Below are positions 1 to 64,000 of a stretch of 64,000 nt of DNA, piece by piece. A model generated the notes under the pieces. The model saw nothing but the letters and a program-made list of their open reading frames with translations. It did not search any database and was not told where the DNA came from. How positions within the stretch are numbered: position 1 is the first letter of the stretch; each line of letters opens with the position of its first letter. This DNA is from SAR86 cluster bacterium (lineage in GTDB: Bacteria > Pseudomonadota > Gammaproteobacteria > Magnimaribacterales > D2472): contig JABBBT010000057.1 in the NCBI GenBank assembly GCA_018607365.1, forward strand, positions 29,122 to 93,121. The letters run 5' to 3'. The translations under genes were made by a program, and so were the position numbers.

Positions 1-1726
1 TTGATGCTTGCTTTCCTATCATAAAAGAAGAAGGCACATCACAAATTTCAGATCCAAGCTTTTTGAAATGGTTTTTATCAAAAGATGTATCTACTTTTGG
101 CCACCACAAAACATCTAAATACTCATTCCAGTCAAACCAAAGTGAGTCATTGGGTTTTAAAGAAAGATTTTTTGCAACAATTTCACCATCTTCAAGTGAG
201 TCTCTGTATGTTGATTTGATTAATGATGCTTCTTGTTTAGTGAGATGTGATTCTGCTATTAATTGATCTTGATATTGATTTAAAACAGAAGGATGTTTAG
301 CTATTGTTTTATACATTAGCGGCTGAGTTGCAGAAGGATCATCTGCTTCATTATGACCTCTCCTTCTGTAGCAAAATAAATCAATAACAATATCTTTATT
401 GAATTGATTTCTATATTTAGTAGCGATCTTAACTGCATTTACTACCATCTCCGGATCATCACCATTAACATGAATTACTGGAGCCTGAATCATCTTGGCT
501 ACATCAGTAGAATAGTCTGTTGATCTTGCATCATTTTTATTACTAGTTGTGAAACCAATTTGGTTATTAACTATAATATGTATTGTGCCGCCTACATAAA
601 ACCCTCTGGTTTGAGACATTTGTAGTGACTCCATAACAACACCTTGACCTGAAAAAGATGCATCTCCATGAAGAAGTATAGGGACTACCTTCTTTCTCTC
701 GATATCAGCAAGCCTATCCTGCCTAGCTCTTACAGAGCCAAGCACAACTGGGTCTACAATTTCTAAATGAGACGGATTATTATTTAAAGAAACATGCACT
801 TCCCCACCTGGAGTATTTAAATTAGATGAAAAGCCTAAATGATATTTAACATCTCCGGTATTTGCTCCTTCTAATTCACCAGCCTCATCAAATGCTGAAA
901 ATAAATCTGCAGGGATTTTACCTAAAACATTAACTAAAAGATTTAGCCTTCCTCTGTGAGCCATTCCGAAACATATCTGATTAGCTCCTAGCTTTCCACA
1001 ATTTTGAATTGCAGCATCTATTAAAGGGACCAAAGATTCACACCCATCTATACCAAAACGTTTCATGCCTGGGTATTTTGCAGCTAGATATTTTGCAAGA
1101 CCTTCTGCAGAATTTAATCTCTCATAAATATGTAATTTCTCTTCCTTAGTAAATGAATATTGCTCTAATTTTGACTCGAATTTTTTTTGAAACCATCTTC
1201 TTTCATCAGAGTCCATAATGTAGTTATATTCGATGCCAATAGTGCCGCAATATATACTTCTTAGACTTGAGACTATATCTCTTAATTTAGCTTTTTTTGA
1301 TCCAGTTATGAAAGTATCTGTATAAAACTCAACATCAAGGTCGTCTGTAGACAAGCCATGGAATTCTATATCTAAATCCTCTATAGACCTCCTATCCATC
1401 ATACCCAAAGGATCTAATTTTGCTTCCTGGTGTCCTCTATTTCTGTATGCTTGTATTAGTCGAATAACTTTTCCCTGCCTTTCATCAATCTCCTCATTAA
1501 GCAAAGATGAGTTTCTTGGCAGGTTTCGAAATTCACTGATAATTGTTTGATGTGAAACTTCTCTTAAATTACTTGAATCAGAAGGGAGACTATTAAAGAA
1601 GTCCTGCCACTCATTTGATAAGTTTTCAGGGTCGGTTAGATATATCTCATAAAGAGATTCAAGATAATCAGCATGGCCTGCTGATATGTGAGAGCTTTTC
1701 CAAAGCTCTTCCATTGATTGGTTCAT
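1..1726 (-). CDS. sucA: 2-oxoglutarate dehydrogenase E1 component, N-terminal ~575 aa (3' end lies beyond the window start)
   Basis: Not in the ORF track because it runs off the edge. My minus-strand translation from ATG 1726..1724 reads MNQSMEELWKSSHISAGHADYLESLYEIYL... and later ...DLFCYRRRGHNEADDPSATQPLMYKTI, the E1o signature region. It follows sdhCDAB as in the classical sdhCDAB-sucABCD operon. Confidence 0.9.
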   Translation of the reverse strand, partial: MNQSMEELWKSSHISAGHADYLESLYEIYLTDPENLSNEWQDFFNSLPSDSSNLREVSHQTIISEFRNLPRNSSLLNEEIDERQGKVIRLIQAYRNRGHQEAKLDPLGMMDRRSIEDLDIEFHGLSTDDLDVEFYTDTFITGSKKAKLRDIVSSLRSIYCGTIGIEYNYIMDSDERRWFQKKFESKLEQYSFTKEEKLHIYERLNSAEGLAKYLAAKYPGMKRFGIDGCESLVPLIDAAIQNCGKLGANQICFGMAHRGRLNLLVNVLGKIPADLFSAFDEAGELEGANTGDVKYHLGFSSNLNTPGGEVHVSLNNNPSHLEIVDPVVLGSVRARQDRLADIERKKVVPILLHGDASFSGQGVVMESLQMSQTRGFYVGGTIHIIVNNQIGFTTSNKNDARSTDYSTDVAKMIQAPVIHVNGDDPEMVVNAVKIATKYRNQFNKDIVIDLFCYRRRGHNEADDPSATQPLMYKTIAKHPSVLNQYQDQLIAESHLTKQEASLIKSTYRDSLEDGEIVAKNLSLKPNDSLWFDWNEYLDVLWWPKVDTSFDKNHFKKLGSEICDVPSSFMIGKQAS

Positions 1727-1742
1727 TGTCTAAAAAATTTTT

Positions 1743-2486
1743 CTAATTAGTTCCATCGGATGTAATTATATTCTTCTTAGACTTTAAAAGCATTGATTTT
1801 ATCTCACCAATTGCTTTATTTGGGTTTAATCCCTTAGGACAAACACTTACACAATTCATGATTCCATGACACCTGTAAACACTGAATGGATCTGATAATG
1901 CATCCAGCCTTTCAACGGTTTCAAGATCTCTTGAATCAGCTATAAACCTATATGCCTGAAGAAGAGCTGCTGGCCCTACAAATTTATCAGGGTTCCACCA
2001 AAATGATGGGCAACTTGTAGAGCAACAAGCGCAAAGAATGCATTCATATAAGCCATCTAACTTATCTCTATCCTCAGGGGACTGTAATCTTTCTTGTTCA
2101 GGAGCTGTGGTATTATTTTGTAAAAAAGGCTTTATCTTTTCATATTGAGCATAAAATTCCGTCATATCTACAACAAGATCTCGAATAACAGGAAGACCTG
2201 GAAGAGGCCTTAATTCAATTTTATTCTTTTTCATAACAGATGAAATAGGCGTTATACATGCCAAGCCATTCTTACCATTTATATTCATTCCATCAGAACC
2301 GCAAACACCTTCTCTACAAGATCTTCTGTAAGAGATTGACTCATCTTCTTCTTTTAACAAATGAAGTAAGTCCAGAACCATGATGTCTCTTGCAGGTTTT
2401 TCTATCTTATATTTTTTCATATACGGAAATTCATCCTGCTCAGGGTTGTATCTGTACATGCTTACTTCTAGTTGATTAGTTAACAT
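1743..2486 (-). CDS. sdhB: succinate dehydrogenase iron-sulfur subunit
   Basis: 247 aa with three Cys clusters (CREGVCGSDG, CILCACCSTSCP, CHGIMNCVSVCP). Its start overlaps the sdhA stop by 1 nt. Confidence 0.95.
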   Translation of the reverse strand: MLTNQLEVSMYRYNPEQDEFPYMKKYKIEKPARDIMVLDLLHLLKEEDESISYRRSCREGVCGSDGMNINGKNGLACITPISSVMKKNKIELRPLPGLPVIRDLVVDMTEFYAQYEKIKPFLQNNTTAPEQERLQSPEDRDKLDGLYECILCACCSTSCPSFWWNPDKFVGPAALLQAYRFIADSRDLETVERLDALSDPFSVYRCHGIMNCVSVCPKGLNPNKAIGEIKSMLLKSKKNIITSDGTN

Positions 2487-4273
2487 TAATAGGTTCTCAC
2501 TATTGGTGGAAATGCATCAACTTTTGTTGGAGCAAAATTAACCTCTCTTTTTGAAACTTTTTTATTAATTGGGTCATAAAAAGAATGACATAACCAATTG
2601 TCGTCATCTCTGTCTGGGAAATCATCTCTAGCATGAGCTCCCCTGCTTTCATTTCTTTCAAAAGCTGATACAGCAGTAGCCTCAGCAACTTCAAATAAAT
2701 TTTGAAGTTCAATTGCTTCAACTCTGCTTGTATTAAAAGCAGAACTTTTATCTTTTAGATGCAGGTTATCAACCTTATGTCTTATTTCTGCTAGTTCGTT
2801 TAAGCCTTTTTCCATAAAGTCACCTCTTCTGAAGACTCCAAAATAATTTTGCATGCATTCTTGTAACTCTCTTTTTACTGAAGCAGTCTCATATCCACTG
2901 GTGGACTCATTTAATTTATTTAGGCGTTCTAATGAAGCATCTATATCACCTTTAGATGAGGATTCTACTCCACCACCAGATTTCAGTTCTTCTTGAATAT
3001 GCATTCCAGTAGCTCTTCCAAAAACTACCAAATCAAGCAAAGAATTACCACCAAGTCTATTTGCGCCATGAACAGAAACACATGCTGCCTCACCAGCAGC
3101 AAATAACCCGGAAATAATTGAATCATTACCATTGATTCTTCTAAAAGCTTGGCCATTAACATTCGTTGGAGTTCCGCCCATCATATAATGACAGGTTGGA
3201 ACAACTGGAATTGGTTCATATATTGGATCTACATGGGCAAAGGTTCTTGAAAGCTCACATATTCCAGGTAATTTTGAATTAAGAACATCTGCGCCTAGGT
3301 GGTCTAATTTCAGGAATATATGATCTGCATTTTCACCACAACCTCTTCCTTCTAAGATTTCAAGCACCATAGATCTTGCAACTACATCTCTTCCAGCTAA
3401 GTCTTTAACATTAGGAGCATACCTTTCCATAAATCTTTCGCCATCTTTGTTTATAAGATAGCCACCTTCACCTCTACAGCCTTCTGTTACTAGTGAGCCT
3501 GCTCCATAAATTCCTGTTGGATGAAACTGCCACATTTCCATATCTTGTGCAGGAAAACCAGCCCTGAGAGCCATTGCTAATCCATCGCCTGTATTGATTA
3601 ATGCATTTGTGGTAGAGGCATATATTCTTCCTGCCCCACCAGTAGCCATTACAGTCGCCTGTGCTTTTAGATAAGCAACCTCCCCAGATTCAATAGAAAA
3701 AGCTATAACACCTGTTACCTCTTCTTTGCTATTTTTAACTATATCTACAGCAAACCACTCATTTAGGAAGTTTGTTCCTTCCTTAACATTATTTTGATAA
3801 AGGGTATGAAGAAGAGCATGGCCAGTTCTATCTGCTGCAGCACACGTTCTTGCTGCTTGACCACCCTTACCAAAATCTTTAGATTGTCCACCAAATGGTC
3901 TTTGATAAATTCTTCCGTTTTCAAATCTTGAAAATGGGAGTCCCATATGCTCTAACTCAAATACAGCCTTAGGGCCTTCCGAGCATAAATATTCAATTGC
4001 ATCTTGGTCGCCTATAAAATCAGCACCCTTAACAGTATCATACATATGCCACCTCCAATCATCATCTGGATCAGCACTTGCAATGGCGCATGTAATTCCG
4101 CCTTGTGCAGAAACAGTATGAGATCTTGTTGGGAAAACCTTTGAAACGACAGCAGTTTTAAGTCCAGATTTAGCTAATTCTAGTGACGCTCTCATCCCAG
4201 AGCCTCCACCACCAACAATAAGAGCATCAAATTCTATTGTTTTTATATTGTCAGTTAAAATACTGTTACTCAT
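2486..4273 (-). CDS. sdhA: succinate dehydrogenase flavoprotein subunit
   Basis: 595 aa with an N-terminal FAD fold ([10 protein letters not shown]), the covalent-FAD His context [10 protein letters not shown], and HPTG. Confidence 0.95.
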
Positions 4274-4318
4274 TTAAGACCTTTATTATTAAATTTTATA
4301 ATTAGTTATATGAATGAT

Positions 4319-4678
4319 TTATATCTTCCATATTATATATAAGATTGATCCCAAATAAAGCAATCCACATAAGATAAATACAAGTTGATAAAGAAATTGA
4401 ATTGATTCTGCTTTTTTAGAAAGAGCGGGACTTAGGAAACCAAGTGTTCTTTTTGTTAGATAATCTGTTCCAACTGTCCATAGCCCAATAAATGCATGAG
4501 ATATTATAAGAATTGAAATTAATGAAGTAATTGCTTTCATTTCAATTGATGCAATAAAAGAAACCCAGTCATAATATGAACCTGAAGCTCCAACCAAATA
4601 AAAAACAATATGTAAAAAATATGCGAGTATGGCTAAAGAGCTATATCTTTGTACAAACCAAATAATTGAGCCTTTCAT
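4319..4678 (-). CDS. sdhD: succinate dehydrogenase membrane anchor subunit
   Basis: Track ORF 4319..4726 trimmed to ATG 4678, which forms an ATGA overlap with the sdhC stop. Small, hydrophobic, about three helices, in the sdhC-D-A-B position. Confidence 0.8.
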   Translation of the reverse strand: MKGSIIWFVQRYSSLAILAYFLHIVFYLVGASGSYYDWVSFIASIEMKAITSLISILIISHAFIGLWTVGTDYLTKRTLGFLSPALSKKAESIQFLYQLVFILCGLLYLGSILYIIWKI

Positions 4679-5058
4679 AAATAAATATGTCCAAAAAATC
4701 CAATAGTCGATACAAGCCATAGGCAAAGAACAAAAATTGATGAGTAATAAGAGCCTTTAAGTGATTCGCCTAGGTGGAAGAAATCCATAAAAAGATGCCT
4801 CACCCCAGTAAGAATGTGATACCAGAAAACAGAAAAGCTAAAGAAAACAAAAACTGTAAAGAAAGTTAAAGACTGTAATGATTCATACATTAATTCATAG
4901 GATCCTTTATTTAATGTTGATATAAATAAAAGGTATACGAAAAGAGGTAAGGAGATAAAAAAAATATACATACCGGAAAGTCTATGGGTAATAGAAGAGA
5001 AGGCTGACATTGGTAGCTTTATTTTTCTTAGGTCAATGTATACAGGTCTTTGATTCAT
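4675..5058 (-). CDS. sdhC: succinate dehydrogenase cytochrome b556 subunit
   Basis: 127-aa membrane protein with the SITHRLSG motif; first gene of the sdhCDAB order. Confidence 0.85.
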   Translation of the reverse strand: MNQRPVYIDLRKIKLPMSAFSSITHRLSGMYIFFISLPLFVYLLFISTLNKGSYELMYESLQSLTFFTVFVFFSFSVFWYHILTGVRHLFMDFFHLGESLKGSYYSSIFVLCLWLVSTIGFFGHIYL

Positions 5059-5143
5059 AATGAAAAGCTATAGTGATTTAATTTTTAAAGTGTAATCAAG
5101 ATTATACAGGAGAATTCTTTCACAGATTATCAAAAAAATTATA

Positions 5144-6529
5144 TTACTTTTTATTTTTTTTAATATGCTTAATTAATCTCTGTCTCTTTTTTACTTGTCT
5201 ATCGGTTAGTTTATTTACTTTTGATTCGTATGGATTTTCTGATTTTCTAAAAATTAATCTCAATTGAATACTTTTAAGCTCAAGAGTCGATCTAAAAGAA
5301 TTTTCAAGATATTTTTTATAGTTTGATGGAATTTTTTTGTCTTGATTTGAATGAATAACAAGAGTTGTTGGATTTATGCCTGCAAAATGAACATGCTTAA
5401 GTTTTAAAAGTCTTCCATTTACAGATGGAGGTGCGCTTTGCTCAATAAATTTATTCATCATTTGGTTTAATGATGAGGTCGTATGTTTTTGCTGTGCTTT
5501 GTCTATAAGACCATTAGCCACCCTAAATAGTCTCTTAAACCCAAGTCCTTTGATGCCTGATATTTCTAAATTTATAAAATCATTAACAAAATTTGATTGA
5601 GCCCTTTTTGTTTCATAAATCTCTTCCTTTTGTTTTTTTGTAAGTAAATCAATTTTATTAAATGCTATAAGGACTGGCTTGCCCATCTCACATATCATAT
5701 TAATAATTTTAAGATCTTGATCAACAATACCCTCTTGCGCATCACATATAAAAATAACAACGTCGCACTCCTCTACTGAGTGCATTGCTCTAACATATGA
5801 AAAATATTCAATTTTATGACTGTTTCTATAGCCTTTTCTGATACCTGCGGTGTCAATAAAAATAAAATCTTGGCCATCGACGGTGAAAGGAATGCTAATG
5901 GCATCTATTGTTGTTCCGGCTATCTCAGAAACTATTAATCTATCTTCTTTTATAAACTTATTTATAAATGTAGATTTTCCTGCATTAGGCCTACCCAGAA
6001 CAGCTATTTTTTTTCCTTCTGGTGATTCATATTTTTCTTTTGGCAGGGAATCTTTAATGTATGTACGAAGGTCACTTATGTTTCTTGAATGCTCTGCACT
6101 AATCTCAAAGAAATCATTAATTCCCTTCTTATGCAAGTCAACCTTAAGCAGAGAATCTGAATTTTTATCGATTTTATTAAGGACGGTAATAAAATTTTTA
6201 TTAAGCTTTCTTAGTCTTGTAAGAATATCTAAATCTTCTTTATTTAAGTTTTCAGAACCGTCGAGAAGAAAAATAATAAGGCTTGATTCCTCTGCTGCAA
6301 TCCAGGCCTGCTCAGCTATGTCTTCTTTAAGAATAGTTTCATCCTGAGCTATTCCTCCAGTATCGATAATTAATGTTTTTTGATCACCAAATGTTATATA
6401 GCCATAGTTTCTATCTTTGGTTAACCCAGAGTAATTTGAAACTATAGCTTTGCGTGACTTGGTTAGTTTATTAAATAAGGTTGATTTGCCAACATTTGGT
6501 CGACCTATAATTGCAATTGAAGTAAACAT
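5144..6529 (-). CDS. der: ribosome-associated GTPase Der (EngA)
   Basis: Two tandem G domains (GRPNVGKSTLFN near the N-terminus and GRPNAGKSTFIN around aa 180) and a lysine-rich C-terminal tail; bamB-der synteny. Confidence 0.95.
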   Translation of the reverse strand: MFTSIAIIGRPNVGKSTLFNKLTKSRKAIVSNYSGLTKDRNYGYITFGDQKTLIIDTGGIAQDETILKEDIAEQAWIAAEESSLIIFLLDGSENLNKEDLDILTRLRKLNKNFITVLNKIDKNSDSLLKVDLHKKGINDFFEISAEHSRNISDLRTYIKDSLPKEKYESPEGKKIAVLGRPNAGKSTFINKFIKEDRLIVSEIAGTTIDAISIPFTVDGQDFIFIDTAGIRKGYRNSHKIEYFSYVRAMHSVEECDVVIFICDAQEGIVDQDLKIINMICEMGKPVLIAFNKIDLLTKKQKEEIYETKRAQSNFVNDFINLEISGIKGLGFKRLFRVANGLIDKAQQKHTTSSLNQMMNKFIEQSAPPSVNGRLLKLKHVHFAGINPTTLVIHSNQDKKIPSNYKKYLENSFRSTLELKSIQLRLIFRKSENPYESKVNKLTDRQVKKRQRLIKHIKKNKK

Positions 6530-6544
6530 GTATAAATTTCATAT

Positions 6545-7723
6545 TTATATACTTATCGAATATAAACTGAATCCTTGGTCTATTGCATAAAAATTATTAC
6601 TTCTGCTTATTAAGCTCATTATGGGTTTTTTTGAGATTTTCTTTCTACTTATAGTCTTGCCACTCAAAGGATCAATTACATGAAGGTACCCTTCAAGATC
6701 TCCAACTATTAAATAGCCATTAAAGCTAATAGGATTAGAGAGCAGCCTATTCGAGTATTCATCTGTGCTCCATGACTCCTCAAAGCTTTTCATTGAAAAT
6801 GACTTTATAAGAGAATCAGATTCAACAACACCCATTATCCCTCTCAACACAACGGGAGAATAGAAGGATGACACTTCTGATGTCCAGACAGATCTTTTTT
6901 GAGCAATATCAAAAATATTAAGATTCCCCTGGTAGTTAGTTGCAAAAACAAGTCCTGAGTCTATTACAGGGCTTGAATCAGCATCGATTATATTTTCAAG
7001 CTCAGAGGCCCCACTAACATAGGAGATTGCTCCATCCCAGACAGGAAAACCAGAGTCAATTTGAAAAACACCCAGCCTACCATTATCAAAAGTTGCATAG
7101 ATTTGATTTTCAAAAATAACAGGACTACTACTTCCTCTTATTGTTAGTGTTGGAAGTTTGGACCTATATGACCATTTAATTTCACCATCATTTTTATCAA
7201 GCGCCATTAAATCACCCGATCCAGTTTTGACTATAATAAATTTTGGATCGATTGCTGCAGGAGCCAAAACCTCTCCCTTTACATTAGTCGTCCATATTTT
7301 AGATCCATCTTTTTGATCAAAAGCGATAACATTACCATCAACATCCGAAGCAACTAAAATACCAAAACCAGCAGCAGTTCCAGATGAAAGGAAATTAGTT
7401 TCAATTTCCCAGTTTATGTTTCCAGATTTTATATCTATAGATTTAATGTTTCCGGTATTGTCTGAGGCGAATATGTTATCTCCACTGAATGCTGGTATAA
7501 AGTTTCCAAGAGTATTTTCACCATTAAACTTCATACTCCAGTCAACTGAAGTATTCAGCTTGCTGGTGAATGAAACTAGTGGTCTTGGCTCATCCAAATC
7601 AATATCATCATTTCCCCAAAACTTCATTGACTCTATGGAAGAGCATGATGAAAGAATAATTACAGACAATATTGAAATATACTGTTTTTGATTTTTAAAA
7701 AAGTAATTTTTTAAGTAGTTCAT
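6545..7723 (-). CDS. bamB: outer membrane protein assembly factor BamB (lipoprotein, beta-propeller)
   Basis: Lipobox LSSCSS, repeated PQQ-like propeller blades, yfgM-bamB-der position. Confidence 0.85.
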   Translation of the reverse strand: MNYLKNYFFKNQKQYISILSVIILSSCSSIESMKFWGNDDIDLDEPRPLVSFTSKLNTSVDWSMKFNGENTLGNFIPAFSGDNIFASDNTGNIKSIDIKSGNINWEIETNFLSSGTAAGFGILVASDVDGNVIAFDQKDGSKIWTTNVKGEVLAPAAIDPKFIIVKTGSGDLMALDKNDGEIKWSYRSKLPTLTIRGSSSPVIFENQIYATFDNGRLGVFQIDSGFPVWDGAISYVSGASELENIIDADSSPVIDSGLVFATNYQGNLNIFDIAQKRSVWTSEVSSFYSPVVLRGIMGVVESDSLIKSFSMKSFEESWSTDEYSNRLLSNPISFNGYLIVGDLEGYLHVIDPLSGKTISRKKISKKPIMSLISRSNNFYAIDQGFSLYSISI

Positions 7724-8355
7724 TTTAGGTTTGCTATTTTAATTGCAACAATAGATTTTGAAGTTTCGTCACTATACAACTCTTCAGCTCTTATGTATTG
7801 ATCTTTGGCAAGCAAGCTTTGATCCTTTTTTGCAAGTATGTCCCCAGTTAGCTCATGAATAAATGCGTTAGATGTGGACGAAGAGTATTTCTCTAATAAC
7901 GAAAGTGCTTTATCAAGCTCATTCTCTGAAGCTAGTAATCTTGCAGAATTTACTCTAGCAAGCTTGTTATATATTTTATTTCCTCCATAACCGTCAGTAA
8001 GTTCAATAAGTAAAGTGAACTTATCTAAAGCTTCTGTTGTTTTTCCCTCTGAGGCCTCTTTAGTAGCTGTATCAAGCAAGGCAATTTTGGCATAGCCTGT
8101 CTTGCTGAAACTGGACATTAGGTTATCAAAGGACTTTTCTGCGTTAGCTATATCATCCCGTGATAAAAAATCTGCCCATTCATTAAAAACTATTGCAGCT
8201 TTTTCATCATTAATTTTTGAAACAGCTTTAAGTGAAAAACTTATACCAAATGCAACAATAAGAGCTATAACAGTGCTGATTAGTAATGTTCTATATTTGT
8301 TAAAAAAGGTCTGCATTGCTGAAAACCTATTATCGTTATCGTATATTTCGTTCAT
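7720..8355 (-). CDS. yfgM: YfgM-like membrane-anchored TPR protein
   Basis: N-terminal TM helix followed by a helical TPR-like domain. ATGA overlap with bamB; hisS-yfgM-bamB order as in E. coli and Pseudomonas. Confidence 0.65.
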   Translation of the reverse strand: MNEIYDNDNRFSAMQTFFNKYRTLLISTVIALIVAFGISFSLKAVSKINDEKAAIVFNEWADFLSRDDIANAEKSFDNLMSSFSKTGYAKIALLDTATKEASEGKTTEALDKFTLLIELTDGYGGNKIYNKLARVNSARLLASENELDKALSLLEKYSSSTSNAFIHELTGDILAKKDQSLLAKDQYIRAEELYSDETSKSIVAIKIANLK

Positions 8356-8369
8356 AATTCTTCCTGAAA

Positions 8370-9632
8370 TTATAATGATGTATAAAAACTAAATAATTCT
8401 TTAATTGAGACAGTTTCCTGATCTTTAAGTTCATCATTTAAAAACTTAATAACAGCAGTTCTATCTCTCAACTCCTCTTCTCCGATAATAATTGCATATT
8501 CAGAATTATTTTTATTTGCTTTTCTGAGTTTAGATTTAAGACTTCCTTCAGATAGCTGTAAATCTAAAATAATATTACTATTCAGAGACCTAAGTTGGTG
8601 GGCTATTTTATATGGTTTTGACTCTAAATTGCTAGTTAGGGTTATAAATGAAACAACTTTGTTAGAGGTTGCGATGTCCTTTATCAAGCTTGCAAACCTC
8701 TCGACCCCAATTGCCATCCCAATTGATGGAAGATTTTTACCACCCAGCTTTAATGAAAGATGGTCGTACCTACCTCCCCCTAAAAAAGAATCTTGAGCGC
8801 CAAGCTCTGATGATATTGCCTCAAACACAAATCCAGAGTAGTAATCCAAGCCCCTGACAAGAGTATAGTCAATCTCTATATTGCATATATCTTTATATTC
8901 ATTTTGAATATTTTCTAAAAGAGATAATGCAGAAGGTTTAATAAACTCTCTTATCGATGGAGCCTTTTTAAGAATTGATTGTGTTTCTTTATTTTTTGAA
9001 TCAAGCACCCTTAAAGGATTTTTGGTAAGTCTGGTTAAGTCTTTTTCATCAAGACTATCTTTAAATGGCTCAAGATATTCTACTAATGCATCACAAAATA
9101 GTTTTTTACTTTCCTTGTCACCCAAATGATTAATTTTAATTGAACAATTTTTAAGTTTAAATTCTTCAATAATGGAGCAAACCATTGATATTATTTCATA
9201 CTCTGGCGCCCCCTCTTCATAACCAAGTATTTCAACTCCTGCTTGATAAAACTGCCTATATCTACCTTTTTGAGGCCTTTCATATCTCCACATTGGGCCG
9301 AGGTACCATAACTTATGATTAGTTTGATCAAGTTTTTTTTCTATTATTGCTCTTATAGCACTTGCAGTACCTTCTGGTCTCAAGGCAATATTCTTTTCAT
9401 TTCTATCATTGAAAGAATATATTTCTTTATTAACTATGTCAGAAGCATCTCCAGCAGAACGAACAAATAGATTAGTATCTTCTAAAGCCGGTGTTCTTAT
9501 TTCACTATATTTATAGTTGGTAAAGACTTTTTTTATTCTTTTTTCTGTCTCAAATATTTTTACAGAAATATTTTCTATATCACCATCATCGTAATGATCT
9601 AACATGCCAGTTAATGAGTGAATTTTATCCAT
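8370..9632 (-). CDS. hisS: histidine--tRNA ligase
   Basis: Class II HisRS motifs (LRPEGTAS, GGGRYD). I moved the start from the track's TTG 9647 to ATG 9632, which is preceded by AAGGAG at a 5-nt spacing. Confidence 0.93.
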   Translation of the reverse strand: MDKIHSLTGMLDHYDDGDIENISVKIFETEKRIKKVFTNYKYSEIRTPALEDTNLFVRSAGDASDIVNKEIYSFNDRNEKNIALRPEGTASAIRAIIEKKLDQTNHKLWYLGPMWRYERPQKGRYRQFYQAGVEILGYEEGAPEYEIISMVCSIIEEFKLKNCSIKINHLGDKESKKLFCDALVEYLEPFKDSLDEKDLTRLTKNPLRVLDSKNKETQSILKKAPSIREFIKPSALSLLENIQNEYKDICNIEIDYTLVRGLDYYSGFVFEAISSELGAQDSFLGGGRYDHLSLKLGGKNLPSIGMAIGVERFASLIKDIATSNKVVSFITLTSNLESKPYKIAHQLRSLNSNIILDLQLSEGSLKSKLRKANKNNSEYAIIIGEEELRDRTAVIKFLNDELKDQETVSIKELFSFYTSL

Positions 9633-9633
9633 T

Positions 9634-10734
9634 TCAGCTCCTTGCAATTATCTCTACAGAGTCTCTTAAAGAAATTTTTGTCCTTACCTTATCCTCAATC
9701 TCTTTAACAATATCTGCACTATTAATTTTTTTGTCAGGTGCTCCATCAACATATAATAAGTTTTGAGGGCTTGCTCCTGTAAGTCCAATTTCTGCTGCTT
9801 TACTTTCTCCAGGGCCATTAACATAACAACCTATCACAGCCACCTCGATATCTTCAGTGATATCTTCAAGGCGCTCTTCTAATTCGTTGACTACTTCGAT
9901 TACATTAAAATTTTGACGAGAGCAACTTGGGCATGCAATTATTTTTACTCCCCTACTTCGAATATTTAAACTTCTTAAAATATCCCAGCCTATTTTTATT
10001 TCATCTACCGGATCAGATGCGAGTGATATTCTTATAGTGTCTCCAATACCCTCAGAAAGAAGCATCCCAATACCAATTGACGATTTAACAGTTCCTGCTC
10101 TATAGCTTCCAGCTTCAGTAATGCCTAAATGAAGGGGTTGATCGATTAACTTTGATATTTTTCTATAAGCCTCTACAGTCATTTCAATATTAGATGCTTT
10201 GAGACTCATTTTATAGTTATCAAAATTAAACTTGTCCAAGATATCTGCATGCCTTAGTGCTGACTCAACTAATGCATCTGCATTTGGTTCTCCATATTTT
10301 TTTTGAAGATCTTTCTCAAGAGAGCCTGCATTAACACCCACTCTTATTGGCACATTGTTATATTTAGCAGCATTAATTACTTCAGCAATTCTATCTTCTT
10401 TTCCGATATTTCCAGGGTTGATTCTTAAGCAGTCTGCAGTATCTGCAACCTCAAGAGCAATTTTATAGTCAAAGTGAATGTCTGCAACTAAAGGTATATC
10501 AACAGATTTTCTAATTTCTTTAAATGCAGCAGCTTCATCAAAACCTGGTACAGATACTCTTACAATATCTGCTCCAGCAGCTTGTAAGTCGTTAATTTGA
10601 TTGATTGTAGAGATAACATCACATGTATTTGTATTAGTCATTGACTGGACACTAATTGGATTATTATTTCCAACAAGCACTCCGCCAACATCAACAGCCT
10701 TAGTATTTTTTCTGGTTATCCAATTACTCATCAT
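9634..10734 (-). CDS. ispG: 4-hydroxy-3-methylbut-2-en-1-yl diphosphate synthase
   Basis: 366-aa GcpE with Cys ligand contexts CPSCSR and GCYVNGPGE; rodZ-ispG-hisS order. Confidence 0.93.
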
Positions 10735-11479
10735 TAAAAATAATAGTATTTACATTAAGTCTATTAGCATTGGTAATAAAATCAATCTTAATACCGTTAT
10801 ATGTTCCTGTTACTGCCTCTACGTTACCAACAACAACTTTGTAGGGCTTTTGAATAATTTTGTTATATACATCACCTTCATTAAATAATTGACTTACTAA
10901 CAGAATATCTTTTGAGTATATTTCCACCCAACATTCTTTTGTAAATAATAATTGAAGGTTATTTGCAGGCAAAACAGGCTCAATAGTTGAATTGGTACTA
11001 GCCTGCATATCTTCAAAAGTATTATTTGTATTAACAATTTCTATTAATTCATAGAGTTTTTCTTCTTTAATATTCTTTTCTAATTTTTGGGTGCTGTCTT
11101 TAACTGGAAAAGAATTTAACAAAATCGAGACTACTAAAATTAAAAAAGCTAAACCAAATACAATAATAAATTTTTTGAAAGATCTATTAAAAACAGGCAC
11201 TGATTTTTTAACAATTTGATCTTTTCTATTTTCTTGAACATATATTGATGGGAACTCGCATTGTATGTTTAAAAAATTTTGATACTTAATAAAGTAAGCT
11301 CTAGCAAAACCTTCACTTGGAAAATCAGTATAGTCCCCGGACTCTATTGCTTTTATAAACTTAGTATTTATTAAGGTTTTATCTGAAACCTCATCGATTG
11401 TTAATTTTTGATCCAACCTTGCGTCATTGAAAATTATTCCAGTTTTGGCTGAATTTGCAGATTTTAAATTATCGCTCAT
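10724..11479 (-). CDS. rodZ: cytoskeleton protein RodZ-like (HTH, single TM, periplasmic domain)
   Basis: N-terminal HTH-like segment ([25 protein letters not shown]), one central TM helix, and a position between rlmN and ispG. Confidence 0.7.
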
Positions 11480-12558
11480 GATATTGATTGATGCTTGATT
11501 AGTTTTTTACCTTTAACTGACTTAGTTAATTTTCCAACAAGCTGACCGCAGGCTCCATCTATTGCATCACCTCTTGTAACTCTCAATGTAGTGATAAAGC
11601 CTTTTTTCATAAGAATATTTTTAAACTGGTTGATATTGTCTTTATTTGATCTCTTGTAGTTAGATCCATCAAATGGATTAAATGGAATTAAATTAATTTT
11701 ACATGAGATATTTGAAAGGAGCTTAGTTAGTTGTCTAGCTAATTCTGGAGAGTCATTCACACCATCAATAAGAATATATTCTATAGTGATGCTTCTTTTT
11801 CCTTCATAAAAAGATAAATAATTCTTGCATGAATTTATTAGCATTTTTATTGGGTATTTTTTATTAATAGGCACGATTTCATCACGAAGCGAATCAATTG
11901 GTGCATGAAGAGAGATTGCTAAGGAAACATCTATAGAACTTGTAAGTTGATCGATTTGAGGAGTTATGCCAGATGTGCTGATGGTAATTCTTTTTCGAGA
12001 AAGCCCATAGGCTAATTGATCTTTCATTATCTTTGCTGACTCAACAACTGGAGTAAAGTTTAGTAGCGGTTCTCCCATTCCCATAAATACAATATTTGTA
12101 ATATTAGAGTCATTAGAATCATAGAAGTTTGCTAGCCAAACTTGGCCAATTATTTCTGCAGCTGTGAGGTTTTTTTCAAAACCTTGAGCGCCTGTTGCAC
12201 AAAAAGTACATTGGAGTGCGCATCCAGCCTGAGAAGAGATACATAGAGTCATCCTCTTTTTTTCAGGGATTCTGACCATTTCAACCATCGAGCCTGAATC
12301 TAACTTTATTAAGTATTTTTTAGTTCCTTCTGGAGAAACATGGACCTCATCAACTTGAGGAGGCCTAATAACTGCAATTTCAGCAAGCCTCTGCCTAAGA
12401 GGCCTGTTAAAATCAGTCATCATTTCAAATTCTATAACTCCTTTTTGGTGAATCCATTTTAGAAGCTGCTTGGCTCTAAATTTTGGCTCTTCAATCCTTT
12501 TAAAAAAATCCTCTAAAGTCTCTAAAGAGTAACCTAAAAGATTTTCTTTTTTTTCCAA
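11476..12558 (-). CDS. rlmN: 23S rRNA/tRNA A2503/A37 C2-methyltransferase (radical SAM)
   Basis: CALQCTFCATG radical-SAM motif. The conserved N-terminus (FRAKQLLKWIH) requires the TTG start at 12558. Confidence 0.93.
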   Translation of the reverse strand: MEKKENLLGYSLETLEDFFKRIEEPKFRAKQLLKWIHQKGVIEFEMMTDFNRPLRQRLAEIAVIRPPQVDEVHVSPEGTKKYLIKLDSGSMVEMVRIPEKKRMTLCISSQAGCALQCTFCATGAQGFEKNLTAAEIIGQVWLANFYDSNDSNITNIVFMGMGEPLLNFTPVVESAKIMKDQLAYGLSRKRITISTSGITPQIDQLTSSIDVSLAISLHAPIDSLRDEIVPINKKYPIKMLINSCKNYLSFYEGKRSITIEYILIDGVNDSPELARQLTKLLSNISCKINLIPFNPFDGSNYKRSNKDNINQFKNILMKKGFITTLRVTRGDAIDGACGQLVGKLTKSVKGKKLIKHQSIS

Positions 12559-12561
12559 AAT

Positions 12562-12987
12562 CTACTTAGATATTATTTCTTCATCTTTGAAAAAATAATT
12601 AATCTCTCTTATTGCGCTTTCTTCAGAATCTGATCCATGAACAGCATTTGCATCAATACTAACTGCAAAGTCTGCTCTAATGGTTCCTGCATCAGCTTCT
12701 TGGGGGTTGGTGCTTCCCATGAGCTCTCTATTTTTATGTATTGCTCCCTCTCCTTCAAGGACCTGAACAAATACAGGACCTGAAGTCATGAATTTTTTAA
12801 GATCGTTGAAAAAAGGCCTGCCTTCATGCTCCGCGTAGAAGCCTGAGGCCATTTCATCTGTTAAATGAATTAGCTTACCAGCAACTAAATGCAGTCCGTT
12901 GTCTTCAAACCTAGTAATAATTTTACCCACTACATTTTTAGATACAGCGTCTGGTTTGATAATTGATAAGGTTTGTTCTATTGCCAT
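12562..12987 (-). CDS. ndk: nucleoside diphosphate kinase
   Basis: 141 aa; TLSIIKPD and NAVHGSDS active-site His context. Confidence 0.95.
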
Positions 12988-13030
12988 AATGTTTTATTCC
13001 TATAAAAAAATTTAAGCCATTATATGGGAC

Positions 13031-13234
13031 TTATTGAGATTCTTCTATCCATAACATTTGAATAGCCTCTAAAATTTTCTCATTAGAACGCTCTGGATCT
13101 CCAATAAAACCATCTAAGCCGCATATTTTTGAATGTAAATCAGGAAATCCAATCCACTGAGGATCGATATCAGGAAATTTATCATATAACTCAATAGCTA
13201 TATCATTTACATCATGCCAATTTAGATCGCTCAT
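13031..13234 (-). CDS. iscX: Fe-S assembly protein IscX
   Basis: 67-aa acidic protein directly after fdx, with a TAATG overlap. Confidence 0.85.
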   Translation of the reverse strand: MSDLNWHDVNDIAIELYDKFPDIDPQWIGFPDLHSKICGLDGFIGDPERSNEKILEAIQMLWIEESQ

Positions 13235-13575
13235 TAATGATCCTCTGAAACCATATTTATGTTGTACTTTGGGAGTTCAATTTCTATATTTTCATCAGCT
13301 GGAGGTATTGTCTGGCAACTTAGCCTAGATGTCTGCTCAAGACCCCACGCCTTATCAAGCATATCCTCCTCTACATCACTAGCCTCTTCTAGACTATCAA
13401 AACCCTTCCTGATTATGCAATGGCAAGTCGTACAAGCACATGACATTTCACAGGCATGTTCAATTTTTATACCTTCTCTTAGAGCCGCTTCACAGATAGT
13501 CTCACCAGGGACAGTAACTATCTCTGCTCCATCAGGACAAAGTTCATGATGGGGCCATATTTTGATCTTAGCCAT
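13234..13575 (-). CDS. fdx: ISC-type [2Fe-2S] ferredoxin
   Basis: 113 aa with Cys ligands in ACEMSCACTTCHC plus a distal LSCQ. Confidence 0.9.
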   Translation of the reverse strand: MAKIKIWPHHELCPDGAEIVTVPGETICEAALREGIKIEHACEMSCACTTCHCIIRKGFDSLEEASDVEEDMLDKAWGLEQTSRLSCQTIPPADENIEIELPKYNINMVSEDH

Positions 13576-13578
13576 TTT

Positions 13579-13920
13579 TTAAATTGTAAAACTTTCCCCG
13601 CATCCACAAACTGCCTTTGCATTGGGGTTAACAAACTTTATTCCTTTATTTAAACCATCCTCAGAGTAATCAACAAGACTTCCTTTTAAAAAATCAAAAC
13701 TTGTTTTATCTACATAAATTTTGCATCCATTTTTTTCAAAAACAATATTTTTTGCATCTATGCTGTCTACAAAATCAAAGAAGTATTCATAGCCCGAGCA
13801 TCCAGCTTTTTTGACACCTATTTGAATACCCGCCCCTTTACCTCTTGATTCAAGACTTGAAAGAAAATGATTGATTGCTTTATCAGAAAAATTTAAATCA
13901 GATGGATTAATATTTTCCAT
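13579..13920 (-). CDS. iscA: iron-sulfur cluster insertion protein IscA
   Basis: 113 aa; GCSG and C-terminal CGCGESF motifs. Confidence 0.9.
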   Translation of the reverse strand: MENINPSDLNFSDKAINHFLSSLESRGKGAGIQIGVKKAGCSGYEYFFDFVDSIDAKNIVFEKNGCKIYVDKTSFDFLKGSLVDYSEDGLNKGIKFVNPNAKAVCGCGESFTI

Positions 13921-13930
13921 TGAATGATAC

Positions 13931-14335
13931 CTATTGCTTAGATTCGTAATCTTCTATTGCTTGTTTAATTGAGTCTTCAGCTAAAACTGAGCAATGAATT
14001 TTAATTGGAGGAAGTTCTAAGGCATCAACTATTTCTTTGTTTTTAATTTCCTTAGCTTCTTCTAGAGTCTTACCAATAAGCATTTCCACTAACTCACTTG
14101 AGGAAGCAATGGCTGAACCGCAACCATATGTTTTAAATTTAACATCCTTGATAATATGAGTATTTCCTTTTGGTTCGCACTTAATTTGAAGTTTCATAAC
14201 ATCACCACAAGCAGGCGCACCAACCATTCCAGTTCCAACATTTTCTTCTTTAGGATCAAATCTTCCTACATTAAATGCTTGAGGGTTCTCCAGAGTATTC
14301 TCAAACTTATCAACTACTTTTTTACTATATGCCAT
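13931..14335 (-). CDS. iscU: Fe-S cluster scaffold IscU
   Basis: GAPACGDVM, YGCGSAIASS and HCSVLAEDSI motifs. Confidence 0.95.
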   Translation of the reverse strand: MAYSKKVVDKFENTLENPQAFNVGRFDPKEENVGTGMVGAPACGDVMKLQIKCEPKGNTHIIKDVKFKTYGCGSAIASSSELVEMLIGKTLEEAKEIKNKEIVDALELPPIKIHCSVLAEDSIKQAIEDYESKQ

Positions 14336-14348
14336 AAAAGCTCCTACT

Positions 14349-15569
14349 TTAGTGTGTGTTCCATTTAACAGTATCTAAATCTATACCGTCTAAATGCATC
14401 TCCCACAATGGAGAGAGTTCTCTCAATCTATCTACAACTTTATTTAAAATAGAGAGTGTGTTTTCTATATCTTCATCGCTTGTAAATCTTCCGAAAGAAA
14501 ATCTTATTGAGCTATGCGCTAATTCATCTTTTCTACCTAACGCTCTAAGTACATATGAAGGCTCAAGACTTGCAGATGTGCATGCAGATCCAGACGATAC
14601 TGCAATATCCTTAAGTCCCATAATCAAAGATTCGCCCTCAACAAAATTGAAGCTGATATTTAAAATATTAGGAACCTTATTATTAAGATCTCCATTTATA
14701 TACGCATGTTCTATTTTCATTGCTTCTTTAAGAAATTGCTCATGATAAGCTTTAATTTTTAAATGGTCAGACTCCATCTCTTCTTTTGCGATCTTGAATG
14801 CCTCACCCATACCAACAATTTGATGAGTAGGAAGAGTTCCAGATCTCATTCCCCTCTCATGACCACCGCCATGAATCAAGGCTTCGATTCTAACTCTTGG
14901 TTTTCTTCTAACAAACAGAGCACCTATGCCCTTTGGACCATAGGTTTTATGAGCTGAAAATGACATTAAATCAACTGGAAGTTTTGATAGATCAATATCT
15001 ACTTTTCCAGTGCTTTGAGCTGCATCTACATGAAAAAAGGCACCAGCTTCTCTAGTGATCTTACCAATTTCTTCTAGGTTATTTAAGGTACCTAATTCAT
15101 TGTTAATGTGCATTACAGATACTAGTATTGTATTTTCTTGCATAGCATTTTTAATAGCTTCAGCTGTTATGATTCCTCCCTCATTTGGGTCTAGATAAGT
15201 TACCTCAAAACCCTCTCTTTCTAATTGTCTGCAAGGATCAAGAACTGCTTTATGCTCAATTTTAGATGTAATAATATGATTACCTTTTGATTTATAAAAT
15301 CTTGCAACACCTTTTATGGCCAGGTTGTCTGCTTCTGTTGCTCCCGATGTCCAAACTATTTCTCTTGGATCGCAATTTACAAGATTTGCAACATGAGATC
15401 TTGCTTCTTCAACAGCATCGTCAGCTTTCCATCCATACCGATGCGATCTTGAGGCCGGATTTCCAAACTCTCCATCTGGGGTTAAATATTGCATCATTTT
15501 TGATGCAACCCTAGGGTCAACTGGGGTTGTTGATGCGTAATCTAAATATATGGTCGACTGTGTGCTCAT
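14349..15569 (-). CDS. iscS: cysteine desulfurase IscS
   Basis: 406 aa; PLP-Lys context [12 protein letters not shown] and active-site loop SSGSACTS. Confidence 0.95.
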
Positions 15570-16004
15570 TTAACTTATCTCTCTTAAACTTATATATGGG
15601 CTATCGTTAGATTCCACAAGCTTATTTATGGTTATTTTACTTAAATAATTATCTACGACTTCGTTTAATTCATGCCATAGATTGTGTGTTTTACATTTCT
15701 TTCCGTGGTTACAGTTACTAGAACCATTGCAGTTAGTAGCATCAAGATCTTCCTCTACTGCATTCATAATATCTTTAATAGTTATTACTGATGGGTCTTT
15801 GGCATACATATACCCTCCATTCCTTCCTCTTGTGCTCTTTACAATTCCTGCGATTCTTAATTTTCTAAAAATTTGTTCAAGATAAGAAAGTTCAATATTC
15901 TGATTTTCTGATAAATCAGACAAAGAAATAGGACCAAATGACTCAAGAGCTCTTAGCTCAGTCAGTGCATTTACTGCGTATCTGCTTTTTGTAGTAAGTT
16001 TCAC
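15570..16004 (-). CDS. iscR: Rrf2-family Fe-S regulator IscR
   Basis: Rrf2 HTH N-terminus (MKLTTKSRYAVNAL) and a cluster-ligand spacing of C-x5-C-x5-C-x2-H (CNGSSNCNHGKKCKTH). GTG start at 16004. Confidence 0.9.
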   Translation of the reverse strand: MKLTTKSRYAVNALTELRALESFGPISLSDLSENQNIELSYLEQIFRKLRIAGIVKSTRGRNGGYMYAKDPSVITIKDIMNAVEEDLDATNCNGSSNCNHGKKCKTHNLWHELNEVVDNYLSKITINKLVESNDSPYISLREIS

Positions 16005-16017
16005 GCATGAATTATAA

Positions 16018-16042
16018 ATACTTGACTATTTTAGTCAAGTTT
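16018..16042. promoter_or_regulatory. candidate IscR type-1 operator (perfect 9-bp inverted repeat)
   Basis: ATACTTGACTATTTTAGTCAAGTTT fits the published type-1 consensus ATASYYGACTRWWWYAGTCRRSTAT at nearly every position. It lies 14 nt upstream of the iscR GTG and overlaps the purC stop codon. It could alternatively act as a weak hairpin after purC. Confidence 0.5.
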
Positions 16043-16750
16043 TATATTCATACCCAATCTGTCAGCTACTTGATGATAGGATTCGACAACATCACCAAGA
16101 CCTTGTCTAAATCTGTCTTTATCCATTTTTTTTAAAGTTTCTGAGTCCCATAGCCTGCATCCATCTGGAGTAAACTCATCAGCCAAAAGAATCTTTTCAC
16201 CTGTGACACCAAATTCCACTTTGAAATCTACTAGAATTAAACCAGAATCTAAAAATAGCTTTGAAAGAATAGTATTAACTTTATATGTAAGAAGCTTCAT
16301 TTCATCAATTTGATGTCTTGTAGCCCAACCAAAAGATAGAATATGCTCATCATTGATTAAAGGATCTCCTAACTCATCGTCTTTAAGAAAAAATTCAAAT
16401 AGAGGGCTTTCAAGAATTAATCCGTCTTCTGTACCAAGTCTTCTGCATATTGAGCCAGAAGCTCTATTTCTAATTACACACTCTATTGGAAACATAGAAA
16501 GTTTATGAACCAAAGAGTCATTATTATTAAGAACTTCAATGTGATGTGTTTCTACACCATTTTTTTCCAAATGATCCATTATGAATGCATTAAACTGATT
16601 ATTAACAGAGCCTTTTCCCATTAATGCTTCTTTCTTTTTTCCATCAAATGCAGAAGTATCATCGCTAAAATGCATTACTAGTTGCTCTTGATTTGATGTT
16701 GTATATAAAGACTTAGCCTTACCTTTTGTTATTTCTTGTATTTTTTCCAT
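16031..16750 (-). CDS. purC: phosphoribosylaminoimidazole-succinocarboxamide (SAICAR) synthase
   Basis: 239-aa short-type PurC; dapA-bamC-purC synteny as in E. coli. Confidence 0.9.
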   Translation of the reverse strand: MEKIQEITKGKAKSLYTTSNQEQLVMHFSDDTSAFDGKKKEALMGKGSVNNQFNAFIMDHLEKNGVETHHIEVLNNNDSLVHKLSMFPIECVIRNRASGSICRRLGTEDGLILESPLFEFFLKDDELGDPLINDEHILSFGWATRHQIDEMKLLTYKVNTILSKLFLDSGLILVDFKVEFGVTGEKILLADEFTPDGCRLWDSETLKKMDKDRFRQGLGDVVESYHQVADRLGMNIKLD

Positions 16751-17730
16751 TAGCTTAGTGATTCGTTTATTTTTGAAAGTAATTGTTCTGCTTCATCAAT
16801 TTTACCATTCATTGATCTTGCTCGAACATAAGTTTTATTATTTTTTTCTACAATTGTTACTTCAAACTGAGCTTCTTCATTGAACGCGTTATTGTTGTTA
16901 GAACTTCTTCCAAGGCCAAAGAATGATAATAATCCTCCCTCTTCTTCCTTGCTATAACTTACATAAAATATTCCTTCATTTCTATTCTTATCATTTGTAA
17001 CAATTTCAGCTACTTGCATAGCCTTAGTTACAGATGACCAAGCTCTATCAAAATTAAGATTTAATTCAATAACTGTTTGTCCATCTTCAGTATAGAAATT
17101 TGCCTTTTTCATTTCATTAAGATTTTGAGCTGCAAGTGATGTACCAGAAAAATTATCGACAGACTCAGCAAAATAATTGACAAGCTTTTCAAGCTCTGCC
17201 TGAACTAGATCAATATTACTCACTATCTCTTGATCGCCCTTGTTAACCAAATTCAAAAATATTTCAGTAGATGCTTCTTTAATACCATGTTCAATTTTCA
17301 TTACAAATAGCATGGATTCATCAAAGTTTATTTTGATTTCTCCAATTTCTGGATTGGTACTGATTACATCATAATCCGACGTTTCCCAGTAACTTTTTGA
17401 AATAGGCCATGAGGTAGATGGAAGTGTTTCTATGTATATCCACATTAACTCACCCAATCTTCGAAGCTGAACAGAGCTATTACCTGATGATGAAAAAATC
17501 TGTCTTGGCTTTGGAACCTCTTGGTTTTTTAACTCATTATCAATAGGGATAACTGGATAGTGATTTTCCTTGGATGGAGAAGATAGTTCAGAAGGAATAA
17601 CTATATCAGTTTCAACAATTTCTTCTAAGAAATCATGCTCAGTGGTTGGAAAATAACCCTCTGGACCCGTTAAATAGGAGCATGAGGTTACTAAAAAAAG
17701 TGAAAGCACATATATTAAATTTTTTTTCAT
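16750..17730 (-). CDS. bamC: outer membrane protein assembly factor BamC-like lipoprotein
   Basis: Lipobox LVTSCS. DRAWSSVTKAMQVAEIVTNDKNRNEGIFYVSY resembles the E. coli BamC helix-grip repeat (as I recall, VVWQRLPAALEKVGMKVTD...MAVTY). Located between dapA and purC. Confidence 0.7.
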   Translation of the reverse strand: MKKNLIYVLSLFLVTSCSYLTGPEGYFPTTEHDFLEEIVETDIVIPSELSSPSKENHYPVIPIDNELKNQEVPKPRQIFSSSGNSSVQLRRLGELMWIYIETLPSTSWPISKSYWETSDYDVISTNPEIGEIKINFDESMLFVMKIEHGIKEASTEIFLNLVNKGDQEIVSNIDLVQAELEKLVNYFAESVDNFSGTSLAAQNLNEMKKANFYTEDGQTVIELNLNFDRAWSSVTKAMQVAEIVTNDKNRNEGIFYVSYSKEEEGGLLSFFGLGRSSNNNNAFNEEAQFEVTIVEKNNKTYVRARSMNGKIDEAEQLLSKINESLS

Positions 17731-18617
17731 AATAGTTTTAATTTTATCATCTCTGACAGTATTTCTTCATGGAAAGTTCCATCTAATTCCATAAGAGGGA
17801 GTCTAATTGCACTCTTAATTAGATTCATTTTATATAACATCCATTTCACAGGTATTGGGTTTGATTCAACAAACAATAAACGATATAAGTTGAGGTTGTG
17901 CTCATTTAAGATTCTTGCCTTTTCATAATCACCATTTTTAATCGCAGAGCAAATTTCAGAATGAGATTTTGGACTGACATTTGCAGAAACAGATATTACT
18001 CCATGTGTTCCTAATAGCATTGAATCCATAAACGTTGGGTCATCTCCAGAGAAAACTGAAAAATTATTTTCTGCATTTTTAGATATTTGGACTAATTTTT
18101 TTATTCGCGACTCATCATCAACAGCTTCCTTAATACCAATAATATTTTCATGCTTTGATAGAACAGATACAGATGAAGGCAATAAATCACAAGCAGTTCT
18201 TGATGGAACATTATATAAAACCTGTCCTATATCAACTGCATCTGCTATTGCAGAAAAATGAGCAATTAAACCATTTTGATTTGGTTTATTGTAATAAGGG
18301 GTAACGATAAGAGCGTAATCGGCTCCAAGGCGTTTTGATTCTTTTGTTAAATCAATAGCTTCTCTTGTTGAGTTTGCTCCTGAGCCAGCTATAACTGGAA
18401 TTCTTTTGTTAGTGTGATTTATAGTGAAAGCTATTACATCTAAATGCTCTTTAACATTTAATGTAGCTGACTCTCCAGTAGTTCCAACTGAAACTATTCC
18501 ATCTGTTCCTTGGCCTATATGCCAATCAATTAAATTCTCTAAACAAGAGTAGTCAACATCACCATTAGGCAACATTGGGGTCACTAAAGCTACTAAACTT
18601 CCTTGTAATACTTGCAT
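17727..18617 (-). CDS. dapA: 4-hydroxy-tetrahydrodipicolinate synthase
   Basis: 296 aa; GTTGES and Schiff-base Lys context IIGIKEA. Confidence 0.93.
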   Translation of the reverse strand: MQVLQGSLVALVTPMLPNGDVDYSCLENLIDWHIGQGTDGIVSVGTTGESATLNVKEHLDVIAFTINHTNKRIPVIAGSGANSTREAIDLTKESKRLGADYALIVTPYYNKPNQNGLIAHFSAIADAVDIGQVLYNVPSRTACDLLPSSVSVLSKHENIIGIKEAVDDESRIKKLVQISKNAENNFSVFSGDDPTFMDSMLLGTHGVISVSANVSPKSHSEICSAIKNGDYEKARILNEHNLNLYRLLFVESNPIPVKWMLYKMNLIKSAIRLPLMELDGTFHEEILSEMIKLKLL

Positions 18618-18683
18618 GAAAAAAAAATTCGGTAAAAAATAGGACTATACACTATTTTTATTAAAAAACTTATAAGGAAAAAG

Positions 18684-19154
18684 ATGACTAAAAAACTTGA
18701 AGGCAAAAAATGCCCCAACTTCAACGCGGAATGTACTAGCAATTTAAAATTATCCAATAAGGATTTCTTGGGAAAAATTCTAGTAATATATTTTTATCCA
18801 AAAGATAGTACTCCAGGGTGTACAACTGAAGGTCAAAATTTTAGAGATAATTTTAAAGCCTTCAAAAAATTGAATACTGAAATTTTAGGGGTTTCTCGAG
18901 AAAGCATTAAATCTCATGAAAACTTTAAATTAAAACAAGATTTTCCATTCGAGCTTTTATCAGATCCAGACGAAAAAGTTTGCAAGGCATTTGATGTCAT
19001 GAAACTTAAATCAATGTATGGAAGACAATACATTGGGATTGATAGAAGCACCTTTATAGTTGGTGTAGATGGTAAAATCATTAAAGAATGGCGTTCTGTA
19101 AAAGTAACAGGACATGTCGATGAGGTTCTTAATACTATTAAAGATCTAGGATGA
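18684..19154 (+). CDS. bcp: thiol peroxidase Bcp (peroxiredoxin)
   Basis: FYPKDSTPGCTTE peroxidatic-Cys motif; AAGGA Shine-Dalgarno upstream. Confidence 0.9.
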   Translation: MTKKLEGKKCPNFNAECTSNLKLSNKDFLGKILVIYFYPKDSTPGCTTEGQNFRDNFKAFKKLNTEILGVSRESIKSHENFKLKQDFPFELLSDPDEKVCKAFDVMKLKSMYGRQYIGIDRSTFIVGVDGKIIKEWRSVKVTGHVDEVLNTIKDLG

Positions 19155-20192
19155 AGGCCAGGCATTCCAGACGGCTTTAATAAAAGTAGCGATTGGAATT
19201 GCAAAAAATACACCCCAGAAGCCAAACATATTTCCAAAAATGAAAACTGCAAATATAATTGCAACAGGATGAAGCTTCACTGCATCTGAAAAAATTATTG
19301 GTACTAATAAGTTACCATCAAGAATTTGTAATAAAAGGTATAGGCTTATAAGGATATAAAAGTCGCTTTCGAGTCCAAATTGAAGTAAGCCAATAATTAC
19401 AACTGGAACGGTAACCAAAAAAGCGCCTACATAAGGAATTACTACAGACATCCCAACAAGAACTGAAAGCAATGCAGAGTATTTTAAGCCCACTAAAGAA
19501 AAAATTATTGCAGCACAAAGACCAACTATAAATATTTCAGTAGTTTTTCCTCTTACGTAATTACTAAGCTGTATATCCATTTCTAACCAAATATTAGAGA
19601 ACATTTCTCTCTTGCCAGGTATTATTTTTGACAGCCCATCAAGTATATTTTTTCTATCAAACAGAAAGAAGAAAACAAGTATTGGAAATAAGATTATATA
19701 TAGCAATATTGTTATTGTGCTTTGTATGCCTGCAATCGAGGATTTCACGAGATTTTGAGTCACTGACGTAAGCTCAGAGCTTACAGCTTGAAAAAAGACA
19801 GCAATCTGATCTGATGAGACTAAATCAGGAAATTTGGCAGGCAAAGTTGATACAAATTCTAAGAAATTATTAAACAGGCCTGGTATATCTAAGACAAAAG
19901 CTTGTAGCTGAATATATAGAATTGGTAATAACCATATCAGCATTGCCGCACCAGTTACAATAAATATTGTAAAGGTCATAACAAGGGCTACAGAACTACT
20001 TACATTCCATGATTCTATTTTTTTTTGAACACCCACAAGCAGATATGCAACTACTATACTTATCAAAAATGGAGTAAGTACAGAGCCAAAAAAAGTCATC
20101 ATCAAAAAAGCACTAAGAATAGCAAATGAAAAAACTATTGTTTCTTCGTTGCTAAATATTTTTTTTAAAACAGAATTAATTTGATCAAGCAT
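19146..20192 (-). CDS. perM: AI-2E family (PerM/UPF0118) membrane transporter
   Basis: 348-aa polytopic membrane protein, divergent from the bepA-like gene as I recall for E. coli perM/bepA. Its 3' end overlaps the bcp 3' end by 9 nt. Confidence 0.7.
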   Translation of the reverse strand: MLDQINSVLKKIFSNEETIVFSFAILSAFLMMTFFGSVLTPFLISIVVAYLLVGVQKKIESWNVSSSVALVMTFTIFIVTGAAMLIWLLPILYIQLQAFVLDIPGLFNNFLEFVSTLPAKFPDLVSSDQIAVFFQAVSSELTSVTQNLVKSSIAGIQSTITILLYIILFPILVFFFLFDRKNILDGLSKIIPGKREMFSNIWLEMDIQLSNYVRGKTTEIFIVGLCAAIIFSLVGLKYSALLSVLVGMSVVIPYVGAFLVTVPVVIIGLLQFGLESDFYILISLYLLLQILDGNLLVPIIFSDAVKLHPVAIIFAVFIFGNMFGFWGVFFAIPIATFIKAVWNAWPSS

Positions 20193-20341
20193 ATATATAT
20201 ATTTTAAGTGGGTTAGTGAACTATGTCAGTCATAATATGGTCAAATAAGAAGCAATTACTTAATATTGTTCGATTATATTAATCTAAAAAGATTATTTAT
20301 GTTAGTTTTATGTTCAAATCAAAAAAAATGAATTTTTTAAA

Positions 20342-21778
20342 ATGATTAAAGTATTTAAATTATCTGCTCTTTTTTTTCTTTGCTTATCTACGCAGGGGCA
20401 AGCATTTGAAAAAAAAGATATAGTTCTTCCTGAGCTTGGAGATAGAGTCTCAGGAGCTGTTTCATCTGATCAAGAAAAGGCAATTGGAAATGAATTTCTT
20501 AAGCAGATATTTGCCCAAGCAAAGACTATTTCTGATCCTTTGATCTATGAGTATACAGAGCTATTAATATATAGACTCTCTGAGTACAGCCAAGTCCAAG
20601 ATAGATATTTTAATATTATTTTAATAGATGATAGTAGCTTGAACGCATTTGCAGCTCCTGGAGGAATAATTGGTGTGAATGGTGGCTTGTTTTTGAATGC
20701 AGATAATGAGGGGCAATTCGCTTCGGTTTTATCTCATGAACTAGCTCATTTGAGCCAAAGGCACTTTGCAAGAAATGTCTTAAAATCTCAGGATTCTAAT
20801 TTAGCCTCTGCGTTATTATTGGTTTCATCAATAGCGGTTGCGATTTTAAGTAGCAACCCTGAAGCAATAGCCGTCGCTCCAGCAATAATGCAGAGTGAGA
20901 GTTTAAGATATAGCAGGTTATTCGAAAGAGAGGCTGACAGGGTAGGTTTTACAAATTTAATAAAGGCTGGTTATAACCCAAATTCTATGGGTGAAATGTT
21001 TGAGAACATGAATGACCTAAGAAGACTTTCAGGTGATATCCCACCTGAATTCTTATTAACTCACCCTCTATCAACTTCTAGGATTAATGATGCGTTTAAC
21101 GCAGCTGAAAACCTATCTGATATAGGTACAAAAAAAGATTCTCTAGAGTACTCTCTAATTAAATCTAGATTAAAAATCTATTATGAAAAAATACCAGCCA
21201 ATGCATTGAGATTTTTTACTTCTCTTCATAATGAAAACCCCTCTGATGCAAACCTATACGGGCTTTCTTTGGCTAATAAAAATTCTGGAAACTTTGAACA
21301 AAGCATTCAACAAATTAATATTCTAGCAAGAAAGTATCCAAAAAATTTATTTATAAATACAACAAAGGTTGAAATTTTAAAAGATGCAAAAAGATATGAT
21401 GATGCCCTACTTCTAGCAAATAAATTTTTAGAAATATCACCAAAAAATTTTCCACTATCAGTAACAAAATCAAAACTTCTTTTAGAAATGGGTGAATACT
21501 TTAATTCTGAAGAAATTATTCGAGATCAAATTTTAAGAAGAAACTCCAACCCAGATTTATGGTTATTGCTGTCAGAAATCCAAAGAGCAAGTAAAAATAT
21601 TATTGGTTATCATCAAAGTAGAGCTGAATATCTTCTTTTGCTTGGAAGAGATGAAGAGGCTTTGAATCAACTAGAATTTGCATTGAAGCTTACTAAAAAT
21701 AATTTTCAAATTTCAGAAAGCATACTGACAAAAATAGTTTTAATTAAAGAAAATATTAACGCTTCTAGAAATCTTTAA
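20342..21778 (+). CDS. bepA: periplasmic M48 metalloprotease with TPR domain (BepA/YfgC-like)
   Basis: Signal peptide, HELAH zinc motif with a downstream E in EREADRVG, and a C-terminal TPR-like region. Confidence 0.8.
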   Translation: MIKVFKLSALFFLCLSTQGQAFEKKDIVLPELGDRVSGAVSSDQEKAIGNEFLKQIFAQAKTISDPLIYEYTELLIYRLSEYSQVQDRYFNIILIDDSSLNAFAAPGGIIGVNGGLFLNADNEGQFASVLSHELAHLSQRHFARNVLKSQDSNLASALLLVSSIAVAILSSNPEAIAVAPAIMQSESLRYSRLFEREADRVGFTNLIKAGYNPNSMGEMFENMNDLRRLSGDIPPEFLLTHPLSTSRINDAFNAAENLSDIGTKKDSLEYSLIKSRLKIYYEKIPANALRFFTSLHNENPSDANLYGLSLANKNSGNFEQSIQQINILARKYPKNLFINTTKVEILKDAKRYDDALLLANKFLEISPKNFPLSVTKSKLLLEMGEYFNSEEIIRDQILRRNSNPDLWLLLSEIQRASKNIIGYHQSRAEYLLLLGRDEEALNQLEFALKLTKNNFQISESILTKIVLIKENINASRNL

Positions 21779-23030
21779 GTCTTTTGTTGTTAGCAATCTT
21801 TAAGCCTGCTAATGAAAGTATTCCTGCCATAGGAATTGCAATCAATGGCATTGCGCTAAAGCTAATACTTGCTAGCTTGCCCAGTCCAATAAAACTACTT
21901 CCAGATAGATCACCAAATCTTGTAACAAAAGTGTCAATAAAGACTGATGACTTATATCTATCATTTTTTGCTAAGGTGCTATAAACAGTTTCGCGAGTTG
22001 GTTTGTTGAGCCCATATTCAAAGAGCCTTAAAGTTACTGTTGCAACCGCAACAATTGTTATTGATGGCATGAAGCCATAAAGCATAAAAACAACTATAAA
22101 AAGAAAACCATAAGCCATTAATATTTTTTTAATTCCAAAATACTTAATAGATAAATTAGTTAAAAATAGCTGCATTATTAATGTGAGGGGTGTGACTATT
22201 TGTTCTAACAAACTAAAAAATACAATCCTTTCCTCTGGATTTTGCGACCACCCATCTATTATGGTTATAGCAGTCATCCAATGGACAGTCATTAGCCCAG
22301 TCCATATCCAAACATATATAGCTATAGATCGTATTTCAGATACTTGAATGACATTTTTTATGCCATCTAATCCGCTACCACCCACTTTTTCATTACGTTG
22401 ATTTACGACTGCTTTACTGGTCAAGTACCTTCCAGTCATCATTGCTAAAAAAAGTAAAATAGTTGCTGATAAGCAGAAAAGTTCTAACCCAAACTCATCA
22501 AATGAAGAAGCAAACCTTTTAGATATTTCAGAACCAAAAAGAGCACCCAGCGATCCTCCTGCCATGATCACACCATAAAAGCTTCTCGATTTGGCATCTC
22601 TATATATATTAATTATAAGAACCCAAAAAATTGAAACAACAAAGAAAGAATATATGTTGCACCAAATATAAAAAACTCTTCCAAGCCAAACAGAGTCTCC
22701 TAAATCAAGGACTCTCCATGAAAAAAGAAAGATTAATAGATTGGAAATTAAAAAAGAGTAGCAGTAGGTTATTATTTTTTTTAGGTTAGATTTTGATGCA
22801 ACCCACGCATAAATAGGATTAACTAACAACATAGCCAATGCGCCGAATGCTAAAAGTAAGGGTAATTCATTAACATTAGCAACCGCCATCTCATTTCGAA
22901 CGGGTCTAAGAATATACCATGAAGATAAAACTAGAAAAAATAGAAAACTTGCAAGCAAAGAATCTCTAGTAAAAACAGATAGAGATCTAGTAATTATGTT
23001 GTTTGTATTTTTCATAGATTGATTATGCAC
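21765..23030 (-). CDS. polytopic membrane transporter, MFS-like with resemblance to the ATP:ADP antiporter (TLC/AAA) family
   Basis: 421 aa with about 11-12 TM helices. N-terminal YILRPVRNEMAV and FWVLIINIYRDAKSRSFYGVIMAGGSLGALFG resemble the TLC-family patterns (ILRDxKDxLV; FWxFANxI...AKRFY...G.G..LG) as I remember them. Substrate unknown. Confidence 0.45.
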   Translation of the reverse strand: MHNQSMKNTNNIITRSLSVFTRDSLLASFLFFLVLSSWYILRPVRNEMAVANVNELPLLLAFGALAMLLVNPIYAWVASKSNLKKIITYCYSFLISNLLIFLFSWRVLDLGDSVWLGRVFYIWCNIYSFFVVSIFWVLIINIYRDAKSRSFYGVIMAGGSLGALFGSEISKRFASSFDEFGLELFCLSATILLFLAMMTGRYLTSKAVVNQRNEKVGGSGLDGIKNVIQVSEIRSIAIYVWIWTGLMTVHWMTAITIIDGWSQNPEERIVFFSLLEQIVTPLTLIMQLFLTNLSIKYFGIKKILMAYGFLFIVVFMLYGFMPSITIVAVATVTLRLFEYGLNKPTRETVYSTLAKNDRYKSSVFIDTFVTRFGDLSGSSFIGLGKLASISFSAMPLIAIPMAGILSLAGLKIANNKRLKDF

Positions 23031-23036
23031 TAAGAG

Positions 23037-23112
23037 TGGTGGGTCGCACAGGATTCGAACCTGTGACCAATTGGTTAAAAGCCAACTGCTCTACCAGCTG
23101 AGCTAGCGACCC
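23037..23112 (-). tRNA. tRNA-Lys (anticodon UUU), CCA encoded
   Basis: The reverse complement GGGTCGCTAGCTCAGCTGGTAGAGCAGTTGGCTTTTAACCAATTGGTCACAGGTTCGAATCCTGTGCGACCCACCA folds as a cloverleaf with anticodon loop CUUUUAA. It is near-identical to E. coli tRNA-Lys and sits next to cpoB, like the E. coli lysT cluster. Confidence 0.95.
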
Positions 23113-23139
23113 ACGGTTATACATAATAAAAAGGTGTGA

Positions 23140-23790
23140 TTATTCCATATTTTTCAATAACTGCAAGGCCAAAGATGATGCAGTGTCTTTTGGGTATTCT
23201 CTGACAACAAAATTATATTTCTCTTGAGCTCTAATTGGCTCATTTTTTTTCATGTAAATGTCCCCTATTTTCTTATGTGCCAAAGGAACTCTGTAATGAG
23301 ATGGGTAGGATAAAATGAGTTCCATAAAGTAATCATTAGAAGCGTCTAGATTATTTTTAATTATAGAGATTTCTCCTAGCCAAAAATATGAGATAGCGTT
23401 TTTTTCATTGTCATTAAAATTTTCTATGAAATAAGTAAATAAGTTAAAAGCTGTATCTAGGTCTTGGGCCTCAAGAGCGCTGACGGCTCCCTGAAAAACA
23501 TCTTCTTTACTCTTTATGTCTTCCATGCCCTTAAACCTTAAATCACCAGATATTGATAACTTATTAGGCTGGCTTGCCTCTTCATCTGTTACTGATTCAG
23601 CTATAAGCTTTTTGATAAGATGGTTTTGTGACTCGACTTTATTTCTTAAATCAGCGATTTCGACTTCAAGCTCTTGAATTTTAAGAAATAAAATATCTGC
23701 CTGCAATGTTTCATTATCATCAGCATTGGCTGAAGAAGTAGAAAATATTACTGTGAGAAATAATAAAGATGTAAAAGAAAACTCTTTCAT
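23140..23790 (-). CDS. cpoB: cell division coordinator CpoB (YbgF)
   Basis: Signal peptide, N-terminal coiled coil, C-terminal TPR; last gene of the tol-pal cluster. Confidence 0.8.
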   Translation of the reverse strand: MKEFSFTSLLFLTVIFSTSSANADDNETLQADILFLKIQELEVEIADLRNKVESQNHLIKKLIAESVTDEEASQPNKLSISGDLRFKGMEDIKSKEDVFQGAVSALEAQDLDTAFNLFTYFIENFNDNEKNAISYFWLGEISIIKNNLDASNDYFMELILSYPSHYRVPLAHKKIGDIYMKKNEPIRAQEKYNFVVREYPKDTASSLALQLLKNME

Positions 23791-23792
23791 CT

Positions 23793-24296
23793 TTAGTTGA
23801 TTTCAACTCTCCTATTTTTTGAATAGCTTATTTCGTCATTACCTGAAGCAACGGGTCTCTCCTCTCCATAACTTTTAACAGAAACTTTTGAAGAATTAAT
23901 CCCATTTAAAATGAAGTAGTCTTTAACTGATTCTGCTCTCCTTTGACCAAGAGCAAGATTGTATTCTCTTGTACCTCTCTCATCTGCATGCCCTGCTAGG
24001 GTTATTTTAATATTTTCATTTTGATTCATAACTGAAACAACACTTTTTAAAGTTTGAATTGATTTGGATGTTAAGTTATAGCTGTCAAATTCAAAGAATA
24101 CGGTTGCATTAGCAAAAATTGCTTTTGTCTCATAATCCAGTTCACTAACCTCAGCTACTGATGCCTCAACTGTTTTAATCCCACCTTCATAGACTCTTTC
24201 TTCAGTTACATTCATGCTTGAACATGATGATAGAATCATCATAAATGAGAAGCAGAATAAAAAATTTTGAGCTTTATTGTTATTGATTGATGGCAT
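23793..24296 (-). CDS. pal: peptidoglycan-associated lipoprotein Pal
   Basis: Lipobox LSSCSS and an OmpA-like C-terminal domain (GHADERGTREYNLALGQRRA...NRRVEI). Confidence 0.93.
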   Translation of the reverse strand: MPSINNNKAQNFLFCFSFMMILSSCSSMNVTEERVYEGGIKTVEASVAEVSELDYETKAIFANATVFFEFDSYNLTSKSIQTLKSVVSVMNQNENIKITLAGHADERGTREYNLALGQRRAESVKDYFILNGINSSKVSVKSYGEERPVASGNDEISYSKNRRVEIN

Positions 24297-24314
24297 AAAA
24301 AAATCTCCTATTTG

Positions 24315-25589
24315 TTATCTTAAAAAACCAGACCATGCGGGCTCTCTAACTTCACCTTTTTTTGCAGGAAGTCTAAACTTTGCACCGCTAAGTGTAAGGC
24401 CTGAGAGCAAACTTTCACCATTTTCTGTTACTGCATAGATTATCACATTCCCGTTAGGAGAAATACTAGGGGACTCATCTAATTTAGATTCTGTTAATGG
24501 TCTTATAAAATTTTCATTAAAGTACTTTAGCGCTATCTTAAAGTCATTGTCAGCCCTATGAACAAATATAATTCCATCACCATTTTTTAGATAAGATCCT
24601 TTTGCATTGTAGTTTCCTTCAAAAGTTATTCGCTCGGGATTAGAATTATATTTTCTTAGCTTAATTTCATATAGCTGAGGAGAGCCTGACCTTCCTGAAG
24701 TAAACATAATACGGGAACCATCAGATGACCAGGATGATTCAGTATCTATAGCGTAATGATTCGTCAATCTTGTAAGGTTATTATTTTTTAAGTTAAGAAT
24801 ATATATTTCTGCATTTCCATCTTGGTACATTGTCATAGAAAGAAAATTTCCATTTGGAGACCATGATGGAGAGCTTATTTGTTTAGTATTTTCTATAGCA
24901 ACCCTTCTTTTTCCCGTTGCTATATCTTGTATGTAAACTTTTGCAATCCCAGTCTCAAATGAAACATAGGCAACTTGTTTTGAGTCCGGAGACCAAGCAG
25001 GTGAAATAATAGGCTCGTAACTTTTTAATAACACTTGCTCGTTTGCTCCATCAGCATCAGCAACTATCAGCTCATATAAAGATTTCTTCTCTTCTGCTAT
25101 CTCAGTAATATATAAAATTTTTGTTGACGCCACCCCTTTTATTCCAGTGATTTCTTCATATATTCCATCACTTATATAATGAGATAACTGTTTAATTTTA
25201 TTTGGTATGCCGAAAACCTTCGATGTTCTTATTTTTTTCTTGCTGACTACATTATAAATTTCATAAGATGCAGATAAATTGAATTTATCTTCAGATTCCA
25301 AAACTCCCATAACAATATAATTAATACCCAGTAACCTAAATTCGTTAAAGTTTATATCTTCTTCATTACTAGGGGAGGACAAAAGCTTTTCGTCTTTTAT
25401 AATTTTGAATTCTCCTGTTCTTTTTAAATCATTATTAATAATGGCATCTACTTCGTCTGTTAGAGCTTTTTTTCCATCGAAACTTAACAAAGCAATAACA
25501 AATGGATCATCAGAACCTTTTGTGATTTCTAAAACAAGTTCTGCAAAAATGAATTGAGGTATTAAAAATAATATAAATATCTTTTTCAT
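24315..25589 (-). CDS. tolB: Tol-Pal system beta-propeller protein TolB
   Basis: 424 aa; signal peptide and repeated SPxWSPDG-type propeller blades. Confidence 0.93.
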   Translation of the reverse strand: MKKIFILFLIPQFIFAELVLEITKGSDDPFVIALLSFDGKKALTDEVDAIINNDLKRTGEFKIIKDEKLLSSPSNEEDINFNEFRLLGINYIVMGVLESEDKFNLSASYEIYNVVSKKKIRTSKVFGIPNKIKQLSHYISDGIYEEITGIKGVASTKILYITEIAEEKKSLYELIVADADGANEQVLLKSYEPIISPAWSPDSKQVAYVSFETGIAKVYIQDIATGKRRVAIENTKQISSPSWSPNGNFLSMTMYQDGNAEIYILNLKNNNLTRLTNHYAIDTESSWSSDGSRIMFTSGRSGSPQLYEIKLRKYNSNPERITFEGNYNAKGSYLKNGDGIIFVHRADNDFKIALKYFNENFIRPLTESKLDESPSISPNGNVIIYAVTENGESLLSGLTLSGAKFRLPAKKGEVREPAWSGFLR

Positions 25590-26203
25590 GATGGGTTAAA
25601 AGTAATTACCATTTTTTTAAAATTATTTGTATACAAGTTACTGGAGATTTTATTATAAAAATTAAAAGACTCAACTCTATAAACTGCTTTCAGTGCTGAA
25701 TTATCAAAACGAATATTGCCACTGCTTCTTATCAGATCAACACTCGTTATCCTTCCATTTCTATTTATTGATAGCCTTAAATCGCATATCAGCCCATCTT
25801 GAATATTTTTTGGTTTAAGCCAAGCTGACTCAATTAAATTAATAATCTTTTTACTAAATTCATTAATTTCATTTTCTTCGCTTGATAAGATTTGGGCTTT
25901 ATCAATATCTATTAACTCATTTAAGTTTAATAGCATTTCATTAGAAGAGCCGGTATTCACAATCTCTTCATAGATTGTTTTATTGTTAACTGGCTTTTCT
26001 TTAACCAATATTTTTTTTGGTTTCGATGGTGTTTTTAACTTAGCAATGTCTTCTTTAAATACCAAACTTACATCCACTGCTTTGCTAAGAACTGGTCTTG
26101 ATTGCTTATCAGAATAAAAAAAATCCATAAGAAATAAGATAATCATTGCGTGGATTAAAAATGAAAAGAACGATGCAATTAAATAGTCTGATTTAATTTC
26201 CAT
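25586..26203 (-). CDS. tolA: TolA (strongly shortened)
   Basis: N-terminal anchor helix with Ser..His (SFLIH) as in the TolA/TonB SHLS motif, a short linker, and a TonB/TolA-like C-terminal domain. I prefer ATG 26203 over the track's TTG 26224. Positioned between tolR and tolB. Confidence 0.75.
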   Translation of the reverse strand: MEIKSDYLIASFFSFLIHAMIILFLMDFFYSDKQSRPVLSKAVDVSLVFKEDIAKLKTPSKPKKILVKEKPVNNKTIYEEIVNTGSSNEMLLNLNELIDIDKAQILSSEENEINEFSKKIINLIESAWLKPKNIQDGLICDLRLSINRNGRITSVDLIRSSGNIRFDNSALKAVYRVESFNFYNKISSNLYTNNFKKMVITFNPS

Positions 26204-26615
26204 AGCCTGTGGTGACGATTCCAATCTTTGATATTCCTACACTTTGAACGGCTGCCATAGCCTTTGCCACACTGTCAAAGGTTACATCTTTGTCGCTTTG
26301 AAATACTACTTCTATTTCAGGGTTAGCATCATAAATAATTGCAGATTTTCTTTTAAGCTCGTCAATGCTAATTGGTAGAACCTCTTCTCCAATATTCAAA
26401 TAGAATTTGCCCATTTCATCTATTGAGATAACAAGCGGTTCATTTTGAACAGTCATTTTTGTAGTATCTGTTTTAGGTAGATTTACTTCGATGCCTTGGA
26501 TAAGTAAGGGGGAAAGAACCATGAAAATAATCAATAAAACCAACATCACATCGATATATGGAACTACATTTATTTCTGCCTTGAGAGTTTTTTTCTTTGC
26601 TAGCCTATAGATCAT
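26193..26615 (-). CDS. tolR: Tol-Pal system protein TolR (ExbD family)
   Basis: 140 aa; INVVPYIDVMLVLLIIFMV TM segment with the conserved Asp. Confidence 0.9.
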   Translation of the reverse strand: MIYRLAKKKTLKAEINVVPYIDVMLVLLIIFMVLSPLLIQGIEVNLPKTDTTKMTVQNEPLVISIDEMGKFYLNIGEEVLPISIDELKRKSAIIYDANPEIEVVFQSDKDVTFDSVAKAMAAVQSVGISKIGIVTTGYGN

Positions 26616-27286
26616 TTATTTTTTATAGATTGCTTATAAAAAATGCTTGCTAGCTCTTCAGAGAAAATCAAAGTCGATTGACTCATAGTCTCAAGCTCTG
26701 AAGTATATTTATTAAATGCGATTACAGCAGGTATAGCTGCAAACAATCCCATTGCTGTTGCTACAAGTGCCTCAGATATCCCTGGAGCCACTGCATTAAT
26801 GGTGGCTTGAGTTGCGTCAGATAAGCCTTGGAATGAGGTCATAATCCCCCACACTGTACCTAAAAGACCTACATAAGGACTTACAGAACCTACATTGGCA
26901 AGAAAAGGAAGATGTTTATTCATTTCTTCCTCATCAGCAGCTATGGCAACTCTCATGCATCTATTAATTCCCTCTAAATCTAATTCAGTTATTACCTCTT
27001 GGGGGTTTAATTGTTTAAACTCTTTAAATGCGCTTTGGAATACACTTAAAGAGCCATAAAGTGGTATATTTTCTAATTCTATCTCATCATACAAGACGTT
27101 CAGATCTTCTCCGCTCCAAAATCTTTTATGAAAACTTGTATTTATATCTTTAATTTTTTTATAAAAGTTATATCTCTCAACTACAACTATCCAAGTTAGA
27201 ACTGATGCAAGTAATAGAAGCAACATAACAGTTTTAACAACCATTCCAGCTTCTAAGAAAAGATTTAATACAGAAATATCATTCAT
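26612..27286 (-). CDS. tolQ: Tol-Pal system protein TolQ (MotA/ExbB family)
   Basis: 224 aa with three TM helices and conserved C-terminal TM pair region (APGISEALVATAMGLFAAIPAVIAFN). Confidence 0.93.
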   Translation of the reverse strand: MNDISVLNLFLEAGMVVKTVMLLLLLASVLTWIVVVERYNFYKKIKDINTSFHKRFWSGEDLNVLYDEIELENIPLYGSLSVFQSAFKEFKQLNPQEVITELDLEGINRCMRVAIAADEEEMNKHLPFLANVGSVSPYVGLLGTVWGIMTSFQGLSDATQATINAVAPGISEALVATAMGLFAAIPAVIAFNKYTSELETMSQSTLIFSEELASIFYKQSIKNK

Positions 27287-27707
27287 TTAATTTATCCTCA
27301 TCAAGTATTAATAATAAATTATCAGGTAAGCGTCTAGGTTTTTTTGATTCAATATCAATTAAGCAAACCTCAACCATGCCGCTACATAGTTTTTTATTAT
27401 CATTACGATTAACTATATCTTGTTTAAAAATCATACGGGCATTAGATTTTTTTTCAATTAAAGATTCTACAATCAATTCATCTCCTAATCTTCCTGGGAA
27501 AAGAAAATCTATTTCAATTCTTTTTACAACAAACGCAAGATTATTTATTCGTAATTCTTTTTGAGATATTTTGTTATCTTGAAGGAATTCAGAACGAGCT
27601 CTTTCAAAGAATTTAATGTAATTTGCATGATATACAAAACCCTGGAAGTCTGTATCTTCAACATATACCTTTAAATTTAGATCCCTAGGCTTGAAAATTT
27701 TTTTCAT
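27279..27707 (-). CDS. ybgC: tol-pal-associated acyl-CoA thioesterase (4HBT fold)
   Basis: VYVEDTDFQGFVYHANY motif, immediately upstream of tolQ. Confidence 0.88.
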   Translation of the reverse strand: MKKIFKPRDLNLKVYVEDTDFQGFVYHANYIKFFERARSEFLQDNKISQKELRINNLAFVVKRIEIDFLFPGRLGDELIVESLIEKKSNARMIFKQDIVNRNDNKKLCSGMVEVCLIDIESKKPRRLPDNLLLILDEDKLNE

Positions 27708-28110
27708 GAAGCTCGATATCTTTTTGAAATAATTCTAGTAATACTTGAATGAAATCTGGCCATAGTAAGTCCACTGTTACTAAAGTATTTTTGATATCTT
27801 TATTTATTGTACACGCCAAGATTCTAACTTTAATCGGTCTATTGTTAAATTTATAAACAAGTGCCGGCTTTAAATCAGCGCCTTTAGATGACGCTAAAAC
27901 TTGCTCCCACCAATCAGGCCTTGGCTCGGCACCTGACCCGTATGCCTTGCATTCAATACACCAATTTCCAAGCATAAGATCTGGAAGCTCTTTAGTTCTT
28001 GTCTGTTCTAGTATTCTCTTGACTGGATTGGTTAAATTTAAATCATTAATTAAGGCATTAGCTATTTGTCTCTCAAAAGTTGCGCCTTTATTTCTTGAAT
28101 TTATTGACAA
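27685..28110 (-). CDS. PD-(D/E)XK nuclease, Hjc-like putative Holliday junction resolvase
   Basis: 141 aa with an ordered catalytic set: NKGATFER (E13), LPD (D44), IECK (E53, K55), then G..PALVYKF resembling archaeal Hjc GGIPVLAVKF. The TTG start lies 3 nt after the yebC stop with a weak AAGAG SD, and the gene overlaps ybgC by 23 nt. It occupies the usual ruvCAB position. Confidence 0.6.
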   Translation of the reverse strand: MSINSRNKGATFERQIANALINDLNLTNPVKRILEQTRTKELPDLMLGNWCIECKAYGSGAEPRPDWWEQVLASSKGADLKPALVYKFNNRPIKVRILACTINKDIKNTLVTVDLLWPDFIQVLLELFQKDIELHEKNFQA

Positions 28111-28113
28111 TTT

Positions 28114-28851
28114 TTACTCTTTTAATTCAAAGTTATCTGGAAATTCTGCGTTGGTATGGACCTCTTGCACATCATCAAGCTCATCCATAAAATCCATTAT
28201 TTTAAGAACTTTTTCAGACATTTCTTGGTCAATTGCTACAGAGGTCTCTGCTCTTAGGGTAAGCTCAGCATTGATATTTTCTATGCTATTAGATTTTAAT
28301 GATTCAAGCACATTACTTAAATTGCTACTTGATGAAATAATTTCAAAGTATTCGCCCTCATCGACCAAATCATCTGCTCCTGACTCTAACACAATATCCA
28401 TTAACTCTTCTTCAGAAGTGACTTTTGAAATATGGATAATACCAATTTTATTAAACAAATAAGATACAGAGCCATCGGTTCCTAAATTTCCTCCAAACTT
28501 TGAAAAAGCATGTCGAACATCAGAAACTGTTCTATTTCTGTTATCAGTCATTGTTTCAACTAATATTGCAACACCGCCGGGACCATACCCTTCAAATATT
28601 ATTTCTTCCAAAGCACCAGTCTCTCCAGTACCAGAACCTTTTTCAATTGCTCTTTTTATATTATCTTTAGGCATATTTGCTGCATTTGCTTTGTCTAAGG
28701 CCAAACGCAATCTAGGATTGTCATCAGGATCAGGACCACCTTTTGCTGCAACAGTTATTTCTCTTATGACCTTAGTCCATACTTTTCCACGTGATGCATC
28801 TTGTCTAGCTTTTCTATGTTTAATATTTGCCCATTTGGAATGTCCTGCCAT
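28114..28851 (-). CDS. yebC: YebC/PmpR family transcriptional/translational regulator
   Basis: MAGHSKWANIKHRKARQD N-terminus, 245 aa. Confidence 0.93.
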   Translation of the reverse strand: MAGHSKWANIKHRKARQDASRGKVWTKVIREITVAAKGGPDPDDNPRLRLALDKANAANMPKDNIKRAIEKGSGTGETGALEEIIFEGYGPGGVAILVETMTDNRNRTVSDVRHAFSKFGGNLGTDGSVSYLFNKIGIIHISKVTSEEELMDIVLESGADDLVDEGEYFEIISSSSNLSNVLESLKSNSIENINAELTLRAETSVAIDQEMSEKVLKIMDFMDELDDVQEVHTNAEFPDNFELKE

Positions 28852-28853
28852 AT

Positions 28854-30620
28854 TTAATCTTCCTTATGCGTGCTAATAATTTTTAATTCTTCAAGCTGAG
28901 AATCATCAACTTTACTTGGAGCATCTGTTAGTAAGCATGTTGCACTTTGTGTTTTAGGAAATGCAATAACATCCCTTATATTGGTAGTATCTGTAATAAG
29001 CATAACTATTCTATCTAGACCAAATGCTATTCCTCCATGAGGAGGACAGCCTGATGAAAGAGCTTTTAATAAAAAGCCAAATTTACTATCAGCCTCTTCT
29101 TCTGAAATATTTAGTATATTAAATATTGTTTTTTGCATATCTGCATCAAAAACTCTTAGTGAACCGCCACCAATCTCATAACCATTCAAAACAATGTCGT
29201 AAGCGTGAGCTAAAGCAGTATCAGCAGATCCCTCTAACTCCTCGGAAGTGCATTTTGGAAGAGTAAAGGGATGATGTAGTGATGTTAGATTTCCCTCGTT
29301 GTTTCTTTCAAACATTGGGAAGTTAATCACCCAACATGGAGCCCATTTAGATGAATATAGATTTAAATCATCACCAATTTTTTTAATTAAGCTACTCATA
29401 CTTAAATTAACAACAGAGGCTTTTCCTGCTCCGAAGAAAAGCAAATCATCATTATTTAAATCTAGTTCAGCTACTAAAGAATTTATTGTCTCTTTATTAA
29501 GAAATTTAAGAATTGGGGACTGTAATCCATTTTCAATATCATCCTTATTATTAACTTTTATGTATGCGAGACCTTTTGCACCAAGCTTAGAGACAAATTT
29601 AGTATATTCATCTATTTGGCCTCTAGATAGAGAGTTTCCTCCCGGAATTTTTAAAGCAACAACTCTTGAATTATTATCTTTTGCAGGCTCTGCAAAGACT
29701 TTAAACTCTTCATCTTTAACTAATTCAGATATCTCAACTAATTTTAAAGGAATTCTTAAATCAGGTTTATCACAACCATAGTCCCTCATAGAGTCATGCC
29801 AATTTAATACTGGAAAACTATCTAAACTATCACCACAAAACTTATGAACAAGCTCCTTGATCATATTTTCGCCAATTTCCATTATGTATTCTTGATCGAT
29901 AAACGATGCTTCAATGTCTATTTGAGTAAATTCTGGTTGACGATCAGCTCTAAGATCTTCATCTCTAAAACATCTAGCAATTTGATAATACTTATCTAAC
30001 CCACCCATCATCAGCAGCTGTTTAAATAGTTGAGGTGATTGAGGTAAGGCAAAAAATTTACCAGACTGAACTCTGCTAGGCAAAATAAAGTCTCTCGCCC
30101 CTTCAGGTGTTGCTTTTGTAAGAATAGGGGTTTCTATTTCATGAAAGTCATTATCATCTAAGTAGTTTCTTATTGTTGAGCTTATTTTTGATCTGGTAAC
30201 AATTCTTTGATTCATTTCAGGCCTTCTTAAATCAAGAACCCTATTTTTTAGACGAACATCTTCATTAACATCCTGATAGTCATCTAATGGAAAAACTGGA
30301 GTCGCTGCTTTGCTAAGAATAACTATCTCCTCAGCAACAAGCTCTATTTCGCCAGTTGTCATATTTTTATTAATTGTGCCTTCTAACCTAGATTTAACTT
30401 TTCCAGATATCTTAACAACATACTCATTTCTTAATGTTTCAGCAATTTCAAAAGACTTTAAATTATCAGGATTAATTACAGCCTGACAAATTCCTTTAAT
30501 GTCTCTTACATCTAAGAATATAACCCCGCCATGATCTCGTCTTTTGTGAATCCAGCCACAAATTATTATATCTTTATCAAGATGTTTAGATGTAATTTCT
30601 CCACAGTAGTGAGATCTCAT
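28854..30620 (-). CDS. aspS: aspartate--tRNA ligase
   Basis: 588 aa; bacterial-type AspRS with an OB-fold N-terminus, insertion domain and class II motifs ([27 protein letters not shown]). Confidence 0.95.
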
Positions 30621-30633
30621 AATATTTCCTTAT

Positions 30634-30912
30634 TTATTTAGTAATCTTATCTTGTTTAGGCTCTTTCTTGGAGTCAGATATTGAATTTTTTGAAGATTTA
30701 TTATCATTTGATGATAAGTTTTTTTTATTTCCAGTTTTAAAGTCAGTTTCATACCACCCTCCACCCTTTAATCTAAATGAAGGAGCTGAGACCATTTTTA
30801 AAAGACTGTTTTTATTACATTTGGGGCATAGCGTCCTAGGTTCATCACTAAACTTCTGTATTATTTCAGTCTCATATTCACAATCTGAACATTTATAGTC
30901 ATAAATCGGCAT
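30634..30912 (-). CDS. FmdB-family zinc-ribbon protein
   Basis: MPIYDYKCSDCEYETE...CPKC zinc ribbon with a K/S-rich C-terminal tail. Confidence 0.75.
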   Translation of the reverse strand: MPIYDYKCSDCEYETEIIQKFSDEPRTLCPKCNKNSLLKMVSAPSFRLKGGGWYETDFKTGNKKNLSSNDNKSSKNSISDSKKEPKQDKITK

Positions 30913-30974
30913 AAGTACTCGAAAAAAAGATAAAATTATAAACCATAAGGATTTATATATAACAAATTAATAAA

Positions 30975-32249
30975 ATGTTGTTCTCAAAACTATTACTACC
31001 CACTTTAAAAGATGCACCTCAGGAGGCTGAAGTTATAAGCCATAAGCTAATGCTTAGAGCAGGGATGATCAGAAGAGTGGCTTCTGGGATCTACACCTGG
31101 CTTCCATTGGGGTTAAAAGTCCTAAGAAAAATTGAAACTATTGTAAGGGAGGAGATGGACTCATCTGGTGCTCAAGAAGTTCTTATGCCTATGGTCCAAC
31201 CAAAGGAGCTTTGGGAAGAAACTAATAGATGGGAAAAAATGGGTCCTGAACTTCTTAGAATTCAAGATAGGCATAATAGAGATTTCTGCCTAGGTCCTAC
31301 TCATGAAGAAGTTATTACAGACTTAATTAGAAATAATGTTAAGAGCTATAAAGAACTTCCATTAAATATTTATCAAATACAAACTAAATTTAGAGATGAA
31401 GTTAGACCAAGATATGGAGTAATGAGAGGAAGAGAATTTTTAATGAAAGATTCGTATAGTTTTAATGAAGATGAGGCCTGTCTTCAAGAGACATATCTCA
31501 CCATGAGAGATACCTATAAAAAAATTATTGAAAGAATAGGGCTTGATTATAAAATTGTTGCAGCTGACTCTGGAGCAATAGGTGGAGATGCCTCAGAGGA
31601 ATTTCATGTTCTTGCAGAGACTGGTGAAGATACTATTGCTATAAGTGATGCTTCTGAATATGCCATAAACACAGAACTACTTCTTAAGGAAGGTGAAGAT
31701 ATTGCCTCTCTTGAAGGTAAGCCTTCGCCTGATGGAAAGGGAGTAATCCAAATAAAAAAAGGCATAGAAGTTGGCCATATCTTTCAATTAGGTAAGGTTT
31801 ATGCTGAAGATATGAAAGCCAATGTTTTAAATAAAGAAGGTAAGGCCTCAACCCTCTTTATGGGCTGCTATGGTATTGGGGTTTCGAGATTAGTTGCTGC
31901 AGCTATTGAACAAAATAACGATGATAAGGGAATTGTATGGCCTCACAGCATTGCACCTTTTGATATTAATATCATTGCTATAGGGTATGGCAAGGATCAA
32001 AAAATAGCAGATGCATCTATTAAGCTTTATGGCGAATTAAAGGATATGGGGTACGAGGTATTATTGGATGATAGAAAAGATGGCTATGGAACCAAGATGA
32101 AAGATTCTGAGTTAATTGGAATTCCATTAAATATAATTATTGGTAAAAAGTTCATTGAAACAAATGAAATTGAATTAAAATCTAGGAACGGGGATTCATC
32201 CACAAACGATATTTCAAATATAAAAACAATACTAGATTTTTTTAAATAA
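30975..32249 (+). CDS. proS: proline--tRNA ligase, bacterial type but lacking the INS editing domain
   Basis: The N-terminus aligns with E. coli ProRS ([38 protein letters not shown]) and motifs 2 and 3 are present ([17 protein letters not shown]; GCYGIGVSR). It is only 424 aa, against 572 in E. coli. Confidence 0.9.
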
Positions 32250-32250
32250 C

Positions 32251-32532
32251 TTAATAAGAATTTATATCTTTTTTATTGCCCTTATTCTTAAAAAATTTTT
32301 GAATAAGGTATGAGAATATAACAGAAATTATTCCCCATAAAACCAAGGCATATGCCCAGTTATCAATAATACTTACCTCAAAGTTATTTTGAAATTTATA
32401 TATTAACCCCACAATCATAGAAGCAAGCCCAATAGGTAAAAATAAAACCAAAGATCCAAAAAAGACCTCAACTGTTATCAAAACAACACCTGCAATTAGC
32501 CATATATCTGGGTTTTCTAATAAATTAATCAT
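32251..32532 (-). CDS. small membrane protein, NfeD-like partner of the SPFH protein (no OB-fold domain seen)
   Basis: 93 aa with 3 TM helices; an 8-nt overlap couples it to the upstream SPFH gene. The call is positional only. Confidence 0.4.
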   Translation of the reverse strand: MINLLENPDIWLIAGVVLITVEVFFGSLVLFLPIGLASMIVGLIYKFQNNFEVSIIDNWAYALVLWGIISVIFSYLIQKFFKNKGNKKDINSY

Positions 32533-33448
32533 TGCTTGTTGGTTTATCTGTAATGGTTCCCAGCAATACCTCTAGGCTTCCAAGAGCCTTTGTAATGTCT
32601 GATGGAACAACTAATGTTTTTGACTGTCCTGAAGAGGCAATAGCAGTTAAACCATCTACCTGTCTTTTCATAATCTCGTAATTAATAGCTGGTTGGCCAT
32701 CGTCTTTTATAGCTTGGCCAACAACACGAGTTTGCTCAGCATCTGCATCAGCTTTAATTTTAACTGCATATGCTTCGGCATCTGCAGAAACTTTGACTGC
32801 TTCGGCAACTTTTCTAGCCTCATATAGCTGCGCATCAGCATTTAACTCTATACTTCTTTTGTTACCTTCTGCAGTAGCAATAGTTGCCCTTCTCTCTCTT
32901 TCTGCATTTAACTGCTGCCTTTGAGAATCTTTGGTTTGCTCATCAACTAACACGTCAAGTATTTCAGTTCTTGTAACTTCAACTCCCCATATTGCAGCTG
33001 CCTGAATAAGTCTATCCTTAATTTCAGAATTCATTGATTCTCTAGAGGACTGCAAATCATCAAGCTCTAGTTGACCAGCAGCAGATCTAATTACAGAAAT
33101 GGCTGTATTTTCAATGGCTAAATCAATATTTTTAATTCTATAAACTGATTTAGAAGCATCTAAAACCCTAAAAAATACAGTAGAAACTAGACCTACCTCA
33201 ACATTATCTTTAGTAATTACTGATATCTGAAATTTAGGAAGTTGCCTTTCAAGAATATCTACTTTATGAGCAACACTATCTATAAAAGGAATGATTATAT
33301 GCAGTCCAGATTCTAGCGTATTCGTATACTTTCCAAATCTCTCTATGACATATACTTTTGACTGGGGAACAATCTTGATACCTAAATACAGTACAAAAAT
33401 TATTAAAAGGAATAATAATATTAAAAAAATCTGAAAAGTGCTTATCAT
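32525..33448 (-). CDS. SPFH/band-7 (stomatin-prohibitin) family membrane protein
   Basis: N-terminal TM helix, an SPFH core (IVPQSKVYVIERFGKY...), and an Ala/Glu-rich coiled-coil C-terminus. Confidence 0.85.
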   Translation of the reverse strand: MISTFQIFLILLFLLIIFVLYLGIKIVPQSKVYVIERFGKYTNTLESGLHIIIPFIDSVAHKVDILERQLPKFQISVITKDNVEVGLVSTVFFRVLDASKSVYRIKNIDLAIENTAISVIRSAAGQLELDDLQSSRESMNSEIKDRLIQAAAIWGVEVTRTEILDVLVDEQTKDSQRQQLNAERERRATIATAEGNKRSIELNADAQLYEARKVAEAVKVSADAEAYAVKIKADADAEQTRVVGQAIKDDGQPAINYEIMKRQVDGLTAIASSGQSKTLVVPSDITKALGSLEVLLGTITDKPTSND

Positions 33449-33538
33449 AAAATTAGGTGCAAAAATTAATTATAAAATAAATATAACAAATTACTCATAA
33501 TAAAGAAAAGAAATAGAAATCGTTTATATATATATAAA

Positions 33539-34705
33539 TTAAATTCTTTCTATGATGGTAGCGTTAGCAGTCCCACCGCCTTCACATATTGCTTGCAATG
33601 CATATCTACCTTTTCTTCTTTCTAGCTCATGGAGCATAGTTGTCATTAGCTTAGTTCCTGTAGCACCCAAAGGATGTCCAAGTGCTATTGCACCACCATT
33701 TACATTGAGCTTATTTTTATCTGCATTTAGTTCAATTGCCCATGCCATTGGAACTGGGGCAAATGCTTCATTAACTTCATAAAGATCTATTTCATCAATA
33801 TTGAGATTTGATTGCTTTAAAGCTAATTTAGAAGCAGGTATTGGGCCGGTAAGCATAAATACAGGATCATCACCAACAACTGTTATAGTTTTAATAAGAG
33901 CTCTTGGGTTGGTTTTAATCTTCTTAAGGCCCTCGTCATTACATATCATTATTGCCGATGCACCATCAGTTATTTGACTTGCATTGCCAGCCGTTATGAC
34001 CCCTCCCTCGATTACTGGGTTAAGACCAGACAAGCCTTCAATAGAAGCGTCATATCTAATACCCTCATCTGAAATTACCATAGAACCTTTATTGCCTTCA
34101 AGTGGGAGAATTTCACTTTTAAATAGATCTGCTTTTGAAGCGTTAGCTGCTTTTATATGACTGTCAAGTGCAAAACTATCTAGATCGCTCCTTGAAAGAT
34201 TCCATTTATCTGCAACAAGCTCTGCGCCAGTAAATTGTGAAAAGAATATACCTGGGTATCTTTTTTCAATACCTTTGGCATTAAATGGAAAGCCATGCTC
34301 AGCCTTCATTCCATCTGTGATACTTGCACCGATCGGCACAATAGACATGACCTCTACACCACCAGCAATAACGATATCTTGTGTTCCAGACATAACAGCT
34401 TGAGCTGCGAAATGAAGAGCCTGCTGTGATGAGCCACATTGTCTATCAATAGTAGTTCCAGGGACTGACTCAGGTAAGCTGGATGCTAAAACCGCATTTC
34501 TAGCTAAATTACCAGCCTGAGCTCCAACCTGATCAACACAACCGAAAATAACATCATCTATATCTTTTGGATCAACTCCTGTTTGTTTTACAAGCTCGTC
34601 AAGAACCGCGGCCCCCATATCGGCTGGATGCCAATCACTTAAAGAACCATTCTTTTTCCCACCTGGAGTTCGAACTGCAGATACTATATATGCTTTTTCG
34701 GCCAT
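33539..34705 (-). CDS. thiolase family acetyl-CoA C-acyltransferase
   Basis: 388 aa; nucleophilic Cys in DRQCGSSQQA, plus C-terminal NVNGGAIALGHPLGATG and CEGGG motifs. Confidence 0.85.
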   Translation of the reverse strand: MAEKAYIVSAVRTPGGKKNGSLSDWHPADMGAAVLDELVKQTGVDPKDIDDVIFGCVDQVGAQAGNLARNAVLASSLPESVPGTTIDRQCGSSQQALHFAAQAVMSGTQDIVIAGGVEVMSIVPIGASITDGMKAEHGFPFNAKGIEKRYPGIFFSQFTGAELVADKWNLSRSDLDSFALDSHIKAANASKADLFKSEILPLEGNKGSMVISDEGIRYDASIEGLSGLNPVIEGGVITAGNASQITDGASAIMICNDEGLKKIKTNPRALIKTITVVGDDPVFMLTGPIPASKLALKQSNLNIDEIDLYEVNEAFAPVPMAWAIELNADKNKLNVNGGAIALGHPLGATGTKLMTTMLHELERRKGRYALQAICEGGGTANATIIERI

Positions 34706-34740
34706 AAAAAAATCCCTATTAAAATATATTCAATAGGGAT
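34706..34740 (-). terminator. candidate intrinsic terminator after recA
   Basis: On the minus strand, ATCCCTATT-(11-nt loop)-AATAGGGAT is followed by T6. It begins 18 nt after the recA stop and the T-run abuts the thiolase ATG. The stem is AT-rich and the loop is large, so strength is uncertain. Confidence 0.45.
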
Positions 34741-34758
34741 AATTGTATCAACAAAAAA

Positions 34759-35775
34759 CTATTTTGTAGATTTTGCTTTACTTGCTATATATTCTTTACG
34801 TATTTCATCAAGAAGATTTTCACGAATTTTTGCATTCTCTTTCAGGAATAGTCCTGCTTTAGCTTTTCCTTGCCCAATGGTTTCACCATTTAATTTATAG
34901 AATGCTCCTGATTTTTCAATTAATCCAAGTTTATTTCCATAGTCAAGAATCTCTCCTTCAGAGTTAATGCCTTGGCCATACATTATCTGGAACTCAGCTT
35001 GTTTAAATGGAGGTGAGACTTTGTTTTTAACAACTTTTACTCTTGTCTCATTACCCATTATTTCATCCCCTTCTTTAACAGCACCAATTCTTCTTATATC
35101 CAATCTAACTGAAGAATAAAATTTAAGAGCATTACCACCAGTTGTAGTTTCAGGGCTACCAAACATAACTCCAATTTTCATTCTGATCTGATTAATAAAA
35201 ACAACGGTTGCTCCAGATCTTTGGATATTTCCTGTTATTTTTCTTAGAGCTTGGGACATTAATCTTGCTTGTAAGCCAACATGATGATCACCCATTTCAC
35301 CTTCAATTTCTGCCCTTGGAACTAATGCAGCAACAGAATCAATAATGACTAAATCAACGCTATTTGATTTAACCAGCATGTCAGCTACTTCAAGAGCTTG
35401 TTCGCCTGTATCTGGTTGGGAAAGTAGTAACTCATCAACATTCACACCTAACTTTTCGGCATACTGAGGATCAAGTGCATGTTCAGCATCTATAAATGCA
35501 CATGTTCCACCATTTTTTTGACATTCAGCAATTATTTGAAGTGTTAGGGTTGTCTTGCCTGATGACTCGGGACCATATATTTCAGTTACCCTGCCTTTAG
35601 GAATACCACCTATTCCAAGAGCAATATCCAGACCCACAGAACCTGTAGAAATAGATGGGATATCTAATATCTCCCTATCTCCCATTCTCATAACGGTACC
35701 CTTACCGAAATGACTATCGATATCCGCAAGTGTATCTTTTAGTGTTTTATTACTCGTATCTTTTGATTTAGCCAT
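34759..35775 (-). CDS. recA: recombinase RecA
   Basis: 338 aa; Walker [10 protein letters not shown] and L1/L2 loop regions conserved. The C-terminus ends in ...[15 protein letters not shown]. Confidence 0.96.
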
Positions 35776-35787
35776 CTTAATCTCCTT

Positions 35788-35831
35788 TACTGTATATTTA
35801 TACAGTATATTACTATTTAAGAAATTTACAA
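35788..35831 (-). promoter_or_regulatory. recA promoter with a consensus LexA (SOS) box
   Basis: TACTGTATATTTATACAGTA (35788..35807) matches TACTG(TA)5CAGTA. On the minus strand: TTGTAA (-35, 35831..35826), 16 nt, TATACT (-10, 35809..35804) overlapping the box, then AAGGAG and ATG. Confidence 0.75.
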
Positions 35832-35904
35832 CTTTAAAGTATATTTTTTTCTTGTTTTATCTTAAAGTCACCATTAAATAATACTTTAATTTAGGTGAAA
35901 TTAT

Positions 35905-36228
35905 ATGACCTTTGTGGTTACTGAAGCATGTATAAAATGTAAGTACACAGATTGTGTTGAAGTGTGCCCTGTAGATTGTTTTTATGAAGGTCCGGACTTT
36001 CTTGTCATTCATCCAGATGAATGCATTGATTGTGCTTTATGTGAGCCTGAATGCCCTATAGATGCCATTTTGTCTGAAGATGAATTGCCTGAAGATCAGA
36101 TTGAATTTATTGAAATTAATGCTCGACTCTCAGAAGTTTATGAAAATATTACAGAAGCAAAAGAGCCACTCCCAGATGCTAAAAAATTTGAGACAGTAAT
36201 AAATAAAAGGAGTTTGATAGACTTATAA
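35905..36228 (+). CDS. fdxA: 7Fe-type ferredoxin (Azotobacter/Pseudomonas FdxA type)
   Basis: 107 aa; [18 protein letters not shown] and [12 protein letters not shown] cluster motifs. Confidence 0.9.
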
Positions 36229-36963
36229 AGTTACTATTGGAAGAATAGTTATACCACTTATTAATATTAAAGCAGTGAAAAAAGTCATGATCTCAAGCTT
36301 AAAACTTTTAATTAGCTGGTTTAAAATCTTTGGCATTGTTAAAACTGATATTAAACAACCTAAAGAAAAAGGTAATAGAATAACCCAATTAATTGAGCCA
36401 ATAGACCCAATAATAATTTCATAAACTCCGAAAGACAATAATATTGCACTGCCAGATATTCCTGGTAACAAGAAGAATGAAAAAGCAATAAATCCCATAA
36501 AAAAAATAAATAAAGGTGATGGATCTAAAGGTGTTGAACTGAACTGGCTCAACAGTAAACCAAACAATATGCCAAATAAAAATTGAATATTTAACCTAAT
36601 ATGTTTACCAAACTCCTCTTTGATTCTAAATGCTATTAGGACTGATACTAGGCACATAAGTACGCCTATAAAATATAAAAAGTATTCAGTGTATGAGGAC
36701 AGTAAATACAATATAAGATTAGATGCGAGAATTACGCTAAGCACCATTGATAGAAAGAAAGGTATTATCAAGTCAAGAAAGAAAACTTCATTTAATTTCT
36801 TTATATTGAATGAAAGATTCGATAACTTTAAATTAGCTAGAAATAAAATAAACTTATCATAAACATTGAAAGCAACTGCTACAGTAGAGCCAGATATTCC
36901 AGGTAAAAGCTCAGCAAGACCGACAAAGAATCCAGAAATAATAAATCTTAACCTCTCACTCAC
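36223..36963 (-). CDS. DUF368 membrane protein (family reported as PopT-type undecaprenyl-phosphate translocase)
   Basis: Duplicated LLPGISGS motif (aa ~19 and ~166) and about 7-8 TM helices. The GTG start overlaps the pcm stop (GTGA). Confidence 0.75.
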
Positions 36964-37640
36964 GAATCATTTCCATCCATTGAAATTCCTGGGAGCATTG
37001 GTACAAATGCCACCTCATCATAAATATCCTCTTCAATTTTATCAGACAGTTTTGTAATTACATTTAGTTGTTGTAATTTTGAATTTCCAACTGGTATAAC
37101 TATTTTTGAGTCTACGTTTAAACTTTCAATAAGATCTTGTGGATACTGTCTTGGTGCAGCAGCACATATAACACCGTCATATTTAATATCTTGATCCCAG
37201 TCAACAAAGCCATCGCCATGCTTAAATAAAATATTATTTATTTTTAGCTCCCTTAAATTTTCTCTAGATTTAGTTACTAAAGGTTTGATTCTCTCGACTG
37301 CATGAACCTGTTCACAAAAATAAGAAAGGACTGCACTTTGATAACCGCATCCGGAGCCTAACTCTAATACTTGGTTAAGAACCTTGCCACGTGATTTGGT
37401 ATGAGAGATTAATAACTCTGTCATTCTTGCAACAATATAAGGCTGAGAAATTGTTTGCTTATAGCCAATTGTTAAAGATCGATTTTCATAGGCTCTAGAT
37501 CTTAAGGCTTCATCTAAAAATATATGTCTTGGAACCTGAGACATGGCATCAAGAACTCTAAAATCTTTTATACCCATTTCAAGGAGCATTTCGATCATCT
37601 CTTCTCTGACCCTTCTAAAAGTAAATCCAGAGCTATTCAT
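36960..37640 (-). CDS. pcm: protein-L-isoaspartate O-methyltransferase
   Basis: 226 aa; TISQPYIVA and SAM motif LELGSGCGYQSA; surE-pcm synteny. Confidence 0.92.
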   Translation of the reverse strand: MNSSGFTFRRVREEMIEMLLEMGIKDFRVLDAMSQVPRHIFLDEALRSRAYENRSLTIGYKQTISQPYIVARMTELLISHTKSRGKVLNQVLELGSGCGYQSAVLSYFCEQVHAVERIKPLVTKSRENLRELKINNILFKHGDGFVDWDQDIKYDGVICAAAPRQYPQDLIESLNVDSKIVIPVGNSKLQQLNVITKLSDKIEEDIYDEVAFVPMLPGISMDGNDS

Positions 37641-38379
37641 TTATATGCTCTTTGAGGCTTTCCCTTAATTCAACTCTATCAAGACCATAATCCAAAACTG
37701 ATATTGATATAAAGCCATCTTTTACGGCCTCGGCATCAGTTAAATGCTCCTCTTGTATAGGCTCACCAGATAAATTATATCGGTATCTTTTTATATTTTT
37801 TTCAGAGAAGACTTCCAGAGGCTTTGATGGAACGCCTCTTTGCGCCAATGCAGTTATTTTAATTCCCTTGCACTCCTCTTTAGATAAATCAGGAAAATTC
37901 ACATTAATAACTTTTCCAGAATATTCTTTAGGTAAATTTGTAACAGTATTAATAATTTCAGCTGTTTTATTAACAATAAAATTAATATTTTTGGTTTCAT
38001 ATGATGCAACAGAAAATGCAATAGGAGGATACTTTAATTTCCTTCCTCCAACGGCAGCTCCTACTGTTCCAGAATATATGACATCATTTCCTATATTAGC
38101 CCCATGATTAATACCTGAAACCACCATATCAAATTCAAAATCAACCATACCAAGCAGCCCAAAATAAGTACAATCTGCCGGCGTTCCATCAACTGAATAA
38201 ATTCTTTCATCAACTTTAACTATTTCTATTTCTTTCAAAAAAGATATTGCAGCACTCATGCCACTGCAGTTTCCTTTCGGGGCAATCATCCAAACTTCAT
38301 GATCTTCCGATAGTCTTTTGTATAGGTTTTGAATGTTTGGGGCAAGATAACCATCATCGTTTGTAAGGAGTATTTTCAT
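37633..38379 (-). CDS. surE: 5'/3'-nucleotidase SurE
   Basis: MKILLTNDDG N-terminus and GINHGANIG. Confidence 0.93.
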   Translation of the reverse strand: MKILLTNDDGYLAPNIQNLYKRLSEDHEVWMIAPKGNCSGMSAAISFLKEIEIVKVDERIYSVDGTPADCTYFGLLGMVDFEFDMVVSGINHGANIGNDVIYSGTVGAAVGGRKLKYPPIAFSVASYETKNINFIVNKTAEIINTVTNLPKEYSGKVINVNFPDLSKEECKGIKITALAQRGVPSKPLEVFSEKNIKRYRYNLSGEPIQEEHLTDAEAVKDGFISISVLDYGLDRVELRESLKEHINE

Positions 38380-38384
38380 AATTT

Positions 38385-39518
38385 TTATTTAAGATTTACA
38401 GAGGATTGAACTGCGATAGCTTTATTTTGACCTATGATACCAATCTTTTCAGCTGTTGTAGCCTTTAGTCCGATTTTAGATTTTGGTATTTTTAAAATAC
38501 ATGAAAGGCTCTCTATTATTGAGTCTCTATGTGGTGATATTTTTGGTGATTCACAAATTATAGTTGCGTCAATATTGTAGATTTCTAGATTTAAGTCTTT
38601 AATTTTTTCTAAGCAAAATTTAATAATATTTTTGCTATCTAATCCTTTGTTGGATTCATCTTTATCAGAGAAAAATATTCCAATATCTCCTAAGGCTGAA
38701 GCTCCTAATATAGAGTCTGCTATTGAATGAAGAAGAACATCACCATCAGAGTGAGCTTCTATCTCATATTCACATTTAAGAAAATACCCACCTATTAATA
38801 TCCCCTTTCCTGATTTATATGTATGGAGATCGAAACCCGTTCCAGTTCTTGTAACAAACTTATTTAAAAGTTCTAGATCTTCTATATGTGTGATTTTGAT
38901 ATTCGAAGACCTGCCTTGAATTCTAGAAATAATTAAATTTTTTGATTCCATGACGAATGACTCATCTGGAATGGCTGTATCCAAAGAAATTAATGAATTT
39001 AATGACGGTTTCAATTTATCTATTTTTGAAATTTGAGGGGTTTGAACAAGATAATAATCTGTTTTATCCTCAGTTAAGTTTTCATGAACATTTTTTATCG
39101 AATCAACTACTGGAATATAAAATATGGAACAATCTGAATTTGATCGCATAATCTCATTATAAATATTAGTAATGTCGCCTTCATTAATATTTGGTCTTGC
39201 TGCATCGTGAGTAATCACATATTCAAAATTTTTAACCTCATCATGGTTTAAAGCATTTTTAACTGATTCAGCACGGGTCTTTCCACCTTTAACTAAAACC
39301 ACCTTTGGGTGATTAAAAAAAGCTTGTTGAGTTATATATGGGTCCGAATCCGATATTGGAATGATAATTTTAGCAACCAAGTGACAGTCCAAGAATGGCT
39401 GGACAGACGATTCAATAACAGTGTTTCCATTTAAGTATTCATATTGTTTAGGTTTATTTTTTCCAAACCTTTGTCCAATGCCGGCTGCTGGAATTATTGC
39501 TAGTAGCTTATTACTCAT
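38385..39518 (-). CDS. ispDF: bifunctional IspD/IspF (MEP cytidylyltransferase / MEcPP synthase)
   Basis: The N-terminal half carries IspD motifs (AIIPAAGIGQRFG, THDAARP). The C-terminal half is IspF (RTGTGFDLH..., EAHSDGDVLLHSIADSILGA). It is one uninterrupted 377-aa frame. Confidence 0.9.
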   Translation of the reverse strand: MSNKLLAIIPAAGIGQRFGKNKPKQYEYLNGNTVIESSVQPFLDCHLVAKIIIPISDSDPYITQQAFFNHPKVVLVKGGKTRAESVKNALNHDEVKNFEYVITHDAARPNINEGDITNIYNEIMRSNSDCSIFYIPVVDSIKNVHENLTEDKTDYYLVQTPQISKIDKLKPSLNSLISLDTAIPDESFVMESKNLIISRIQGRSSNIKITHIEDLELLNKFVTRTGTGFDLHTYKSGKGILIGGYFLKCEYEIEAHSDGDVLLHSIADSILGASALGDIGIFFSDKDESNKGLDSKNIIKFCLEKIKDLNLEIYNIDATIICESPKISPHRDSIIESLSCILKIPKSKIGLKATTAEKIGIIGQNKAIAVQSSVNLK

Positions 39519-39813
39519 CTTGTGCTTTTACCTCATTCTCAAATGAAATGAACTCCTCATCTGGGTATGAAAGGTTAAGTTTTTCCCTTGCAAAATTTTC
39601 AACATGTTCATTAGATTTTTGAGCATTTTCAATTTCAAATTCTAAAATATCATTCTGATTTTTTAAATCATTATTCTTTATAATTTGTAAGTTGTTCGCT
39701 TCTACAAGAAGAGATTTTTGCTGATAGTTATTTATACCAAAAAAAATACTATTTAATAAGATTATTATGAGCAATATTAAAAAAGCGGCTAATAAATAGA
39801 AAAGTCGATTCAT
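39511..39813 (-). CDS. ftsB: cell division protein FtsB
   Basis: 100 aa with an N-terminal TM helix and coiled coil; eno-ftsB-ispD position. Confidence 0.8.
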
Positions 39814-41087
39814 TTAGAAATATTAAGTTCTATATTCTCCTCTTCAATCCATAGAAGCCGGTTATATTTTGCAACCCTATCAGATCTACAGGGAGCGCCA
39901 GTTTTGATTTGCCCTGCACCAAGACCTACTGCAAGATCTGCAATAGTTGTGTCTTCAGTCTCTCCTGATCTATGTGAAATAATTGATTTATAATTATTTG
40001 TATTCGCCAAGTGAATTGTTTCTACTGTTTCGGTAATTGATCCTATTTGATTAAATTTAATTAAAATAGAGTTTGCTAAGCCTTCATCAATACCATTTTT
40101 AAAAATTACTTTATTGGTTACAAATAAGTCATCCCCGACTAATTGACATTTATGTCCAATTTTTTCAGTTAGTATTTTCCAACCATTGTGATCATTTTCA
40201 TCCATTCCGTCTTCAATGGATATAATTGGGTAGTTGTCGACTAGATGTTCTAAATAATCTGCAAAGGATTCAGAATTTAATGACCTTCCCTCTCCTGATA
40301 ATAGATATTGACCATCTTTAAAAAATTCACTAGCTGCACAATCCAGCGCAATAAAGACATCTTTTCCTGGTATTAGTTTTGAGTCTTCTATTGCCCTTAA
40401 AATTAATTTTATTGCATCTTCATTACTTTGTAGGTTCGGGGCAAACCCTCCCTCATCTCCAACAGCGGTTGATAGTTTTTCTGATTTTAAAATTGATTTC
40501 AAGTTCCAATAGATTTCTGAGGACCATCTCATGGCCTCCTTCATATTTGATGCTCTCTTTGGAATGATCATAAATTCTTGAATATCTATATTATTATCAG
40601 CATGCTCACCACCATTTAAAATATTAAGCATTGGCATAGGGAGATTCGGAGAAACTTGATGCCCTGTAATATCTTTATATATATCTGCAAAATGGATATG
40701 AAGAGGTATTTTTTTATTTTTGGCTGCGGCATGAGAAACAGCAAGAGAAACGGCAAGAATAGCATTAGCACCTAGACTAGATTTATCACTAGTTCCATCT
40801 AAATTGACTAATTTTTGATCAATTAATTTTTGATCTCTAGGATCAAGATTTATAAGAAGTGGGGCAATAATATCATTAATATTAGCAACAGCCTTATCGA
40901 CACCTTTGCCCATATAGAGTTCATCACCATCTCTTAATTCTAAGGCTTCTTTTGTTCCTGTTGATGCTCCACTAGGAACCATTGCACTTGCTTGAACTCC
41001 ACATCCAAGACTTACCTTACAGGAAATAGTGGGTAGTCCTCTAGAATCTAAAACTTGAATAGCCTTTATTGATTTGATCCAAGTCAT
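39810..41087 (-). CDS. eno: enolase
   Basis: 425 aa; SHRSGETED and the conserved N-terminus ([10 protein letters not shown]). Confidence 0.96.
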
Positions 41088-41092
41088 GTTTA

Positions 41093-41932
41093 TTAAAAAA
41101 TATCTAAAATGTCTTGATCTTTTATAAATACATCAAGCTCTTTTATTTGCTTTAAAAAAGGTTCCAGCATATCCAACCGAAGGGCACACGGACCATCACA
41201 TTTAGCATTATCTGGATCAGGGTGTGCTTCTAAAAAAAGACCTGCTATGCCTTGTGACATACCTGCTTTTGCTAAACTAAGAAGGTATTCCCTTCTTCCA
41301 CCAGCAGCATTTCCTAAACCTCCAGGAAGTTGGAGCGAGTGAGTTACATCAAAAATAGTAGGTTTGTTCAGGTTTTTAAGAATTTGGAAATTCAGAGTAT
41401 CAACAATTAGATTATTGTATCCAAATGAATTACCTCTCTCGCATAATGTAATTTTATTATTGCCAGCAGATTCACACTTTTCAATAATATTTTTCATTTC
41501 TGGTGCAGATAGGAATTGTGGTTTTTTAAATTGAAGAATGGAGGAGGTTTTTGCGGCAGCAACAACTAGGTCTGTCTGTCGAGCTAAGAATGCTGGAATT
41601 TGAACAACCTCACATACCTCACTGACTGGCAAAGCTTGACTGGGTTCGTGGATGTCAGTAATAGTAGCAATATTAAATTGGCTCGAAACTTCTTGTAATA
41701 TTTTTAAGCCCTCTTCTAGACCAGGTCCCCTAAAAGATGCTACTGAGCTTCTATTTGCTTTATCAAATGAGCCTTTAAAGATGTAATTAATATTTAGTTT
41801 GTCAGAAATAACTTTAAATTTTTCAGCCACTTTCATTGCTAGATCACGAGACTCTAAAACATTTACCCCACCCATCAAAGTCATGGGCTCGGCATTGCCG
41901 ATAGTAAAATCTCTTAGCTCTAAATTATTCAT
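41093..41932 (-). CDS. kdsA: 3-deoxy-8-phosphooctulonate (KDO8P) synthase
   Basis: 279 aa; [11 protein letters not shown] and [12 protein letters not shown] motifs. Confidence 0.93.
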
Positions 41933-41934
41933 AG

Positions 41935-43572
<1,638 letters not shown>

Positions 43573-43642
43573 TCATGATGGGATAACAGAATAGCAGAAT
43601 AACCTTGTTAGTGAAATAATATTTTAAAAATACTTAATAAAA

Positions 43643-44701
43643 CTATAATTTTTTATAGATTCTCTTTACTCTTGATTTAATTCTGATCATTAAATCATAT
43701 GAAATAAGGTTATTTGATGAGGCCAAGTTATTGATTGAATGATTGGGTGAGAAGAATTCACACCAATCTCCAATTTCACAATCTGGTATATGACTAACAT
43801 CTACAGTAGTTACATCCATGCTTACTTTTCCAAATATTTCTGCGCCGACATTGTTAATAAAAACTTTTGTGCCATCTTTAATATGGTTGGGTAGCCCGTC
43901 TGCATAGCCACAATAAACTGTAGCAATTTTCATATCCTGAGTTGCTTCTGCGCGTCCGTCATAACCAACTCTTTGGCCTTTATTGATTTTTCTAATATTT
44001 ATTATTGGTGATCTTAGTGTCATTGCTGTTTGGAGTTCATTATTGCCGATATATCCTCCAAAAATACCTATACCAACCCTAACCCAATCCATGGATTTAT
44101 CAGGAAAATTAATTACACAGCCTGTATTTGCAATACTTTTTAAAATATCTGGATTTAGTTTTTGACATAAGCTATCAAAGTGCTCGAATTGGGTTTTGTT
44201 TGATATATCACTTGGTACGTTGGAGGCAGATAGATGCGACATCAAGGTAAATTTTTTATCTGACAAGTAAGTAGTATAAATATCAAGGAATTCATCCTCT
44301 TCAAACCCCAGCCTATTCATTCCTGTATTTATCTTAAACCATAAATTTTTATAAGAGTCATTGTCCTTAACTAAGGAGAATTGAAGACTATTATGGATTA
44401 CCAAATCCAAAGAATTATCTCTAGCCTCTTTAAAATCAGATTGTGAATAGACGCCTTGCATAAGTAAAATCTTCTTAGAAGAAATTTTTCTTATACTTAT
44501 AGCTTCTTCAAGCCTAACAACACCATAACCATCAACAATATCATCAATATCTCTGACTATATTTGAAAGGATATGGCCATAAGAATCAGACTTAATAATT
44601 GCCATAAATTTTGAAGAATCATCTAATTTTGCTTTTAAATAAGAAATATTTTTTCTTACAATTGCAGGTTCTATTATGAGCTCTGAGGTAGCCCTAGTCA
44701 T
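43643..44701 (-). CDS. alr: alanine racemase
   Basis: 352 aa; PLP-Lys context AIIKSDSYGH; dnaB-alr order as in Pseudomonas. Confidence 0.88.
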   Translation of the reverse strand: MTRATSELIIEPAIVRKNISYLKAKLDDSSKFMAIIKSDSYGHILSNIVRDIDDIVDGYGVVRLEEAISIRKISSKKILLMQGVYSQSDFKEARDNSLDLVIHNSLQFSLVKDNDSYKNLWFKINTGMNRLGFEEDEFLDIYTTYLSDKKFTLMSHLSASNVPSDISNKTQFEHFDSLCQKLNPDILKSIANTGCVINFPDKSMDWVRVGIGIFGGYIGNNELQTAMTLRSPIINIRKINKGQRVGYDGRAEATQDMKIATVYCGYADGLPNHIKDGTKVFINNVGAEIFGKVSMDVTTVDVSHIPDCEIGDWCEFFSPNHSINNLASSNNLISYDLMIRIKSRVKRIYKKL

Positions 44702-46080
44702 TAGAAATTACTAGAGTAGTCGTCTGAATATCCATCATTAGCAAAATTCTCAAAACGAGTATATTCCTTTAGGAAGGTCAGGTTGACCGTACCAATAGGA
44801 CCATTCCTTTGTTTGCCAATAATTATCTCAGCTTTATTTCCCTGATCAGAATCTTCATTATAAACCTCATCTCTATATATAAATAAGATTACATCTGCAT
44901 CCTGCTCAATAGCTCCAGAATCTCTTAGATCTGCCATGATTGGCCTTTTGTTGGGTCTTTGTTCTACGGCCCTATTGAGCTGTGAAAGTGCTATAACGGG
45001 TACCTGCAGCTCTTTAGCTAAAGATTTTAATGATCTAGATATTTCTGATATTTGATTGACCCTATTTTCTGAGGATGTCGGAAGTTGCATTAGCTGAAGA
45101 TAGTCAACAACAATCAAGGAAAGACCATGCTCTTCTTGTCTTGCAAGCCTCCTGGCTTTTGCTCTCAACTCCATGGGCGACAGTAAAGAGCTATCATCAA
45201 TCCAAAGCGGAAGGTTCTTTAACCTTTCCCCTTCTTGAAGTAAAAGTTTTAATTCATTGTCTTTAAGCTGGCCAGATCTTACATTTTGCTGATTTAACTT
45301 ACACATACCTGAAAGCATTCTTGTGGTAAGTGACTCTCCCGGCATTTCCAAACTAAAAATTAAAACAGCGCCTTTTGTATCCCTATCCACTAAAACATTT
45401 TCAGCTAAATTCATAGCTAAAGATGTTTTACCCATACTAGGCCTTCCCGCAACAACAATTAAATCTCCATTCTGAATGCCTTGAAGTTTTGTATCTAAAT
45501 CTTTAAAGCCAGTTGAGGATCCAATCAGCCCACCTTTCTTTTCTGATAACTCATGAAGCCTATCCATGGTCTTTGGAATAAGTGATTTCATTGACTCCAT
45601 GCTGTCATTATCTTGAGATGACTCATCATTTAAAGCAAAAATCATGCTCTCAGCTTTATCCAAAAGCGCTAAACCATCTTGCCCTTGTGGGTTATTAATA
45701 AGTTCTGAAATTTCTGAATTAGTCTTAATCAGCTTTCTGGTGATGGATCTCTGTCTTATTATTTCAGCATAGGCTTCTAAATTAGCAGCAGATGGGGTGG
45801 TTGTTGCTAACTCTATTAGATAGTCTTTACCACCAACTTTATTTAAAGAATTTTTATTATCTAATTTCTCTGAAACTGTTAATGGGTCTAATGGCTTATT
45901 TTCTTCAATCAACTCTGCCATTGATTGGAAAATAATTTGATGATCTTTTCCATCAAAATCATTATCTTTGATGACTTGTATTACTGTATCAAATCTATGG
46001 GTTTCAAGCATAAGGCCACCCAAGACAGCTCTTTCTGCTTCTCTAGCTTGCTCGTTTTGATTTATTAATGAGTCAGACAT
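44701..46080 (-). CDS. dnaB: replicative DNA helicase DnaB
   Basis: 459 aa; Walker A GRPSMGKTS, and LSQLNR / RDSGAIEQDAD motifs. Confidence 0.96.
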   Translation of the reverse strand: MSDSLINQNEQAREAERAVLGGLMLETHRFDTVIQVIKDNDFDGKDHQIIFQSMAELIEENKPLDPLTVSEKLDNKNSLNKVGGKDYLIELATTTPSAANLEAYAEIIRQRSITRKLIKTNSEISELINNPQGQDGLALLDKAESMIFALNDESSQDNDSMESMKSLIPKTMDRLHELSEKKGGLIGSSTGFKDLDTKLQGIQNGDLIVVAGRPSMGKTSLAMNLAENVLVDRDTKGAVLIFSLEMPGESLTTRMLSGMCKLNQQNVRSGQLKDNELKLLLQEGERLKNLPLWIDDSSLLSPMELRAKARRLARQEEHGLSLIVVDYLQLMQLPTSSENRVNQISEISRSLKSLAKELQVPVIALSQLNRAVEQRPNKRPIMADLRDSGAIEQDADVILFIYRDEVYNEDSDQGNKAEIIIGKQRNGPIGTVNLTFLKEYTRFENFANDGYSDDYSSNF

Positions 46081-46118
46081 TGGAATATGATTTTTACATC
46101 ATATTTTAAAATATACAA

Positions 46119-46565
46119 CTACTCAGCTAATACTTTTACAGTTACTTCAGCTGAAACTTCTGGATGTACGCTGATAGTAATAACGTGCTCACCAGTTTCT
46201 TTAATAGGTCCGTCAGGTAGTTGAACTTCACTTTTATCAATTTCAACACTTACTGCTAGGAATGCTTCAGCAATCTCTCTAGTACCAACAGAACCATATA
46301 ATGCACCTTCTTCAGTGACTGGGACAGCAATCTCACAAACAGAACCCTGAATTTCTTCTGATCTAGCTTGAGCTCTAGTTAGTTGATCTGCAGATGCTGC
46401 AGCTAGCTCATCTTTTCTTGCTTCTACTTCAGCAATATTTTTACCACTTGCAAAAGCAGCCTTTTTTTGGGGTATTAAGAAGTTTCTAGCATAACCAGAG
46501 TTAACCTCAACAACATCTCCAATTTCACCTAATCTTTGTATCTTATCTAATAGTATAATTTTCAT
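46119..46565 (-). CDS. rplI: 50S ribosomal protein L9
   Basis: MKIILLDKIQRLGEIGDVVEVNSGYARNFLIPQ N-terminus. Confidence 0.95.
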   Translation of the reverse strand: MKIILLDKIQRLGEIGDVVEVNSGYARNFLIPQKKAAFASGKNIAEVEARKDELAAASADQLTRAQARSEEIQGSVCEIAVPVTEEGALYGSVGTREIAEAFLAVSVEIDKSEVQLPDGPIKETGEHVITISVHPEVSAEVTVKVLAE

Positions 46566-46569
46566 AATC

Positions 46570-46764
46570 TTACTGGTGCATGTCCGTGTATGGTAAAAGT
46601 GCTAAGAATCTAGCAATCTTAATTGATTTAGTAACTTTTCTTTGGTTCGAAGCAGAAACGCCAGTCACTCTAGCTGGAATAATTTTTCCAGTTTCAGTAA
46701 TAAATGGTCTTAAAGCATCAGTATTTTTATAGTCAAAATTCTTGGGTAAATCATATTTACTCAT
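46570..46764 (-). CDS. rpsR: 30S ribosomal protein S18
   Basis: Track ORF trimmed to ATG 46764, 1 nt after the rpsF stop. Carries the [14 protein letters not shown]...LLPYTD signature. Confidence 0.9.
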
Positions 46765-46765
46765 A

Positions 46766-47179
46766 TTACACTTCCCCTTTTGTATTAGCTGAATCGTCAG
46801 CTTTTGTTTCTTTAGATTCAACTTTTACATCTTCATTTATAGACTCAGGTTTCTTATTCTTAGATTCTGTGAACAAACTTGAGTCTTCGCTTGAATGCTC
46901 TTTCACAACTAAAAATAAATGACGAATTATTGATTCGTTATATTTAATTTTTGTCTCAATTTCAAGAAGTTTTGATGGATCACCTTCAAGATTAAAAATA
47001 ATGTAATGCCCTTTGTTATGGTTATTAATTGAGTATGCTAATTGCCTTCTTCCGATATCTTCTGTCTTAACAATACTAAATGAATTATCTTTTAGTAATT
47101 TATCAAAATCTTTTAGGAAGTCATCAACTTTTGTTGATAGATTTGGGTTTAATATTATGACCGCTTCGTATTTATTCAT
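46766..47179 (-). CDS. rpsF: 30S ribosomal protein S6
   Basis: [20 protein letters not shown], and an acidic/charged C-terminal extension. Confidence 0.93.
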
Positions 47180-47260
47180 TATTTGCCTTTTGGTTATAGA
47201 TTTAAGCTTTAATTAGCCTAAACCAAGGAAAATGCATTCTAAAGCAATTAATTTTAGTTA

Positions 47261-48487
47261 TCAATACTCACTTTTAACTATTTTTAAAAGTTTGGTTAAC
47301 CAGCTTTGGCCCTGTTCAGCTATAAGGCCATCGCTCATTTGTTTGTAACCATGGTCAACAAGACCAATTGATGTGGCATATATTGGATTCTGAAGAATAC
47401 TTTCCATTCCAGAGAACTTGTTAGGAATTCCTAATCTTACAGACGTCTGAAAAATTGATTCAGCCAATTCAACGACCCCCTCCATCTTTGATGTTCCGCC
47501 AGTGAAGACAACTCCAGCTGAGATTTTGTCCTCAAATCCATTTCTAGTAATCTCGGCTTTTACTAACTCAAATAATTCTGTGTATCGAGGTTGAACAATA
47601 TCAGCCAAGGATGTTCTAGATAGTTCTCTTGTTGGCCTACCGCCGACTCCTGGAACTTCGATACTTTCATCTTCTTTTGTAAATTCTGCAACAGCACACC
47701 CGTGTTTTTGCTTGATCTCTTCTGCTTGCGGTGTCGGTGTTCTTAATGCCTGAGCAATATCACTAGTAACTTGATCTCCTGCAATAGGTATAACTCCTGT
47801 GAAGACTATTGAGCCTGAATTAAAAATTGCTATGTCAGTTGTCCCTCCGCCAATATCTACTAAGCAAACGCCTAGTTCCTTTTCATCTTCAGATAAAATG
47901 GAATGTGAGCTTGCTAATTGCTCAAGAACAAATCCATCAACAGCTAAACCGCAGTTTTTTATGCATTTTTCAATATTTTTTATGGCGCTGTTAGCACAAG
48001 TAACCAAATGGACCTTAGCCTCTAGTCTTACGCCGGCCATTCCTAGAGGATCAAGACTTACCTCTTGGTTATCAATAACATACTCTTGAGGAAGAACATG
48101 CAATACATTTTGATCTGATGGGATTGATACTGCCTGAGCTGAGTCAATAACTCGATCAATATCAAAAGGTGTCACCTCTTTATCTTTAATACCGACAGCA
48201 CCCTGAGAATTTAAGCTCTTTATATGATTTCCAGCTATGCCCACATATACAGAATTTATTTTTTCTTCAATCATTGATTGAGCCTGTTCAACTGCTTTCT
48301 TTATAGCATCTGTTGTGGCATCTATATTGACTACTACACCTTTCTTCAAGCCACTTGATGGATAGGATCCTAAAGAGATAATCTCTAACTTGTTAGATTC
48401 ATTATATTTACCAACAATACAAACAACCTTTGATGTACCTATATCTAGGCCAACAACCATATTAGAATTTTTTGTATTATTAGCCAT
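47261..48487 (-). CDS. ftsA: cell division protein FtsA
   Basis: 408-aa actin-like ATPase (VGLDIGTSKV, DIGGGTTD) with a C-terminal amphipathic helix (WLTKLLKIVKSEY). Confidence 0.95.
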   Translation of the reverse strand: MANNTKNSNMVVGLDIGTSKVVCIVGKYNESNKLEIISLGSYPSSGLKKGVVVNIDATTDAIKKAVEQAQSMIEEKINSVYVGIAGNHIKSLNSQGAVGIKDKEVTPFDIDRVIDSAQAVSIPSDQNVLHVLPQEYVIDNQEVSLDPLGMAGVRLEAKVHLVTCANSAIKNIEKCIKNCGLAVDGFVLEQLASSHSILSEDEKELGVCLVDIGGGTTDIAIFNSGSIVFTGVIPIAGDQVTSDIAQALRTPTPQAEEIKQKHGCAVAEFTKEDESIEVPGVGGRPTRELSRTSLADIVQPRYTELFELVKAEITRNGFEDKISAGVVFTGGTSKMEGVVELAESIFQTSVRLGIPNKFSGMESILQNPIYATSIGLVDHGYKQMSDGLIAEQGQSWLTKLLKIVKSEY

Positions 48488-49112
48488 ATTTTAGAGCCAC
48501 TCCATCTTTGTATCTAAGATCTATTATCTTAGGTATTTTTCTTTTCTCATACAAGTAATTCAATGTATCTTTTGTGTTTTTAATCTTTATGCTGTCTATT
48601 TTTTTACCTAGTTTTATTACTGAACTGTCTGTATTTATAAGCCACCCTCTTACATGATTAAAGTTAATAGAAATAAGTGCAAAATTTGTTTCTTTATATG
48701 CAGAGAAGAGATCTATTAGCAATAGAATATTATCAAGATCTTTTATATCTCCATTAATTTTAATCAAAGAAGTATTTGTAAAATCAAATTTAAATTTTTT
48801 AAGATCCTTGTCAACATAATATCTATCGTTAAGAATAAAAATTGGGACCCTATTAGATATAGAGATGTGAACTTTTTTTGAAAATGGAAGAGATCTGATT
48901 GAATAACTAGCAATCCAGTCTTGTTCTTCAAGCAACAATCTTAATTCTTTTTTTGAAATAACCAAGGATAGGCTTTCATTAAAAAAATTTTGTGAATCTA
49001 ATTCCATTCCTGATTCGTAATTAATATCAAAAACTAAATCATCAGCATTTATAAAAATATTAAATCCTATAAGAAAATAAATAGCTAAGAAATATTTAAG
49101 CAATTGATGCAT
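48480..49112 (-). CDS. ftsQ: cell division protein FtsQ (short form)
   Basis: 210 aa with an N-terminal TM helix and POTRA-like domain; ddl-ftsQ-ftsA position. Confidence 0.75.
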   Translation of the reverse strand: MHQLLKYFLAIYFLIGFNIFINADDLVFDINYESGMELDSQNFFNESLSLVISKKELRLLLEEQDWIASYSIRSLPFSKKVHISISNRVPIFILNDRYYVDKDLKKFKFDFTNTSLIKINGDIKDLDNILLLIDLFSAYKETNFALISINFNHVRGWLINTDSSVIKLGKKIDSIKIKNTKDTLNYLYEKRKIPKIIDLRYKDGVALKYG

Positions 49113-50001
49113 CTATTATCTTTTGAACAACCTCATTATAACTCAAGCCCATAAACTCTCCTGACTTAGGAACACAGCTATGTGAAGTCATTCCAGGACT
49201 AGAATTTAATTCTAAAAAATAAAAGTCTCCATCGCTATTCTCAAGAATATCAACCCTAGCCCATCCGGAACACCCTAAAGCTTGGTAGGAATTTTTAGCA
49301 AAGTTTTTAATATTATTAACCCACTCATCACCATAATTTGCCTCAACTAAATCAGTATCATTGGATATGTATTTTGCATCATAGTCATAAAAACTATTTA
49401 CAGTTTTGATCTCTATAGGAGGCAAAACTAGATCCCCAATAATTGTTACAGTATATTCTTTGAATTTAATTGCTTCCTCAAGAATAAATGGTCCGTTAAG
49501 AGTATTTAATTTTTCTAAGGTTTCTTTATATTCATCTTTATTCTTGATCTCAAAAATATTAACACTTGAACCATCCATGGAAGGTTTAATAAAAAAATGA
49601 TCAAAGGGAATATCTTCATAACTTCTTTTAAAACTTAAAGAATTATTTATTTGGATTGAATCAGGTGTTTTCATTCCATTTTTTCTAATTAAATTTTTGC
49701 TAATTGATTTGTTCCAGCTATGAGAACAAGATTCTGCATTAGAGCCTGTATATGGAATTCCAATTGATTCAAGCCTTTTCTGTAATGCGCCACTTTCTCC
49801 CTCTTCTCCATGAAGAGCAATGAAAATAAAGTCAAAATTAATAAGAGCATGCAAATCATCAATGTCATTGATATCAAACTTTTTAGACTCATAGCCAAGT
49901 TCAATAATTGCGTCGAAGACTCTTTTACCGCTCTCTATGGAGACTTCTCTTTCCCCAGATGAACCCCCATAAAGCACTGCAATTTTATTTATACTTTCCA
50001 T
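49096..50001 (-). CDS. ddl: D-alanine--D-alanine ligase
   Basis: 301-aa ATP-grasp enzyme; LHGEEGESG and ELNSSPGMTSHS motifs. Confidence 0.93.
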   Translation of the reverse strand: MESINKIAVLYGGSSGEREVSIESGKRVFDAIIELGYESKKFDINDIDDLHALINFDFIFIALHGEEGESGALQKRLESIGIPYTGSNAESCSHSWNKSISKNLIRKNGMKTPDSIQINNSLSFKRSYEDIPFDHFFIKPSMDGSSVNIFEIKNKDEYKETLEKLNTLNGPFILEEAIKFKEYTVTIIGDLVLPPIEIKTVNSFYDYDAKYISNDTDLVEANYGDEWVNNIKNFAKNSYQALGCSGWARVDILENSDGDFYFLELNSSPGMTSHSCVPKSGEFMGLSYNEVVQKIIDASIA

Positions 50002-51374
50002 TTACCTATTATTGAATTACAGACAATTGATACACTTCCGGCGCCTTGAGTAATTAAAATATCAAAATCATCTCTTCTTTGTTTAATTAGGGCATTAATA
50101 TCATTATGGTTTTTAAGATAGGTCACATCTTTATGACCTTGCTGTTTTAAAGTTTCAACGATTGTTCTTGAATCAATACCCTTGATTGGCTTTTCACTTG
50201 CAGCATAAATATCTAATAGAACCACAGAATCAACCTTTTTGAGAACTTTTATAAAATCATCGAATAGCTGGGCTGTTCTAGAGAACCTATGTGGTTGAAA
50301 AATCATCAATGATCTGCTTTTTGGAAATTCTTCTTTATATGCTTTTATTGTGGATAGAACTTCAATAGGATGATGTCCATAATCATCTATAAGCACTTTA
50401 TAGGATGGCTTTATATAAATTTCATGTTTTTCATATCGCCTTCCAACTCCGCTGAATTTTGCAATACCTTCTTTAATAGCTTTGAGCGGGATTCCTTCTT
50501 CCATCGAAACAGCAATTGCTGCAGCTGCATTATAAACATTATGAACACCTGGGAGTTGTATTTTAAATTTATAAATTTTTTCATTTTTTTTAATTTTAAA
50601 AAATTGCCAGCCATTATTATAAGAAGGATCTTGGATTTGAAAATTTGCGTGACTAGATTTACCAAAAGAAATCTGTTTTCTCGATATTCGTTTTGAAATT
50701 TTCTTAATATTTTTATCATCAGTATTAATAATCAGATATCCATAAAAGGGAACGTTTTCTGAAAACCTTACAAATGAACTTAGTAGGTTCTCAAAATTAT
50801 TATCGTAATGAACCAGATGGTCATCATCAATATTAGTTAAAACTGCTACATCTGGCTGGAGATGAATAAATGAACCATCGCTCTCATCAGCCTCAGCTAT
50901 TAAATGCTTTCCATCACCAAGATCTGAGTTTTCATCAGTACTCAAGACTTTGCCTCCAACAACATACGTAGGGCTTTGCATTGCGACCGTAAATATTTTA
51001 GCAATCATACTAGTTGTTGTTGTTTTTCCATGACTTCCAGCAATAGCTATACTCTCATAACCTTTCATCAAGCTTCCAAGCATTTCAGCTCTTGGTATTA
51101 TTGTGATTGAGTTTTTCTTAGCTTCAATAATCTCAGGGTTCTTTAGGTCTATTGCCGATGAAACAACAATGAGGTTGGCATTATTTATATTAGAGTGCCT
51201 GTGTCCAATATATACTTTAGCCCCACTTTTTTTAAGTTTTTTTAATTCGGTTGTATTATTGATATCTGATCCAGATATCTTGTACCCTTTTTTTAAAAGC
51301 ACTCTGGCAATACCTATCATCCCTGACCCCCCAATGCCAATGAAATGAATGTGCTTAATTTTTTTAAAATTCAT
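49989..51374 (-). CDS. murC: UDP-N-acetylmuramate--L-alanine ligase
   Basis: HFIGIGGSGM, GSHGKTTTTSM and GVHNVYNAAAAIAV motifs. Confidence 0.95.
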   Translation of the reverse strand: MNFKKIKHIHFIGIGGSGMIGIARVLLKKGYKISGSDINNTTELKKLKKSGAKVYIGHRHSNINNANLIVVSSAIDLKNPEIIEAKKNSITIIPRAEMLGSLMKGYESIAIAGSHGKTTTTSMIAKIFTVAMQSPTYVVGGKVLSTDENSDLGDGKHLIAEADESDGSFIHLQPDVAVLTNIDDDHLVHYDNNFENLLSSFVRFSENVPFYGYLIINTDDKNIKKISKRISRKQISFGKSSHANFQIQDPSYNNGWQFFKIKKNEKIYKFKIQLPGVHNVYNAAAAIAVSMEEGIPLKAIKEGIAKFSGVGRRYEKHEIYIKPSYKVLIDDYGHHPIEVLSTIKAYKEEFPKSRSLMIFQPHRFSRTAQLFDDFIKVLKKVDSVVLLDIYAASEKPIKGIDSRTIVETLKQQGHKDVTYLKNHNDINALIKQRRDDFDILITQGAGSVSIVCNSIIGKWKV

Positions 51375-51375
51375 A

Positions 51376-52422
51376 TTACTTACTTAAATATTCTATTATT
51401 TTCGAGGATATAAAAGACGCAGCATTTAAGTGTTCTAAATTAGTCTTTGTTTTCCAATCATTATAAATTTTTTTATCAATAACTTGCGATAATTTAATTT
51501 CTAAATCACTTAGCCCATTTTCTTGGCTATGAACTATGCCCATACCAATATTTTCAATGTACTTAGCATTATAAAATTGATGGTTATCTATTGATGATGG
51601 CAAAGGGATCATCACCATACCTCTTCCCATAGATGATATTTCAGAAATGCTCAAGGCACCAGACCTTGTAATAACAAAATCTGACCATTCAATCAAAGAC
51701 TGAGGATTTTTATAAAACTCTTGAACCTCCGCATCGATATTTGCTTCTAGATATAAGGTTTTAACATCAGATAATTTTCCAACTCCACATTGATGTTTAA
51801 TATTTATCTTGCAATTAATTTGACCAAAAACTATTGGAAGATTCTTATTTAAATATTCTGCGCCCTGACTACCCCCGGTCACATATATATTAATATCATT
51901 ACTCGAATTAATATCTTGTGCTGGTTTTTTGGAAAATACATTCCTAATCGGGTTTCCACTAAAGATATTATTTTTTAAATTATTTTTTATAGGGAAGCCT
52001 AAAAAATTAAACGTAGAATGCTTTGAAAGCATTTTATTGGCCGAGCCTTGGATAGAATTTTGTTCATGGGTGAAAATAGGCTTCATCATAATCTTAAATG
52101 CTATTGCTGGGGGTACAGTTATAAAGCCACCAAAACCTATCATTGCATCTATTTTTTCTTTTCGTATTAAATTGATCACACTTATAATTCCAAGTGGTAT
52201 TAGAATAAGTGATTTAATTTTTAAGACTGTATTCTTCCCTCTAAATCCATTCATTTTTATAGTCTGATAATTGAAATCTTTACCACTAACAGCGTCTCTT
52301 TCTATCTTTTCTCCACCTCCCAGAAAAACTACATCATGACCGCTTTTTATGAACTCATCAGCAACTGCTATTGCTGGAAAAATATGCCCTCCTGTTTTTG
52401 CTGCGGAAACTAAAATTTTCAT
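51376..52422 (-). CDS. murG: undecaprenyldiphospho-muramoylpentapeptide beta-N-acetylglucosaminyltransferase
   Basis: 348 aa; AAKTGGHIFPA and the GT28 C-terminal domain. Confidence 0.93.
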   Translation of the reverse strand: MKILVSAAKTGGHIFPAIAVADEFIKSGHDVVFLGGGEKIERDAVSGKDFNYQTIKMNGFRGKNTVLKIKSLILIPLGIISVINLIRKEKIDAMIGFGGFITVPPAIAFKIMMKPIFTHEQNSIQGSANKMLSKHSTFNFLGFPIKNNLKNNIFSGNPIRNVFSKKPAQDINSSNDINIYVTGGSQGAEYLNKNLPIVFGQINCKINIKHQCGVGKLSDVKTLYLEANIDAEVQEFYKNPQSLIEWSDFVITRSGALSISEISSMGRGMVMIPLPSSIDNHQFYNAKYIENIGMGIVHSQENGLSDLEIKLSQVIDKKIYNDWKTKTNLEHLNAASFISSKIIEYLSK

Positions 52423-52426
52423 ATAC

Positions 52427-53536
52427 CTATATTAATTTGTTTTCATTGTTAATTCTAAGAACTATGGCTACCAAAGACATCATTATGATAATACTAGTTC
52501 CCCCATAGCTTATAAATGGCAAAGTTAAACCTTTTGTAGGAAGCAGCCCTATGTTTACGGCTATATTAAATAAGGCCTGCACAGCTATCAAAACAAAAAT
52601 ACCAAAAGAAACATATCCTTGAAATAGCCTTCCTTTTTTTAATGAATCTATAGTTATTTTTAAGATACCAATAAATAATATTACGAACAGAAATAATAAA
52701 AATAATCCCCCAATAACGCCCAATTCTTCGACAATAATCGCAAAAATAAAATCTGTATGAGCTTCTGGAAGAAAAAAGTTTTTTTGGAAGCTATTGCCTA
52801 TCCCGAGACCAAACCACCCACCTTGCCCTATTCCAATTAATGAATTCGAGAGCTGCCAACCAGCATTATTTACAACTTCTGGAGCAAATGGGTCTGTAAA
52901 TGCCATAACTCTAGCAATCCTCCATGGGGAGTTATAAACAGCCAAGTATCCGAGCAAGGCAATTAATACCGACAGAAGACTAAACTGGAAAAATGAAATC
53001 CCAGCATAAAAAAGAATAGCCACCACTAATAAACATATGATTGCAGTTGACCCTAAGTCTGGTTGACTCATAATCAACAAAGCGATTATAAATAATAGGA
53101 ATAAAGGTTTTAAGAAGCTTCTTAATGTATCTATCTCAGACATACGTCTAACCGAATATCCCGAAATATATAAAATTAAACTAAATTTACATATTTCTGA
53201 TGGCTGAATATTTATAGGCCCAGCTCTAATCCATCTAGTACTTCCATTCACAGTCGTTCCAACTTCTGGAAGAAACATTACAAATAATAGGATGATGCTA
53301 ATAAGCATGAAAACCCAATCAGATTTAAATAAAAAATCTGATGGTATAACAGAAAAAAATATCATTGATATTAGTCCAATTGAAATAAATAGCATCTGTC
53401 TTGATGCAAAGTGAAATGGGTTTCCATAATTTTCATCTGCAAAATAAATGCTAGCTGATGAAACCATAGTGATTCCTATTGCCATTAATGCTATAAAAGG
53501 TATTAATATAAGAAGATTGTTAACTTTATGATTCAT
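52427..53536 (-). CDS. ftsW: SEDS-family peptidoglycan polymerase FtsW
   Basis: 369 aa with about 10 TM helices; IQPSE and PEAHTDFIF motifs. Confidence 0.92.
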   Translation of the reverse strand: MNHKVNNLLILIPFIALMAIGITMVSSASIYFADENYGNPFHFASRQMLFISIGLISMIFFSVIPSDFLFKSDWVFMLISIILLFVMFLPEVGTTVNGSTRWIRAGPINIQPSEICKFSLILYISGYSVRRMSEIDTLRSFLKPLFLLFIIALLIMSQPDLGSTAIICLLVVAILFYAGISFFQFSLLSVLIALLGYLAVYNSPWRIARVMAFTDPFAPEVVNNAGWQLSNSLIGIGQGGWFGLGIGNSFQKNFFLPEAHTDFIFAIIVEELGVIGGLFLLFLFVILFIGILKITIDSLKKGRLFQGYVSFGIFVLIAVQALFNIAVNIGLLPTKGLTLPFISYGGTSIIIMMSLVAIVLRINNENKLI

Positions 53537-54557
53537 TAAATAATTTAGTTACGAGCGAATTAAATTTATTACCCCGGTCTTCAAAATTTTTATAATCCTT
53601 TCCACTTGGGTAGCCAGGTGAGAATAAAATATTTGAATCTATAGATATATTTCTTATGAATTGGAGGGCTTCTTTTAAATCATTAAGGATATGTATTTTG
53701 GGGTGAGAGACACATTTTATTATTTCATTTTTATGAGCTCCAAATATCAAAATACTCTCAGGCCCATCTATAGCTAGATTTTTAAACTGCTCTTTTTTTG
53801 GGCTCCCACATAAGAGAAGATGATATTGATTCATTCCAAAGTTCTTGTTAGCTTTATCCACTGCATAGTTTAATGAGTTTGAATTTGTGGACTTAGAGTC
53901 ATTAATAATTGAATTAGTTATTTTTTGAAATCTAAATGGCAAATCTTTAAGTTCTTGATGTTTTGGATTCTTTCCTGTGATCCATTGATATAGTTGAAAA
54001 GGATCGCTTTCATATGAAACGTTTTTTGCATTAAGTATTTTTTGCTTTGCTTTCTTATAATTTTCAAATGTCTCATGATAATCCAGGTGATCAGGAGTAA
54101 TATTCAATAAAATACCGAAATCTAAATCAGGCTTATTTGCCTTATCAAGCTGAAAACTTGAAAGTTCTATTATTGAATACTTGGAGCCATTATTGATATG
54201 GTCTAACATTGGATTTCCAATATTTCCAATTAAGTTAGCCTTGGAATGCTTTTGAAAAATTTGATGAAGGTGTGAGCAAGTAGTGCTTTTTCTATTTGTT
54301 CCAGTAACTCCAATTTTAATTGATCTGTCTTCTTGAAGAAAGATATCTAAATCGGTCAGCACTTCTGCTACAGATTTAAGAAGTTTGAATGTCTCCCTAT
54401 CAATACCAGGGCTGCAATAGATGGTTTTATAGGACTCCAGTTTTAAAATCTCTGAATCAAGTGATTTGTCATAAATATCATATTCAATATTTTTTACTTT
54501 CAAATATCTTTCAAAAGATTTGCCTGTAATGCCATAGCCATAAATCAGGGATTTCAT
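53526..54557 (-). CDS. murD: UDP-N-acetylmuramoylalanine--D-glutamate ligase (unusually short)
   Basis: GVTGTNRKSTT P-loop, NITPDHLDYH, and C-terminal-domain motifs PFRF, INDSKSTN, LFSPGYPSGKDYKNFEDRGNKF. It is only 343 aa, against 438 in E. coli. Confidence 0.85.
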   Translation of the reverse strand: MKSLIYGYGITGKSFERYLKVKNIEYDIYDKSLDSEILKLESYKTIYCSPGIDRETFKLLKSVAEVLTDLDIFLQEDRSIKIGVTGTNRKSTTCSHLHQIFQKHSKANLIGNIGNPMLDHINNGSKYSIIELSSFQLDKANKPDLDFGILLNITPDHLDYHETFENYKKAKQKILNAKNVSYESDPFQLYQWITGKNPKHQELKDLPFRFQKITNSIINDSKSTNSNSLNYAVDKANKNFGMNQYHLLLCGSPKKEQFKNLAIDGPESILIFGAHKNEIIKCVSHPKIHILNDLKEALQFIRNISIDSNILFSPGYPSGKDYKNFEDRGNKFNSLVTKLFNES

Positions 54558-54565
54558 TAATAATT

Positions 54566-55651
54566 TTATCTAAGTTTTAATGTTGCCAATGCAATTAAAA
54601 TTAACACAAGCGTAATAATCCAAAAACGTACAATAATTTTTGGTTCTGGCCAGCCTTTTAATTCGTAGTGATGATGAATTGGCGCCATTAAAAAAACTCT
54701 TTTCCCTCTTGTTTTAAATGAGATAACCTGAATTGCAACACTCAAAGTTTCGATAACAAATACACCAGCCATGATTGCAAAAACTAATTCATGCCGAAGT
54801 ATTATGGCTAATATCCCAAGAATAGCTCCTAGTGTTAGAGATCCAATATCTCCCATAAAGATTTGTGCAGGATATGTGTTGTACCAAAGAAAACCAATAC
54901 CTGAGCCAATCAATGCACCACAAAATACTATTAATTCTCCTGAAAGTTTTAAATGAGGAAGGTATAAGTAATCTGCAATTATTTGATTTCCCATGCTGTA
55001 CGCTATTAAACCAAGCGCTCCTGCAATGAGCACTGAAGGAAGAATGGCTAAGCCATCAAGACCATCAGTAAGATTAACGGCATTTGACGATCCTACAAGA
55101 ACAAACATTCCGGTAAAAATAAATACAAATGGGCTCATTGGAATTAATAGATCTTTAAAAAAGGGGACGATAAAAGAGGTTTCTGGAGCCGTCTCTGCAG
55201 AATAAAATAAATACGTTACTGATATAAACGAGAAAGCTATCTGTAAAATAATTTTTTGCTTGGAGGACAGGCCATCAGAGCTTTTTTTCTTTATCTTAAT
55301 ATAATCATCTGCAAATCCAATCGTTGCAAACGAAACTGTGACAAACAGCACTACCCATATATATCTATTACTTAAGTCGGCCCACAGTAGTGTTGAAATA
55401 ACTAATGATGACAAAATTAGAAGACCTCCCATTGTTGGAGTACCTGATTTTTTATAATGAGATTCTGGACCTTGCGTTCTAACATGCTGTTCGAATTGCA
55501 TAGACTTTAATATTTTTATAATTAATGGGCCCATTAAAATAGAAATCAAGAGGGCTGTTACTGCCCCTCCCAGGGTCCTTACAGTGAGATACCTTAGGAC
55601 ATCAAAACCAGGATCATAATCAACAAGTACAGTTCCTAAATATTCAAACAT
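54566..55651 (-). CDS. mraY: phospho-N-acetylmuramoyl-pentapeptide transferase
   Basis: 361 aa; NAVNLTDGLDGLA and PIHHHYE motifs. Confidence 0.96.
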   Translation of the reverse strand: MFEYLGTVLVDYDPGFDVLRYLTVRTLGGAVTALLISILMGPLIIKILKSMQFEQHVRTQGPESHYKKSGTPTMGGLLILSSLVISTLLWADLSNRYIWVVLFVTVSFATIGFADDYIKIKKKSSDGLSSKQKIILQIAFSFISVTYLFYSAETAPETSFIVPFFKDLLIPMSPFVFIFTGMFVLVGSSNAVNLTDGLDGLAILPSVLIAGALGLIAYSMGNQIIADYLYLPHLKLSGELIVFCGALIGSGIGFLWYNTYPAQIFMGDIGSLTLGAILGILAIILRHELVFAIMAGVFVIETLSVAIQVISFKTRGKRVFLMAPIHHHYELKGWPEPKIIVRFWIITLVLILIALATLKLR

Positions 55652-56981
55652 TTATAAATTTTTCCATTTGCATGCCTCTAGAGCCTTTTAAAAGTACAAC
55701 ATCATCTGATGATATATTTTGTTTTAAGAAAATTTTTAACTCATTTTCATTACTAAAAAACACACCATTTTTTCCAAATGCATCAACAGCATATTTTGTT
55801 AAATCACCAAAACCAAGAAAAATATCTATTTTCTTATGTGATGCATAATTCCCAATCTTTTTATGCATATACTTTCTCATTCTACCTAATTCAAGCATAT
55901 CTCCTAAAACTAATACTTTTCTTTTTTTGGAGTTTGATAAAAGGTCTATTGATTTTTTTACAGAATCTGGGTTTGCATTATAAGTATCATCTATTAGTGT
56001 TGACTTGTTAATCCAGCTGAATTGATCTTGTCTGCCCATTAACTTAATATTTTTAATATTTTTTACAATATCTTTTTCTGGCCTATTTAAAAAGAATAAT
56101 ACTGAGAAAGTAGCTAAAATATTTTTAACATTATGCTCTCCAGCAAGATTTGAGTTTATTCTCTGCTTAATATTATGTTTTGTAGACAAAATTGTGAAAG
56201 ATGTTTTATTGATACTATATTTTATATCTGCCGCATAAAAATCAGAATCTTTACTCAACCCAAAAGTAATAATAGAGATATCATTTCTCATCTCTCTCCA
56301 CTGACTTTGATGGTTTTTATTTTCAGATGGTATGACCAAACATCCATTTTTTTTAATATTAGATACCATCTCTGATTTAACCTTAAAAACCCCATTGATG
56401 TTTTTAAGGCTTTCAAGATGAGAACTGCCAATATTAGTAATCACTCCAACATCAGGCTTAAGGAAAGAACTTAAATAATGTATGTCGCCAAAATTAGCTG
56501 CACCCATTTCCATTACCAAGCTTGTAGAGGCTCTTTTTGCATTCATTATGCTCAGAGGCATTCCTATTTCATTATTGAAATTTTTTATGGTGCTTGAACT
56601 ACCCTTCAAGCATTGATAAATCATGCTAGTTGTTGATGTCTTTCCATTGCTACCAGTAATACCAACTATTTCACCTTCAAAACTACTTATTATATTTTTT
56701 GATATTCTTTTTAAAGCTTTTATAGAATCAGGTACATATATGATTTGCTTGTTCTTAGAATCTTTAAACTCTTTTCCGTCAGCGATTACAAGTGACGCGC
56801 CCTTTTTAATTGCCGTGTTTACATATTTGTTGCCATTAAAACTATTGCCCTTAATAGCTATAAATAATGCGTTTTTTCTTAAGGTTCTTGTGTCAGTAGA
56901 AATACTTTTTATGGGAATATTTTTTTTTACTGAGGTGCCTAAAAATTTTGATATGTCATTTGAATTACTTATAAATTTCAT
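55644..56981 (-). CDS. murF: UDP-N-acetylmuramoyl-tripeptide--D-alanyl-D-alanine ligase
   Basis: GITGSNGKTSTTSM and GEHNVKNILATFSV motifs. Confidence 0.93.
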   Translation of the reverse strand: MKFISNSNDISKFLGTSVKKNIPIKSISTDTRTLRKNALFIAIKGNSFNGNKYVNTAIKKGASLVIADGKEFKDSKNKQIIYVPDSIKALKRISKNIISSFEGEIVGITGSNGKTSTTSMIYQCLKGSSSTIKNFNNEIGMPLSIMNAKRASTSLVMEMGAANFGDIHYLSSFLKPDVGVITNIGSSHLESLKNINGVFKVKSEMVSNIKKNGCLVIPSENKNHQSQWREMRNDISIITFGLSKDSDFYAADIKYSINKTSFTILSTKHNIKQRINSNLAGEHNVKNILATFSVLFFLNRPEKDIVKNIKNIKLMGRQDQFSWINKSTLIDDTYNANPDSVKKSIDLLSNSKKRKVLVLGDMLELGRMRKYMHKKIGNYASHKKIDIFLGFGDLTKYAVDAFGKNGVFFSNENELKIFLKQNISSDDVVLLKGSRGMQMEKFINV

Positions 56982-58461
56982 TTATCACCCCATGATCACT
57001 AAAAAAAACTTTTTTACCAGATACCTCTTGAGTCACTTCATGTCCCTTTCCAAGTATAACTAAGCAATCATCTTTACCTATGAGCTTGCTACCTTGAATA
57101 ATTGCCTCTCTCCTGTCTTCTATTGAAATAACTTTTTCATGATCATTCCCTTTTAGAGCATCATTAAAAATTGAATTAAAACTTTCACTTCTTGAATTGT
57201 CAGAAGTAAAAATTATTTTACTAGCATTGCCTATGGCAGCTTTCATCATTTTAGGTCTTTTTAATTTATCTCTATCACCCCCACATCCAAATACGACTAC
57301 AATTTTTTTAAAGTAGTTTTTAATTGATAATAAAAATAATTCTATTCCTTCTGCATTATGAGCAAAATCAATTATTACATTTGCAGGTATATTATTAATT
57401 AATTCCGTTCTTCCTTTGGGAAGGGTTAGATAATTAAGATCGTTTATTTTTATTTGTGAAAAATCAGCAAAACCAATAGAACATATTCCAAATACTAAAT
57501 TTTCAATATTAAATTCAGGGAATAGATTGCATGAAAATTTATATTTCTGATTATATGAAGGAAAATAACCTATTGGAGGATTATTTATAATGATATTAAA
57601 TAAAGATTGCTCTTTATCAATAGAAACTATTTCGTAATAAATATCAGCAGACTTATTTTTTTTACTTATTGTTGTTAGCTGATGTTTAGAATTTTTTAGA
57701 TACTCATATTTATCTTTATGTGGAGCGAGATCCTCATTTATCAACATTAGTGGGCTGGAAGGGTTAAATATTTGAAACTTTATATCAGTGTATTCTTTTA
57801 AGCTGCCATGGTAATCGAGATGGTCTGTTCCAATATTAAGAAGAGCTGCTGAATTATAAAAAGAAATACCTTTGAGCCTTTCTTGAGATAGCGCATGTGA
57901 AGATATCTCAATACAAACTGATACTGAGTCATTGAAATTATAAAAACTAAAAATTTTAAAAAATTCAAAAATATCAGGTGTTGTTTTTGAAGATATGCTT
58001 TTATTTATTTCTTCATTATTATATTTTGTTCCCAGTGTTCCTATATAAATTGATTCATAGCCACTTTTTACCAACATCTGATGGGTTAAGTAAGCTGTAG
58101 ATGTTTTCCCATTTGTTCCAGTAAAGGCAAAGTAATTATTTTTACTTTGAATATCAACAAGTTTATAGAATTCCTCTAAAAATAAAAAAACTTTATTTTT
58201 TTGAGTATGTGAATCAAAAATACATAAGTCTTCAACATAAATAATATTTTCTTTATTCGATAAGTATTCCAAATCATTATGAATGACCATTGAGGCACCA
58301 AGCTCAATCGCATGTGAAATATATTTACTTCCGTGAGCATGCAAGCCATCAAGTGCAAAGAAAACAAATCCATCTTTAATATTATGAGAGTTATTGGTAA
58401 CTCCATTGATATTTATATTTTTTGGAAAATTAATTCCTAATATTTTTTCTAAACTATTCAT
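56965..58461 (-). CDS. murE: UDP-N-acetylmuramoyl-L-alanyl-D-glutamate--2,6-diaminopimelate ligase
   Basis: FTGTNGKTSTA, GTDHLDYHG and GCGGDRD motifs. I prefer ATG 58461 over the track's TTG 58476. Confidence 0.9.
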   Translation of the reverse strand: MNSLEKILGINFPKNININGVTNNSHNIKDGFVFFALDGLHAHGSKYISHAIELGASMVIHNDLEYLSNKENIIYVEDLCIFDSHTQKNKVFLFLEEFYKLVDIQSKNNYFAFTGTNGKTSTAYLTHQMLVKSGYESIYIGTLGTKYNNEEINKSISSKTTPDIFEFFKIFSFYNFNDSVSVCIEISSHALSQERLKGISFYNSAALLNIGTDHLDYHGSLKEYTDIKFQIFNPSSPLMLINEDLAPHKDKYEYLKNSKHQLTTISKKNKSADIYYEIVSIDKEQSLFNIIINNPPIGYFPSYNQKYKFSCNLFPEFNIENLVFGICSIGFADFSQIKINDLNYLTLPKGRTELINNIPANVIIDFAHNAEGIELFLLSIKNYFKKIVVVFGCGGDRDKLKRPKMMKAAIGNASKIIFTSDNSRSESFNSIFNDALKGNDHEKVISIEDRREAIIQGSKLIGKDDCLVILGKGHEVTQEVSGKKVFFSDHGVINEIYK

Positions 58462-60073
58462 CTTCTGAATATCCAAGATAGTTTAGAGAACTATCAGCTA
58501 TTTTTTTAAATAATGGTGCTGCGATCATTCCACCTGAGTATGCATTTAAACCAGGCTCATCGATTGAGACAAAAATTGTTAGCGACTTATCAGAGAGGGG
58601 AGCTATGCCAACAAATGAAGCTCTATATGAATCTTCTGCATAGCCATTACCGTAAGATGTTTTATGAACTGTGCCAGTTTTACCTCCCTCAGTATAGCCA
58701 TTAATATCTGCATTTTTTCCAGTTCCAATATGAACTACCTCTTTTAAAGCTTCCAGAGTATGTTTTGCAGAATCTTCAGAGATAACTCTCTTTAGACCTA
58801 CTTCATCAGTCTTCAGTATCTTAAAATCTTTATATATACCTTTGTTTGCAAATACAGAATATGCTGAAGTTATCTGAAAAGGGCTAATGGTTAGGCCATA
58901 ACCATAACCCAGGCTTGCTAGCTCCTTATCTGATATTTTATCCTTTATGTTCATTAATCCGAATGCCGATGAGGGGAAGTTTATTGATATTGGTTTACCA
59001 AAACCAAAATTATAGTAAGCATCTTTTAATTTCTCATAACCAAGCATAATAGCAATTTTGGAAGCTCCAACTTGACTTGAATAAGCAATTACTTGTTTGG
59101 GGGTAAGTTCCTCATAACTCTTATAGTCGCTGATAATTTTGTCATTTATCTTTAACCTTCTTGGAATTTCAATAGGTATATCAGGATCAAAAATATTATT
59201 ATCAATTGCTGAGGAAAGTAGGATTGGCTTAAGTACTGACCCTAACTCGTATGCATCTATAAGCGCTCTGTTTTTCTGTATTACCCTGCTAGGGTCATTT
59301 GGATTATATGAGGGATAGCTAGCAACAGCTAAGACCTCTCCACTCATGTTATCAAATACAAGAGCTGTACCTGCCTTAGCTTTATTTTCTTTAATGGCTT
59401 CCGCTAAAAACTTATAAGCATAGAATTGTATAGTGGAATCTATAGTCAGTACTATATCCCTTCCTTGGATAGCTTTATCTACCTCGATTGGTTTTGAGAT
59501 AATCTTTTGTTTAGCATTCTTATAAAATTTTTCCTTACCATTTTTACCAGAAAGTACAGAGTCATAGCTTTTTTCAAGCCCTTCTTGTGCTCTGTCTTTA
59601 CCATAAAAACCTACAAGCGGTGCTATTTGATCTCCTAAAGGATAATGTCTACTATGTCTTACTTCAACTTCAAGTTTATTGTTTTTAAGAGTTTCAATAA
59701 TTAACTGCTCGTTTCTAGATAGCCCTTTCTTGATTAAAGTTTTCTTTGAGAAGGATTCATTAATATTGAGATCCTCATCTAAAGAGATAATATCTTTAAT
59801 CGATATAAATTTTGCTAACTCTAAACCTTTAAGGGCATAAAGATCATAGTTAATAATAGAAACAGCCAATGGGAAGTTATTTCTATCGTAAATAGTTCCT
59901 CTAACTGGGTTAATATTTCTATACTTTATATATTTTTTCTTACCTTCATTTTTTAAAAAAATACTGTCATCTATTTGCAAAGAAATAATTTTGTAGGCAA
60001 TAGCAAAAATAGATAAACTAAAAAAAGAACATACTAAAATAAAGCGCCAATTTATAATACTAATTTTCTTCAT
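58454..60073 (-). CDS. ftsI: peptidoglycan D,D-transpeptidase FtsI (PBP3)
   Basis: 539 aa; N-terminal TM helix, SxxK (GSVLKP) and KTG (GGKTGT) motifs. Confidence 0.93.
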   Translation of the reverse strand: MKKISIINWRFILVCSFFSLSIFAIAYKIISLQIDDSIFLKNEGKKKYIKYRNINPVRGTIYDRNNFPLAVSIINYDLYALKGLELAKFISIKDIISLDEDLNINESFSKKTLIKKGLSRNEQLIIETLKNNKLEVEVRHSRHYPLGDQIAPLVGFYGKDRAQEGLEKSYDSVLSGKNGKEKFYKNAKQKIISKPIEVDKAIQGRDIVLTIDSTIQFYAYKFLAEAIKENKAKAGTALVFDNMSGEVLAVASYPSYNPNDPSRVIQKNRALIDAYELGSVLKPILLSSAIDNNIFDPDIPIEIPRRLKINDKIISDYKSYEELTPKQVIAYSSQVGASKIAIMLGYEKLKDAYYNFGFGKPISINFPSSAFGLMNIKDKISDKELASLGYGYGLTISPFQITSAYSVFANKGIYKDFKILKTDEVGLKRVISEDSAKHTLEALKEVVHIGTGKNADINGYTEGGKTGTVHKTSYGNGYAEDSYRASFVGIAPLSDKSLTIFVSIDEPGLNAYSGGMIAAPLFKKIADSSLNYLGYSEDE

Positions 60074-60344
60074 CTGAATATTTAATATATATTTTTTTTG
60101 CTTTTTTCTTAATCATACCAAGCTCTTCTTTTGCAGATTTTTCGATACTTGCAGGTGAGTTATTTGTATTAAATTGAGTAATTAACTTAAGATTCGTATC
60201 TTTAAAATCTTCATATTCTTTTCTTAAATTCTCCTGATTTGAATGCAATCTACTTATTTCAAAAGATAATTTGATCTGTTCCAAAGAAATAAAACAAACC
60301 ACAAATAACAAGAATAATAAAATAATATTATTTAATTTAGTCAT
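60060..60344 (-). CDS. ftsL: cell division protein FtsL
   Basis: 94 aa with a single TM helix and coiled coil, between rsmH and ftsI. Confidence 0.8.
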   Translation of the reverse strand: MTKLNNIILLFLLFVVCFISLEQIKLSFEISRLHSNQENLRKEYEDFKDTNLKLITQFNTNNSPASIEKSAKEELGMIKKKAKKIYIKYSDEEN

Positions 60345-61237
60345 TATATTTTTTTAAAAACTCTCATAATTGCACTTCTTGAGCGCTTATTTAAAGCAAC
60401 CTCCTCTTCTGTGGGCCTAATTTTTTTGGCGATGCATTTAAAGTCTTTTTCTTCTATTGTGTTTAAAGGAATATCTTTAGGGAAATTCATTACACTTGGC
60501 TTAAAAAATTCTTTCACTATATTATCTTCCAGAGAATGGAAAGAAATTACAACAATGATACCGTTTTTGACAAGAATATTGCTAGCTTGTTCCAGGGACT
60601 CTTTGAGTTCACCTAACTCATTATTGATATGTATTCTGAAGGCTTGGAAGGATTTGGTAGCTGGATGGATTTTTTTTCTTTTTTCTGGATATATATCTTC
60701 AATAATATTTGCTAGCTGAATAGTGGATTTAATTTCATTTTTTGATCTATGATCTAAAATTGAGCTTGAAATGATTTTTGCATGTTTTTCATCTCCATAT
60801 TTATATAAAATATCCATAATTTCTTTTTGAGTTGCTTTTTTAAGCCATGCTGATAACGGGATACCCTTCGTGACATTAAATCTCATATCTAAAGGACCAT
60901 CATGGAGGAAACTAAAACCTCTGTTGCCTTCATCAAAATGAGTGGAGCAAGTACCTAAATCGTATAGAATTCCATCAACAGTTTCCTTATCAAAAGTATT
61001 TTCTAATTTATTGAATGAGTTATGGATTGCATTAAAATTTTTATTTTTAATGAGTGCTGCATGGTTAAATGCATCTAAATCTTTATCGAATGATGTTAGT
61101 TCAGCATCGGCATCTATTCTATTTAAAATAGATTGAGTGTGGCCGCCTCTTCCATATGTACAGTCTACATATTTACCATTTTTTTTGTGGATGAGAAAAT
61201 CTAAAGACTCTTCCAGTAATACTGGAAAATGAAGCAT
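60344..61237 (-). CDS. rsmH: 16S rRNA m4C1402 methyltransferase RsmH (MraW)
   Basis: HFPVLLEE and DCTYGRGGH motifs, 297 aa. Confidence 0.95.
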   Translation of the reverse strand: MLHFPVLLEESLDFLIHKKNGKYVDCTYGRGGHTQSILNRIDADAELTSFDKDLDAFNHAALIKNKNFNAIHNSFNKLENTFDKETVDGILYDLGTCSTHFDEGNRGFSFLHDGPLDMRFNVTKGIPLSAWLKKATQKEIMDILYKYGDEKHAKIISSSILDHRSKNEIKSTIQLANIIEDIYPEKRKKIHPATKSFQAFRIHINNELGELKESLEQASNILVKNGIIVVISFHSLEDNIVKEFFKPSVMNFPKDIPLNTIEEKDFKCIAKKIRPTEEEVALNKRSRSAIMRVFKKI

Positions 61238-61238
61238 A

Positions 61239-62351
61239 TCAATCTACTTGTTTTCGCATAAAAGTTGGCACATCAAGGAAATCAATTTCCGCTGCAGACG
61301 ATGTGCCCCCTTTTTGATCTATGTCATCTCTTCTTAACCCTACTGGATTTAATTGAATTGATGGTTGGTTATCTATTACTAATGTAGGAGCTCTCTGATC
61401 TACACCTGTTGCGACTATTGTTACTAATAAATCATCATCAACGGTTTCATCATAAACTAGACCATAAATAATATTTGCTTCTTCATGTATTATTTCTTCG
61501 ACAATATCTGCTACTTCCGTTTGGTCTCCAAGAGTTGGTTTTGCAGCAGTAATATTTACGAGAACACCTCTTGCATTCTTAAGGTTGATATCCTCAAGTA
61601 ACTCGCTTTTAACAGCTTGGGTTGCCGCTGCTTCTGCTCTGTTTTTTCCACTTGCTCTTCCTGTTCCCATCATAGCGATGCCTTTTTCCGACATAACAGT
61701 TTTAACATCTGCAAAGTCAACATTGATGTGACCTTTTTTCATAATAATGTCTGATATTCCTTGAACTGCGCCTTTTAAAACATCATCTGCTTTTGCAAAA
61801 GCATCTTGCATAGGAGTATCTTCTCCAAGAATTTCATAAAGTTTTTGATTTGGAATTGTGACAAGACTATCAACTTCCTCTACCAATGAGGCCAGACCCT
61901 TCTCAGCTGCAGACATTCTTCTTTTACCTTCAAACTTAAATGGTTTTGTGACCACTGCTACTGTAAGTGCACCCAATTCTTTGGCAATAGATGCTACTAC
62001 TGGGGCAGCTCCTGTTCCAGTACCGCCTCCCATTCCTGCTGTTATAAATACCATATCTGCTCCAACTAAGAGCTCTTCTATTGCAAGTCTGTCACTTTCC
62101 GCTGCTTTTCTGCCAACATCAGGATTAGCACCAGCACCAAGGCCTTTTGTTAATCCATTACCTAATTTTAATGTAATTGCACCATTTGCCTCTGATAATG
62201 CTTGAGTGTCCGTATTTGCACAAATAAAATCAACACCTTCGATATTATGATTAATCATATGAATGACTGCATTTCCACCAGCACCACCTACACCTACAAC
62301 TTTTATTTTTGCGTTTTCTACTGCCTGGCCTATTACTTCAAAATTCATCAT
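61239..62351 (-). CDS. ftsZ: cell division GTPase FtsZ (in a non-canonical position)
   Basis: 370 aa; GVGGAGGNAV, the tubulin signature GGGTGTGAAP, and the conserved C-terminal peptide DFLDVPTFMRKQ. AGGGGA Shine-Dalgarno; 10 nt after the mraZ stop and 1 nt before the rsmH start. Confidence 0.96.
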   Translation of the reverse strand: MMNFEVIGQAVENAKIKVVGVGGAGGNAVIHMINHNIEGVDFICANTDTQALSEANGAITLKLGNGLTKGLGAGANPDVGRKAAESDRLAIEELLVGADMVFITAGMGGGTGTGAAPVVASIAKELGALTVAVVTKPFKFEGKRRMSAAEKGLASLVEEVDSLVTIPNQKLYEILGEDTPMQDAFAKADDVLKGAVQGISDIIMKKGHINVDFADVKTVMSEKGIAMMGTGRASGKNRAEAAATQAVKSELLEDINLKNARGVLVNITAAKPTLGDQTEVADIVEEIIHEEANIIYGLVYDETVDDDLLVTIVATGVDQRAPTLVIDNQPSIQLNPVGLRRDDIDQKGGTSSAAEIDFLDVPTFMRKQVD

Positions 62352-62361
62352 TTATCCCCTA

Positions 62362-62829
62362 TTAAAATGACATTGATTTAACACTTTCTGGAAGAACTAC
62401 ATCTAGAATTTCTGTAGACAAAGATCCACCCATTTGTCTCATTTCCCAATTATTTATGTTCCAGACTTCAAATTTTTCGCCCATGCCAACCAAAGAAATC
62501 TGTTTTTGATCATTTATATCAGCATACTTTCTTAACTCTGCCGGAATTAATACAAGCATTCTTCCTTCAACATCTAGGTCTATAACATGTGCATTACCTA
62601 ATATAGTCCATTGGAGGCTTCTAACTATAGGATCTAACCCCTGCAATGACTGAAGTTTATTGGAAATTTCATTCCATTCTGATTCGGGATAAATTTTTAA
62701 AGATGGGTATTGTGGATCTTTAGTTACAACAATTTTTGTTTCATTTTTTTCTAATAAATTAGAGCGATATTTAGCTGGGATAGCCAACCTACCTTTAGAA
62801 TCTAATGAAACTGTATTAAAACCATACAT
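62362..62829 (-). CDS. mraZ: transcriptional regulator MraZ
   Basis: 155 aa from ATG 62829 (MYGFNTVSLDSKGRLAIPAKYR) with two DxxxR motifs (DSKGR, DVEGR). The track's longer ORF from 62877 would translate the operator repeats. Confidence 0.9.
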   Translation of the reverse strand: MYGFNTVSLDSKGRLAIPAKYRSNLLEKNETKIVVTKDPQYPSLKIYPESEWNEISNKLQSLQGLDPIVRSLQWTILGNAHVIDLDVEGRMLVLIPAELRKYADINDQKQISLVGMGEKFEVWNINNWEMRQMGGSLSTEILDVVLPESVKSMSF

Positions 62830-62877
62830 GGTCAAAATATATAGACTTTTTACACACTTTGCAACACATTTACACAC
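62830..62877 (-). promoter_or_regulatory. Pmra-like promoter overlapped by three MraZ-type direct repeats
   Basis: On the minus strand, GTGTG (62877..62873), GTGTT (62867..62863) and GTGTG (62857..62853) sit at an exact 10-bp period (5-nt box plus 5-nt spacer). TTGCAA (62864..62859), 17 nt, then TATATT (62841..62836), which ends 6 nt before the mraZ ATG. Confidence 0.6.
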
Positions 62878-62912
62878 TTTTTCTCACGCATGATATGTAA
62901 CAGAAAAAATAT

Positions 62913-63241
62913 GAGTTGGTCTATAAGCCGGATTCTGTAAATGATGATCATCTATCTAGATATTATGTTGCCATAATATTCATGCAACCTACCCAAATCC
63001 TAAGCGAGCAGCTTAATTGGATTTCTATTTGGTCTTGCTTCGGACTGGGGTTTACAATGCCTTACTTGTCTCCAACTAAGCGGTAGGCTCTTACCCCACC
63101 ATTTCACCCTTACCAATTAAAATTGGCGGTATACTTTCTGTTGCACTTTCCGTAGGCTCGCGCCTCCCAGGTGTTACCTGGCGTCCTGCTCTATGAAGTC
63201 CGGACTTTCCTCTAGTAAACTAGCGATCACCCAACCAACTC
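62913..63241 (-). ncRNA. rnpB: RNase P RNA (bacterial type A), compact ~329 nt
   Basis: The reverse complement contains GAGGAAAGTCCGGAC (CR-I), GTGCAACAGAAAG, GGTAAGGGTGAAATGGTGGGGTAAGAGC and ACAGAATCCGGCTTAT (CR-V). P1 pairs 5' GAGTTGGT with 3' ACCAACTC. Lies between mraZ and rsmI as in Pseudomonas. Confidence 0.92.
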
Positions 63242-63257
63242 ACTTTATTATAGTTTG

Positions 63258-64000
63258 TTAATCAAGTAGTTGCTTGTAAATATCTCTTTTATTTTCTTTT
63301 GACAAAAGTGAGATCAATTTTGCTGCATCTTTTGCAGGCAAAAACCTTAAAAAAGAATCCTTTACTTTTTTATCAAGAATAAAACTTGGCTTATCTGTTA
63401 CAGAACTTTCGATAACAATTACAAATTCACCTTTAAGGACCACTAAGCCATCCTTCACTCTTAACGATACTTCCTCTATAGTTCCTCTCTCAATTGTTTC
63501 ATGAATCTTTGTCATCTCTCTGCATAATGCAATTTTTTTAGTTAATGAATACTCCTCTTTTAAAACATTTAAAGTATCTTCGATTCTTTTTGCAGACTCA
63601 AAAAGAATAATTGTATTTTTTTCATGCCTTAAAAAACTAATGAACTCTTTTTTTTGACTTTTTTTTCTTGGGACAAAACCAAGAAAAGAAAAGCTAGAGG
63701 TTGATAGCCCAGACATTACTAAGGCACTAATCACCGATGATGGTCCTGGCACTAGAGAGAATATAATATCTTCTTTTATGCATTGCTGAATAAGATAATA
63801 CCCTGGGTCTGATACTGAAGGAGTTCCAGCATCTGAAACTAATACAATTTCATTCTGTTTATTTAGTAACTCTATAATATCGTGACTTACAGTTTCTTCG
63901 TTATGCTCATGAAGAGTTCTGCATTTCTTATCAATCTTTAGAAAATGAAGGAGTTTATTAGTTACTCTAGTATCTTCTGCATAGATATAATCTGCTTTTT
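63258..64000 (-). CDS. rsmI: 16S rRNA 2'-O-methyl-C1402 methyltransferase RsmI, C-terminal ~247 aa (5' end beyond the window end)
   Basis: The track ORF (63258..63752) continues in frame upstream to the window edge: ...ADYIYAEDTRVTNKLLHFL...VSDAGTPSVSDPGYYL...LVPGPSSVISAL. Confidence 0.88.
   Translation of the reverse strand, partial: KADYIYAEDTRVTNKLLHFLKIDKKCRTLHEHNEETVSHDIIELLNKQNEIVLVSDAGTPSVSDPGYYLIQQCIKEDIIFSLVPGPSSVISALVMSGLSTSSFSFLGFVPRKKSQKKEFISFLRHEKNTIILFESAKRIEDTLNVLKEEYSLTKKIALCREMTKIHETIERGTIEEVSLRVKDGLVVLKGEFVIVIESSVTDKPSFILDKKVKDSFLRFLPAKDAAKLISLLSKENKRDIYKQLLD

What the first reader, a model, noticed from the sequence alone, without database searches (positions are those of the whole stretch)
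61239..62351. ftsZ relocated to the promoter-proximal end of the dcw operon, between mraZ and rsmH
Seen in sequence: the minus-strand order is mraZ-ftsZ-rsmH-ftsL-ftsI-murE-murF-mraY-murD-ftsW-murG-murC-ddl-ftsQ-ftsA. A full-length FtsZ is present, with the tubulin signature and the C-terminal FtsA/ZipA-binding peptide. It is wedged 10 nt after the mraZ stop and 1 nt before the rsmH start, and has its own AGGGGA Shine-Dalgarno. Established knowledge: the near-universal order ends ...ftsQ-ftsA-ftsZ(-lpxC), and in E. coli the high FtsZ:FtsA ratio depends on internal promoters in ddlB/ftsQ/ftsA. Inference: ftsZ is now the second gene behind the MraZ-controlled promoter and about 14 kb upstream of ftsA. 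A high FtsZ:FtsA ratio could therefore come from operon polarity alone, and MraZ would directly gate FtsZ supply. This would be a rewired, minimal division-control circuit.
Basis: partly seen in the sequence, partly recalled or inferred. Interest (0 to 1): 0.6.

Follow-up and report, generated by a model that had tools for sequence, protein, structure and literature searches.

The report
SAR86 moved ftsZ behind mraZ
In a large branch of SAR86, among the most abundant bacteria in the surface ocean, the key cell-division gene ftsZ has moved from the far end of the highly conserved division/cell-wall operon to second place, directly behind the repressor gene mraZ and its operator; this is a real, ancient, lineage-wide rewiring that the searchable literature does not mention.

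Summary
On the minus strand the order is rsmI, rnpB, mraZ, ftsZ, rsmH, ftsL, ftsI, murE, murF, mraY, murD, ftsW, murG, murC, ddl, ftsQ, ftsA, then rpsF. All gaps are -23 to +10 nt. The organism is SAR86 (Magnimaribacterales).

It is not a mis-assembly. The same order occurs in 13 independent assemblies, down to 69% FtsZ identity, including MED-G82 (family D2472/Suzuki).

A second SAR86-labelled branch ("type B") has the same flanks on both sides but a different change: mraZ-rsmH-ftsL-ftsQ-ftsA-ftsZ-ftsI...ddl | rpsF. All 73 outgroup loci with upstream sequence keep ftsA-ftsZ. FtsZ trees agree with neighbouring genes, so the gene moved within the genome.

A MraZ operator (GTGT boxes, 6-nt spacers; the only match in the 64 kb) overlaps the predicted -35. 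mraZ has no Shine-Dalgarno and is probably leaderless. ftsZ has the best-placed strong Shine-Dalgarno in the cluster.

A hairpin inside the 3' end of ftsZ is conserved only in the window's branch. It coincides with the strongest synonymous constraint in the gene.

Co-transcription, polarity and MraZ gating are inferred, not shown. Verdict: new variant of a known system, moderately high interest.

The parts
63258..64000 (-). rsmI (3' part; runs off the window): ancestral upstream neighbour
   Evidence: tblastn and Pfam TP_methylase on counterparts in related loci. The same neighbour is present in type A and type B.
62908..63242 (-). rnpB, RNase P RNA class A, immediately upstream of the operator on the same strand
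   Evidence: Rfam RF00010, 323 bits, E 2e-105. It is followed by a T-run.
62854..62887 (-). MraZ operator: GTGA(62887-62884)-N6-GTGT(62877-62874)-N6-GTGT(62867-62864)-N6-GTGT(62857-62854)
   Evidence: The pattern GTGK-N6-GTGK-N6-GTGK has one match in 64 kb against 0.01 expected. This matches the published consensus of three GTG(G/T) boxes with 6-nt spacers (PMC12957436). A four-box version is found just upstream of mraZ in the 10 type-A lineages printed (L115 not printed), and is the only such match in the seven loci scanned whole. The canonical three-box version is present in type B.
62836..62864 (-). Predicted sigma-70 promoter: -35 TTGCAA (62864-62859), 17-nt spacer, -10 TATATT (62841-62836). 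The -10 ends 6 nt before the mraZ ATG.
   Evidence: Consensus scan, 9 of 12 matches. This is a prediction only. A -10-like element 7-13 nt before the ATG and the absence of a Shine-Dalgarno recur in type A.
62362..62829 (-). mraZ (155 aa), no Shine-Dalgarno, probably leaderless
   Evidence: Pfam MraZ, two repeats, 78 bits. The alignment to Mycoplasma MraZ structures keeps the DNA-contact Lys/Arg/Arg residues. Anti-SD duplex energy is -0.4 kcal/mol.
62355..62360 (-). Shine-Dalgarno AGGGGA of ftsZ
   Evidence: Read from sequence. Anti-SD duplex is -6.4 kcal/mol, strongest in the window's cluster and well placed. An AGGGG motif is conserved in all type-A lineages.
61239..62351 (-). ftsZ (370 aa from the first ATG; probably 369 aa from the ATG at 62348)
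   Evidence: Pfam Tubulin plus FtsZ_C. PDB 2VAW at 400 bits. Alignment with relatives.
61267..61307 (-). Candidate RNA hairpin inside the ftsZ coding region, 25 nt before the stop codon: GGCACAUCG-UCUGCAG-[inner stem]-UGAUGUGCC
   Evidence: The 9-bp outer stem is 100% paired in 11 type-A sequences, with one compensatory CG-to-UA change and GU/GC/AU at the closing pair. It coincides with the lowest synonymous-codon entropy window of the whole gene, 0.505 against a mean of 1.15. Folding energy is -12.8 to -18.5 kcal/mol, z -2.3 to -4.2. It is absent in type B. No Rfam family matches.
60344..61237 (-). rsmH (mraW); its start lies 1 nt after the ftsZ stop
   Evidence: Pfam Methyltransf_5, 315 bits.
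48480..60344 (-). ftsL, ftsI, murE, murF, mraY, murD (short, 343 aa), ftsW, murG, murC, ddl, ftsQ, all overlapping or at most 8 nt apart
   Evidence: Pfam. Gap table.
47261..48487 (-). ftsA, last gene of the cluster, followed after 81 nt by rpsF-rpsR-rplI-dnaB-alr instead of ftsZ-lpxC
   Evidence: Pfam FtsA/SHS2. The same junction is present in L112 and L113.

Best explanation
This is the single, vertically inherited ftsZ of a SAR86 (Magnimaribacterales) bacterium. An ancient transposition within the cluster moved it from the 3' end of the dcw operon (after ftsA) to the slot between mraZ and rsmH. It has stayed there throughout a deep SAR86 branch (type A).

Proposed mechanism:
- The 16-gene, 15.6-kb cluster is transcribed mainly from one promoter just downstream of rnpB.
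- MraZ binds GTGT boxes that overlap the -35 and represses that promoter.
- The mRNA starts at or within a few nt of the mraZ ATG, so MraZ is made sparingly from a leaderless or Shine-Dalgarno-less start.
- ftsZ comes next. It has the best-placed strong Shine-Dalgarno in the cluster and receives maximal transcript dosage and efficient translation.
- rsmH and the following genes lack good Shine-Dalgarno sequences and are mostly translationally coupled, so they are made at lower levels. ftsA, 14 kb further on, is exposed to natural polarity.
- A conserved hairpin in the last 70 nt of ftsZ may punctuate the transcript (by attenuation, processing or stabilisation) at the ftsZ/rsmH boundary.

Shown: gene identity, gene order, clade-wide conservation, intragenomic origin, presence of the operator, Shine-Dalgarno pattern, and hairpin conservation. 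Inferred: transcription start, co-transcription, MraZ repression, expression gradient, and hairpin function.
For: Identity and order.

Independent assemblies with the same junctions: L001-L009 and L115-L118. The 3' end, ftsA then rpsF, is conserved in L112 and L113; L112 lies on the same 228-kb contig as L001.

Outgroups: 73 of 73 gamma/betaproteobacterial loci with upstream sequence have ftsA-ftsZ. lpxC follows in 4 of the 5 examined outgroups and in L107.

Intragenomic origin: FtsZ alone groups type A with type B in 194 of 200 bootstraps, like MraY, FtsW, MurG and MurD at 200 of 200. Both flanks are shared between type A and type B.

Single copy: TIGR00065 is never counted above once per SAR86 genome in the visible part of Table S1 of PMC11582366; the window holds no second ftsZ.

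Operator: unique match against 0.01 expected, fitting the published consensus. It is conserved and specific to the region upstream of mraZ. The MraZ DNA-contact residues are kept.

Promoter geometry.

Shine-Dalgarno energies: ftsZ -6.4 to -7.8 kcal/mol against mraZ -0.4 to +2.7 in three type-A lineages.

Compactness: all gaps are -23 to +10 nt and there is no terminator-like site at the mraZ-ftsZ-rsmH junctions.

Hairpin.

Background: position in long operons, including E. coli mraZ-ftsZ, affects expression timing and amplitude (PMC10081379).
Against: There is no transcript, transcription-start or protein-abundance data.

The promoter scan is not informative in this AT-rich DNA: 62 hits against 86 +/- 10 in shuffles. 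Internal promoters, for example inside mraZ or ddl/ftsQ, cannot be excluded.

murF has an equal or stronger anti-SD match in two of the three lineages (-6.0 and -8.4 kcal/mol), and ftsA keeps a conserved GGAG upstream (-5.6 to -6.0 kcal/mol). The FtsZ:FtsA ratio therefore need not rest on polarity.

Type B keeps the ftsA-ftsZ order, so placing ftsZ ahead of ftsA is not required in SAR86.

The hairpin lies inside translated sequence, an awkward place for a terminator or a 3' stabiliser. Its covariation support is thin: one compensatory pair, and shuffle controls of 42-63 out of 500.

The sister relationship of types A and B rests on neighbour-joining trees of long branches, where long-branch attraction is possible, plus shared synteny.
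Confidence: 0.6

Rival explanations
1. The rearrangement is neutral and has no regulatory meaning. The dcw order became 'unlocked' in the fast-evolving, streamlined SAR86 lineage. ftsZ landed behind mraZ by chance and is still expressed mainly from its own promoter embedded in upstream coding sequence. MraZ control and polarity play no special role.
For: Two different arrangements exist within SAR86, showing relaxed order constraint. SAR86 is reported to have a fast evolutionary clock (PMC11582366). Promoters cannot be excluded in AT-rich coding DNA. In E. coli, mraZ deletion has little phenotype (my own background knowledge, not tested here).
Against: Each arrangement has been frozen across very deep divergence: about 60% identity over five conserved proteins within type A. 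The junctions are seamless at 8-16 nt and 1-5 nt, and the Shine-Dalgarno is conserved. Both changes moved ftsZ towards the promoter. The cluster stayed contiguous, with the operator retained. Type A also evolved an SD-less mraZ and a type-specific constrained hairpin at the new ftsZ/rsmH junction.
Confidence: 0.27
2. A foreign ftsZ was inserted behind mraZ by horizontal transfer, and the original ftsZ after ftsA was then lost (xenologous replacement).
For: The window's FtsZ is only 53-58% identical to other gammaproteobacterial FtsZ. The insertion is clean.
Against: FtsZ shows the same distance pattern as MraY, FtsW, MurG and MurD: 59% identity to type B, 58% mean to outgroups. It groups with type-B SAR86 FtsZ in 194 of 200 bootstraps. 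Its GC content (0.387) is like that of ftsA (0.380). Its nearest non-SAR86 relatives are gammaproteobacterial, as for the neighbouring genes.
Confidence: 0.03
3. The order is an assembly chimera or mis-join at 61230-61245 and 62350-62365.
For: None found. The only anomaly is one JGI contig (L114) with a 61-nt deletion at the mraZ/ftsZ junction.
Against: The order is identical in ENA, NCBI, JGI and Tara short-read assemblies, long-read contigs of 0.86-1.05 Mb (with matching proteins indexed on contigs up to 1.26 Mb) and a single-cell genome (AG-313-N18), across lineages differing by up to 31% in FtsZ. L114 itself keeps mraZ-ftsZ-rsmH.
Confidence: 0.01

Closest known systems
Canonical proteobacterial dcw operon (E. 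coli / Pseudomonas type: mraZ-rsmH-ftsL-ftsI-murE-murF-mraY-murD-ftsW-murG-murC-ddl-ftsQ-ftsA-ftsZ-lpxC)
   Same: The gene set is the same (15 of 15 genes), all on one strand and tightly packed, with mraZ first and a GTG(G/T)-box operator upstream. The rsmI-rnpB-mraZ upstream context is the same as I recall for Pseudomonas (from memory; the outgroup loci held here do not reach it).
   Different: ftsZ sits at position 2, splitting the normally inseparable mraZ-rsmH pair. ftsA is the terminal gene and is followed by rpsF rather than ftsZ-lpxC-secA. mraZ lacks a Shine-Dalgarno and leader. MurD is about 90 aa shorter. All 73 outgroup loci examined keep ftsA-ftsZ.
SAR86 'type B' dcw cluster (L054, L086-L102; records labelled SAR86 cluster bacterium)
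   Same: Same flanks on both sides (sspA-lpoA-rsmI-rnpB upstream, rpsF-rplI-dnaB downstream). Same gene set, same operator, and ftsZ likewise displaced towards the promoter. It is sister to type A in trees.
   Different: The whole ftsQ-ftsA-ftsZ block sits between ftsL and ftsI, so ftsA-ftsZ adjacency and mraZ-rsmH adjacency are both kept. In L087 and L088 mraZ has a Shine-Dalgarno and a longer leader. MurD is full length (430 aa). There is no hairpin or synonymous constraint at the ftsZ 3' end.
Mollicute minimal division cluster (mraZ-mraW-ftsA*-ftsZ, e.g. Mycoplasma genitalium)
   Same: ftsZ lies within a few genes of an MraZ-controlled promoter with AAAGTGT-type boxes, in a reduced genome (PMC12957436, PMC8475190).
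   Different: That arrangement arose by loss of the cell-wall genes, not by moving ftsZ. mraZ-mraW remain adjacent, and ftsZ is last rather than second.

Membership tests
FtsZ (bacterial tubulin homologue) | Tubulin/FtsZ GTPase domain plus FtsZ C-terminal domain | tested here: met
   Pfam PF00091 at 165 bits and PF12327 at 87 bits, both well above their cut-offs. PDB FtsZ 2VAW at 400 bits.
FtsZ (bacterial tubulin homologue) | GGGTG(T/S)G nucleotide-binding signature and T7 synergy loop NxDxxD | tested here: met
   GGGTGTG at residues 108-114 and NVDFAD at 210-215, invariant among 9 relatives.
FtsZ (bacterial tubulin homologue) | Conserved C-terminal peptide that binds FtsA/ZipA | tested here: met
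   The protein ends in IDFLDVPTFMRKQVD, invariant in type A. ZipA is a marker present in SAR86 genomes (PMC11582366 Table S1). Binding itself was not tested.
FtsZ (bacterial tubulin homologue) | Sole division FtsZ of the genome (not a paralogue) | tested here: inconclusive
   There is no second copy in the 64-kb window. TIGR00065 is never counted above once per SAR86 genome in the visible, truncated part of a published table. The whole genome of this organism could not be scanned.
FtsZ (bacterial tubulin homologue) | GTP-dependent polymerisation and Z-ring formation | not testable with these tools
   Needs biochemistry or imaging.
Canonical dcw operon | Complete gene set on one strand, contiguous | tested here: met
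   16 genes from mraZ to ftsA, with gaps of -23 to +10 nt.
Canonical dcw operon | Conserved order with mraZ-rsmH adjacent and ...ftsQ-ftsA-ftsZ at the 3' end | tested here: not met
   ftsZ lies between mraZ and rsmH, and ftsA is followed by rpsF. The window is therefore filed as a variant, not a canonical member.
MraZ-regulated promoter (Pmra type) | Three or more GTG(G/T) boxes with about 10-nt phasing immediately upstream of mraZ | tested here: met
   GTGA-N6-GTGT-N6-GTGT-N6-GTGT at 62854-62887. The strict three-box pattern is unique in the window against 0.01 expected. It is conserved in relatives. The consensus is taken from PMC12957436.
MraZ-regulated promoter (Pmra type) | MraZ with two repeats and the DNA-contact Lys/Arg/Arg residues | tested here: met
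   Pfam MraZ with two stretches. LDSKGR and DVEGR align with the K13/R15/R86 region of Mycoplasma MraZ structures.
MraZ-regulated promoter (Pmra type) | MraZ binding and repression of transcription; position of the transcription start | not testable with these tools
   Needs EMSA, reporter assays and 5'-end mapping. Only a consensus -35/-10 prediction is available.
Known structured RNA (Rfam) for the ftsZ 3' hairpin | Match to a curated covariance model | tested here: not met
   Between 40000 and 64000 only RNase P RNA passes the gathering threshold.

The most novel reading that the evidence does not exclude
The two deep branches of SAR86 each re-engineered the otherwise near-immutable dcw operon so that ftsZ sits close to a single MraZ-gated promoter. 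Type A moved ftsZ alone to position 2. Type B moved ftsQAZ to positions 4-6. On this reading, the moves adapt streamlined cells that have lost the internal promoters and regulators that normally set FtsZ dosage. In type A the design would be completed by a leaderless, poorly translated mraZ, a strong ftsZ Shine-Dalgarno, and a novel coding-region hairpin that punctuates the transcript after ftsZ. The result would be a minimal autoregulated MraZ-FtsZ module that sets division timing in one of the ocean's most abundant bacteria.
Probability: 0.35. Interest if true: 0.75.

Novelty: new variant of a known kind. Interest (0 to 1): 0.6.

Why it matters
The dcw cluster is regarded as one of the most order-conserved gene clusters in bacteria, on a par with ribosomal clusters (PMC8871954). 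Known variation is mostly gene loss or fragmentation.

Here the cluster stays intact, but its most dosage-sensitive gene has been repositioned. This happened in two different ways within one order, SAR86, which makes up about 2-6% of surface-ocean microbial communities (PMC11582366). That gives a natural experiment on why ftsZ normally sits last and how the FtsZ:FtsA ratio and division timing are set when internal promoters are scarce.

It also links MraZ, a widely conserved regulator with an elusive physiological role, directly to FtsZ supply.

There are two practical consequences. ftsZ transcript counts are used as in-situ growth indices for marine bacteria, including SAR86 (PMC13349992). 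These may not be comparable across taxa if SAR86 ftsZ is expressed as a promoter-proximal operon gene. The mraZ-ftsZ-rsmH junction is also a simple synteny marker for SAR86 sub-lineages.

Tried and rejected
1. The exhaustive representative search with FtsZ was meant to find lineages of intermediate identity. The library's 50% clusters absorb SAR86, so the best hit was 48-60% identical and the result was uninformative.

Only five SAR86-labelled genomes were sampled, so the distribution across the four named SAR86 families could not be settled.

3. Two cluster-member look-ups gave only the labels 'Gammaproteobacteria bacterium' and 'SAR86 cluster bacterium', with no family names. Supplement look-ups placed only MED-G82 (D2472/Suzuki).

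4. The promoter/terminator consensus scan found fewer promoter-like sites than shuffles and no terminator at the junctions. It cannot decide whether internal promoters exist.

5. Folding the mraZ/ftsZ junction (z 0.04) showed no structure there.

6. lpxC and a second ftsZ were sought in the window by tblastn. Neither was found.

7. Literature searches found no description of this arrangement. Megrian et al. 2022 on dcw evolution is not in the searchable library, so it could not be checked.

8. Derivation of type A from type B, or the reverse, was considered. Either direction needs at least two further transpositions, against one each from a canonical ancestor, so independent origin is preferred but not proven.
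Full report
1. WHAT IS IN THE WINDOW

ORF listing and Pfam scans give this order on the minus strand:
- rsmI (63258 to beyond 64000)
- RNase P RNA (62908-63242; Rfam 323 bits)
- mraZ (62362-62829)
- ftsZ (61239-62351)
- rsmH (60344-61237)
- ftsL, ftsI, murE, murF, mraY, murD, ftsW, murG, murC, ddl
- a 210-aa membrane protein in the ftsQ position
- ftsA (47261-48487)
- then rpsF-rpsR-rplI-dnaB-alr

The ftsZ product is a complete FtsZ. It has the Tubulin and FtsZ_C domains, GGGTGTG, the T7 loop NVDFAD, and the C-terminal peptide IDFLDVPTFMRKQVD. Its closest solved relative is Pseudomonas aeruginosa FtsZ at 400 bits.

There are 10 nt from the mraZ stop to the first ATG, holding an AGGGGA Shine-Dalgarno, and 1 nt from the ftsZ stop to the rsmH ATG. 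Relatives begin MN(W/F)E, and an identical 369-aa protein exists in the databases (P0003). The true start is therefore probably the second ATG at 62348.

Every gap from mraZ to ftsA is between -23 and +10 nt. The window contains no lpxC and no second ftsZ.

2. ORGANISM AND ARTEFACT CHECK

The window has 33% GC. Its FtsZ has hundreds of marine-metagenome relatives at 69-100% identity. The named genomes among them are SAR86 cluster bacteria, the order Magnimaribacterales (PMC11582366).

The mraZ-ftsZ-rsmH order is present in every relative whose context I could read:
- L001-L005
- L006-L009, which include MAG MED-G82 and single-cell genome AG-313-N18
- L115-L118

These come from ENA, NCBI, JGI and Tara assemblies. 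They include long-read contigs of 0.86-1.05 Mb, and matching proteins are indexed on contigs up to 1.26 Mb. In the lineages examined, the gaps are 8-16 nt (mraZ to ftsZ) and 1-5 nt (ftsZ to rsmH), and the AGGGG Shine-Dalgarno is always there.

The 3' end, ddl-ftsQ-ftsA followed by rpsF-rpsR-rplI-dnaB-alr, is confirmed on the same 228-kb contig as L001 (L112) and in a lineage with 74% FtsA identity (L113). In L113 the ftsQ-position protein has a weak FtsQ_DivIB_C hit.

Mis-assembly is excluded. MED-G82 belongs to GTDB family D2472, the 'Suzuki' family. I call this arrangement type A.

3. COMPARISON WITH OTHER BACTERIA

In all 73 non-SAR86 gamma/betaproteobacterial loci that had sequence upstream of ftsZ, ftsA immediately precedes ftsZ. 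lpxC follows ftsZ in four of the five outgroups I examined and in L107.

A second set of abundant marine genomes is also labelled SAR86 cluster bacterium: L054 and L086-L102. Their FtsZ is about 54% identical to the window's, and their proteins occur on contigs up to 1.5 Mb. They show a different non-canonical order, type B: mraZ-rsmH-ftsL-ftsQ-ftsA-ftsZ-ftsI-murE-murF-mraY-murD-ftsW-murG-murC-ddl, followed by rpsF-rplI-dnaB.

Types A and B share both flanks:
- Upstream: rplM-rpsI-petABC-sspA, then lpoA on the opposite strand, then rsmI-rnpB. As I recall the Pseudomonas layout, yraN-diaA-yraP-sspB would lie between sspA and lpoA and are missing here; this was not tested.
- Downstream: the rpsF operon takes the place of lpxC-secA.

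Neighbour-joining trees of MraY+FtsW+MurG+FtsZ+MurD place A and B as sister clades in 200 of 200 bootstraps. FtsZ alone gives 194 of 200, like each neighbouring gene. Both are long branches, so long-branch attraction is a caveat. The shared rare junctions point the same way, however.

Two conclusions follow. FtsZ was inherited vertically and moved within the cluster. The last common ancestor already had a cluster bounded by rnpB and rpsF.

From a canonical internal order, type A needs one transposition (ftsZ to behind mraZ). Type B also needs one (ftsQAZ to behind ftsL, or equivalently ftsI...ddl to the end). Converting A into B or B into A needs at least two. Independent origin is therefore the more parsimonious reading, but it is an inference.

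Each type contains family-level diversity. Within type A, five conserved proteins are about 60% identical. Within type B, MurG drops to 48%. This fits the published split of the order into Suzuki + CHAB-I-7 and Magnimaribacteraceae + RedeBAC7D11. Only the Suzuki assignment of type A is actually documented here.

4. REGULATORY ANATOMY

[quoted passage not shown] That pattern occurs once in the 64-kb window, at 62854-62877 on the coding strand just upstream of mraZ, against 0.01 expected. A fourth, imperfect box (GTGA, 62884-62887) is in phase.

A four-box version lies just upstream of mraZ in each of the 10 type-A lineages printed, and is the only such match in the seven loci scanned whole. Type B has the canonical three boxes.

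The window's MraZ keeps the Lys/Arg/Arg residues that contact DNA in the Mycoplasma structures.

The only good -35/-10 pair in the intergenic region is TTGCAA (62864-62859), a 17-nt spacer, then TATATT (62841-62836). The -35 lies between boxes 3 and 4, so bound MraZ would occlude it.

The -10 ends 6 nt before the mraZ ATG. In other type-A lineages a -10-like element lies 7-13 nt before the ATG. None has a Shine-Dalgarno: anti-SD duplex energy is -0.4 to +2.7 kcal/mol. mraZ is therefore probably leaderless or nearly so.

By contrast, ftsZ has a strong anti-SD match at good spacing in type A (-6.4 to -7.8 kcal/mol). It is the strongest in the window and in L005; in L001 murF is stronger (-8.4), and in the window murF is close behind (-6.0). 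ftsA keeps a conserved GGAG at longer spacing (-5.6 to -6.0). Most other genes overlap their predecessor and lack a Shine-Dalgarno.

In type B, mraZ of L087 and L088 has a Shine-Dalgarno and a leader of about 70 nt.

No terminator-like site lies between mraZ and rsmH.

5. A TYPE-A-SPECIFIC HAIRPIN IN THE END OF ftsZ

Folding the ftsZ/rsmH junction revealed a two-tier hairpin at 61267-61307, inside the codons for G-T-S-S-A-x-E-I-D-F-L-D-V-P.

In 11 type-A sequences the 9-bp outer stem is paired in 100% of cells. L118 carries a compensatory change (GGC to GGT with GTG to GTA, i.e. C-G to U-A). L115 has A-U to G-U. The closing pair varies among G-U, G-C and A-U. The shuffle controls are only mildly significant (42-63 of 500) because the sequence hardly varies.

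That invariance is itself the stronger signal. There are 188 codon columns with an invariant, degenerate amino acid. Their mean codon entropy is 1.15 bits and only 7% have an invariant codon. The lowest 12-column window in the whole gene is residues 349-364, at 0.505 bits, which is exactly the hairpin. Codons just outside the stem vary freely: Pro362 has 1.36 bits.

The hairpin folds at -12.8 to -18.5 kcal/mol (z -2.3 to -4.2) in every lineage tested. Type B has neither the peptide motif, nor the hairpin, nor C-terminal synonymous constraint. No Rfam family matches.

Its function is unknown. My best guess is transcript punctuation at the new ftsZ/rsmH boundary, by attenuation, processing or stabilisation of a mraZ-ftsZ message. 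Its position inside translated sequence is awkward for a classical terminator, so I hold this loosely.

6. HOW IT MOST LIKELY WORKS

- Shown: gene identities, gene order, clade-wide conservation, vertical origin, operator presence, Shine-Dalgarno pattern, hairpin conservation.
- Inferred: one MraZ-repressible promoter drives the 15.6-kb unit. The message begins at about the mraZ ATG, so little MraZ is made. ftsZ receives full transcript dosage and efficient initiation. Downstream genes are made at lower, coupled rates. ftsA, 14 kb away, is subject to polarity.
- Background: the need for a high FtsZ:FtsA ratio, and its dependence in E. coli on promoters inside ddlB, ftsQ and ftsA, is established knowledge that I recall rather than tested. 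Single-cell work shows that position within long operons, including mraZ-ftsZ, changes the timing and amplitude of expression after replication (PMC10081379).
- Against an over-reading: type B keeps ftsA upstream of ftsZ, and ftsA has its own GGAG. The safest common denominator is 'ftsZ brought close to the promoter', not 'ratio set by polarity alone'.

7. RIVALS

- Neutral drift of gene order cannot be excluded (about 0.27). However, both events moved ftsZ promoter-ward, each has been frozen over deep time, and type A acquired matching changes (SD-less mraZ, hairpin).
- Xenologous replacement is unlikely (0.03), given congruent trees and GC content.
- Mis-assembly is excluded.

8. KNOWN OR NEW

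The SAR86 isolate and pangenome paper does not mention ftsZ, dcw or cell division. Full-text searches for SAR86 with ftsZ or mraZ, for dcw rearrangements, and for mraZ-ftsZ adjacency found nothing describing this. A broad dcw survey reports mainly gene losses and fragmentation (PMC8871954). One major dcw-evolution paper (Megrian et al. 2022) is not in the library, so prior mention cannot be fully excluded.

I rate the finding as a new variant of a known kind, with interest 0.6. It is surprising to a cell-division specialist and directly testable with existing metatranscriptomes. So far it remains a comparative-genomic observation with an inferred mechanism.

Noticed in passing
window 61267-61307 (-), inside ftsZ; same place in L001, L004, L006-L009, L115-L118: A conserved two-tier RNA hairpin lies in the codons for GTSSAxEIDFLDVP. 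It coincides with the strongest synonymous constraint of the whole gene and shows one compensatory change. It is absent in type-B SAR86 and has no Rfam family. It may be a transcript-punctuation element at the ftsZ/rsmH boundary.
   Followed up: partly
L054, L086-L102 (related loci): A second abundant SAR86-labelled branch has another non-canonical dcw order: mraZ-rsmH-ftsL-ftsQ-ftsA-ftsZ-ftsI-...-ddl | rpsF. Its flanks are the same as the window's on both sides.
   Followed up: yes
window 62829-62900 (-) and the equivalent region of all type-A loci: mraZ has no Shine-Dalgarno, and the predicted -10 ends 6-13 nt before its ATG. This suggests a leaderless or near-leaderless mraZ mRNA. In type B, L087 and L088 have a leader of about 70 nt with a Shine-Dalgarno.
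   Followed up: partly
L114 (JGI Ga0309838_1012504) versus window 62352-62412: This contig matches the window exactly over the ~140 nt compared around the junction, and its FtsZ part is 100% identical, but it carries a 61-nt deletion. The deletion removes the last 16 codons of mraZ, its stop codon and the ftsZ Shine-Dalgarno, giving an in-frame 525-aa MraZ-FtsZ fusion (P0002). It is unclear whether this is a real allele or an assembly error.
   Followed up: partly
window 53526-54557 (-); L001 17715-18746; L005 8686-9747: MurD of type A is only 343-353 aa (364 aa as called on the frameshifted contig L004), against 430-450 aa in type B and in solved structures. About 85 residues are deleted internally after the central-domain ATP-binding part. 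Pfam detects no Mur_ligase_C, although the C-terminal motifs still align. In the window the P-loop reads GTNRKST where relatives have GTNGKST.
   Followed up: partly
window 48480-49112 (-): The ftsQ-position protein (210 aa) has no Pfam hit even at E = 1, and neither does its type-B counterpart. Only the L113 orthologue shows a weak FtsQ_DivIB_C hit. SAR86 FtsQ appears to be highly divergent.
   Followed up: partly
window 62908-63242 (-): RNase P RNA sits between rsmI and the dcw operator on the same strand, about 20 nt from the first MraZ box. Read-through from this highly expressed gene into the dcw operon is conceivable. The same spacing between rsmI and mraZ is seen in type B.
   Followed up: no
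L047, L029 (other marine gammaproteobacteria); L108, L110: Some unrelated loci show compacted dcw clusters that lack murF, mraY, murG and ddl between rsmH and ftsA (L047). Others have ftsZ about 1 kb after murG (L108, L110). This shows further dcw diversity in uncultured marine bacteria.
   Followed up: no
window 46000-64000: Sigma-70-like promoter matches are fewer than in shuffled sequence: 62 against 86 +/- 10, both strands. This may reflect selection against spurious promoters inside the operon, or it may simply be codon structure.
   Followed up: no
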